Of a stretch of 32,000 nucleotides of DNA, positions 1-32,000 are shown piece after piece. The first letter of the stretch is position 1. Each line of letters opens with the position of its first letter. Both the position numbers and the translations under genes were made by a program. This stretch comes from Xylanibacter ruminicola 23. GTDB lineage: Bacteria; Bacteroidota; Bacteroidia; Bacteroidales; Bacteroidaceae. Below the pieces are notes generated by a model. It searched no databases. It saw nothing but the letters and a program-made list of their open reading frames with translations, and was not told where the DNA came from. The stretch lies in the NCBI RefSeq assembly GCF_000025925.1, contig NC_014033.1:1260001-1292000 (forward strand), given 5' to 3'.

Positions 1-1224
1 AAAGTAACGGGTTGCAAACAGCTGGTTCTGACCAACATCCGTAACAAGAATGGTATCGTCTGGAGACATCTCGGCTACCACGTTTACTACCTCGCCCATC
101 TTCAGCGGACCTTCGGTTGGATGGATGGCGGGCTCGATGACCTTTTCGCGCTCCATAGCGTCTAACTCCTTAAACGAGTCGCGCCACTTCTGATGGTCGT
201 TGGCCTCAATCAGCGCTGTGATAGCAGGTAACGATTCCTTACAATCAGCTACTACAGCTACGTCGGTCTTTACGTTCTTATCTATCTCGCTACGATCGAT
301 ATCCAAGTGAATAATCTTGGCCTGTTTGGCGTAGGTTTTCAAATTACCAGTTACGCGATCGCTGAAACGCATACCGATAGCAATCAGCACATCGCACTCC
401 TGCTCCTTCAGGTTCACGGCATAGTTACCGTGCATACCCAGCATACCCACATTGAGTGGATGATTTGATGGCAATGCCGAGAGGCCTAACATGGTACGAC
501 CAGCAGGGATATCAGCCTTTTCGAGGAATGCCTGTAGCTCTTTCTGTGCATTACCCAGCTCTACACCCTGACCAACAAGAGCCAAAGGTTTCTTGGCATT
601 ATTAATCAGTTCGGCAGCCTTGCGTACAGCCTCGTTATCCAGCTTTGGATAAGGTACATACGAACGAATGAAGTCGCACTTCATGGGCTCCCAGTCGATC
701 TCCTCTACCTGTGCGTTCTTGGTAAAATCGAGTACCACAGGACCAGGACGACCCGTACGGGCAATATAGAAAGCACGACTTACAGCCCAGGCAACATCTT
801 CGGCATGACGAATCTGGTAGCTCCACTTTGAGATAGGCTGCGATACGCCAACCAAATCTACCTCCTGGAAGAAGTCAGTACCCAGAGCGCCTGTTGGCAC
901 CTGACCGGCAATCACCACAATAGGTGTAGAGTCCATCATGGCATCGGCAATACCTGTTAACGTATTGGTGACACCAGGGCCGCTGGTTACCAAAACTACA
1001 CCTACCTCGCCACTAACGCGGGCATAGCCCTCAGCGGCATGGGTTGCACCTTGTTCGTGGCGCACCAATATATGGTCGAAACATTTCTTTTCGCCTCGTG
1101 TATAATCAAAGAGCGCATCGTAGGTAGGCATGATCGAACCGCCGGGATAACCAAAAATGGTTTTTACACCCTCGGCCTTCAACGCCCTCATCAGCGCCTT
1201 TGCACCTGTTATTCTATCCTTCAT
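1..1224 (-). CDS. ilvB: Acetolactate synthase large subunit (ThDP-dependent), partial; the C-terminus lies beyond the window edge
   Basis: I translated the reverse strand from the ATG at 1224. The frame is open to base 1, so it is absent from the closed-ORF track. Translation: MKDRITGAKALMRALKAEGVKTIFGYPGG ... VLVTSGPGVTNTLTGIADAMMDSTPIVVIAGQV ... TDVGQNQLFATRYF. These are classic ALS/ThDP-enzyme motifs. It lies 28 nt downstream of ilvD on the same strand. Confidence 0.88.
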   Translation of the reverse strand, partial: MKDRITGAKALMRALKAEGVKTIFGYPGGSIMPTYDALFDYTRGEKKCFDHILVRHEQGATHAAEGYARVSGEVGVVLVTSGPGVTNTLTGIADAMMDSTPIVVIAGQVPTGALGTDFFQEVDLVGVSQPISKWSYQIRHAEDVAWAVSRAFYIARTGRPGPVVLDFTKNAQVEEIDWEPMKCDFIRSYVPYPKLDNEAVRKAAELINNAKKPLALVGQGVELGNAQKELQAFLEKADIPAGRTMLGLSALPSNHPLNVGMLGMHGNYAVNLKEQECDVLIAIGMRFSDRVTGNLKTYAKQAKIIHLDIDRSEIDKNVKTDVAVVADCKESLPAITALIEANDHQKWRDSFKELDAMEREKVIEPAIHPTEGPLKMGEVVNVVAEMSPDDTILVTDVGQNQLFATRYF

Positions 1225-1252
1225 AATTCATTGTACATTGATCATTGACCAT

Positions 1253-3055
1253 TTAGTCGATTATTCTAACACCGCCTTTATCGGCACTCGATACGCTCTG
1301 GGCGTAGGCGCGCAATGCCTTGCTAACCACGCGGTTACGCTTAAGTGGCTGCTGTGGGCGTGCAGCCAGCTCGTCGTCGCTCAGTTTTACGCTGATAGAA
1401 CGACTGGGGATATCAATCACGATGATATCGCCATCCTTTACCTTGCCGATGTTACCACCATTGGCAGCCTCGGGTGAGATATGACCGATACTCAAACCTG
1501 ATGTACCACCCGAGAAACGACCATCGGTAATCAGCGCACACTCCTTACCCAGGTGCATGCTCTTAATATAGCTGGTAGGATACAGCATCTCCTGCATACC
1601 AGGACCTCCCTTTGGTCCCTCGTGGGTAATCACCACGCAGTCGCCACTCTTTACCTTGCCACCCAGAATGCCCTCGCAGGCATCCTCTTGTGAGTCGAAC
1701 ACCACAGCAGGGCCCTCGAAGTGCCACAGACTCTCATCTACACCAGCGGTCTTAACTACGCAACCGTCCTGGGCAATGTTACCAAACAGTACGGCCAGTC
1801 CGCCATCCTTGGTGTAAGCATGGGCCAAGTCGCGGATACAACCGTTTTCGCGGTCGGTATCAAGTGTGCCCCACTCTTCGCTCTGCGATCCCATCTTGGT
1901 TGAGAAGCGATTGCCAGGAGCCGTCTGATAAATGCGATTAGCTTCGGCATCTACAGCACCATCCACAATACTATATTTCTGCATGGCCTCGTTGAGTGTC
2001 AAGCCATCCACACGTGGGGCTGTGCCATCAATCAATCCACCTTTATTCAGCTCGTTCAGAATACCAAGAATACCACCTGCACGACCGCACTCCTGTACCG
2101 AGTACTTCTGGGTGTTAGGAGCCAGCTTACACAAGCAGGGAACCTTGCGGCTCAGAGCGTCGATATCCTTCATGGTGAAGTCGGCACCAGCTTCCTGAGC
2201 CACAGCCAACAAGTGCAGCACCGTATTGGTACTACCACCCATAGCGATATCCAGAGCCATCGCATTCATGAAGGCCTTGCGGGTAGCAATATTGCGTGGC
2301 AATACGCTCTCGTCGCCATCCTCGTAGTAAGCAAAGGCGTTCTTTACCACCTGACGGGCAGCAGCCTTGAACAGTTCGATACGATTGGTGTGAGTTGCCA
2401 AAATGGTACCATTACCAGGCAGCGACAGTCCGATGGCCTCAGTAAGCGAGTTCATCGAGTTGGCTGTAAACATACCCGAGCAGCTACCGCAACCAGGACA
2501 AGCACACTGTTCTATCTCCTTGATTTCGTCGTCGGTCACACTTGGGTCGGCACCTTTAATCATGGCGGTAATCAGGTCGGCATTCTCGCCGCGCCATTTA
2601 CCAGCCTCCATCGGGCCACCACTACAAAACACCGTAGGAATATTCAGTCGCATTGAGGCCATCAGCATACCAGGTGTAACCTTATCACAGTTTGATATGC
2701 AAATCATGGCATCGGCCTTATGGGCGTTTACCATATACTCTACGCTGTCGGCAATAATATCACGACTGGGCAGCGAGTACAGCATACCATCGTGACCCAT
2801 AGCAATACCGTCGTCGATAGCAATCGTATTGAATTCGGCAGCATAGCAGCCCATCTTTTCGATTTCCTCGCGCACAATCTGACCAATCTCGTGAAGATGT
2901 GTATGACCGGGCACAAACTGGGTAAACGAGTTCACAATGGCAATAATGGGTTTGCCAAACTGCTCGTGTTTCATACCCGTGGCCACCCACAATGCGCGGG
3001 CTCCAGCCATTCTACGTCCTTCTGTGCAGACTGCGCTGCGTAACTGGTGTTTCAT
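1253..3055 (-). CDS. ilvD: Dihydroxy-acid dehydratase
   Basis: 600-aa ORF with IlvD/Edd signatures: [44 protein letters not shown]. Confidence 0.95.
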
Positions 3056-3090
3056 ATACCTATTTACTTTTAAAATCCGAAATTTAGCCG

Positions 3091-3098
3091 CAAAAATA
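3091..3098 (-). promoter_or_regulatory. Candidate Bacteroidetes -7 promoter box (TATTTTTG on the minus strand) for ilvD-ilvB
   Basis: Plus-strand caaaaata is the reverse complement of TAnnTTTG. It lies about 36 nt upstream of the ilvD ATG. Confidence 0.35.
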
Positions 3099-3141
3099 CA
3101 AATAAACTATCAAATAGCCAACTATTTCGGAAAATTATTAG

Positions 3142-3149
3142 TAAATTTG
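3142..3149 (+). promoter_or_regulatory. Candidate -7 promoter box (TAAATTTG) for the GH2 gene
   Basis: Matches TAnnTTTG, 34 nt upstream of the ATG at 3183. Confidence 0.4.
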
Positions 3150-3182
3150 CAGCAAAATAATGATTACTAATAACAAATTGAA

Positions 3183-5636
3183 ATGAAAAAGGGACTAATT
3201 ACAATGCTGTTGGCAGCCCCGTTATCGGTGTTTGCCCAACAGCGACAGGAAATCACATTGAGTGATAACTGGCTCTTCTCACAAAACAAATCTGATTGGC
3301 AAACCGTTTGTGTGCCTCACGATTGGGCTATTGCAGGACCGTTTGATAAGAAATGGGACTTGCAGAAGGTGGCTATCGAACAGAATGGCGAAACCGAAGC
3401 AACCGAAAAGAGTGGACGTTCGGGTGCCCTGCCCTGGATTGGCGAAGGACATTATAAGCGAACCATCACTATCCCAGAAGGTTACAAGCATGCAATGCTG
3501 GTGTTCGATGGGGCTATGTCCGAACCTACAGTAAGCATCAACGGCATGCAGGCCGGCTATTGGGCCTACGGCTACAATACCTTCCGCGTGAATATCACCC
3601 CATTTATACAAACAGGCGACAACCTGCTGGAGGTTGATCTGCAGAATGTAGAAGAGAGCAGTCGCTGGTATCCTGGCGCTGGTATCTACCGTCCTGTAAA
3701 ACTGGTACTTACAAAATACGGATGGATTGATCCTTGGAAAACTTATATCCGCACCCGCGAACTGAGTGCCAACCTGGCTGTACTTGATGTAAACGTGGGT
3801 ATCGGCAGTGCGCTGGATGGTGGTTTAAAATTCGATGTGGAGATTTGCGATGCTACTGGTAAAGTAGTAGCAAGCGGCAGTAGTGACGACCTGAACAACG
3901 AAGGCATTGCACAAATGGCTATAACCGTTAATCAGCCCCAGCTGTGGAGCCCTGAGTCACCTTATTTATATACTGCTCGCATCAAATACTCGCAGAGTGG
4001 CGAACTGCTTGATGAAGTAACACAGAAGTTTGGTATCCGTACCATCAAATGCTCAAAGGATGGTGGTTTCCAGCTTAATGGCGTATCGCGCAAAATTAAG
4101 GGTGTTTGCTTGCATCACGACCTTGGTCCGTTGGGTGCCGCCATCAACAAGAGTGCACTTATCCGACAGATCAAGATGATGAAGGCGATGGGTTGTGATG
4201 CAATTCGTACATCGCACAATATGCCCAGTCAGATGCAGATGGATGTTTGCGATTCGTTGGGTATGATGGTGATGGCCGAGAGCTTCGACATGTGGAAATA
4301 TCCCAAGTGCAAGAATGGTTATGCACGTTTCTTCGATGAGTGGTGGGCGAAGGATATCACCAACCTGGTGCTTGCCAACCGTAATCATCCCAGCATCATC
4401 ATGTGGAGTATCGGCAACGAGATTCCTGAACAAGGCAATAAAGTCGAAGGTCCGAAGATGGCCAAGGCCCTGCAGGATCTCTGTCATCAGCTCGACCCCT
4501 CACGTCCCGTTACACAAGGTATGGACCGTGTAGATGAAGCCGTAAACTATGGTTTTGCTGCTGTCATGGATGTTCCAGGTTACAACTACCGACTGCCTAA
4601 ATATAAACTGTATTACGAAAAGCTGCCACAGGGATTCCTGTTAGGTTCCGAAACGGCTTCAACCGTCAGCAGTCGCGGCGTATATAAGTTCCCTGTCGAG
4701 ATTAAGGACAACTCGCAGTATGCCTCATGGTCGCCTGGTTATATTCCTGGTGCCGTACTGAAAGAAGACGGACAGTGTTCGGCTTATGATGTGGAGCATT
4801 GCTCGTGGAGTAATCTGCCCGACGACGATTGGGTGATGCAGGACGATCTGCCTTGGGTGATTGGTGAGTTTGTTTGGACAGGTTACGACTATCTGGGTGA
4901 GCCTACCCCATACGATGAGTACTGGCCCTCGCGCAGCAGCTATTTCGGCATCTGCGATTTGGCCGGTCTGCCTAAGGATCGTTATTTCCTGTATCGTTCT
5001 AAGTGGAACAAGGATCAGCATACTATCCATCTGCTGCCTCACTGGAGCTTTGGCAAGGAACGTGTTGGCAAGGTAACACCAGTTTATTGCTACACCGATT
5101 ATCCTGCAGGCGAACTCTTTGTAAATGGTAAGAGTCAGGGTAAGGTAACTAAGAATCCAGCCGAGCGTTTGGACCGTTATCGTCTGCGTTGGAACAATGT
5201 GGTTTACAAGCCAGGCGAGGTAAAAGTGGTGGTTTACGACACCCAAGGCAACAAGGCTGGCGAGCAGACCATCCGTACAGCAGGCAAACCATCAGCCATC
5301 GCTTGTGATGTTTGGACACAGCACGATGCCCCATGTCTGAAGGCTGATGGCGACGATTTAGCCTTCGTTACTGTATCACTTACTGATAAGAATGGCATCA
5401 TGATTCCAGAGGCCGACGATCAGCTTACTTTTGAGGTGACTGGTGCAGGTACCTTCGAGGCTGTCTGCAATGGCGATGCCACCAGCTTAGAGCCATTTAA
5501 AGAGCCAACCATGAAGCTGTTTAAAGGTCAGTTGGTAGTTATTGTTCGTGGTGCTAAACAGCCAGGAACAGCCATCTTGAAGGTAACCGATAAGAGCAGA
5601 AAACTGAGTAAGACTATCGAGATTAAAGTAGGCTAA
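3183..5636 (+). CDS. Secreted glycoside hydrolase family 2 protein (beta-galactosidase-like)
   Basis: 817-aa ORF with a signal peptide (MKKGLITMLLAAPLSVFAQQ). It has the GH2 acid/base motif MWSIGNE, the nucleophile region GEFVWTGYDYLGE, and C-terminal Ig-like domains. Confidence 0.85.
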   Translation: MKKGLITMLLAAPLSVFAQQRQEITLSDNWLFSQNKSDWQTVCVPHDWAIAGPFDKKWDLQKVAIEQNGETEATEKSGRSGALPWIGEGHYKRTITIPEGYKHAMLVFDGAMSEPTVSINGMQAGYWAYGYNTFRVNITPFIQTGDNLLEVDLQNVEESSRWYPGAGIYRPVKLVLTKYGWIDPWKTYIRTRELSANLAVLDVNVGIGSALDGGLKFDVEICDATGKVVASGSSDDLNNEGIAQMAITVNQPQLWSPESPYLYTARIKYSQSGELLDEVTQKFGIRTIKCSKDGGFQLNGVSRKIKGVCLHHDLGPLGAAINKSALIRQIKMMKAMGCDAIRTSHNMPSQMQMDVCDSLGMMVMAESFDMWKYPKCKNGYARFFDEWWAKDITNLVLANRNHPSIIMWSIGNEIPEQGNKVEGPKMAKALQDLCHQLDPSRPVTQGMDRVDEAVNYGFAAVMDVPGYNYRLPKYKLYYEKLPQGFLLGSETASTVSSRGVYKFPVEIKDNSQYASWSPGYIPGAVLKEDGQCSAYDVEHCSWSNLPDDDWVMQDDLPWVIGEFVWTGYDYLGEPTPYDEYWPSRSSYFGICDLAGLPKDRYFLYRSKWNKDQHTIHLLPHWSFGKERVGKVTPVYCYTDYPAGELFVNGKSQGKVTKNPAERLDRYRLRWNNVVYKPGEVKVVVYDTQGNKAGEQTIRTAGKPSAIACDVWTQHDAPCLKADGDDLAFVTVSLTDKNGIMIPEADDQLTFEVTGAGTFEAVCNGDATSLEPFKEPTMKLFKGQLVVIVRGAKQPGTAILKVTDKSRKLSKTIEIKVG

Positions 5637-6543
5637 TAAGACTACTTGCTAACACGATAACAACCATGATGATTTCAGCTGTGCGATTTACTCGTACAGC
5701 TGTTTTCATATCTGCTGTAGTCAACTCGCGATCGTTATCACCAATATAAGGTTTATCGAATACTTCGCCGAAATACTTATGTGGTCCACCAAACCTGCAA
5801 TTCAGAATGCTGGCTAATGCAGCCTCAGGATAACCGCTATTTGGTGAAGCATGACAGCAACCGTATTTGCGCACGAAACCAAGGCACTTTGGGCACCAAA
5901 TAACCATCAGTAACGCAGTTAAGCGCGCGGGGATGTAGTTGGCTACATCATCGATACGGGCAGCCCAGCAGCCAAACTGCAGGTAGCGTTCGGTATGGTA
6001 GCCAATCATCGAGTCGAGTGTGTTCACCATCTTATAAGCCAGCATACCAGGTGTGCCCAGCAACATCAACCAGAACAGCGGCGCTATTACTCCATCACTC
6101 AGGTTCTCGGCCAGCGTCTCGAGTGCTGCCGTACGTACCTCTTGTGCCGACAGCTCCGAGGTGTCGCGACCCACAATACGGGCCACCTGCGCCCTACCCT
6201 CGTCTAACGATCTGTCTAAGGCCAGAAACACCTGTCGCACCTCACGGATAAGTGTCGTTCCCGCCAAGCAGTAAAACACAGCGATGGCGTCGAACGCCAA
6301 TAACAAATAAACGTTAACCAATAAACAGCACTTACGGATAAACCACGTAGTAGCAAATATCGCAACGATGAATCCAATAGCCATCAAAGCACCTTTTAGT
6401 TTGCGATGGTTACCATGATTCAGATGCCGTTCGCCAAAGGCAATCATTCGTCCGAACCACACGATGGGATGCGGCAACTTCACTGGGTCGCCGAATATCA
6501 AATCGAGTAGCCAACCTATCAATAATGCTATCGGATTAATCAT
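5623..6543 (-). CDS. cbiB: Adenosylcobinamide-phosphate synthase (CobD/CbiB family membrane protein)
   Basis: 306-aa hydrophobic ORF with a CbiB-type N-terminus (LLDLIFGDPVKLPHPIVWFG) and ENLSDGVIAPLFW. It overlaps the cobQ stop by 8 nt. Confidence 0.9.
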   Translation of the reverse strand: MINPIALLIGWLLDLIFGDPVKLPHPIVWFGRMIAFGERHLNHGNHRKLKGALMAIGFIVAIFATTWFIRKCCLLVNVYLLLAFDAIAVFYCLAGTTLIREVRQVFLALDRSLDEGRAQVARIVGRDTSELSAQEVRTAALETLAENLSDGVIAPLFWLMLLGTPGMLAYKMVNTLDSMIGYHTERYLQFGCWAARIDDVANYIPARLTALLMVIWCPKCLGFVRKYGCCHASPNSGYPEAALASILNCRFGGPHKYFGEVFDKPYIGDNDRELTTADMKTAVRVNRTAEIIMVVIVLASSLISLL

Positions 6544-7957
6544 GACTCATTATCTCATAAATACGCTGTATATCAACATGCTGGCGCACGTGGGCTGCCA
6601 ACTTATTATACTGCTCGTTCTTAAAAGAATCGGCATCCTGCGCTGTGAAAGTCTGCTTAGTACCCAACAGATAGTCGATAACCGACTGATTGTCGAGGAA
6701 ACCGTGAATATATGTACCAATACAATGATCCGTCTGCATGATCATCTCATCGGTATCACTCACGCCCTGATGAATCTCGTAACCCTGACAGGTCTGACCA
6801 TTAAACTGGAAACTCACCTGACGGGTGGTCTTCTCTGCGCTCATGGTGGTGTGGATGGGCAGCAGTCCAAGACCAGGCAGACTGGCTATCGAACCTTCCA
6901 CACCATCAGGATCATCCACCGAAAGTCCCAGCATCTGATAACCACCACAGATACCTATCACCATCTTACCATCGCGATGGGCGCGCATGATAGTCTGTGC
7001 ACAACCGTTCCGACGCAACTCCAACAGGTCGTCGAGGGTTGATTTCGTGCCAGGCAGGATGATGAAATCAGCCTGCTCCAGATCCGAGATATTATTGGTA
7101 TAAAACAGGTTCACACGCGGATGACGCTCCAGGGTGTCGAAATCGGTATAATTGGAGATATGTCGCAACAGCACCACTGCCACGTTCACCTTACCAGCTA
7201 TCAACTGCCGGCGCTTCTGCTCCAGCGCCACCGAATCCTCCTCGTCGATATAGATATCCTTATAGTATGGCACCACGCCTAACACAGGTACTCCACACAG
7301 ATCCTCGAGCATCCGTCGCCCCTCGTCGAAAAGACGCATATCACCACGAAACTTATTGATGATAATACCCTTGATGAGTTTTCTATCCTCAGGTGTCTGC
7401 AGTGCAATACTGCCATAGACCGATGCAAACACGCCACCTCTATCAATGTCACCCACCAGTATCACATCCGCCTGCGCATGGCGTGCCATCGGCAGATTCA
7501 CCAAGTCGGTTGCACGCAAATTGATTTCCGAGATACTGCCAGCGCCCTCCATCACGATGGGATTATAGCGAGCCGCCAAGCGATCGAAGGCTCCGCATAC
7601 TTCCTGTCGGTAATCGATATCGGAACAGCCCCGCCGCCAGTAGTCGTAGGCATGCTTGTTGCCCAATGGCTTGCCATGCAGCACCACTTGCGACGTATGG
7701 TCAGAACTGGGTTTAAGAAGTAGCGGATTCATATCCGTCTCACAAGGGATGCCAGCCGCCTCGGCCTGTACAGCCTGTGCACGTCCTATCTCGAAACCGT
7801 CGGGTGTGGCATAAGAGTTAAGCGCCATATTCTGTGCTTTAAAAGGCGCTGGCGCATATCCATCCTGACGGAAGATGCGACAGAAGGCTGCAGCTAGGAT
7901 GCTCTTACCCACATCACTGCCTGTACCAACGAACATCAGGGGGTGTAACTTCTTCAT
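6536..7957 (-). CDS. cobQ: Cobyric acid synthase
   Basis: 473-aa ORF. The N-terminal nucleotide-binding motif is FVGTGSDVGKS and PFKAQNMALNS follows. The C-terminal glutamine amidotransferase domain shows ICGGYQMLG ... YIHG. It overlaps the upstream gene by 4 nt. Confidence 0.92.
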   Translation of the reverse strand: MKKLHPLMFVGTGSDVGKSILAAAFCRIFRQDGYAPAPFKAQNMALNSYATPDGFEIGRAQAVQAEAAGIPCETDMNPLLLKPSSDHTSQVVLHGKPLGNKHAYDYWRRGCSDIDYRQEVCGAFDRLAARYNPIVMEGAGSISEINLRATDLVNLPMARHAQADVILVGDIDRGGVFASVYGSIALQTPEDRKLIKGIIINKFRGDMRLFDEGRRMLEDLCGVPVLGVVPYYKDIYIDEEDSVALEQKRRQLIAGKVNVAVVLLRHISNYTDFDTLERHPRVNLFYTNNISDLEQADFIILPGTKSTLDDLLELRRNGCAQTIMRAHRDGKMVIGICGGYQMLGLSVDDPDGVEGSIASLPGLGLLPIHTTMSAEKTTRQVSFQFNGQTCQGYEIHQGVSDTDEMIMQTDHCIGTYIHGFLDNQSVIDYLLGTKQTFTAQDADSFKNEQYNKLAAHVRQHVDIQRIYEIMSHD

Positions 7958-9354
7958 AAGTCGCGACCAGGTTTTAGTTGTGCAGCATCATCAAAAGTCA
8001 GAATCGCATTACAGAGTGTCGCAGCCAGATTGCTACCGCCTTTACGTCCTTCCACTATCAGTTTGGGAATATCGCGGAAAGGTTTCACCATGTGTTTCGA
8101 CTCGCACACATGCACAAACCCCACAGGTGCCGCGATGATACCGGCTGGATGCGCTTTGCCTTTGCGCACCAGTTCACACAGTTCCATAAGCGCTGTTGGT
8201 GCATTGCCAAAAGCAAACAGTGCATCAGGATGCTCCTCCACGGCCAGACGAATGCCAGCCTGCGTACGCGTGATACCCAAGTGCTCTGCCATCTCAGTAG
8301 CACGTGGGTCTGAGAGATAACATTTCACCTCAAGACCCAGTCGCTCTACCGCTCCCTTGCGGATACCACTGGTCACCATCGTCACATCGCTGATGATCGT
8401 CTTCAGTGTGCCATCCTTCACCTTCTGATAGAGCGTTTCTACAGCCCCTTCGTCAGAATACAGGATATTCTCCATATCAAAGTCGGCTGTAGTATGGATG
8501 GCATGCAGCAGTGCCCATTTATGGTCGAGCGGATAGTCCTGTCGTTTCAGTTCCTTTGCGATGGTGAGGAATGAGGTTATCATGATGTTCTGCCCCACTT
8601 TCTCGCCTTCAGCCACCACCTCACGGTAGTAACCGCGTGGCGTAATCAGGCGGCCGTCAGCTATATAGGACTGGGAATTACCGATGATGATGACGGTAAA
8701 CATATCCACATCCTCAGGGTCGAAAGCGCCGAGAGTCGTCAACTTCACCACCTCGTCGTCGCGACCCGCCTGGCGCACATAGCCCACAGGGGTTTCAGCC
8801 GAACGATGCTGCAGGAATATCTCTTGCAAGCGATACAGCTGCCAGTAGCGCCCATGCGATTTGGGATTATAGACCGCCGTCACAAAGTCACCCATCGCAG
8901 CCGCCACTATGCGACGTTCTATCACCTCCCAAGGCGTCATCAGGTCGCTCATCGAGATGATACACATATCATGCCCGATAGGCGCACCCAACAGTGAGGC
9001 AGCCTTCTGGAAGGCGGATATGCCCGGCAGCGACACGATTTCGATATCCGAGCCACGTTCGCGGCGCATCTCATAGATCAAGGGCGTCATACCGTAGATG
9101 CCGGCATCACCCGAAGAGATCACCACCACCGTCTTATCCTGTTCGGCCAGTTCAAAAGCCTGTGCAGCGCGCTGGCGTTCCTTCTTCATACCCGTGTCGA
9201 TACACTCACAGTCGGCCTTTACATAAGGCATGATAAACTGGAAGTAATACTGAAAGCCCACTATCACGTCGGCCTGTCGCACTGCCTCGAGCACTGCAGG
9301 TGTGATGTCCTGCTGCGAACCAGGACCAATGCCAGCTACGATAATCTTTCCCAT
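7954..9354 (-). CDS. cbiH: Fusion protein: cobalt-precorrin-3/precorrin-3B C17-methyltransferase (CbiH/CobJ, N-terminal) plus precorrin-8X methylmutase (CbiC/CobH, C-terminal)
   Basis: 466-aa ORF. The N-terminus has tetrapyrrole methylase motifs (IIVAGIGPGS, VVVISSGDAGIYGM). The C-terminal half has CbiC motifs (FAFGNAPTAL, AGIIAAPVGFV). Confidence 0.88.
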   Translation of the reverse strand: MGKIIVAGIGPGSQQDITPAVLEAVRQADVIVGFQYYFQFIMPYVKADCECIDTGMKKERQRAAQAFELAEQDKTVVVISSGDAGIYGMTPLIYEMRRERGSDIEIVSLPGISAFQKAASLLGAPIGHDMCIISMSDLMTPWEVIERRIVAAAMGDFVTAVYNPKSHGRYWQLYRLQEIFLQHRSAETPVGYVRQAGRDDEVVKLTTLGAFDPEDVDMFTVIIIGNSQSYIADGRLITPRGYYREVVAEGEKVGQNIMITSFLTIAKELKRQDYPLDHKWALLHAIHTTADFDMENILYSDEGAVETLYQKVKDGTLKTIISDVTMVTSGIRKGAVERLGLEVKCYLSDPRATEMAEHLGITRTQAGIRLAVEEHPDALFAFGNAPTALMELCELVRKGKAHPAGIIAAPVGFVHVCESKHMVKPFRDIPKLIVEGRKGGSNLAATLCNAILTFDDAAQLKPGRDL

Positions 9355-9360
9355 ATCCTC

Positions 9361-11424
9361 TTAGTTTTTGAATTTTACTTTCAGTCCTACCACCAGCATG
9401 CGTCCTGGTGTGTATAGCGCATACTTGCGCGTAGAAGAGTCTAAGCGACGGTCAACCTTATCGAAGATATTATCTACACCGATGCTAGGCTCCAGATAAG
9501 CCCACTTGGCCACATCAAAGGCATGCGTGGTATGCAGGTTCCACAAACCGAAACCAGGCGCATCTTCATAACTGCCCGTATAATAAGTCTTCGACTGCAA
9601 TCGTCCATTCAGGTTCACGGTGAGTGCATATTTGCCCCAGGCATGATGGTAGTTGGCTGCCACCGTAGCAGCGTGGCGCATACTGCGCTCCAGCACCGTC
9701 CACACCTCACCACTATGGGTGCGGGTATACGTATAAACATAGTTGACTGAGAGGTTGAAACCACTGAAGAGATTAGCCGACACATTCATCTGCACACCCT
9801 TCACGTCGCCTTTATCACTGTTCTGATACAGGGCGTAGCTCACCATCTTGTCGGCCTGGTCCTGTGTCATCTCCGGGAATTCTGTCATGAGCATCTGCCT
9901 ACTGGCATCATCCACATCCACATTCTGTTTCACCACCATATCGTTGATACGGTTCAGATAGCCCGTCACACTCACAGCCAGAGCCTGTGTACGATATTCA
10001 GCATTCAGTGCGAAGTAGTTGCTCTTCTCAGGCTTCAGGTCCTGATTGCCAAAGCTGATCTGTGCCTTACCACGATTCACTGAGAAATAGTGGTAGTAGA
10101 GTTCATCGAGCCCAGGTGCACGGAAACCGGCAGAGTAAGTAGCTCGGAATCTGAAGTTTCCCGGTGCATACATCAGTGTGGCTTTTGGTGTGAGATGCTG
10201 GTCAAACGTCTCATGATGCGTCAGTCGCAATCCCAGTGTCGCCGTCAGGTTCTTCAGCAGCGTCATCTCGTGCTGGGCATAGGCAGCGAGCGAATACACA
10301 TGACTGTCGATATTACCGCTGGTGGCATTGAGATACTCCTTGCGCCAGTCGGCACCGAAGATGGTGGTAGAGTGCGCTGTCAGTCCCAGGATGGCTTTCA
10401 ACTGTCCCTCCATCATGCGCTGCTTCTTCGACTGCACGTAGTCGCCAATGGCATTGGTCTTCGTGGCCACATCATACTCCTTGCCATAACGGAAACGGTC
10501 CACCACGAAATCGGCCTGAATCGAGTTCTTGGCCGTAAACTTATAGATTCCGCCCACGTTCCATCGCAGTCCTTTGTAGCGCATCTCGTAGTCGGTACCG
10601 CCAGTGATATCGCTGCGTGTTTCTGGGCGATCGGTTATCTTATATGAATAGTCTATACCCGCATTCAGCGCCAAATGCTTATTGGGGGTATAAGTAAATT
10701 TCTGTCCGATGATATCAGAGCGATAGCCGGTGAACAGCGGGGCTATCGACGCCTGAGTTTCTGTGTCGGAACCTTTCACCAGTTCCAGGTCGTTGTTACG
10801 ATAACTGTCGGCCCTATCATGCATGAACGAGGTGTAGGAACCGAAGCCATTCTTGAAGATGTCGAGACCAACCGACTCTGTGAGCACGCCATGCCCCGAC
10901 ACACGCGTGTCGCTGCTGACGCTCATCATATCCTGTGTAGGCTGATCGGTGATGATATTGATGACACCCGCGATGGCATCACTACCATAGAGTGACGAGG
11001 CAGCCCCATCAAGCACCTCGATACGTTTTACGCGCGACATGTTGATACGATTCAGATCCACATTGTTTGAGATGTCGCCCGATAGTTTCTGACCGTTTAT
11101 CAGAATCAGGATGTATTTATTGCCAAGTCCGTTCAGTCTGAGGAAGCTCCCCATGCTGCTGGGAGCCATCGATGCCTGCGGCATCATGCGTGTGAGTGCG
11201 CCGTCGAAGGTCGTGATACCTTGTTCACGCATCTCCTGACTGGAGAGCACTCTTACTGGTGTGGCTGTTGATTTCAGGCGCTGGTGATGACCAGAGCCAG
11301 TGACAACCACAGGATTTAGGTTATACGAACGACGGACAGCATTCGAGTCCGTCTTATGAATTTGTGAAAAGGCGGTACTCCCCGAAAGGAGTACCACCAG
11401 GAACGAGAAATATTTAATCCTCAT
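9361..11424 (-). CDS. TonB-dependent outer-membrane transporter (BtuB-size, second copy in the operon)
   Basis: 687-aa ORF with a signal peptide (MRIKYFSFLVVLLSGSTAFSQ). Plug-domain motifs are LNGLGNKYILILINGQKL and GAASSLYGSDAIAGVINIIT. The beta-barrel C-terminus ends ...LKVKFKN. Confidence 0.9.
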   Translation of the reverse strand: MRIKYFSFLVVLLSGSTAFSQIHKTDSNAVRRSYNLNPVVVTGSGHHQRLKSTATPVRVLSSQEMREQGITTFDGALTRMMPQASMAPSSMGSFLRLNGLGNKYILILINGQKLSGDISNNVDLNRINMSRVKRIEVLDGAASSLYGSDAIAGVINIITDQPTQDMMSVSSDTRVSGHGVLTESVGLDIFKNGFGSYTSFMHDRADSYRNNDLELVKGSDTETQASIAPLFTGYRSDIIGQKFTYTPNKHLALNAGIDYSYKITDRPETRSDITGGTDYEMRYKGLRWNVGGIYKFTAKNSIQADFVVDRFRYGKEYDVATKTNAIGDYVQSKKQRMMEGQLKAILGLTAHSTTIFGADWRKEYLNATSGNIDSHVYSLAAYAQHEMTLLKNLTATLGLRLTHHETFDQHLTPKATLMYAPGNFRFRATYSAGFRAPGLDELYYHYFSVNRGKAQISFGNQDLKPEKSNYFALNAEYRTQALAVSVTGYLNRINDMVVKQNVDVDDASRQMLMTEFPEMTQDQADKMVSYALYQNSDKGDVKGVQMNVSANLFSGFNLSVNYVYTYTRTHSGEVWTVLERSMRHAATVAANYHHAWGKYALTVNLNGRLQSKTYYTGSYEDAPGFGLWNLHTTHAFDVAKWAYLEPSIGVDNIFDKVDRRLDSSTRKYALYTPGRMLVVGLKVKFKN

Positions 11425-11443
11425 TTAACAAAACTAATCTTAA

Positions 11444-12604
11444 TTATTCGGCAGCTGTTGTAGGAGTCGAGAGGGCGTCGTCGGTGCCCAGCTTGGCGAT
11501 AGCCTCACGGGTGTGGTTCATCCACAACTTGCGCACGGCACTACGCTCAGCCAGTCCGGGGATATACTCCTCGCCGCTCTTATACTTCTTCCAGCAAGCC
11601 TCAGTGTAGTTGGTCTCATAGGCAGCAGTCTCAATGCCTGCAGCATTAAACATAGAGAACCAGCTTTCATCATCCTCATCATCAGCCATATCGTTGTGGG
11701 CGTGATCACCGGCGATACTCATCAGCACAAACAGCTGAGCCTTCTTGCTTGCATTCTCAGGATAAGATATGGTCTTGGTTACATCGCCAATCTGATAGTC
11801 GAATGTGCCACCAGCAATGTGGTTAAGAACATCCTCGGCATAAGTCTCGTCCATATCAACGGTACCTACATAGAAGTTAGGATTGATTTCGCGCAGATAC
11901 TCCTCGAGCTGCAGGTAGCGCACGTTACCACCATAGTAGTCGTAACCCTCTGGATTACCATGACCCATGAAAGCCACGATACCCTGAGCCACAGCGGCCT
12001 TCACGTCAGCCTCGTTGTTCAGTGTGGTAGCCAGTGTCTTGGCGTCGCTCTCCTCAGCCATCAGTGGGGTACCTACAACCACCTGGCGGTCCAGACTCTT
12101 CATGTAAGCATCAGTGAAGTCACCATTACGGTTGTTCATAAAGTCCTTCACATAGCTGTCGCGCACACGGCGATACTCTTCACCAGGGATTACCTGCAGC
12201 GACTGTACCACCACCTGCTTGTAACCAGCCAGACCGATAGCGGTGAGCCAGTGCTCGGGGTCGTAATAGTCCTTAGGTTCCACATTCTCACCCGCACGGG
12301 CATTGTTGATACAGATGGCCGAAGAGAATGAGAGATATACATCCCATCCACCGAACTGAGCCTTGTAGTCATCCACCACCTTATCAAAGGTGTCATAGGC
12401 CTGTTCCCAGGTAGAACCGAAGGCTACCAGCAGGATCACCTTGTCACTCTTCTTCTGTGCATTCACTGTCTGGTTCACAGCCTGCTGATACCTGTCATAG
12501 TTCGACTGTGTTGATTTGTTGTCATCATCGCTGTCGCAAGCTGTAAACAGTGCGCTGCCCACTACTGTCAGCATGGCCAGCATCAAAAACTTAATCTGTT
12601 TCAT
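11444..12604 (-). CDS. Lipoprotein homologue of sirohydrochlorin cobaltochelatase CbiK (class II chelatase fold), predicted exported and surface-exposed
   Basis: 386-aa ORF with a lipoprotein signal (MKQIKFLMLAMLTVVGSALFTA|C) followed by an acidic run (CDSDDDNK). CbiK-like blocks run the whole length: VILLVAFGST, VVVQSLQVIPGEEY, VAFMGHGNPEG, LMSIAGDHAHNDMADDEDDESWFSMFNAAGIE, IPGLAERSAVRKLW. Confidence 0.85.
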   Translation of the reverse strand: MKQIKFLMLAMLTVVGSALFTACDSDDDNKSTQSNYDRYQQAVNQTVNAQKKSDKVILLVAFGSTWEQAYDTFDKVVDDYKAQFGGWDVYLSFSSAICINNARAGENVEPKDYYDPEHWLTAIGLAGYKQVVVQSLQVIPGEEYRRVRDSYVKDFMNNRNGDFTDAYMKSLDRQVVVGTPLMAEESDAKTLATTLNNEADVKAAVAQGIVAFMGHGNPEGYDYYGGNVRYLQLEEYLREINPNFYVGTVDMDETYAEDVLNHIAGGTFDYQIGDVTKTISYPENASKKAQLFVLMSIAGDHAHNDMADDEDDESWFSMFNAAGIETAAYETNYTEACWKKYKSGEEYIPGLAERSAVRKLWMNHTREAIAKLGTDDALSTPTTAAE

Positions 12605-14705
12605 TGTTGTTGTAATTAAAATTAGACTTAAACTTATTTGATAGTTTCTTACCTTGATTGAATCTCAGCGTGAGCGAGGCATAGATAGTTCTGCCTGGCG
12701 AGGTGGTGCCCAAATGCAGTCCGTGAGGCGTGCGGTCCACGAAATCAAAGATGTTGTCGATACCGGCATCCACTTTCAGCAGTCGGCCTATCTGATGATT
12801 GGTTGAGAGTCGCCACAATTGATAACCCTTGCCGTCGCCGTCTATCTGATAGTAGCGCTTACTGCTCAAGCGTCCGTAGATACCCACGCCCAACTGGTAT
12901 TTCTTTGAGAACTGATGATTCCAGGTGGCATATACGTTAGCCTTGTGATGCGCCATACCGTCGATGGTCACCTTCTGCATCACGTCGTTCTCAGTGTCAT
13001 ACTGGTTGGCTTCGGTGTCCAGATAGCTGTAGCTACCACCAGCGGTGAAGTGCTTACCCTGATAGCGCACGGTGAAATCCACGCCATAGGTCTTGGCATC
13101 TTCCATATTCTGATATTGACGCACACGGATGGGGTCGTATTTCGTAATCAGTTCGCCCGGAGCCTGCTTGGTAGGTATGGTCACCAGCGTGATCATGCGG
13201 TCCACCTTATTAATATAAGGCGCCAAGGTCAGCGTCAGGTGCCCGATGGTATATTCCACGCTGGCACCGAAATAATTCGAGGTCTGTGCCTTCAGGTCTT
13301 CATTGCCCAGGTAGAGATACACACCATTCATATTCTTGATATACTGATAGTGCAACTCCTTAGGCGTAGGTGTCTTGTAACCCTGACTCCAGGTGGCTCG
13401 CAGTCGCAGGTCGCCCAACTTCAGCATGGCTGACAGTTTGGGTGTCAGTCGGGTGCCGAATCCCTCATTGCGGGTCAGTCGCAAACCGCCTGTGATGTGG
13501 AGTGGATCCAGCAGTGCCCACTCGTCCTGCACATACAGTGCTTCGGTATTGTCAGTCGCTTTTCCGCCAGCCACACGCATCGGCGCTTTCAACCAGTCGT
13601 AGCGATACTCCAGTCCGGCACTCAACTGCTGCTCATAGGGCAACGCAAAGATTCCTTTCAGCGAGATGTTAGTCAGTCGCTGGTCGCTCTGCAGTTCCTT
13701 ATCACCGGGGAAGTAAGGGAAATAATTGGTAAAACGGCCGTTCACATAGCCATCCGTCAGCGTGGTGTCGGTATAGGCGTAGTTATAGGCATGCTTCTTC
13801 CAGTCGGCATCCAGCGTAATCACGTCGGTCTTGTTCAGCTTCCACTTACCACCTACTGACGCCGACGCATTGTTGTACTGCAGATCCCATGTCTTCACGT
13901 CCACACCGGGATGATGACCGCAGGGGCGATAGATGCGCTTCCAGTAGATGCTACCGTCGGCATAGAGTTCGATGGCAGGCGTGAGCTGATAAGTCAGTCG
14001 CTCAGCTATCTGCCAGTTGGTATGCCGGTTCACCGTCTTGTTGCGCGAGTCGGTGATGTGGTATTCCGTTTGTTGGATAGCTTCCTCGGCGGTGTTCTGC
14101 CAACCGTCGGAGTGCTGCAATTGGAAGTTGGTGTAGCTCGACAGTTTACCATAGTTGAGCGCCACGCCGTTATGCTGCCTGATGTCGCCATAAGTGCCTA
14201 CGCGCGTGGTGTTCTCCACCATCACGCCCTGTTCGCGATGCTTGCGGGTGATGATATTGATCACACCAGCTATCGCATCACTGCCATAGAGGGCACTCGA
14301 GGCACCCTTCACGATTTCTATCTTCTCGATATTATGCGGGTCGATAAGACTCAGGTCGTTCTCGCCACCATTATCACCATGCAGGCGCCTACCGTCTATC
14401 AGTATCAGCACATACGCGTTGCCCAGACCATTCATCTGCAGTCTGCTACTCATATCGTTCTCGCTGAAATCGAACGATGCCGTGAGTCCCGACAGGATAT
14501 CCTCGATACTCTTGCCGGCATACTGCTGCAACTGCCGGCGACTGATTACTTCGGTCTGCACGGGCGCATCTTTCAGCAGGTGCTGCGTACCAGTACCTGT
14601 CACCACCACCTCCTGCAAACTATCAGCACGCCAAATGTCGGTCTGGGCATTTGCACCAATAGCAAGCAAACTCAGGCCTATTGCCAATTGCTTCCCTAGT
14701 TTCAT
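12591..14705 (-). CDS. TonB-dependent outer-membrane transporter (BtuB-like, first gene after the B12 riboswitch)
   Basis: I place the start at the ATG at 14705 (MKLGKQLAIGLSLLAIGANAQ signal peptide). The track's TTG start at 14768 would lie immediately adjacent to the riboswitch. Plug motifs are MNGLGNAYVLILIDGRRL and GASSALYGSDAIAGVINIIT. The barrel strand ...IYASLTLRF is followed by a 22-aa tail. Confidence 0.9.
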   Translation of the reverse strand: MKLGKQLAIGLSLLAIGANAQTDIWRADSLQEVVVTGTGTQHLLKDAPVQTEVISRRQLQQYAGKSIEDILSGLTASFDFSENDMSSRLQMNGLGNAYVLILIDGRRLHGDNGGENDLSLIDPHNIEKIEIVKGASSALYGSDAIAGVINIITRKHREQGVMVENTTRVGTYGDIRQHNGVALNYGKLSSYTNFQLQHSDGWQNTAEEAIQQTEYHITDSRNKTVNRHTNWQIAERLTYQLTPAIELYADGSIYWKRIYRPCGHHPGVDVKTWDLQYNNASASVGGKWKLNKTDVITLDADWKKHAYNYAYTDTTLTDGYVNGRFTNYFPYFPGDKELQSDQRLTNISLKGIFALPYEQQLSAGLEYRYDWLKAPMRVAGGKATDNTEALYVQDEWALLDPLHITGGLRLTRNEGFGTRLTPKLSAMLKLGDLRLRATWSQGYKTPTPKELHYQYIKNMNGVYLYLGNEDLKAQTSNYFGASVEYTIGHLTLTLAPYINKVDRMITLVTIPTKQAPGELITKYDPIRVRQYQNMEDAKTYGVDFTVRYQGKHFTAGGSYSYLDTEANQYDTENDVMQKVTIDGMAHHKANVYATWNHQFSKKYQLGVGIYGRLSSKRYYQIDGDGKGYQLWRLSTNHQIGRLLKVDAGIDNIFDFVDRTPHGLHLGTTSPGRTIYASLTLRFNQGKKLSNKFKSNFNYNNNETD

Positions 14706-14770
14706 TACTATCAAATTATCACAACCGCTAACTCCTGAACGGTCTAAAGTTAAATTGTCAATCTTCAATT

Positions 14771-14945
14771 GACATTCGGCAGGTCTTCTGACTTTCCTCA
14801 GTCTGTCTTACCTTCCCGAGCCTGTGGCTCAGTGGCGTTATACAGGCAAACCCTTTTTGCGAGGATTACAGCTGCAGGTACAGTTACGGATTCTCACCGT
14901 ATTCCCTTTTCATCGTAGTGGCATCGGCCACCAGATGACCTTATT
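14771..14945 (-). promoter_or_regulatory. Cobalamin (B12) riboswitch
   Basis: The reverse complement reads ...GGUGGCCGAUGCCACUACGAUGAAAAGGGAAUACGGUGAGAAUCCGUAACUGUACCUGCAGCUGUAAUCC...CGCCACUGAGCCACAGGCUCGGGAAGGUAAGACAGACUGAGGAAAGUCAGAAGACCUGCCGAAUGUC. It contains the conserved GGGAA..GGUG..AAUCC core, GCCACUG, GGGAAGG and the B12 box AGUCAGAAGACCUGCC. It sits directly upstream of a TonB-dependent transporter. Confidence 0.92.
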
Positions 14946-14952
14946 TTGGCGA

Positions 14953-14960
14953 CAAAGGTA
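14953..14960 (-). promoter_or_regulatory. Candidate -7 promoter box (TACCTTTG on the minus strand) driving the riboswitch operon
   Basis: Plus-strand caaaggta is the reverse complement of TAnnTTTG. It lies just upstream of the first riboswitch stem. Confidence 0.5.
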
Positions 14961-15002
14961 CAACTTTTTTCGGTTAACCACACATATTTAGCAGAAAATT
15001 TA

Positions 15003-15010
15003 TATATTTG
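15003..15010 (+). promoter_or_regulatory. Candidate -7 promoter box (TATATTTG) for the cbiA operon
   Basis: Matches TAnnTTTG, 22 nt upstream of the ATG at 15032. It is divergent from the riboswitch promoter 43 nt away. Confidence 0.5.
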
Positions 15011-15031
15011 CACCCAAATCAACTTCAGAAG

Positions 15032-16309
15032 ATGTCGAACAAGACAGCGTTTATGATAGCAGCACCCACCAGTGGTTCAGGCAAGACAACCATTGCCCGA
15101 GGCCTGATGCAGTGGTTCACCCAGAACGGTTACCGGGTGCAGCCCTTCAAGTGCGGGCCCGATTATATCGACACTAAATTCCACACAGCTGTCTGTGGGC
15201 ACCCGTCGGTCAATCTCGATACCTTTATGACTACGCCCGCACACGTACGCGCGCTATTTGCGCACTACGGGACTGATGCTGACATCTGTATCGTCGAAGG
15301 TATGATGGGCCTTTATGATGGCTACGATCGCGAACTGGGTTCGTCGTACGACATCGCCCGCGTGCTTGATATTCCCGTGATTCTGGTGGTCGATGCTAAA
15401 TCGGCAGCCTACTCGATGACAGCCCTCTTATCGGGCTTTATCCACTTCCGCGGCGACGTTCGTATCGCTGGTATAATATTTAACAAAGTTGGTTCGCAGC
15501 GCCACTTCAACATGCTGCGCGAAGTGTGCGATGAGCTCCATGTCAAGTGCCTGGGCTACCTGCCTAAATCGCCCGACCTGGAGCAAAATTCACGCTATCT
15601 GGGGCTCGATTTCTCACAACTACCCGAGTCAGACCAGTTGACTGCCCTTTTAGAGGAGAATATCGACCTCCCATCTCTCAAAAGTCTCACTACCACGCTC
15701 CATGACGAGGTAAAGTCCCAAACAAGAAACTGCGAGTTCCGGCATCTGGAAACGAAAACGCTTATAGCCAGGAATCATGAAAGTTTTTCGTTCATCTATC
15801 AGGAGACTTTAGACCAGTTTGGCGACGTCATTTTCTTCGATCCTGAGAAAGATGTGCCAACTTTTGATGGCATCGACCTGCTCTATCTGCCAGGCGGTTA
15901 TCCTGAGAAGCACCTGGAGGCATTAGTGCCCAATCAGGCTTGTCTGCATGCTATCAAAAAATTTGCGGAAGATGGCGGCAGGATTGTTGCCGAATGTGGC
16001 GGTATGATGTACCTCTGTCAAGCCATCATTACCGACGATGGAAGTTTCCCCATGTGCGGTGTACTGCCCTACTCGATCACTGCCCGCAAAGCTGATCGCA
16101 AGCTGTCCTTAGGCTACCGCCAGTTCACCCTCGATGGCAAGACCTATCGAGGGCACGAATTCCATTACACGCAATTCATCGGCGATACCCCTGAGAGTAT
16201 CACCCAAGTCTATAACGCTAAAGGTGAGCCTGTACCAACGCCAATTTTCAGATATCACAACGTACTAGCCAGCTACACGCACCTTTATCAAATACCCAGC
16301 ATCCTATGA
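15032..16309 (+). CDS. cbiA: Cobyrinate a,c-diamide synthase
   Basis: I place the start at the ATG at 15032 (MSNKTAFMIAAPTSGSGKTT); the track's TTG start at 15008 overlaps the promoter box. It shows PFKCGPDYID and a C-terminal GATase domain (ECGGMMYL ... GHEFHY). The stop overlaps the next ATG (ATGA). Confidence 0.92.
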   Translation: MSNKTAFMIAAPTSGSGKTTIARGLMQWFTQNGYRVQPFKCGPDYIDTKFHTAVCGHPSVNLDTFMTTPAHVRALFAHYGTDADICIVEGMMGLYDGYDRELGSSYDIARVLDIPVILVVDAKSAAYSMTALLSGFIHFRGDVRIAGIIFNKVGSQRHFNMLREVCDELHVKCLGYLPKSPDLEQNSRYLGLDFSQLPESDQLTALLEENIDLPSLKSLTTTLHDEVKSQTRNCEFRHLETKTLIARNHESFSFIYQETLDQFGDVIFFDPEKDVPTFDGIDLLYLPGGYPEKHLEALVPNQACLHAIKKFAEDGGRIVAECGGMMYLCQAIITDDGSFPMCGVLPYSITARKADRKLSLGYRQFTLDGKTYRGHEFHYTQFIGDTPESITQVYNAKGEPVPTPIFRYHNVLASYTHLYQIPSIL

Positions 16310-17559
16310 AATTCATCGTCATCGGTATCACAGACAACCCCAACCCCTATTTTCCCCCTGAGGTGATGGCCATCATACGCGATGGAAAGGTGTTTTCTGG
16401 CGGCAAGCGCCACCATGAGATTGTAGCCCCGCTGCTGCCTGCAGATGCCGAATGGATAGACATCACTGTACCGCTCGATGCCGTATTTGATAAGTACTCT
16501 CAACATGCATCACTCCACTCGACCTTTGGTCGCTCGCAAAGCGAGAACACTAGAAACTCAACAGAAATCATCGTCTTTGCTTCTGGGGATCCGCTGTTCT
16601 TTGGGTTTGCGAATACGATTCGTAGGAAGATTCCAGATGCTGAAATCATCGTCTATCCTACCTTCAACTCGCTGCAGTTGCTGGCCCACCGATTGGTGAT
16701 GCCCTATCACGACATGCGTATCGTGTCGCTCACAGGGCGCCCCTGGGCAGAATTCGACAGAGCACTCATCGAGCGCGCACCGAAGATAGGTATTCTAACC
16801 GACCGTGAACATACACCTGCCACGATAGCCCAGCGCATGACCGACTACGGATATACCGATTTCATCATGCACGTGGGCGAGAAATTAGGCAATCCATCGG
16901 AAGAGCACCTTTCTACGCTTTCGCCGAAAGAGGCAATCCATCGTGATTTTGCCATGCCTAATTGCATCATCCTGGAACACCGTGGCGCAGTGCCACCACG
17001 ACCATTCGGCATTCCCGATGCAGCCTTCACACTCCTCGACGGGCGCGAAAAGATGATCACCAAGATGCCCATCCGCTTGTTGACGCTGCAGGCCCTCCAG
17101 TTGACCGGTCGCCATGTGCTCTGGGATATCGGCTTCTGCACAGGTAGCGTCAGCATCGAGGCGCGCCTGCAGTTCCCACACCTGCAAATAGAGGCTTTCG
17201 AGATTCGTCCTGAGTGCGAATCCATCATCCAGCAGAACACTCGGAAGTTTGGCGCGCCAGGCATCCATACCCATATAGGCGACTTCCTAAAGACAGACGT
17301 ATCAGGCCTGCCCCAACCTGATGCTGTATTCATAGGCGGTCATGGAGGAAAACTTAAAGAAATCATAGCTAAGTTGCTGACAGTCATATCAGATAACGGC
17401 ATCATTGTATTCAATAGCGTCACCTCACCGAAGGTCACCACCGACAGTCATCAGCTTTGGGATGAAGCCTGTGCCGAACTCGGTTTGCAGCAATTCCCAC
17501 CCCAACACATACAATTAAATGATTATAACCCCATAGAGATATTATCATGCAAAAAATAG
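16306..17559 (+). CDS. cbiET: Fusion protein: precorrin-6Y/cobalt-precorrin-7 C5-methyltransferase (CbiE) plus cobalt-precorrin-6B C15-methyltransferase, decarboxylating (CbiT); CobL-like
   Basis: 417-aa ORF. The N-terminal methylase shows VFASGDPLFFG. The C-terminal Rossmann methyltransferase shows LWDIGFCTGSVSIEA and FIGGHGG. It carries the 39-nt in-frame repeat module at 16513-16551. Confidence 0.88.
   Translation: MKFIVIGITDNPNPYFPPEVMAIIRDGKVFSGGKRHHEIVAPLLPADAEWIDITVPLDAVFDKYSQHASLHSTFGRSQSENTRNSTEIIVFASGDPLFFGFANTIRRKIPDAEIIVYPTFNSLQLLAHRLVMPYHDMRIVSLTGRPWAEFDRALIERAPKIGILTDREHTPATIAQRMTDYGYTDFIMHVGEKLGNPSEEHLSTLSPKEAIHRDFAMPNCIILEHRGAVPPRPFGIPDAAFTLLDGREKMITKMPIRLLTLQALQLTGRHVLWDIGFCTGSVSIEARLQFPHLQIEAFEIRPECESIIQQNTRKFGAPGIHTHIGDFLKTDVSGLPQPDAVFIGGHGGKLKEIIAKLLTVISDNGIIVFNSVTSPKVTTDSHQLWDEACAELGLQQFPPQHIQLNDYNPIEILSCKK
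16513..16551 (+). repeat. 39-nt hairpin-containing repeat module, copy A, in frame inside cbiET (encodes LHSTFGRSQSENT)
   Basis: ctccactcgacctttggtcgctcgcaaagcgagaacact is 34/39 identical to 25192-25230 and is read in the same frame. The core hairpin is CTCGC-AAA-GCGAG. Confidence 0.8.
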
Positions 17560-19322
17560 CCATCATACAGATTAGCGATGCTGGCAGCGAAATCGCCAGT
17601 CAGTTGCAGTGCGAACTCGGTGCCGAACTCATCCAACGAACCGATGTTGGTAACCAATGGGCAGCCTATGATGCCTTCGTTTTCATCGGTGCCATGGGCA
17701 TCTGCGTGCGCACCATCGCCCCTTACATCGAAGACAAGCATACCGACCCGGCCGTGGTCTGCATCGACAGTTTTGGGCTCAACGTCATCTCCGTTCTCTC
17801 CGGCCATATCGGTGGCGCCAACGACTTGACACGCCACATTGCCGCCCATCTTGGTGCGCACGAAGTGATCACCACCCAGAGCGACAATGCCGGACTGTGG
17901 GCACTCGACACGTTGGACAAGCAGTTCAACTGGAATATGGTGGGGTTTGACGATATCAACGCGTGCATCAGCGCTTTCGTGAATCGCGAGCCCACTGCAC
18001 TGCTCATGGATATCCGCGACGCAGGTACCGACTTTCTGGAGCGCACCCTGCCCGACCATGTCACCATCGTCAACAGCATAGATGAGGTTACCCCCAAAAG
18101 ATTCAGACTGCTTATCCAGGTGACGCCCTACATCATCGACACCCCACCAGGCGTACTCAAGGTGTGCTATGTGCCAAAGGTAGGCGTACTGGGATTTGGT
18201 CTGGCTAGTCATCCAGCCAACTACGAGCACATCCTTGAAGAAATCGACGAGGCCATCACTGACAACGATATCATGCCTTGCTACAAGCGCTTCTGCACCA
18301 TCGATGTGAAGCGGGATGAGGAGTTCTGCGCCAAACTCCAAAAAGAAACAAATAGCGAGGTGGTATATTACACCGGCGAGGAGTTGGCCAAAGTAGAAGT
18401 ACCCAATCCCAGCGAAACCGTAGAGAAACATGTGGGCACGCCCTCAGTCTGCGAGGCAGCGGCTATTCTCGGTTCCAACCACGGCAAACTGATTCTTCCT
18501 AAGATAAAAGGTAAGAACTGGACGGCGGCCTTGGCCATCGACCACAAATACCTGCGCGAGCAGAAAGGACACATAGAGATTGTAGGCGCAGGCCCTGGCG
18601 ATCCCGATTTGGTAAGTGTACGAGGACGCAAGATGCTCGAAAGGGCTGATTTGATACTCTATGCAGGCTCACTTGTTCCAAAGGCTTTGACGGAGTGCCA
18701 CAAGCCAGGAGCAGTAGTTCGTTCGTCAGCTGATATGGCACTCGAGGAACAATGCGAGCTGATGAAGAAGTTCTATGACGAGGGCAAATTCATCGTGCGC
18801 CTCCATACAGGCGACCCATGTATCTTTGGCGCTATCCAGGAACAGATGGCCTTCTTCGATGCCAACCACATGGAATACCATATCACTCCAGGCATCAGCT
18901 CGTTTCTGGCGGCAGCAGCCGAACTGCAGAGTCAGTTCACGATTCCAGAGCGCTGTCAGACGATTATTCTGACCCGTGGCGAAGGACGCACACCCATGCC
19001 CGAGAAAGAACAGTTGCACCTGTTGGCCAAGAGTCAGAGCACGATGTGCATCTTCCTCTCAGCCAGTATCGTAGATGATGTGCAGCGCGAACTGCTGCAG
19101 GAGTACCCCGAGGATACGCCCGTAGCTGCCTGCTATCACCTTACCTGGCCCGACCAGAAGATCTATCGCGGAGTACTTAAAGATTTAGCTCAGATAGTTC
19201 ACGATAACCACTTGACGCTCACCACGATGCTCGTTGTTGGAGAGGCTATCGACAACCGTCAAGGACTGTCTGAACTCTATTCAAAAAACTTCACTCATCT
19301 ATTCCGAAAAGGCAAAGCATGA
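17547..19322 (+). CDS. cbiGF: Fusion protein: cobalt-precorrin-5A hydrolase (CbiG, N-terminal) plus cobalt-precorrin-4 C11-methyltransferase (CbiF/CobM, C-terminal)
   Basis: 591-aa ORF. The N-terminal roughly 330 aa are CbiG-like (FIGAMGICVRTIAP, VLSGHIGGAN, VCEAAAIL). From about residue 342 it has tetrapyrrole methylase motifs (IEIVGAGPGDPDLVSVRG, VRLHTGDPCIFGA). It overlaps cbiET by 13 nt. Confidence 0.88.
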   Translation: MQKIAIIQISDAGSEIASQLQCELGAELIQRTDVGNQWAAYDAFVFIGAMGICVRTIAPYIEDKHTDPAVVCIDSFGLNVISVLSGHIGGANDLTRHIAAHLGAHEVITTQSDNAGLWALDTLDKQFNWNMVGFDDINACISAFVNREPTALLMDIRDAGTDFLERTLPDHVTIVNSIDEVTPKRFRLLIQVTPYIIDTPPGVLKVCYVPKVGVLGFGLASHPANYEHILEEIDEAITDNDIMPCYKRFCTIDVKRDEEFCAKLQKETNSEVVYYTGEELAKVEVPNPSETVEKHVGTPSVCEAAAILGSNHGKLILPKIKGKNWTAALAIDHKYLREQKGHIEIVGAGPGDPDLVSVRGRKMLERADLILYAGSLVPKALTECHKPGAVVRSSADMALEEQCELMKKFYDEGKFIVRLHTGDPCIFGAIQEQMAFFDANHMEYHITPGISSFLAAAAELQSQFTIPERCQTIILTRGEGRTPMPEKEQLHLLAKSQSTMCIFLSASIVDDVQRELLQEYPEDTPVAACYHLTWPDQKIYRGVLKDLAQIVHDNHLTLTTMLVVGEAIDNRQGLSELYSKNFTHLFRKGKA

Positions 19323-21088
19323 TACTGGTATTTGGTGGAACAACAGAGGGACGCAAAGCCGTGGAGGTGTTGGAAGAAGGGGGTTCGCCCTACTTCTACA
19401 GCACAAAGACCGGCGAGCAGGACATCACGCTGCAGCATGGTGTGCGCATAGACGGCGCACTCGATGAGGCAGCAATGATGCACTTTTGCACCGAGCACGG
19501 CATCCGGATGATAGTGGATGCCGCCCACCCCTTTGCAGCACTGTTGCACCAGACCATTGCCAAGACTGCCAGCGCACTCTCGCTGCCCGTAGTACGCTTT
19601 GAACGCATCTACCCGCCATGCGACCCTGCCATCACCTGGATTGACGACTACACCCAGATACCACACGACATCCATAGCCTTCTCGCCACCACCGGCGTGC
19701 AGAGCATCAGCAAACTGAAACCGCTCGCGGCCGATGGAATCAGTATCTTTTATCGCATCCTCAACCGACCGTCGTCGATCGCCTTAGCTCTGAAACAAGG
19801 TGCCACCCAAGCGCAGCTATGCTATTACGACGACCCCAATGATATACCCGTTCAAGCAGACGCTATCTTATTGAAAGAAAGCGGTTTATCAGGCGGATTT
19901 ACAGAAAAGGTAGTAGCAGCCAAAGCCTGCGGCATGCGTGTGATAGCCATCAAGCGCCCAGAACAGCCCAAATCATTCATCGTGGTTGACGGTCCTTACG
20001 GGTTACGGAGAATGGTAGAGAAGCTACTGCCAGAGTTCTATCCCCTGCATAGCGGACTCACCACGGGCACCTGTGCCACAGCAGCAGCGGTGGCAGCCTG
20101 CATCCGACTGACTTCAGGCGAGATGCCTGCCGAAGTGCCTGTGATGCTGCCTAACGGCGAGACCATCCATGTAGCAGTGAGCTATGGCGACGACTATGTC
20201 GCCTGCATCAAAGAAGCCGGCGACGACCCGGATGTTACCAATGGCATCGAGGTCAGGGCCCAGGTCACCGAATCCGATCACTTTGAGATTCTTGGTGGCG
20301 AGGGTGTTGGCAGGTTTACGCTGCCTGGCTTCGATTATCCCCCAGGCGAGGCTGCCATCAACAAGGCACCACGGGAGATGATTCGCCAGAACTTAGAAAG
20401 ATTGAAGATGGAAGATGGAAGATTGAAGATTGTGATTAGTGTGCCGCAGGGGGCTGAGATTGCGCGCAGGACTTTTAATCCGCGATTGGGGATTGAAGGG
20501 GGCATCTCCATCATTGGTGTTTCGGGCATCGTAAAGCCGTTTAGCGAGGAGGCGTTTGTGGATAGTATCCGTAAGTGTATGACGGTGGCTAAGGCGTCTC
20601 AATCGGCAAGAGTGGTGATCAATAGCGGCGGAAAGAGTGAGCGGTTTGTGAAGGCCCTCTACCCCGAGCTGCCCCAACAGGCGTTTGTGGAGTATGGCAA
20701 CTATATTGGCGAGACGCTCAAGATAGCCCACGAACTGGATATACGCAGCATCACACTCGGCGTGATGATAGGCAAAGCTGTCAAACTGGCGGCTGGTCAT
20801 CTCGACACGCATAGCAAACGCGCCACCATGGATAAAGCGTTTATCAGTGAGATGCTGCACGAGGCCCATTGCGATATCGACATCAGCGATATCACCTTGG
20901 CACGCGAGATATGGGAGAGACTCTCCCCAGAACAACAACAGGATTTTGCCGACGTCATCATCAGCCATTGCGCCGCTTATTGTCAACCGCTACTGCCCAA
21001 TGGCGAGTTGACTATTCTTCTGATTGCCGACGACGGAACAATACTACCGCTATCACCGGCGCACCAACCAGTGCCGTCACGGAGTTAA
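19319..21088 (+). CDS. cbiJD: Fusion protein: cobalt-precorrin-6A reductase (CbiJ/CobK, N-terminal) plus cobalt-precorrin-5B C1-methyltransferase (CbiD, C-terminal)
   Basis: 589-aa ORF. The N-terminus MILVFGGTTEGR and DAAHPFA are CbiJ-like. From about residue 241 it is CbiD-like (GLTTGTCATAAAVAA, NPRLGIEGGISIIGVSGIVKPFS). ATGA overlap with cbiGF. The last 77 nt overlap the convergent permease gene. Confidence 0.88.
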   Translation: MILVFGGTTEGRKAVEVLEEGGSPYFYSTKTGEQDITLQHGVRIDGALDEAAMMHFCTEHGIRMIVDAAHPFAALLHQTIAKTASALSLPVVRFERIYPPCDPAITWIDDYTQIPHDIHSLLATTGVQSISKLKPLAADGISIFYRILNRPSSIALALKQGATQAQLCYYDDPNDIPVQADAILLKESGLSGGFTEKVVAAKACGMRVIAIKRPEQPKSFIVVDGPYGLRRMVEKLLPEFYPLHSGLTTGTCATAAAVAACIRLTSGEMPAEVPVMLPNGETIHVAVSYGDDYVACIKEAGDDPDVTNGIEVRAQVTESDHFEILGGEGVGRFTLPGFDYPPGEAAINKAPREMIRQNLERLKMEDGRLKIVISVPQGAEIARRTFNPRLGIEGGISIIGVSGIVKPFSEEAFVDSIRKCMTVAKASQSARVVINSGGKSERFVKALYPELPQQAFVEYGNYIGETLKIAHELDIRSITLGVMIGKAVKLAAGHLDTHSKRATMDKAFISEMLHEAHCDIDISDITLAREIWERLSPEQQQDFADVIISHCAAYCQPLLPNGELTILLIADDGTILPLSPAHQPVPSRS

Positions 21089-22031
21089 CGGGCAGTGCAC
21101 CCTCGAAACCAGGCATACGGGCTATGAGATTGCATACCAGCGCCAAGGCCGCCCCACAAAACATCGTGGCAGGCATCAGCACGCGGTGATCGCTACTGCC
21201 AAACAAGGCGCGCGCCAGATGGGGCACCGCCAATCCGATAAACATGATAGGTCCGCAATAAGCTGTGACGATGGCCACCAGCACACCCGAGCTCAGAATC
21301 ACCAGCAGTCGGGCACGCTTGATGTTCAGTCCCAGATTGGCAGCATATCTATCGCCCAGAAGCAGCAGATTCATCGGTTTCACCAGCAGGCAGGCCAGCG
21401 GCAGCAGCACACACATCAGTACCACAAACAGCACCATTTCATCGCCCGATACGCGCGAGAACGAGCCTAAGCCCCACACCACAAATGCCTTCACATCCTC
21501 TTCGGGCGAGAGAAACTTCAGTACACCGATGATGGCATTGGCCAGATAACCTATCATCACACCGATAATCAGCAGCGTCACATTTCCCTTCACCTTCTGT
21601 GAGAGCCATACGATGAGCATCATCACCGCCAGGGCACCGATGATAGCCGCCACACTCATGGCAGCATCGCCCAGATAACCCAGTCGGCTCAGTGCCACGC
21701 CACCTATCCTACCCGACAGTAGCACCACGAAAGCCACACCAAGCGCCGAACCATTGGAGATACCCAATACCGAAGGTCCTGCCAACGGATTGCGGAACAC
21801 CGTCTGCATCTGCAGTCCGCTCACCGCCAGTCCGGCACCAGCCACAACAGCCGTCATCACCTGTGGTAGTCGTGATTGCCAGATAATATTCGTCCATATC
21901 TCGTTGGAGGTATCACCAGCCAGAATGCGGCACACATCCCCCACCGGAATCTCTACCGACCCCAGCAGCAGGTTTACAATCGCCAGCACAGCGATACCCA
22001 GCAACAGTGCTATGAACTTCGGTGCTTTCAT
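21012..22031 (-). CDS. ABC transporter permease, FecCD/BtuC family (corrinoid/heme/siderophore type)
   Basis: 339-aa polytopic ORF with typical FecCD motifs: GAGLAVSGLQMQTVFRNPLAGPSVLGISNG, IMFIGLAVPHLAR, LPVNSVTALVGAPV. It overlaps the upstream binding-protein gene by 4 nt. Confidence 0.88.
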   Translation of the reverse strand: MKAPKFIALLLGIAVLAIVNLLLGSVEIPVGDVCRILAGDTSNEIWTNIIWQSRLPQVMTAVVAGAGLAVSGLQMQTVFRNPLAGPSVLGISNGSALGVAFVVLLSGRIGGVALSRLGYLGDAAMSVAAIIGALAVMMLIVWLSQKVKGNVTLLIIGVMIGYLANAIIGVLKFLSPEEDVKAFVVWGLGSFSRVSGDEMVLFVVLMCVLLPLACLLVKPMNLLLLGDRYAANLGLNIKRARLLVILSSGVLVAIVTAYCGPIMFIGLAVPHLARALFGSSDHRVLMPATMFCGAALALVCNLIARMPGFEGALPVNSVTALVGAPVIAVVLFRRRQSEE

Positions 22032-23131
22032 TTCAGCAAGCGATAGAATGTAGGTTTATAATCAGACTCCACCAGTTCTGGATGGAAGATAGCCACAAAA
22101 TCCTTCAGCAGCACGTCGGGCCTCACGGGCGATATCTCGTAATAGGCCGTCTGCTTCATGTTGCAGTAGATCACCTTTTTCTCCTTATAAGCCTTGAAGA
22201 GCTCGTTGCGCGGTTCAGATGCCTTCAGCGCCTCGTACGAGAACTCACCAGGATAACTATTCAAGATGCGCCAGTAGTCGGCATTGGCTGCCAAGGCATA
22301 CATCTTCTCAAACTCCAAGTCTTCGCCACTGGTCTCCTCATCGTCGATCACGTAGTCGGCTCCTGCATCGCGGAATATCTGAGCCAGATAGTTCTTGCCG
22401 CCCACCGCATGCCAGTTGCCGTAGTGCATCTCACCACTCAGCACGGTGGGGCGTTTTGTCACGTTCTGTGTTTTCTCTTTCAGAGCGTTATACCGACTCT
22501 CTATACCGGCAAACACCTCGTTGGCCTGCTGCTCCTTACCTATCAGCATACCCACAAACTTGATCCATTCAGCCTGTCCCAGTGGGTCGAGCTCTTTATA
22601 GCCCAGATGGGGCACTAGTGTGATACCCGTCTCCTTGATTGCGTCATAACCGCCACGTTTAGAGGGAGATATCAGGATTATCTGAGGATTTGCTGCAAGC
22701 ACTATTTCGGTATCAAAATTACCCTCCATACCTATCTTTACAATCTTGCCTTCCTTCACGCGTTGCAGGATATCCTGGTTATAGAGGTTCTTGGTGCCAG
22801 TGATGCCCTTCACCACATCGTGCGCATCCAGGGCGGTGAAGTTAGACAGTTGCAGGGCCGTCATACAGATGGTGCGCGTGATGGGCACCTGAATCCTGGT
22901 ATAGCCCTCAGGCGCGTCGGCATCCGATTTCATCAGTGCAAAATGATACTTTTCACCGATATTCACCAGTCGCACGCCGGCCGAATCCTTCACGCTGAAC
23001 CCTGTGGCATATTTCACTGTGATAGCAGCGGTAGAGTCGGCCTCACCATCGCCCTGCGCCTGTTGCACACCCTTACCCTTGCACCCCACAAAGAGTGCTG
23101 CAGCCACTATCATCCATGCTATTTTCTTCAT
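22028..23131 (-). CDS. ABC transporter substrate-binding lipoprotein, BtuF/Peripla_BP_2-like
   Basis: 367-aa ORF with a lipoprotein signal (MKKIAWMIVAAALFVG|C). Its size, layout and pairing with a FecCD permease inside a B12 cluster fit a class III binding protein. Confidence 0.75.
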   Translation of the reverse strand: MKKIAWMIVAAALFVGCKGKGVQQAQGDGEADSTAAITVKYATGFSVKDSAGVRLVNIGEKYHFALMKSDADAPEGYTRIQVPITRTICMTALQLSNFTALDAHDVVKGITGTKNLYNQDILQRVKEGKIVKIGMEGNFDTEIVLAANPQIILISPSKRGGYDAIKETGITLVPHLGYKELDPLGQAEWIKFVGMLIGKEQQANEVFAGIESRYNALKEKTQNVTKRPTVLSGEMHYGNWHAVGGKNYLAQIFRDAGADYVIDDEETSGEDLEFEKMYALAANADYWRILNSYPGEFSYEALKASEPRNELFKAYKEKKVIYCNMKQTAYYEISPVRPDVLLKDFVAIFHPELVESDYKPTFYRLLK

Positions 23132-23160
23132 TTTTTATCATTTTATTGGTTTCGTGTGTG

Positions 23161-23168
23161 CAAAAGTA
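23161..23168 (-). promoter_or_regulatory. Candidate -7 promoter box (TACTTTTG on the minus strand) for the btuF-like/btuC-like operon
   Basis: Plus-strand caaaagta is the reverse complement of TAnnTTTG. It lies about 30 nt upstream of the ATG at 23131. Confidence 0.45.
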
Positions 23169-23181
23169 CAAAAAGTTTTCA

Positions 23182-23189
23182 TATCTTTG
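23182..23189 (+). promoter_or_regulatory. Candidate -7 promoter box (TATCTTTG) for cobS-cobU-cobT
   Basis: Matches TAnnTTTG, 19 nt upstream of the ATG at 23208. It stands back-to-back with the minus-strand box 13 nt away. Confidence 0.5.
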
Positions 23190-23207
23190 CCCTCAAAAAC
23201 GAAAATT

Positions 23208-23987
23208 ATGCAGATAAATATTGATCAGACACATTGGTACGACAGGATATGGGCGGCACTGATATTTTTTACGCGGTTGCCTTTCTGGCGATTGCATCAG
23301 CCGCCTAAGGCTTGTTATGCCACGGTAGTGGAACACTGGCCACTGACAGGTTGGCTCACCGGCGGCACCATGGCTGCCACGCTCTATTTCGGCAGTTGGT
23401 ATCTACCTTATTCGATAGCCGTATTGCTGGCCATCGTGGTACGACTCCTGCTGACAGGCGCGCTTCATGAAGACGGATTGGCCGACTTTCTGGATGGTTT
23501 TGGTGGTGGCGGCAGTAACCGCGAACGTATCTTGGCCATCATGAAAGATTCGCATATCGGCACCTATGGCGTTATCGGTTTGATTTGCTACGAACTGTTG
23601 CTATTTGCTGCTTTGTTCGCCATGCCTCCCGCTTTGGCTGCACTCACCATCTTGGTCGCCGATCCATATGCCAAAATGGTTACTTCGCAACTCATCATTA
23701 TGATGCCATATGCCCGCAATATCGAGGAGTCGAAAGCTCGTACCGTATATCGTAAAATCAGTGTAAAGGCTGGTATAGGGTTAGCCATTCAAGGGCTCCT
23801 GCCAATGGCGGCTTACATCTGGTACACGGGCATGCGCTGGGATCTGATTATCTTCCTTCCTGCCCTCGTGATGTATTTCCTTTATCTGCTCATCTGGCGC
23901 AAGATTCACGGCTATACCGGCGACTGCTGCGGTGCCGTTTGCCTGTTGGTTGAGTTGAGTGTTTATTTGGTTGTTTGTACGCAATGA
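23208..23987 (+). CDS. cobS: Adenosylcobinamide-GDP ribazoletransferase (cobalamin synthase)
   Basis: I place the start at the ATG at 23208 (MQINIDQTHWYDRIWAALIFFTRLPFW). The track's longer ORF from 23004 overlaps the btuF-like gene and both promoter boxes. It is a polytopic membrane protein with the CobS motifs LHEDGLADFLDGFGGG and GYTGDCCGA. Confidence 0.9.
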   Translation: MQINIDQTHWYDRIWAALIFFTRLPFWRLHQPPKACYATVVEHWPLTGWLTGGTMAATLYFGSWYLPYSIAVLLAIVVRLLLTGALHEDGLADFLDGFGGGGSNRERILAIMKDSHIGTYGVIGLICYELLLFAALFAMPPALAALTILVADPYAKMVTSQLIIMMPYARNIEESKARTVYRKISVKAGIGLAIQGLLPMAAYIWYTGMRWDLIIFLPALVMYFLYLLIWRKIHGYTGDCCGAVCLLVELSVYLVVCTQ

Positions 23988-24493
23988 AAAAGATTATATT
24001 GATTACAGGCGGTCAGCGCTCGGGTAAGAGCACCAAAGCCGAAGAACTAGCGCTGCAAATGAGCGCGAATCCCGTTTACTTAGCCACCGCCCATATCTGG
24101 GACGATGAGTTTCGTGAACGAGTACGTAAGCACCAAGAGCGCCGCGGTCCGGAGTGGACGAATATCGAGGAGGAGAAATACCTCTCGAAGCACGACCTCA
24201 CGGGGCGTGTGGTGGTGATAGACTGCGTGACGCTGTGGCTGACGAACTGGATTTCGACTGAAACCACCGACATCGACACAATCCTAACAGCAGCGAAACA
24301 AGAGTTCGACCAATTCACCGCTCCCGATGCCACCTATATCTTCGTGACCAACGAGATAGGACTGGGTGGTGTGAGCACCAACCAACTGCAGCGGCGATTT
24401 ACCGACCTGCAAGGTTGGATGAATCAATACATCGCCCAGAAGGCCGACGAGGTTATCCTCATGGTCAGCGGCATCCCAGTAAAAATCAAATAA
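23984..24493 (+). CDS. cobU: Bifunctional adenosylcobinamide kinase / adenosylcobinamide-phosphate guanylyltransferase
   Basis: MKKIILITGGQRSGKS P-loop, VIDCVTLWLTN and FVTNEIGLGGV. The ATG at 23984 overlaps the cobS stop (ATGA). The track's start at 23975 is a TTG. Confidence 0.92.
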   Translation: MKKIILITGGQRSGKSTKAEELALQMSANPVYLATAHIWDDEFRERVRKHQERRGPEWTNIEEEKYLSKHDLTGRVVVIDCVTLWLTNWISTETTDIDTILTAAKQEFDQFTAPDATYIFVTNEIGLGGVSTNQLQRRFTDLQGWMNQYIAQKADEVILMVSGIPVKIK

Positions 24494-24519
24494 ATCCCTG
24501 TTAATCCGTGCCTAAAAAA

Positions 24520-25593
24520 ATGAAGTCATTCGCAATTCAACCCGTTGACCAAACGATTAAGCCAAGTATTCTGGCAAAGATTGACAACCTGAACAAGCCC
24601 AAAGGTTCACTGGGCCGATTGGAAGAGTTGGCCCTACAGATATGTTTGATTCAGCAGACGCTGGAACCGAGTCTCGCCCACCCCTGTCACCTGCTGTTGG
24701 GCGGCGATCATGGCATCGAGCGCGAAGGCGTGAGCGTGTCGCCACGCGAGGTCACCTGGCAGCAGATGATCAACTTCACCCATGGCGGTGGCGGTGTGAA
24801 CATGTTCTGTAGGCAGCATGGTTTCAAGTTGCGTATTGTGGATGTGGGTGTGGATTATGATTTATCGGGCATCGATGGTATCATCGATCGCAAGATAGCC
24901 CGCGGCACCAAGAACTTCCTCTATGAACCCGCGATGAGTGAGGCCGAGTTCGACCGCGCCATCCAGATAGGCAGCGACTTGGTTGACGACTGCGTGGCCG
25001 AAAGCTGTCGTGTGCTCAGTATCGGTGAGATGGGTATTGCCAACACGTCGCCTTCCAGCATCTGGATGCACCTGTTCACGGGCATTCCCTTAGCAGACTG
25101 CATCGGTGCCGGAGCCGGCCTAGACACCCCCGGCATCCAGCATAAATATCAAGTACTCTCGCAAGCCGTCAACAACTATCACCTCTCAAATCTCCGCTCG
25201 ACCTCAGGTCGCTCGCAAGGCGAGAACTCTCACCTCTCACCTCTCAGTTATTTTGGTGGTTTCGAAATGGTAGCTGCTATCGGCGCCATGCTAAAAGCCG
25301 CCGAAAAGCATCTGGTGATACTCGTCGACGGCTTTATTATGACGGCCTGTGCGTTGGCTGCTATTCAGCTATATTCTGCCGCTCAGGACTACATGATTTT
25401 TGCACATTGTGGTGATGAGAGCGGCCACAAGCGCATGCTCGATGCGATGGGTGCAAATGCCTTGCTGCATCTGGGTTTGCGATTAGGCGAAGGCACTGGT
25501 GCTCTCTGTGCATTCCCGATAGTTGATTCAGCCGTTCGGATGATGAACGAGATGAACAACTTCGAGAACGCCAATATCACCAAGTATTTTTAA
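24520..25593 (+). CDS. cobT: Nicotinate-nucleotide--dimethylbenzimidazole phosphoribosyltransferase
   Basis: ATG at 24520 (the track's GTG is at 24508). CobT motifs are KPKGSLGRLEELA, GDHGI, IGEMGIANTS, GGFEMVAAIGAML and RLGEGTGA. It carries the in-frame repeat module at 25192-25230. Confidence 0.92.
   Translation: MKSFAIQPVDQTIKPSILAKIDNLNKPKGSLGRLEELALQICLIQQTLEPSLAHPCHLLLGGDHGIEREGVSVSPREVTWQQMINFTHGGGGVNMFCRQHGFKLRIVDVGVDYDLSGIDGIIDRKIARGTKNFLYEPAMSEAEFDRAIQIGSDLVDDCVAESCRVLSIGEMGIANTSPSSIWMHLFTGIPLADCIGAGAGLDTPGIQHKYQVLSQAVNNYHLSNLRSTSGRSQGENSHLSPLSYFGGFEMVAAIGAMLKAAEKHLVILVDGFIMTACALAAIQLYSAAQDYMIFAHCGDESGHKRMLDAMGANALLHLGLRLGEGTGALCAFPIVDSAVRMMNEMNNFENANITKYF
25192..25230 (+). repeat. 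39-nt hairpin-containing repeat module, copy B, in frame inside cobT (encodes LRSTSGRSQGENS)
   Basis: ctccgctcgacctcaggtcgctcgcaaggcgagaactct is 34/39 identical to 16513-16551. It is bracketed by the direct repeat cacctctca at 25180-25188 and 25231-25239, with a further overlapping copy at 25238-25246. The repeat spacing is 51 nt, or 17 codons. Confidence 0.8.
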
Positions 25594-28500
25594 CGGAGCA
25601 TTTCCTTTACAGCACGCTCCAACTGACGGTCGCGACCGTTGATGTAATCCTCGGGTGTGTTATACACCTCGATATCAGGATTCAGTGTAGTGTTCTCGCC
25701 GAACACACCACGCATATCGCGACAGCCCACCTGAGGAATACCGAAAATCATTCCGTTCTGCAGGGTCTCCCACCAAACGGCAGTCATTGTTCCGGCTACA
25801 GGTGCACCAATCAGCTTACCAATCTTCAGCTCCTTATATACCCATGGGAAACCATGTCCGTTACTGTAGTCATCCTCGCAAATCAGCACGCACGATGGCT
25901 TCAGCCATTTGTTATAAGGATCAGAGCCTACATACTTACCATGAGGCACAAACTCCTGATACTTCTTACCGCTCAGCAGGGTGCACAAATCGTCGTGTAA
26001 CCAACCACCACCGTTGTGACGCTCGTCAATTACAGCAGCAACACGATTGCGGTTCTTGTCGCTCAGAAGCTCACGGTAAACCGTACGGAAGCTGTGACTA
26101 TCCATAGCCTTTACATGCACGTAGGCCAGCTTGCCATCCGAGAGACTGTCGGTCATCTCACGCTGACGGTCCACCCAACGCTTATACAGCAGTTCTCTCA
26201 TGGTGCCGCGGCCGACAGCCTTGATGGTCACGTCGCTGCGCTTACCGGTTGAAGGATTCAGAATGGTTAAACGTACGCGCTTTCCAGCCTTTCCATCCAG
26301 CAGTGGGAAGTAGTCGTCGTTAGCCTTGATGGCTACACCGTCGATAGCCTCAATCACGCAACCAGCCACCACACCAGTCTTCTTCTGAGCCAGTGGCGAG
26401 CGCTTGATAACCTCTTCGATACGCAGTCCGTCGCCCTCGTAGTTCTGGTCGATAAACACGCCCAGCGAAGCAGTGCTTAGTGCGGCACCGGCGGGATAAT
26501 AGCGTGCACCGGTGTGCGAAGCATTCAGCTCGCCCAGCATCTCGCTCAGCATATCCTTGAAGTCGTACTCATTATTAATATATGGCAGGAAACGGCGATA
26601 GTTATCACGATAGCTTTCCCAATCTACATTGTGCAGATTCTCTACATAGAACTTATCCTTAACCTGGCGCCAGATGTGGTCGAACAAGTAGGCACGCTCC
26701 TCGTAAGGACGATAGTTGAACACGGTCTCGAAATCGATATTCTTGGTAGATTTCTTACCCAGCTCCAGTTTCTTGATACCACCGCGTGTGGCCAGGAACA
26801 GGTTGTCGAACTTCTTGTCAGCCTGCATACGTCCGCGACCGACACCCTTCATCAGCCGTTCGGTCTTATCCTCACGGATGTAGTGCACCCACAGGTCGTT
26901 ATCACCCTCGTACGAAGCCTGATAGTACAAGGTGTCGCCCTTCAGGATGGCATCACCCATCTGACCTGAATTGTCAGTCACACGAATGATACGGTCGAGG
27001 CGGTTATCCAGGTCGAAGGTGAGCAGTTTTTCTGCCTTGGGCTTCTCGGCTGTCTTCTTCTTGTCCTTTTTCTTCTTGCTGTCCTTATCGTCAGCCTTTT
27101 CATTCTTCTTAGCCTCCTTCTCAGCCTCTTCCAGTATTTCCTTATCCTCCTTACTCATGGTAAAGCGGTCGTAGGCATCCACGTCGAAGAACATCACGTA
27201 GTAGTCGCTCTCGGCACCCCAGCTGCCATGACTGCGATAGCCGGCACGGTCACTCTCAAACAGCATGGCCTTGCCTCCCAGCACCCAGCGGGCAGCACCC
27301 TCGTTGTAGCCACTCTCGGTCAGGTTGTGCACCTCGCTATTGCCGCTGGCATTAATCAGGGCAATATCATTACTGTTCCAACCGCCTGTGCCGATATAGC
27401 TGGCCAAGAGCCACTTGCTGTCGGGACTCCACTCAAACCAGATGTCGCCATCGCTGTACGAGTAGTTGTACTTACCATCCAGCACAGTGCGCTCAAGTCC
27501 GGTCTTCAGGTTAATCACGCACAGCTCGGCACGGTTCTTGAAGTAAGCTACCTCCTTGCCATCGGGACTGTACTGTGGCTGCAGCGAAGTCTCATTGCTC
27601 TGTGTCAGACGCTCCTCTTGCAGGGAGGTAGCGTAAGTAAAGAGTTTCTCGTTCTTATTCTTCAGTTTGGTCTGATAAATCTGCCATACGCCACCGCGCT
27701 CAGCGCAATATACCAGACTGCGACCATCGGGGCTGAAGTTCACGCTGCGCTCCTGCTGTGGGGTGTTGGTAATCTGCTTGGTGGTCTTATACTCAACCGA
27801 TGTCACAAAGATGTCGCCACGCAGAATAAAGGCCACCTCTTTGCCTTCGGGCGAAAGACTGATTTCGGTGACACCGCTCGAACGCAACTGACGAATCAGG
27901 TCCTTGTCCTGACGGTCGCCGGTAATAGTTACCTTTACCTTCTGTGGCTCAGAACCTTCCTTCAAGGTATAAATTTCGCCATTCTGACTGTAGCAGAGTG
28001 TACCCTCGTTGCTTACCGAGAGATAGCGTACGGGATTCATTGTGTGGTGCGAGAGCTGCTTTTTACCTGTGCCGTCGATATTTCGGCGATACACATTAAA
28101 AGTACCATCTTCCTCGCTGGTGTAATAATACGAGTTGGCATCAGCCCAGCGTGGTGTACGATCCTCGCCCTTAAAGTCGGTCAGTCTGGTGTAGTGTCCA
28201 TCCTGCATCATCCAAATGTCGCGACAGATAGGACTCTGATGGTGCTTGCGGAAAGGATCCTCGTAACCCTTATAGTCGTGATACAATATACGACCATCCT
28301 TGGCAAAGCTGATATCCTCCATTGGCAGTGTTGAGAACATGCGAGGACGACCGCCCTTGATGCTCACCTCGTACACCTGATTCTCGCCAGGGAACAGAAT
28401 CGACTGTGCCGATGGCATCCACGAAGCCGAGAACAACACATGTTCGTTGCCTCGCCAAACCATAGGCATCTCGTCGGTGCTGTTGGTGGTCAGTCGCACG

Positions 28501-28805
28501 GGCTCGCTGCCCTGGGCATCCATCACATACACATCCATGCTACCCTCGCGACTTGATGCGAAGGCCAACTTGGTGCCGTCAGGACTCCACACGGGACAGG
28601 CATCATAAGCCGCATTAGTGGTCAGCTGTCGGGCTTTTCCGCCTGAAGCAGCTACCGTATAGACATCGCCTTTATAAGCAAAGGCAATCGTTTTGCCATC
28701 CGGCGAGATGGCCGTGTACCGCATCCACAGCGGTCCTTCTTCGGCATGCACACTCAGCCCCGTCATCAGGAGCCCGGCAGCCAAAAGCATTTTACTTGTT
28801 TTCAT
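25590..28805 (-). CDS. Tricorn-like protease homologue (N-terminal TolB/WD40-like beta-propellers, PDZ, C-terminal S41 peptidase domain)
   Basis: 1071-aa ORF with a signal peptide (MKTSKMLLAAGLLMTGLSVHA). It has repeated ...SPDG(K/T)xxAF... propeller blades and a C-terminal S41-like region (IDERHNGGGW, SNGHGFPWVYK, GAPVAGT). Its stop codon overlaps the cobT stop (TTAA). Confidence 0.8.
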   Translation of the reverse strand: MKTSKMLLAAGLLMTGLSVHAEEGPLWMRYTAISPDGKTIAFAYKGDVYTVAASGGKARQLTTNAAYDACPVWSPDGTKLAFASSREGSMDVYVMDAQGSEPVRLTTNSTDEMPMVWRGNEHVLFSASWMPSAQSILFPGENQVYEVSIKGGRPRMFSTLPMEDISFAKDGRILYHDYKGYEDPFRKHHQSPICRDIWMMQDGHYTRLTDFKGEDRTPRWADANSYYYTSEEDGTFNVYRRNIDGTGKKQLSHHTMNPVRYLSVSNEGTLCYSQNGEIYTLKEGSEPQKVKVTITGDRQDKDLIRQLRSSGVTEISLSPEGKEVAFILRGDIFVTSVEYKTTKQITNTPQQERSVNFSPDGRSLVYCAERGGVWQIYQTKLKNKNEKLFTYATSLQEERLTQSNETSLQPQYSPDGKEVAYFKNRAELCVINLKTGLERTVLDGKYNYSYSDGDIWFEWSPDSKWLLASYIGTGGWNSNDIALINASGNSEVHNLTESGYNEGAARWVLGGKAMLFESDRAGYRSHGSWGAESDYYVMFFDVDAYDRFTMSKEDKEILEEAEKEAKKNEKADDKDSKKKKDKKKTAEKPKAEKLLTFDLDNRLDRIIRVTDNSGQMGDAILKGDTLYYQASYEGDNDLWVHYIREDKTERLMKGVGRGRMQADKKFDNLFLATRGGIKKLELGKKSTKNIDFETVFNYRPYEERAYLFDHIWRQVKDKFYVENLHNVDWESYRDNYRRFLPYINNEYDFKDMLSEMLGELNASHTGARYYPAGAALSTASLGVFIDQNYEGDGLRIEEVIKRSPLAQKKTGVVAGCVIEAIDGVAIKANDDYFPLLDGKAGKRVRLTILNPSTGKRSDVTIKAVGRGTMRELLYKRWVDRQREMTDSLSDGKLAYVHVKAMDSHSFRTVYRELLSDKNRNRVAAVIDERHNGGGWLHDDLCTLLSGKKYQEFVPHGKYVGSDPYNKWLKPSCVLICEDDYSNGHGFPWVYKELKIGKLIGAPVAGTMTAVWWETLQNGMIFGIPQVGCRDMRGVFGENTTLNPDIEVYNTPEDYINGRDRQLERAVKEMLR

Positions 28806-28850
28806 GTCGTTATTTATTGTTTATTGTTGTTATCATCGCGAAAACAGATG

Positions 28851-28858
28851 CAAAGATA
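28851..28858 (-). promoter_or_regulatory. Candidate -7 promoter box (TATCTTTG on the minus strand) for the tricorn-like protease gene
   Basis: Plus-strand caaagata is the reverse complement of TAnnTTTG. It lies about 46 nt upstream of the ATG at 28805. Confidence 0.4.
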
Positions 28859-28947
28859 AGTAATAATACGTAAAATGCAAAAAAATACGCTATTTTTTCG
28901 CTTATTTCATTACTTTTTGTTACTTTTACAGCCAAAAACCATTCAAT

Positions 28948-29694
28948 ATGAAACGAATTTCTATTTTAGCATGCGCCTTAGGTCTGGCTTGGAGCCAGCT
29001 CTGCGCTCAGACCACTACAGCCGAAGTGCTCTTCGAAACCACCAAGGGCAACATCCGTATCGCACTCTACGACGAGACACCACAGCACCGCGACAACTTT
29101 TTGAAGCTTACCAAAATGGGCTCGTACGATTCGCTGCTGTTCCATCGTGTGATTAAGGATTTTATGATCCAAACGGGCGATATCTTCAGTAAGAAAGCAA
29201 AACCCGGACAGTTGTTAGGTTCGGGTGATTACGATTATACTACCGAGGCTGAGTTCCGTTTACCTAAGATATTCCATCGTCGAGGTGTGGTAGCTGCTGC
29301 ACGCGAAGGCGACGAAAAGAATCCCGAGCGCCGTTCTGGTGCCAGTCAGTTCTACATGGTTTGGGGTAAGGTGTACGACGATCGCCGACTGGATTATACC
29401 CAGCAGAAGATCGATTCGATTACCAATGGCCAGGTAAAGATTACACCTGAGATGCGTGAAGTTTACAAAACCATCGGTGGCACGCCCCATCTGGATGGTC
29501 AGTACACCGTGTTTGGTGAGATTATCGAGGGTTTGGATGTAGTCGAAGCTATCCAAGGTGTGGCCGTAGATAAGAACGACCGCCCCTTAGAGGATATCCG
29601 CATCCTGAAGGCCACCGTTACAAAGGACCTCCCTGCCCCACCTGCTCCCAAAGCTACTCCCAAACGTAAAGTAGCACCAAAGAAAAGAAGATAA
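28948..29694 (+). CDS. Secreted cyclophilin-type peptidyl-prolyl cis-trans isomerase with a Pro/Lys-rich C-terminal tail
   Basis: 248-aa ORF with a signal peptide (MKRISILACALGLAWSQLCAQ). Cyclophilin motifs are FHRVIKDFMIQTGD, SQFYMV and YTVFGEIIEGLDVV. The tail is LPAPPAPKATPKRKVAPKKRR. Confidence 0.9.
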   Translation: MKRISILACALGLAWSQLCAQTTTAEVLFETTKGNIRIALYDETPQHRDNFLKLTKMGSYDSLLFHRVIKDFMIQTGDIFSKKAKPGQLLGSGDYDYTTEAEFRLPKIFHRRGVVAAAREGDEKNPERRSGASQFYMVWGKVYDDRRLDYTQQKIDSITNGQVKITPEMREVYKTIGGTPHLDGQYTVFGEIIEGLDVVEAIQGVAVDKNDRPLEDIRILKATVTKDLPAPPAPKATPKRKVAPKKRR

Positions 29695-29713
29695 TACATA
29701 TTATTTGTTATTC

Positions 29714-29773
29714 ATATCGCAAGCGATATTTAGTTAATTCTTCTTAAAGTGTTATCTAAATCGCTTGCGATAT
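29714..29773. repeat. Twin 16-bp palindromes (ATATCGC-AA-GCGATAT and AAATCGC-TT-GCGATAT) that can also fold as one stem of about 18 bp; either a terminator for the PPIase gene or an operator for the downstream operon
   Basis: Arms 29714-29733 and 29755-29773 are reverse complements apart from a 2-nt bulge. The palindrome centres are 44 bp apart. The right arm abuts the -33 region of the promoter box at 29787. Confidence 0.7.
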
Positions 29774-29786
29774 AAATTATTCTTAT

Positions 29787-29794
29787 TACCTTTG
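29787..29794 (+). promoter_or_regulatory. Candidate -7 promoter box (TACCTTTG) for the rubrerythrin-like/radical-SAM operon
   Basis: Matches TAnnTTTG, 53 nt upstream of the ATG at 29847. Confidence 0.45.
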
Positions 29795-29846
29795 CACCGC
29801 TTTTAAGTTGATAACATCACAAAAACAACAATATATATTAAGTACA

Positions 29847-30251
29847 ATGATTTACGGAAAAACGAAAGGTACCGATTTTGAAAAGCTGTGCGACGGAGCT
29901 GCTAAGGCCGAGGCGCAGGGAGTAATGGTTTATTATGCGCTGGCTCGAATGGCTCGCGAACAGGGCTATCCCGAAGAAGTTTCAGCTACGTTTATTGAGA
30001 TGGCGAATCAAGAGGCAGTACATGCAGGATTCTATGCTACCCTGATGGCTAAGTACGATAGCGATATCTGGAAGATTGCCGAGAACTTTGCCAAGGGCGA
30101 ATATCACGGCGAGCAGCAGGTAAACCAGTTTGCTCAGGCATTACGTGCTGTAGGACTGGATGAAGCAGCCAACGAGATGGATGTGTTTGCCAAGCAGGAA
30201 CGTCATCATGGTGATACGCTTACAGAGTTGATTAGCAAGTATAAAAAGTAA
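29847..30251 (+). CDS. Rubrerythrin/ferritin-like di-iron four-helix-bundle protein (no rubredoxin domain)
   Basis: ATG at 29847 (MIYGKTKGTDF...); the track's TTG is at 29808. It has two E-x-x-H motifs (NQEAVH, KQERHH) plus partner glutamates (AKAEAQG, GEYHGEQQ), spaced as in rubrerythrin-type di-iron sites. Confidence 0.7.
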   Translation: MIYGKTKGTDFEKLCDGAAKAEAQGVMVYYALARMAREQGYPEEVSATFIEMANQEAVHAGFYATLMAKYDSDIWKIAENFAKGEYHGEQQVNQFAQALRAVGLDEAANEMDVFAKQERHHGDTLTELISKYKK

Positions 30252-30257
30252 ATCAGT

Positions 30258-31364
30258 ATGGATAGTCAGAGTGCCATCAATTTGGCAGAATACATGAATG
30301 GCAGCATTCGCAATATCATGGCTACAGCCTATAAGAATGTGCTGAGTAATCCCCGTGAAGCGAAGTTTGCCTTCAAGATGCAGCGCCTGTTCGAGAAATC
30401 GGAAAAACGCCGTAAGAAGATGGCAGAAAGCGAAGGTTTAGATGTGCCACCTTTCTTAATTAGTAGTATCTCAACCACCTGCAATCTGCATTGCAAGGGT
30501 TGCTATGCCCGCTCCAACGGAATAGCCGAGGATAAAGAGTCCGACCGCAAGGCCACACTTACTCCCGAGCAGTGGCGCCACATTTTTGAGGAGGCTGCTG
30601 AGATGGGTATCAACTTCTCGCTGCTGGCTGGTGGCGAACCTATGATGCGCAAGGATATTCTGGAGCAGGTGGCTGAGGTTAAGGACATGATATTCCCCAT
30701 TTTTACCAATGGCACACTGATTGGTCCATCGTACATGGAGTTTCTGCGTAAGAATCTGAACATGGTGCCTATCATCAGTCTTGAGGGTACTGCCATCGGT
30801 ACCGACGAGCGTCGAGGTCAGGGTGTGTTCAAGCGTGCTATGCAGTCGATGGAGATGCTGAAGACCGAGAATCTCTTCTTTGGTACCAGCATCACCGTTA
30901 CTACCGAGAACATGCAGCTGGTAACATCTGCTGATTTCATTAATCAGCTACGCGGCTATGGTTGTAAGATCGTGTTCTATATCGAGTATGTGCCCACAGA
31001 ACCAGGCACTGAGCATTTGGCATTTAGCGATGCACATGTGGCCCAGATGGAGCAGGTACTCGAAGAACGCCGCACGATGTATCAGGATATTATCTTCCTG
31101 TCGTTCCCCGGTGACGAGAAGGCTTTAGGTGGCTGTCTGGCCTCAGGTCGCGGCTTCTTCCATATCGGTCCAGATGGATCGGCCGAGCCCTGTCCGTTCT
31201 CTCCATTTAGCGATAGTAATGTATTAGAACTTGGTGTACGACAGGCACTTAAATCACCTTTATTCAAGAAGATTAGAGCTGCCCGTGCATTAGGTTGGGA
31301 GCACACAGGCGGCTGTACCCTCTTTGAGCACCGCGAAGAAATAGAACAGATGATGAACAAATAA
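30258..31364 (+). CDS. Radical SAM enzyme with a C-terminal Cys-containing twitch/SPASM-like region; substrate unknown
   Basis: 368-aa ORF with CNLHCKGC (C75/C79/C82, CxxxCxxC), GGEPMMRKD and FTNGTLI. The C-terminal cysteines lie in GGCLASGRGFFHIGPDGSAEPCPFSPF and GGCTLFEH. It starts 6 nt after the rubrerythrin-like gene. Confidence 0.8.
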   Translation: MDSQSAINLAEYMNGSIRNIMATAYKNVLSNPREAKFAFKMQRLFEKSEKRRKKMAESEGLDVPPFLISSISTTCNLHCKGCYARSNGIAEDKESDRKATLTPEQWRHIFEEAAEMGINFSLLAGGEPMMRKDILEQVAEVKDMIFPIFTNGTLIGPSYMEFLRKNLNMVPIISLEGTAIGTDERRGQGVFKRAMQSMEMLKTENLFFGTSITVTTENMQLVTSADFINQLRGYGCKIVFYIEYVPTEPGTEHLAFSDAHVAQMEQVLEERRTMYQDIIFLSFPGDEKALGGCLASGRGFFHIGPDGSAEPCPFSPFSDSNVLELGVRQALKSPLFKKIRAARALGWEHTGGCTLFEHREEIEQMMNK

Positions 31365-31384
31365 ATAAGCTCAAGTAGATTAAG

Positions 31385-31702
31385 CTATAGCACAACTGCA
31401 GTGCCGCTGGCGGCTACCATCAGCATAGAGCCGTTAGCACCAATGGTTTCGTAATCCAGGTCGATGCCTACGATAGCGTTAGCACCTAACATCTGGGCGC
31501 GCTCCATCATCTCGCGCATAGCCTCGTCCTTGGCCTCGCGCAGCACCTTCTCATAGCTACCGGCGCGACCACCTACGATATCACGAATACCAGCAAACAG
31601 GTCTTTAAACATGTTTGCACCGATGATTGTTTCACCTGTCACTACACCCTTATACTCACGGATAGTGTGACCTTCGATTGTTGGAGTTGTTGAAAGTACC
31701 AT
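31385..31702 (-). CDS. ybjQ: YbjQ/UPF0145 family protein (putative heavy-metal-binding domain)
   Basis: I place the start at the ATG at 31702 ([24 protein letters not shown]...). YbjQ motifs are [31 protein letters not shown] and [12 protein letters not shown]. Confidence 0.85.
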
Positions 31703-31724
31703 AATTTTAAAATTTAAGTTATTA

Positions 31725-32000
31725 TTACCAATATTCTTTTGCGTCAAGTATCACATGTTTCTGCTGGCCCTGTGGCGTCACGATATCAAGTTCGTGGCGT
31801 GGTGCTTTGTGCAAGGCTTCCTCCTCGTCCCAGGTGTAATCCTTTACATCGCGACCATTAATGGTGGTAATCGTGTCGCCGATCTCTACACCAGCCTCAT
31901 GGGCCTCGCTCGAGTGGTTCATATAATACACCACCCAACCGCGACAGATATCCGTACGGTTTCGCCAGCCGTAACCATATCTCTTACCGATGGGGTCATC
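31725..32000 (-). CDS. C-terminal part of a PDZ-domain protein (partial; the N-terminus lies beyond the window)
   Basis: The reverse frame is open to base 32000: [52 protein letters not shown]... It is PDZ-like, with a GYGW loop and an [14 protein letters not shown] motif. The track's GTG at 31934 is internal. Confidence 0.6.

Follow-up and report, generated by a model that had tools for sequence, protein, structure and literature searches.

A CbiK-family lipoprotein, probably displayed on the cell surface, encoded between two TonB-dependent transporters in a cobalamin-riboswitch-led operon of Xylanibacter ruminicola

Exported relatives of the cobaltochelatase CbiK are known from Porphyromonas gingivalis and Desulfovibrio vulgaris. 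In P. gingivalis, FetB (IhtB; PG0669 / PGN_0705; PDB 9b86) is a CbiK-fold outer-membrane lipoprotein whose gene lies next to PGN_0704 (PMC10913741), directly downstream of this TonB-dependent transporter (TBDT). PGN_0704 itself (ihtA, called 'btuB') is repressed by coenzyme B12 via the riboswitch cbl-1 upstream of it (PMC3422912). FetB binds haem and has been proposed to take iron from it (PMC12094164, PMC10913741). More recently its structure was solved and in vitro chelatase activity was found with Co and Mn; haemin was not dechelated and Fe was not inserted, and FetB was the best chelatase homologue found in strain W83 (PMC13065792). The iht operon shows no induction on iron or haem starvation (PMC12094164). 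P. gingivalis has corrin-ring genes and lacks the steps leading to precorrin-2 (PMC6461909).

The D. vulgaris protein, CbiK(P) (PDB 2xvx, 2xvy and 2xvz), keeps the CbiK fold, the His pair and the cobalt site, and has been crystallised with cobalt at the His site (2xvz). It is soluble in the periplasm, its signal peptide being of the ordinary kind and not that of a lipoprotein; no TBDT partner has been described for it, and the organism has a separate cytoplasmic CbiK. CbiK(P) binds haem (PMC13065792 citing Lobo 2008). In Desulfovibrio species one B12 element governs cbiK-cbiL together with the B12 transport genes btuCDF (PMC545781).

Surface lipoproteins of other kinds, BtuG, BtuH and BtuJ, bind B12 beside TBDTs in B12-riboswitch loci of Bacteroides (PMC6143338, PMC10404256, PMC8941943). 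The papers on BtuG and BtuH make no mention of a chelatase, and none of the B12-uptake papers found by literature search examined a chelatase-fold lipoprotein module.

The rumen is dominated by Prevotellaceae, and the B12 supply of ruminants rests on rumen cobalt and these microbes. The window considered here, the whole 32-kb stretch of X. ruminicola DNA that was analysed, encodes a CbiK-like lipoprotein among transporter and corrin-ring genes (Table 1).

Table 1. Features of the window
Feature	Position	Strand	Basis or remark
CbiK-family (class II chelatase) lipoprotein gene	11444..12604	minus	386 aa, ATG start
Predicted lipoprotein signal peptide, residues 1-22 (MKQIKFLMLAMLTVVGSALFTA)	12539..12604	minus	sequence; PROSITE PS51257 rule; kept in orthologues
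Putative lipidated Cys23 (TGC 12536-12538) and acidic run DSDDDN	12518..12538	minus	predicted Bacteroidota-type surface export signal
His215 (FMGHG)	11960..11962	minus	equivalent to CbiK metal ligand His145; motif aligned in 2xvx and 9b86
Asp250 (GTVD)	11855..11857	minus	catalytic Glu position (GTVE) of CbiK, CbiK(P) and FetB; alignment A1
His301 (AGDHAHNDMA)	11702..11704	minus	equivalent to CbiK metal ligand His207; aligned in 2xvx, 9b86 and 1qgo
Cobalamin (AdoCbl) riboswitch aptamer, operon leader	14761..14950	minus	Rfam RF00174
TBDT1, TonB-dependent outer-membrane transporter	12591..14705	minus	Pfam Plug and TonB_dep_Rec_b-barrel
TBDT2, second TonB-dependent transporter	9361..11424	minus	Pfam
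cbiH-cbiC fusion	7954..9354	minus	Pfam, NCBIfam
cobQ/cbiP	6536..7957	minus	Pfam, NCBIfam
cbiB	5623..6543	minus	Pfam, NCBIfam
Divergent corrin-ring genes cbiA, cbiE-cbiT, cbiG-cbiF, cbiJ-cbiD	15008..21088	plus	Pfam, NCBIfam
BtuF-like periplasmic binding protein and BtuC-like permease	21012..23131	minus	Pfam Peripla_BP_2, FecCD

All the motifs from which the initial annotation had read, by eye, a likeness to CbiK along the full length (VILLVAFGST, VVVQSLQVIPGEEY, VAFMGHG, IAGDHAHNDMADDEDDESWFSMFNAAGIE and GLAERSAVRKLW) are found in the ORF, and the likeness holds in profile and fold comparisons. Pfam CbiK (PF06180) matches with E = 8.2e-35 (120.8 bits, cut-off 26.2) over residues 55-369 and profile positions 1-261 of 262. 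The best sequence match in the PDB is CbiK(P) (2xvx, 1.8e-22), followed by FetB (9b86, 8.5e-21) and Salmonella CbiK (1qgo, 6.8e-14). The two-domain alpha/beta chelatase fold is present in an AF2 model (pLDDT 86.6, pTM 0.85), for which Foldseek gives only class II chelatases above noise: FetB with a TM(target) of 0.90, CbiK(P) 0.86 and CbiK 0.84 (E from 1e-18 to 5e-14), and SirB at about 0.7. The nearest solved relatives are FetB/IhtB and CbiK(P), and profile and model comparisons alike confirm the predicted assignment to the CbiK-family class II chelatases.

Both histidines of the CbiK metal site are kept, as had also been claimed, and both are invariant in alignments A1, A2 and A4, in exported and cytoplasmic relatives alike. 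In A1 (23 sequences, cytoplasmic CbiKs among them) conservation covers the whole tetrapyrrole cleft, beyond the metal site alone. At the position of the catalytic Glu, Glu175 in SeCbiK, Asp250 is a conservative replacement. The GTVE form is kept in FetB, CbiK(P) and canonical cytoplasmic CbiKs, and a large Bacteroidota clade mostly has D at this site, its cytoplasmic form (L156/L112 type) included. Salmonella CbiK and the form found in Bacteroidota operons (e.g., L112) share PF06180, the fold, the His pair and the surrounding motifs with the window protein; unlike it, cytoplasmic CbiKs have no signal peptide and only 264-297 residues.

The operon is led by a cobalamin riboswitch that matches the full model (1-189) with 93.7 bits, the gathering score being 31.5; on the coding strand no intrinsic terminator was found in its expression platform. 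TBDT1 follows, with ATG 14705 as its likely start (the mechanical ORF start, TTG 14768, would overlap the riboswitch) and a signal peptide MKLGKQLAIGLSLLAIGANA|Q. The start of the CbiK-like gene overlaps the TBDT1 stop by 14 nt, and TBDT2 begins 19 nt past the CbiK stop. The genes cbiH-cbiC, cobQ/cbiP and cbiB are co-directional with one another, abutting or overlapping. The arrangement from riboswitch through TBDT1, the CbiK-like gene, TBDT2, cbiHC, cobQ and cbiB is that of one predicted transcription unit. The position between two TonB-dependent transporters under a B12 riboswitch, noted at the outset, was recovered by Pfam on both sides and by Rfam, and no ORF of the 32-kb window has a second chelatase domain, again as first reported. 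The further statement that there is no cytoplasmic cobalt-insertion enzyme stands within 32 kb; related Bacteroidota carry a cytoplasmic paralogue elsewhere in the genome. Pfam and NCBIfam found no cbiL, SUMT, hemA-D or cobalt importer in the window. Some 8.4 kb separate the CbiK-like gene from the BtuF/BtuC-like pair, which lies beyond the divergent cbi genes and has no adjacent ATPase gene; the permease scores 200 bits with NCBIfam BtuC, under the cut-off. The pair is a possible inner-membrane leg of an uptake route.

The two transporters are 29% identical (BLASTP 3e-82). The best PDB sequence match of TBDT1 is CirA (1.5e-33), E. coli BtuB being matched over the plug only (~2e-13), and its top NCBIfam match is the TonB-hemin subfamily at 158.9 bits, far under the 316.85 cut-off. 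Neither TBDT1 nor TBDT2 is a clear BtuB orthologue, since the best PDB matches are CirA-like and similarity to E. coli BtuB is at plug level. With all NCBIfam scores far under their cut-offs, the barrels give no indication of a substrate.

For comparison, 160 related loci with flanks of 6-10 kb were surveyed, 145 of exported type (80 orthologous and 65 distant) and 15 of cytoplasmic type; the sets are phylogenetically clustered, rich in MAGs of rumen Prevotellaceae and in recurring contigs from the human gut, and their counts therefore overstate the number of independent observations. A first homologue search gave only matches at least 93% identical, and the diverse homologues came from a search of representative proteins. 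A TBDT1-like gene precedes the CbiK-like gene in about 142 of the 145 exported-type loci: it is immediately upstream in all 80 orthologous loci (47-92% identity) and upstream in about 62 of the 65 distant ones. Of the 55 orthologous loci whose flanks are complete, 47 show the same 14-nt overlap. In the full orthologous set, 71/80 have a TBDT2-like gene, mostly downstream and sometimes upstream of TBDT1, and cbiHC follows the transporter-lipoprotein module in 42/80. Among exported-type loci with enough flank, about 128 of 131 have a cobalamin riboswitch upstream (77/77 orthologous, about 51/54 distant), and RF00174 was found in 11 of the 11 loci scanned with Rfam. Of all 80 orthologous loci, 77 have the riboswitch upstream in the same orientation, the other three ending less than 3 kb upstream. 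The expected association of exported homologues with RF00174 and a TonB-dependent transporter is thus nearly always seen. Two distant loci (L086 and L089) have a TBDT-lipoprotein pair without the riboswitch, and basic residues after the Cys.

Loci of the cytoplasmic type are built differently. In all 15 the CbiK has no signal peptide, the operon runs cbiK-cbiMN-cbiQO-hemA-hemC-SUMT, and there is neither a TBDT nor a riboswitch. Cytoplasmic CbiK of Bacteroidota is thus linked with early genes of tetrapyrrole synthesis and an ECF importer for cobalt; HemA, HemC, SUMT and CbiMN occur in 14-15 of the 15 loci versus none of the 145 exported-type loci. This cytoplasmic form is 51% identical to one exported member and 30% identical to the window protein.

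The N-terminus of the window protein, MKQIKFLMLAMLTVVGSALFTA|C (…LFTA|C), satisfies the PROSITE PS51257 rule when this is applied by hand: there is a K within the first 7 residues, positions -10 to -5 are uncharged, and L-F-T-A-C ends in a Cys at 23. The residues that follow are DSDDDNK. Practically every one of the 80 orthologues has the signal peptide, the Cys and the acidic run. A strict regular expression was positive for 76 of 82 sequences (the orthologues plus loci L084 and L085), the other six being lipobox variants or assembly frameshifts, and 75 of the 76 homologues with a lipobox so defined have at least two D/E at +2 to +7. In Bacteroidota an acidic run after the lipidated Cys directs lipoproteins to the surface, and since such a run is present here the protein is most likely displayed on the cell surface. 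The lipoprotein signal and the acidic residues had been pointed out earlier, as had the lack of another start giving a cytoplasmic form, and these points hold in the orthologues too.

Genome pipelines label such proteins 'sirohydrochlorin cobaltochelatase', and pathway surveys take CbiK/CbiX annotations as the cobalt chelatase step whatever the localisation (PMC6461909). It would follow this practice to regard the window protein as an ordinary cytoplasmic CbiK and its 'signal peptide' as the artefact of a wrong start, but this is very hard to credit. Protein-level conservation of the signal extends to practically all orthologues, and the overlap of the start with the TBDT1 stop is conserved as well. 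M8 and M11 fall within the signal peptide, and no ATG, GTG or TTG start is conserved between Cys23 and strand 1 among the 80 orthologues, on which ground a cytoplasmic isoform from an internal start was rejected; GTG occurs at V43 in 29/80 and at V47 in 25/80, the background GTG share of Val codons being higher (44%). True cytoplasmic relatives differ, having 297 residues and no hydrophobic N-terminus, and the window protein reaches only 91 bits with the NCBIfam CbiK equivalog NF047852 (cut-off 400).

The layout is not new, because ihtA and ihtB of P. gingivalis have the same order of riboswitch, TBDT and CbiK-lipoprotein; the window protein is a divergent relative set amid corrin-ring genes. 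FetB is its best structural match, with the His pair kept in both, yet the two are only 26-27% identical. In a rough NJ tree, without bootstrap, FetB and P0192 fall outside the large Bacteroidota lipoprotein clade of the window protein. The latter is about 95-100 residues longer; the extra parts are a helix at the N-terminus, an inserted stretch (155-172), a beta-hairpin (266-281) and a loop (330-345). The GTVE of FetB is GTVD in the window protein, whose Cys is followed by a run of acidic residues far stronger than in FetB. Downstream lie TBDT2 and cbiHC-cobQ-cbiB in the window, as against the ihtCDE ABC transporter in P. gingivalis. From CbiK(P) the window protein differs in being a predicted lipoprotein and in having Arg145 (PGEEYR) in place of His96 (PGEEFH), which we take, after Romao et al. 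2011, to be the axial ligand of haem in CbiK(P); FetB has Asp. Haem binding in the manner of CbiK(P) was rejected on this ground.

These comparisons bear on the classical view of IhtB, by which a surface 'reverse ferrochelatase' or haem binder would strip iron from haem or capture haem for the adjoining TBDT. Haem binding by FetB, the haem binding cited for CbiK(P) and the TonB-hemin match of TBDT1, far under its cut-off as it is, are what this view can draw on. It is quite improbable for the window protein, given the cobalamin riboswitch in nearly all assessable loci, the position of the gene amid cbi genes, the missing axial His, and the behaviour of FetB and the iht operon described above. 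According to unpublished data cited in PMC6460266, mutation of cbiK in B. fragilis gave no haem-iron phenotype.

A cobalt-scavenging role, in which the His pair would bind Co2+ or a small cobalt complex and feed the TBDTs, would provide a corrin producer in the cobalt-poor rumen with B12-repressed outer-membrane cobalt uptake. Cobalt at the His site of CbiK(P) is consistent with it, as are TBDTs closer to metal-chelate receptors such as CirA than to BtuB, and neither the window nor the exported-type loci contain CbiMNQO or another cobalt importer. B12-riboswitch TBDTs have been predicted to be cobalt-specific, none being confirmed, and the BtuF-like CbtJKL imports Co(II) (PMC7689651). However, as a trap for free ions outside the cell two His plus a carboxylate are weak and unselective, conservation extends to the whole tetrapyrrole cleft, and the cytoplasmic chelation step would still be without an enzyme. 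The role is improbable.

The preferred reading, to which a probability of roughly 0.55 is given, is that the lipoprotein is the capture partner of TBDT1 for a cobalt-tetrapyrrole-type ligand, in an AdoCbl-repressed unit that serves cobamide supply. The lipid-anchored protein would be exported and then shown on the cell surface, where it would act as a dedicated 'lid' of TBDT1. Its preserved cleft would bind the ligand (a corrinoid, a corrin precursor, or precursor plus Co2+) and pass it to the TBDT1 barrel for TonB-driven import, and TBDT2 and the BtuFC-like ABC system would carry related cargo onward. It may only bind its cargo, or may insert or remove cobalt. The initial annotation had suggested a chelatase-fold surface receptor, or even a (de)metallating enzyme, for corrinoids or corrin precursors; this is partly supported, all the computational checks it proposed having gone in its favour. 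Adenosylcobalamin would repress the whole unit through the leader riboswitch, and for this reason the unit would serve cobamide supply and not haem or iron nutrition. Riboswitch control, linkage to corrin genes and the cytoplasmic sister with CbiMNQO/HemA/HemC all argue for such a context, although co-transcription with the ring genes could reflect merely one B12 regulon. The proposed role is analogous to that of BtuG, BtuH and BtuJ, namely ligand capture for a barrel; these are unrelated in sequence and fold, Pfam sees only CbiK in the window protein, and the window contains no BtuG-like gene. The similarity of both TBDTs to characterised BtuB, confined to the plug as far as sequence goes, speaks against the capture model, as do the riboswitch-free loci L086 and L089. 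A flat isobacteriochlorin rich in carboxylates is what the CbiK cleft is shaped for, and it is doubtful that a complete cobamide with its nucleotide loop would fit.

The gene content of the window leads to another reading. There cbiH, G, F, D, J, E, T, C, A, P and B accompany a single chelatase, with no cobalt importer, hemA-D or SUMT, and the exported protein might be the pathway's sole real cobaltochelatase. It would place Co2+ at the surface into a scavenged sirohydrochlorin or precorrin-2-type macrocycle, and the complex would be imported (TBDT, BtuFC-like ABC) for CbiL/CbiH onward. This is unlikely, with several observations in its favour. The early tetrapyrrole and CbiMN genes are partitioned between exported- and cytoplasmic-type loci as described, in 9-10 loci a CbiL-like gene is placed between the two TBDT genes and immediately before the TBDT1-lipoprotein pair, a cytoplasmic CbiK whose context marks it as a chelatase shares 51% identity with one exported member, and the catalytic His pair is invariant. 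FetB, a cobalt chelatase in vitro, comes from an organism without the steps of precorrin-2 synthesis. Caldwell and colleagues are said to have found in 1965 that Prevotella ruminicola is a haem auxotroph able to use uroporphyrinogen, not ALA or PBG, and this was counted on the same side. On the other hand, the only-chelatase argument covers the 32-kb window, and a cytoplasmic CbiK/CbiX, CbiL and SUMT could lie elsewhere; free sirohydrochlorin or precorrin-2 is undocumented in the rumen; and salvage of uroporphyrinogen would put methylation and chelation in the cytoplasm. Exported paralogues may also occur in species that have the cytoplasmic CbiK operon, and these paralogues would then need another role.

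In its general form, for rumen Prevotellaceae and P. gingivalis, the idea is that the cobalt-insertion step of anaerobic B12 synthesis has been relocated outside the cytoplasm, which is rather unlikely. Surface CbiK would load cobalt into a neighbour-derived sirohydrochlorin or precorrin-2-like precursor, the partner TBDT would import the complex, and cytoplasmic CbiL/CbiH and later enzymes would complete the corrin. If true, it would explain operons that have ring enzymes but lack a cytoplasmic chelatase, a cobalt importer and early haem genes, and would resolve an 'enigma' that has surrounded the corrin pathway of P. gingivalis for 25 years.

Four roles are to be told apart for this protein: corrinoid capture, cobalt capture, precursor salvage and extracytoplasmic chelation. 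As a conserved, B12-repressed module the chelatase-fold lipoprotein would be a third kind of Bacteroidota surface B12-pathway protein, after BtuG and BtuH/BtuJ. Genome-based calls of 'B12 producers' call for caution where they take the exported protein as the pathway chelatase. The P. gingivalis homologue has been regarded as a haem/iron protein for 25 years, and the comparative data favour cobamide supply. Its representative in the survey (P0197) has the lipobox …AMLS|C, and its locus (L084) has a TBDT1-like gene upstream.

The best-supported reading of the window protein is an exported lipoprotein of the chelatase fold, probably displayed on the cell surface, that would act as the dedicated partner of the TonB-dependent transporter TBDT1 within an outer-membrane uptake module repressed by B12. 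All the motifs quoted in the initial annotation are found in the ATG-initiated 386-aa product, and residues 55-369 match the Pfam profile PF06180 (CbiK) end to end (positions 1-261 of 262, E = 8.2e-35). This is a member of the CbiK family but no standard CbiK, since despite that match it scores 91 bits against NF047852, the equivalog model in NCBIfam of the biosynthetic CbiK, where the cut-off is 400. The nearest solved structure by sequence is the periplasmic homologue CbiK(P) of Desulfovibrio vulgaris (2xvx, 1.8e-22), followed by the Porphyromonas gingivalis lipoprotein FetB, also called IhtB (9b86, 8.5e-21), and Salmonella CbiK (1qgo, 6.8e-14). The fold proposed earlier is borne out by a confident AlphaFold2 model (pLDDT 86.6 and pTM 0.85, from a 19-sequence alignment), whose best matches are FetB, CbiK(P) and CbiK (target-normalised TM-scores 0.90, 0.86 and 0.84), with SirB next at ~0.7 on the same normalisation. 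Compared with CbiK, the protein adds an N-terminal helix (35-50), an insertion (155-172), a β-hairpin (266-281) and a disordered loop (330-345).

The metal site is well conserved. Both histidines originally assigned to that site, His215 (FMGHG) and His301 (AGDH), are invariant when the window protein is aligned with homologues from Bacteroidota, with FetB, with one protein resembling CbiK(P) and with cytoplasmic CbiKs. F62-G63, S95, Q134, E143, N304 and D305 are among the flanking positions that are invariant or nearly so. Where CbiK, CbiK(P) and FetB carry the Glu of GTVE, the window protein has Asp (Asp250), a residue it shares with most members of the large Bacteroidota clade. Haem ligation of the CbiK(P) type is not predicted for this protein, because Arg145 takes the place of the axial haem ligand of CbiK(P), His96 as counted on the alignment with 2xvx; FetB has Asp at that position.

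An acidic run after the lipidated Cys directs Bacteroidota lipoproteins to surface exposure. The N-terminus of the window protein, MKQIKFLMLAMLTVVGSALFTA|CDSDDDNK, fits the PROSITE lipoprotein rule when read by hand, and both the lipoprotein signal and the acidic run seen at first inspection recur among its relatives. A strict regular expression recognises a lipobox at 76 of 82 loci (the 80 close orthologous loci plus two others, L084 and L085), the six failures being lipobox variants (e.g., FNAC, MSSC and VCFTAC) or frameshifted assemblies; at 75 of the 76, positions +2 to +7 include at least two Asp or Glu. A cytoplasmic isoform appears unlikely, as had been claimed, since no start codon between Cys23 and the first strand is conserved across the 80 orthologous loci. 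GTG is found at V43 in 29 of the 80 and at V47 in 25, below the 44% GTG share of Val codons in these genes.

Features of the operon and its surroundings (window positions)
Feature	Position	Strand	Remarks
Cobalamin riboswitch	14761-14950	-	RF00174, 93.7 bits
TBDT1	14705 (likely ATG) to 12591	-	First gene after the riboswitch
Lipoprotein gene	11444-12604	-	Start overlaps TBDT1 stop by 14 nt
TBDT2	9361-11424	-	Begins 19 nt past the lipoprotein stop; 29% identity to TBDT1
cbiH-cbiC fusion, then cobQ, then cbiB		-	3' of TBDT2
cbiA, cbiE-T, cbiG-F, cbiJ-D			Divergently transcribed
BtuF/BtuC-like pair	21012-23131	-	Beyond the divergent cbi genes; cobS-cobU-cobT also there

The mechanical ORF of TBDT1 starts at a TTG (14768) inside the riboswitch; the likely true start, the ATG ~55 nt past the aptamer, leads into a typical signal peptide. 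The stretch 14705-14768 (minus strand) shows no terminator-like hairpin. The lipoprotein is, as first stated, the only chelatase in the 32-kb window, where cbiL, SUMT, hemA-D and a cobalt importer were likewise not found. Four corrin-ring enzyme fusions (cbiH-cbiC, cbiE-cbiT, cbiG-cbiF and cbiJ-cbiD) lie in 5623-21088. Neither an adjacent ATPase gene nor a preceding riboswitch accompanies the genes of the BtuF-like binding protein and the BtuC-like permease, and the 3' end of the permease gene overlaps the convergent 3' end of cbiJ-cbiD by 77 nt. Between cbiJD and cbiGF, three close relatives (L001-L003) carry a 170-aa gene that the window lacks and for which no Pfam hit is recorded.

The predicted co-occurrence with RF00174 and a TonB-dependent transporter holds among both close and distant relatives. 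Among genomes, Xylanibacter (Prevotella) ruminicola matches best (91-92% identity), and the 80 orthologous loci obtained (47-92% identity) come almost entirely from rumen Prevotellaceae or Bacteroidales, with Phocaeicola abscessus, Sodaliphilus and a MAG of the Porphyromonadaceae in addition. RF00174 lies upstream on the same strand at all 11 loci tested with Rfam, and a covariance model built from those 11 riboswitches detects one at 77 of the 80; the remaining three (L071, L073 and L075) each have <3 kb of upstream sequence. A TBDT1-like gene is immediately upstream in every one of the 80, the 14-nt overlap recurs in 47 of the 55 with full flanks, and 71 of the 80 also have a TBDT2-like gene. 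Commonly, cbiHC-cbiET-cbiGF follow 3' of the module.

More distantly, 804 clusters among 1.84 billion cluster representatives contain homologues at E <= 1e-3, and 30 at E <= 1e-30. Most retrieved full-length hits that match the query throughout (33-55% identity) start with a lipoprotein signal peptide, and these relatives are probably Bacteroidota. A metagenome scan seeded with distant members gave 80 more loci in two classes. In the first (~65 loci, exported type), a TBDT1-like gene is directly upstream in ~62 of 65 and a cobalamin riboswitch is present in ~51 of the 54 loci with enough flank, the exceptions being L086, L089 and L158. Nine to ten loci place a CbiL-like gene between the two TBDT genes; its best family is TIGR01467, at 133 bits, which is under the cut-off. 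At L123-L129, L149 and L155 (e.g., L127:982-7032) the product is a CbiL-like methyltransferase of 231 aa, and its gene stands between TBDT2 and TBDT1 within one riboswitch-led operon. CbiL is absent from the window and from the 80 close loci.

The second class comprises 15 loci (L105-L117, L121 and L156; e.g., L112:5754-12843), probably from a few species, in which CbiK is 297 aa without a hydrophobic N-terminus. The operon runs cbiK, cbiMN, cbiQO fused to a SirC-like domain, hemA, hemC and SUMT. All 15 lack a TBDT and a cobalamin riboswitch; upstream lies instead the Bacteroidetes FopS sRNA (RF04319, 68-72 bits). Homologues of HemA, HemC, SUMT and CbiMN occur at none of ~145 exported-type loci and at 14-15 of the 15 cytoplasmic-type loci, counts that are inflated by relatedness among loci. 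The cytoplasmic form is 51% identical to the exported member L095 and 30% to the window protein, and in a rough neighbour-joining tree without bootstrap it nests within the lipoprotein clade, with FetB outside.

IhtB/FetB, a haem-binding outer-membrane lipoprotein with CbiK homology, was proposed to remove iron from haem for its transporter IhtA (PMC12094164, PMC10913741). Several reports bear on that proposal. The IhtA gene PGN_0704, which precedes ihtB (PGN_0705), was named btuB, and its cobalamin riboswitch brings transcript and protein levels down on addition of coenzyme B12 (PMC3422912). Neither iron nor haem starvation elicits a response from the iht operon (PMC12094164). FetB, whose structure was reported in 2026, inserts Co(II) and Mn(II), not Fe or Ni, into a porphyrin analogue in vitro, does not dechelate haemin, and has a role in Mn-PPIX pigment formation (PMC13065792). 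For a B. fragilis cbiK mutant, unpublished data cited in PMC6460266 give no haem-iron phenotype. Chelatases go unmentioned in the papers on BtuG and BtuH of Bacteroides, and outside the P. gingivalis work the literature searched contained no cobaltochelatase lipoprotein tied to B12 uptake. A TBDT specific for cobalt has yet to be confirmed (PMC7689651). The window lipoprotein is a divergent new member of this already known kind; IhtA/IhtB form the same kind of module, but the window protein appears to belong to a different and much larger Bacteroidota clade, and its module is embedded in a corrin-ring operon.

Regulation and gene context tie the module to cobamide supply, not to haem or iron. 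The cargo might be a corrinoid or late intermediate, in a BtuG-like role; Co2+; or a tetrapyrrole precursor. Cobalt insertion itself outside the cytoplasm, on a scavenged precursor, seems improbable; the idea is kept alive by the strictly retained catalytic site, by an exported member close to a cobaltochelatase identified by operon context, and by exported-form surroundings free of another chelatase, a cobalt importer and early tetrapyrrole genes. From the initial interpretation, predicted location, fold and the riboswitch and transporter associations hold; ligand and activity remain proposals.

Some loci vary the arrangement. At L086 (3841-6996) and L089, the lipoprotein of the TBDT-CbiK pair carries basic residues behind its Cys (CKKQDPK), and a cobalamin riboswitch is absent from the 6 kb around the pair, possibly a periplasm-facing or differently regulated variant. 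At L042 (66-2270, minus strand) the main module has as its neighbour a further, unrelated TBDT, headed by the second cobalamin riboswitch of this locus on the opposite strand. Loci within L130-L157 (e.g., L139:3597-13027, human-gut metagenome) have two convergent riboswitch, TBDT and CbiK modules, the first CbiK a lipoprotein with an acidic run and the second a 309-aa copy (MYRGFLRSMFVCSLLLGLACSLWAKPG…) without one; NrdD with its own riboswitch comes next, so that 13 kb contain three to four cobalamin riboswitches, with no ring genes within 6 kb. A third CbiK paralogue type, with an HFGTT motif and a signal peptide of the ordinary, non-lipoprotein kind, is found at L018:2359-3282 (minus strand), where it adjoins cbiA, at L069:10612-11532 and L165:7250-8182, and at the 3' ends of L159, L161 and L164. 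Its position near the lipoprotein module suggests that some species pair two proteins of the chelatase fold, one at the surface and one in the periplasm.

Follow-up and report, generated by a model that had tools for sequence, protein, structure and literature searches.

The window, a stretch of 32,000 nucleotides from Xylanibacter ruminicola 23, contains two plus-strand genes of cobalamin (B12) synthesis that share a short segment. The first, at 16306..17559, encodes a fused CbiE/CbiT precorrin-6Y methyltransferase. The second, at 24508..25593, encodes CobT, the nicotinate-nucleotide:DMB phosphoribosyltransferase. The sole Rfam match above threshold in the window is a cobalamin riboswitch on the minus strand (14761-14950), whose 3' end overlaps the start of a minus-strand open reading frame (12591-14768).

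Two copies in two variable loops

The original prediction described a 39-nt hairpin module inserted in the same frame in both genes. The two segments, 16513-16551 and 25192-25230, are present as written and are identical at 34 of 39 positions; each is on the coding strand of a long open reading frame, and the frame of reading is the same in both. The true repeated unit, however, is 30 nt long. Copy 1, CACTCGACCTTTGGTCGCTCGCAAAGCGAG, occupies 16516..16545 on the plus strand and consists of a foot (16516-16519), hairpin 1 (16520-16532) and hairpin 2 (16533-16545). Copy 2, CGCTCGACCTCAGGTCGCTCGCAAGGCGAG, occupies 25195..25224 on the same strand, with hairpin 1 at 25199-25211 and hairpin 2 at 25212-25224. 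The hairpin first noticed, CTCGC-AAR-GCGAG, exists but is not the sole one, as CGACC-nnn-GGTCG adjoins it and the unit thus holds two 5-bp hairpins. As single-stranded DNA it is predicted to fold into these two hairpins at -8.3 kcal/mol (z = -2.5 to -3.3).

Copy 1 has an A at position 2, where the family has G, and copy 2 equals the family consensus except in loop 1. In each gene the element starts with the first base of a codon, as the differences 16516-16306 and 25195-24508 are multiples of 3, and is read in phase 0, giving HSTFGRSQSE (CbiE/T residues 71-80) and RSTSGRSQGE, respectively. The AAC that abuts copy 1 on its 3' side (16546..16548, plus strand) is the conserved target-side AAY of the family and lies outside the mobile unit.

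In CbiE/T, copy 1 and its decayed, repeat-like flanks make up a lineage-specific segment of about 16 codons (16513..16560, plus strand; approximately residues 70-85). The segment is missing in a 95%-identical orthologue (P0122, 401 aa; DNA L161:2157-2240) and in several others, and the copy is retained in X. ruminicola D31d. A sequence search of the PDB returned no CbiE-domain relative on whose structure copy 1 could be placed.

In CobT, the element sits inside an array of heptamers. The left array (AACTATC, ACCTCTC, AAATCTC; 25174..25194, plus strand) ends exactly at copy 2, and the right array (AACTCTC, ACCTCTC, ACCTCTC; 25225..25245, plus strand) supplies in its first bases the AAY that abuts the element. 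The sequence cacctctca, earlier read as a direct repeat bracketing the insert, occurs three times (at 25180, 25231 and 25238). Because the copy sits inside the array, cacctctca is a part of that array. It was not duplicated from the target, since insertions of this family leave no duplication.

The loop that holds the CobT insert is hypervariable in length, with proteins of 340-390 aa among orthologues that are 82-94% identical. The insert is absent from the CobT of D31d (340 aa, 92% identical), in agreement with the proposal that it is an insertion. In other lineages the same loop carries different small elements, or heptamers only. Two weak hints bear on its position: the insert falls in an alignment gap relative to the solved CobT 1wx1, which would suit a surface loop, and an AlphaFold model of CobT is poor (pLDDT 52, shallow alignment).

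Judged by comparison of orthologous sequences, both window copies occupy lineage-specific, hypervariable loops. In neither case was 30 nt alone gained: each copy lies in a lineage-specific block of 48-51 nt that includes repeat-like flanks, so the arrival of these copies may have involved array recombination.

A dispersed double-hairpin unit

The unit opens with a foot of 4 nt (CGCT). Two hairpins then follow directly on one another, each with a 5-bp stem and a 3-nt loop: CGACC-nnn-GGTCG and CTYGC-AAG-GCRAG. Pattern scans found at least 156 copies at 121 or more distinct sites, nearly all in rumen Prevotellaceae among the matches listed. At least 120 loci belong to the metagenome scan. In the genome scan, 25 of 36 matches are from Prevotellaceae and have a 33-nt context in common; exact matches number only 1-2 per species representative.

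About 75 of the 121 sites among the matches listed are intergenic or at gene edges, as assigned by an open-frame heuristic. Genes that hold the element in frame include those for GH43, GH3, GH115, TrpF and glutamine synthetase. It can also be found in esterase and TonB-receptor genes, at the C-termini of T9SS-type (GIYI..NGKK) proteins and in phage contigs. Among the 121 sites listed, an inverted pairing was seen once (L043), and tandem clusters were few. With so many unrelated genes carrying the element, paralogy was rightly dismissed as an explanation of the shared segment. The accessible literature that was searched contains neither the element sequence nor a description of such a Prevotella repeat. 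What the window holds is a pair of copies of a mobile element of rumen Prevotella genomes, 30 bases in length, with two hairpins and not described before.

The foot is 96-100% conserved among the copies listed. The search patterns fixed most stem bases, so that part of the conservation seen comes from the way in which copies were sampled; only the positions deliberately left degenerate are unbiased. At those stem positions, changes are mostly compensating pairs. For stem 2, the pattern admitted all four combinations, matched and mismatched, and the 156 copies listed comprise 109 with CTTGC/GCAAG, 47 with CTCGC/GCGAG and none mismatched, without exception. Stem 1 has the compensated variants CGGCC/GGCCG and CGGTC/GACCG, and the loop bases differ among the copies found.

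The unit belongs to a superfamily of related elements of 30-45 nt, which share the scaffold GCTCG-[hairpin 1]-CGCTT-[hairpin 2]-AAG|AA and insert into one another. In this superfamily, Watson-Crick pairing is held at unconstrained stem positions in 27 of 30 sequences, which represent five stem types.

The exact limits of the unit can be read from alleles with and without it. Empty GH43 orthologues (more than 50 proteins) read HGSICEI|NGQWY, and filled ones read HGSICEI[RSTSGRSQGE]NGQWY. In the corresponding DNA, the filled allele differs from gagatc|aacgga by exactly CGCTCGACCTCTGGTCGCTCGCAAGGCGAG, with no duplicated bases. A filled and an empty locus (L005 and L167) are 96.8% identical over 1400 nt and show no other gap. 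In a second case the element has entered the loop of a related element, B: seven copies of B are interrupted by exactly 30 nt, flanked by GCTCGGCTTT and GCCGCTTGG, compared with 11 uninterrupted B-like copies.

Among the sites listed, C stands at position -1 in 70% and Y at +3 in 85%, and AA directly follows the element in 23 of 25 Prevotellaceae matches from a scan in which those positions were free. The unit is thus exactly 30 nt long and is inserted between C and AAY (RTT|G on the opposite strand) without target duplication. A 33-nt unit including AAY was considered and rejected on three counts: the phase of an array is the same on both sides of the element, the gain in element B is exactly 30 nt, and in GH43 exactly 10 codons have been added in front of a pre-existing Asn codon.

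Filled and empty alleles interleave in a GH43 tree built with the element masked. One filled allele (P0284) is 98.0% identical to an empty one (P0287) and only 88% identical to other filled alleles, a pattern of gain or loss that recurred at a single site. The GH43 copies are identical at 30 of 30 positions, against 85.7% in their flanks; constraint at the nucleotide level was considered as a reason, but the site is better read as having been hit recently in separate events.

Origin and spread of the element

The two segments are probably independent copies of a tiny non-autonomous mobile DNA element dispersed in rumen Prevotellaceae; a probability of roughly 0.7 is assigned to this reading. 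It upholds the earlier proposal of a small mobile palindromic element that is tolerated in frame in variable loops, for which the 121 or more sites and the exact filled and empty alleles provide the evidence. Within genes, copies would survive where the protein tolerates them, in surface loops, linkers or termini.

A candidate mechanism is that the folded, single-stranded element is cut and pasted by an HUH-type enzyme (IS200/IS605 or RAYT-like) acting in trans. Single-strand cut-and-paste of this kind would explain precise, footprint-free gain and loss. Transposases were sought by tblastn with approximate IS200 TnpA and E. coli RAYT queries and by a motif regular expression. No Y1/RAYT-like open reading frame appeared in the loci examined, which total about 1 Mb, a result of weak tests that is not evidence of absence; no full-length TnpA-encoding element was seen in these loci either.

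A wider and more doubtful idea traces the 30-nt units, the related elements of 30-45 nt and the unusually abundant heptamer arrays to a single uncharacterised Bacteroidota system for cutting and pasting single-stranded DNA. The responsible enzyme would then possibly be the Bacteroidetes-specific Y1 HUH subclass 2.6. Genes of this subclass occur mostly in Bacteroidetes, and the atypical hairpins on their flanks are also present at other places in the genome (PMC6006769), which makes an HUH-type partner enzyme plausible for the main reading as well. If a single system were responsible, few active DNA transposons known would be as small as this element, which would excise and reinsert precisely at C|AAY.

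The association with arrays suggests another route. About 30% of the sites listed (36 of 117) lie in or beside arrays of period 6 to period 10, which make up about 0.6% of the DNA, and the element is enriched roughly 50-fold inside tandem heptamer arrays. Spread could therefore have occurred without a dedicated transposase, by recombination, gene conversion or replication template-switching between heptamer arrays, with the hairpins as slippage-prone passengers. The 48-51-nt blocks and repeat-like flanks of the window copies fit this explanation, as do tandem element-plus-heptamer repeats of 37 nt and 44 nt in two loci (L058 and L135). It is nevertheless unlikely. The clean 30-nt insertion in GH43 has neither an array nor flanking homology, and the element has also entered the loop of element B. 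In arrays of unrelated sequence the element is again present, placed at an identical boundary of the repeat unit, and slippage should not give precise loss without flanking repeats. As for the arrays themselves, an origin by 7-bp duplication plus excision footprints was rejected, since array-free sites show no duplication.

With a length of 10 codons and no stop codon in any of six frames, the unit leaves every reading frame that it enters intact. Phase 0 yields the peptide RSTSG R(S/L)QG(E/K), which is hydrophilic and Gly/Ser-rich, and is the most hydrophilic of the six frames. It is used at 26 of the 46 intragenic sites listed, where availability of C|AAY predicts 39% (18.1 expected, p = 0.014). 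Most intragenic copies are read in this frame because the target mostly occurs as NNC|AAY, the commonest phase of the motif in the host open reading frames examined. The shared frame is thus largely predicted by the target motif, to which modest selection may add, and gives no sign of shared function. Pure selection for a hydrophilic peptide was weakened as an explanation by the 39% that availability alone provides, and by the rarity of two antisense frames that are also hydrophilic.

The small excess of phase 0 could be taken to mean that the unit is kept for the benefit of the host, either as an RNA hairpin (a handle for an RNase, sRNA or protein, or an mRNA stabiliser) or as a selected flexible peptide cassette. 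The stems covary, decayed copies are scarce (about 6 in 954 kb), and REP-type repeats elsewhere in bacteria have been reported as RNA elements (PMC3733652). Against these points, presence and absence vary between close strains and between alleles that are 97-98% identical. Both orientations, every frame and intergenic DNA are occupied. The peptide is not conserved, as stem and loop variants give RSTSGRSQGE, RSTSGRLQGK, RSTKGR.. and RSAQGR.., and Rfam 15 contains no family that matches the element even at E <= 10. Retention for host benefit is accordingly quite improbable.

Least persuasive among the functional explanations is the one first offered for this DNA, that the shared hairpin is a post-transcriptional handle coordinating two B12 operons without a riboswitch. 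The two copies are indeed less than 9 kb apart and both in B12 genes, and the window's only cobalamin riboswitch lies on the strand opposite the plus-strand cbi and cob genes. The copies do not travel together, however: D31d has the cbiET copy and not the cobT copy, P0122 is without the cbiET copy, and the CobT loop of other lineages is filled differently. More than 100 other sites are unrelated to B12, mostly intergenic or in diverse host genes, which makes a common handle very improbable. Under mobility of the element, the presence of two copies in B12 genes of one window would reflect two hypervariable, array-bearing loops and not B12 regulation. No evidence for a B12-specific RNA handle emerged; the element is not a B12-specific signal and has no bearing on B12 regulation.

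Chance similarity, or gene conversion between the window loci, has in its favour only that both copies share one window and is refuted, since the 21-nt core, present twice in the window, occurred twice in none of 100 shuffles, each copy differs less from the family consensus than from its counterpart, and the family is widespread.

Significance and comparison with known elements

Few mobile DNA units of this size are on record to our knowledge, and we know of no established mechanism for their movement. The chief precedent known to us, the cyanobacterial SDRs, is no exception. The Prevotella element offers clean material for studying mechanism: an exact 30-nt unit, insertion at C|AAY without duplication, near-isogenic alleles, nested insertions and compensatory hairpin variants.

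The element also shows that target specificity and codon usage can make a selfish element look protein-friendly. It accounts for part of the hypervariability in loop length of Prevotella enzymes, a point of importance when rumen metagenomes are annotated and when their orthologues and strains are compared. If the wider idea of a single cut-and-paste system is right, the element, which spans 10 codons, is stop-free and is targeted mostly to phase 0, would be a natural mutagen that inserts peptides in frame and continually reshapes the surface loops of enzymes in rumen Prevotella.

MITEs (Correia/NEMIS, RUP, Nezha) are likewise non-autonomous, dispersed and structured, and lie in or beside genes. 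They measure 70-300 bp and have terminal inverted repeats and target duplications (PMC3733652). The Prevotella element has neither feature and falls outside this class.

Rickettsia palindromic elements (RPEs) are about 100-150 bp long and encode 30-50 residues. They insert in frame in genes (PMC3733652). The comparison with RPEs made in the original prediction holds for behaviour, as both are selfish palindromic repeats found in frame in functional genes and apparently tolerated in surface regions. It does not extend to membership: the element has 30 nt and 10 residues, occurs in another phylum and is unrelated in sequence, and its exact target and its filled and empty alleles are documented.

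Miniatures of IS200/IS605 and REP/RAYT systems are closer. Like them, the element is a GC-rich hairpin unit of 20-40 nt with a short conserved 5' foot, is inserted next to a fixed motif and is gained and lost precisely. It has no terminal inverted repeats, as its termini CGCT... and ...GCRAG are not mutually inverted, and the exact 30-nt filled and empty pairs show no target-site duplication, as in IS200/IS605-type elements. In IS608 the distances from hairpin to cleavage site are 19 and 10 nt. The two hairpins of the Prevotella element fill the whole unit, and the corresponding distances to the junctions, 0 and 4 nt, are much shorter.

The element is a short, repeated palindromic unit in the size range of REPs (20-40 nt, GC-rich), which also occur in frame inside open reading frames (PMC3733652; PMC6006769). 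Its foot is CGCT, and neither REP tag, GT[AG]G or CGTC, is present at either end. REPs have a single hairpin, form inverted doublets (REPIN/BIME) and reach hundreds of copies, whereas this element has two hairpins, mostly stands as single units and apparently numbers tens of copies.

By description, which is how the two were compared, the element shares with SDR1-8 of Nostoc and its relatives a mobile unit of tens of bases, a conserved hairpin, heptamer arrays, nesting, intragenic copies and precise insertion. Elhai et al. (2008, Genome Res 18:1484) are said to have described SDR hairpins with compensatory changes, often in tandem heptamers and nested in small elements. Precise, site-specific insertion is described for SDR5, between nucleotides 3 and 4 of HIP1, and SDR elements are reported in Nostocaceae only. 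SDRs are 21-27 nt long and target HIP1; the Prevotella element, in contrast, has 30 nt, two abutting hairpins with a 4-nt foot, the target C|AAY and a host range in Bacteroidota. Taken together, it most resembles the cyanobacterial SDR and REP-type elements.

The 30-nt unit and its target

The element is a unit of 30 nt, made of a CGCT foot and two abutting 5-bp hairpins (CGCT-CGACC-nnn-GGTCG-CTYGC-AAG-GCRAG). It is gained and lost as a discrete unit at C|AAY, where the bar marks the insertion point, without duplication, without inverted termini and in dependence on the two hairpins. Its boundaries were set by three independent comparisons: with element B, a related small element, with GH43 proteins and with GH43 DNA.

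Element B is 32 nt long (GCTCGGCTTTGCCGCTTGGCTCGTCCAAGAAC) and is uninterrupted, or almost so, in 11 copies. Seven further copies hold exactly 30 nt, the element in reverse complement, between GCTCGGCTTT and GCCGCTTGG, and none of these nested insertions shows a duplicated base.

GH43 genes provide the second and third comparisons. Empty orthologues read HGSICEI|NGQWYVFYH (more than 50 proteins) and filled ones HGSICEI[RSTSGRSQGE]NGQWYVFYH (44 proteins), with ten codons placed ahead of a pre-existing Asn codon. In DNA, the empty site is gagatc|aacgga in locus L167 and gaaatc|aatggc in L166; the filled site is gagatc-CGCTCGACCTCTGGTCGCTCGCAAGGCGAG-aacgga. Filled L005 and empty L167 are 96.8% identical over 1400 flanking bases, and the element is the one gap. 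That the AAY 3' of the element belongs to the target, not to the mobile unit, was predicted from array data and then confirmed by sequence comparison in this host gene. Flanks of sites outside arrays give the target as C (70%) | A A Y (85%), and AA follows the element in 23/25 Prevotellaceae matches of a scan with those positions unconstrained. The unit has a sharp left boundary, the 5' foot CGCT being 96-100% conserved.

In a GH43 tree for which the element was masked, filled alleles interleave with empty ones, so insertion at the site, or precise loss from it, has happened at least twice. For instance, the filled protein P0284 is 98.0% identical to the empty P0287, against only 88% for the other filled clade.

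Covariation was counted at stem positions left degenerate in the search pattern. Stem 2 takes two forms, CTTGC/GCAAG (109 copies) and CTCGC/GCGAG (47), with 0 mismatched combinations. In stem 1, four copies have CGGCC/GGCCG and one has CGGTC/GACCG, both compensated, and imperfect pairs occur as well (two G.T and three C.A cases). These counts indicate that the structure is conserved through compensation.

A regular expression leaving the inner stem positions free retrieved, as relatives, 30 different sequences that share the scaffold GCTCG-[hairpin 1]-CGCTT-[hairpin 2]-AAG|AA. Hairpin 2 is fully paired in 27/30, with five different stem sequences, counts that are uncorrected for relatedness. 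The superfamily is modular (30-45 nt), and its members mix hairpins 1 and 2, as at L057:6537, L079, L126:369 and L039 (minus strand, 3754). In one variant of hairpin 2 the loop is 12 nt long (TACCnnAGGGAC).

The window copies and their host loops

Copy 1 (16516-16545) lies in the CbiE/T ORF 16306-17559 and copy 2 (25195-25224) in the CobT ORF 24508-25593, both on the plus strand. The original prediction, that two segments 34/39 identical sit on the coding strand in a common frame, holds: both are present as written, in equal phase. The window has two occurrences of their 21-nt core, against 0 in 100 shuffles. The single hairpin ascribed to each copy, CTCGC-AAR-GCGAG, is there, but a second, abutting one (CGACC-nnn-GGTCG) had been missed. 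The predicted single-stranded DNA fold of the unit is exactly these two hairpins (-8.3 kcal/mol, z about -2.5 to -3.3), and 3/5 differences between the copies fall in loops. Copy 1 looks older, because its foot carries a G-to-A change and its flanks are decayed.

The proposed alignment of orthologues bore out that both inserts are lineage-specific. CobT of strain D31d has the short form, ...RRFRG-EPLSYFGG, and P0122, a CbiE/T 95% identical to that of the window, lacks the block of about 16 codons, as do several other orthologues. CobT orthologues of 82-94% identity are between 340 and 390 aa long, with variation almost confined to the insert loop. The window allele has three heptamers, the element and three heptamers (25174-25245). 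A direct repeat, cacctctca, thought to bracket the cobT insert, is real; it occurs three times, as part of this heptamer-element-heptamer stretch. Another allele, P0014/L162, has heptamers only. The loop of L037 (L037:1988-2182) holds two B copies, one with a nested 30-nt element in reverse orientation and with the compensated stem CTTGC/GCAAG; L038:3667-3810 and L039:1344-1487 hold further hairpin units. The other small double-hairpin elements of these three loops (B, a CGAGC-AAA-GCTCG unit and a long-loop relative) always lie between heptamers. P0003, a CobT orthologue of 390 aa, has an apparent tandem duplication of about 33 residues at the same loop (alignment columns 240-290), ...IPLDECIGAGAGLDTPGIHHKYEVLSNALANYQ....

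Against the solved Thermus CobT, 1wx1, the CobT insert falls in an alignment gap. AlphaFold renders it as coil of low confidence, in a model that is itself poor. Other lineages carry different inserts at the same CbiE/T position. CbiE/T orthologues have two more indel hotspots, the CbiE-CbiT linker and a CbiT loop (alignment columns 262-283 and 388-392), where inserts reach about 20 residues in some lineages; the window allele is short at both.

The hairpin had also been proposed as a handle on B12 operons, and no finding links the element to B12. The window has a single riboswitch, a cobalamin riboswitch at 14761-14950 (minus strand, 93.7 bits). Both the cbi and the cob genes are on the opposite strand from it, and at its 3' end the riboswitch overlaps the start of the minus-strand ORF 12591-14768. 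The cbi operon, on the plus strand from about 15008, runs divergently from it. Two large minus-strand ORFs, 9361-11424 and 12591-14768, share a direct repeat of 45 nt with 89% identity (10948-10992 and 14247-14291). The repeat probably represents a motif conserved between paralogues that encode outer-membrane receptors.

Distribution, heptamer arrays and reading frame

A scan of one genome per species, with a pattern fixing only the four stem arms, gave 36 loci. Rumen Prevotella/Xylanibacter account for 25/36, and the extended context C-GCT-[hairpins]-AA(Y) is common to all 25; the remaining 11, in GC-rich genomes without that context, are probably chance matches. X. ruminicola D31d and Ga6B6 are among the matches, both with an orthologous cbiET copy. 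A metagenome scan with deliberately degenerate stem positions added at least 120 loci, almost throughout from rumen samples. Together there are at least 156 copies at no fewer than 121 distinct sites, whose conservation is partly built into the sample, the copies having been retrieved with fixed patterns. Decayed copies are few (about six in 954 kb), so the copies are young, fast in turnover, or both.

Two viral contigs (IMG/VR) also carry the element (L164:3594-3624 and L165:5159-5189); the L164 copy is in the usual phase, encoding RSTFGRLQGK in an open frame, within an AACGTTC heptamer array. Local clusters occur among L058, L107, L135, L054, L108 and L043. In tandem clusters three copies follow one another every 37 or 44 nt, the length of the unit with one heptamer or with two. 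A single inverted pair, at a distance of 144 nt, is REPIN-like.

By a heuristic assignment, about 75/121 sites are intergenic or at gene edges and about 46 are confidently within ORFs. Pfam search of a sample of ten host ORFs identified GH3 (two different sites), GH115, GltD-like oxidoreductase, type III glutamine synthetase, TrpF, carboxylesterase, TonB-dependent receptor, and Cthe_2159-like and Sde182-like proteins. Further hosts are GH43, CobT, CbiE/T and protein C-termini with GIYI-[insert]-NGKK, read from the motif as T9SS-type sorting domains.

About 30% of sites are inside tandem short-repeat arrays, mostly heptamers (for example AATTCTC, AACTCTC, AACTATG and AATGTTC), always at a unit boundary, with AAY supplied by the next unit. 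Since arrays cover only about 0.6% of the DNA, this is a roughly 50-fold enrichment. In about 0.9 Mb of Prevotellaceae loci there are 148 period-7 arrays with 2.8 or more units, a density of about one per 6 kb, and periods 7 and 9 are the peaks of the TRF histogram. In the window such arrays are at 1228-1253, 25227-25246 and 28813-28828. Heptamer arrays are found in genes too, even though 7 cannot be divided by 3. Array-type inserts affect a third B12 gene of the window, the CbiJ/CbiD-like ORF 19319-21088. Its positions 20398-20432 (also L033:4465-4499) are five heptamers in tandem, AAGATTG/AAGATGG, or AATCTTC when read from the opposite strand; they encode ...ERLKMEDGRLKI... and include no hairpin element.

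With a length of ten codons, the unit is free of stops in all six frames. Phase 0, in which it starts on a codon boundary, gives the most hydrophilic peptide, RSTSGRSQGE (GRAVY -1.99), and 26/46 intragenic sites are in sense phase 0 (p = 1e-9 against 1/6). C|AAY is itself biased in host ORFs, falling in the phase NNC|AAY in 389/989 occurrences, both orientations counted. Availability alone predicts 18.1 phase-0 sites of 46 versus the 26 observed (p = 0.014; six-class chi-square p = 0.11). Thus the frame common to the window copies is mostly explained by target choice and codon usage, and selection may add a modest share.

Mechanism and related systems

The element may move as a folded single strand, cut and pasted by a trans-acting HUH-type enzyme, for which the IS200/IS605 and REP/RAYT systems are models. 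Such a step would account for gain and loss without footprint. Published surveys place Y1 HUH subclasses 1.2, 2.4 and 2.6 in Bacteroidetes (PMC6006769). A crude search of the fetched loci (about 1 Mb) found no HUH-type enzyme.

The element matches no Rfam family, and in the literature searched no paper contained its sequence or described such a Prevotella repeat. Rickettsia palindromic elements and MITEs were rejected, their defining features failing (for MITEs, no target duplication and no inverted termini in the unit). REP elements, which are known inside ORFs (PMC3733652), come second in likeness. The abundant period-7 arrays of Prevotellaceae recall the cyanobacterial STRR heptamers. Closest in behaviour are the cyanobacterial SDR elements, which are very small, hairpin-bearing and precisely inserted, and are reportedly embedded in heptamer arrays and nested in other small elements. 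The element is placed among the very small dispersed hairpin repeats, as an addition from a phylum new to that class, and its insertion anatomy is unusually well resolved.
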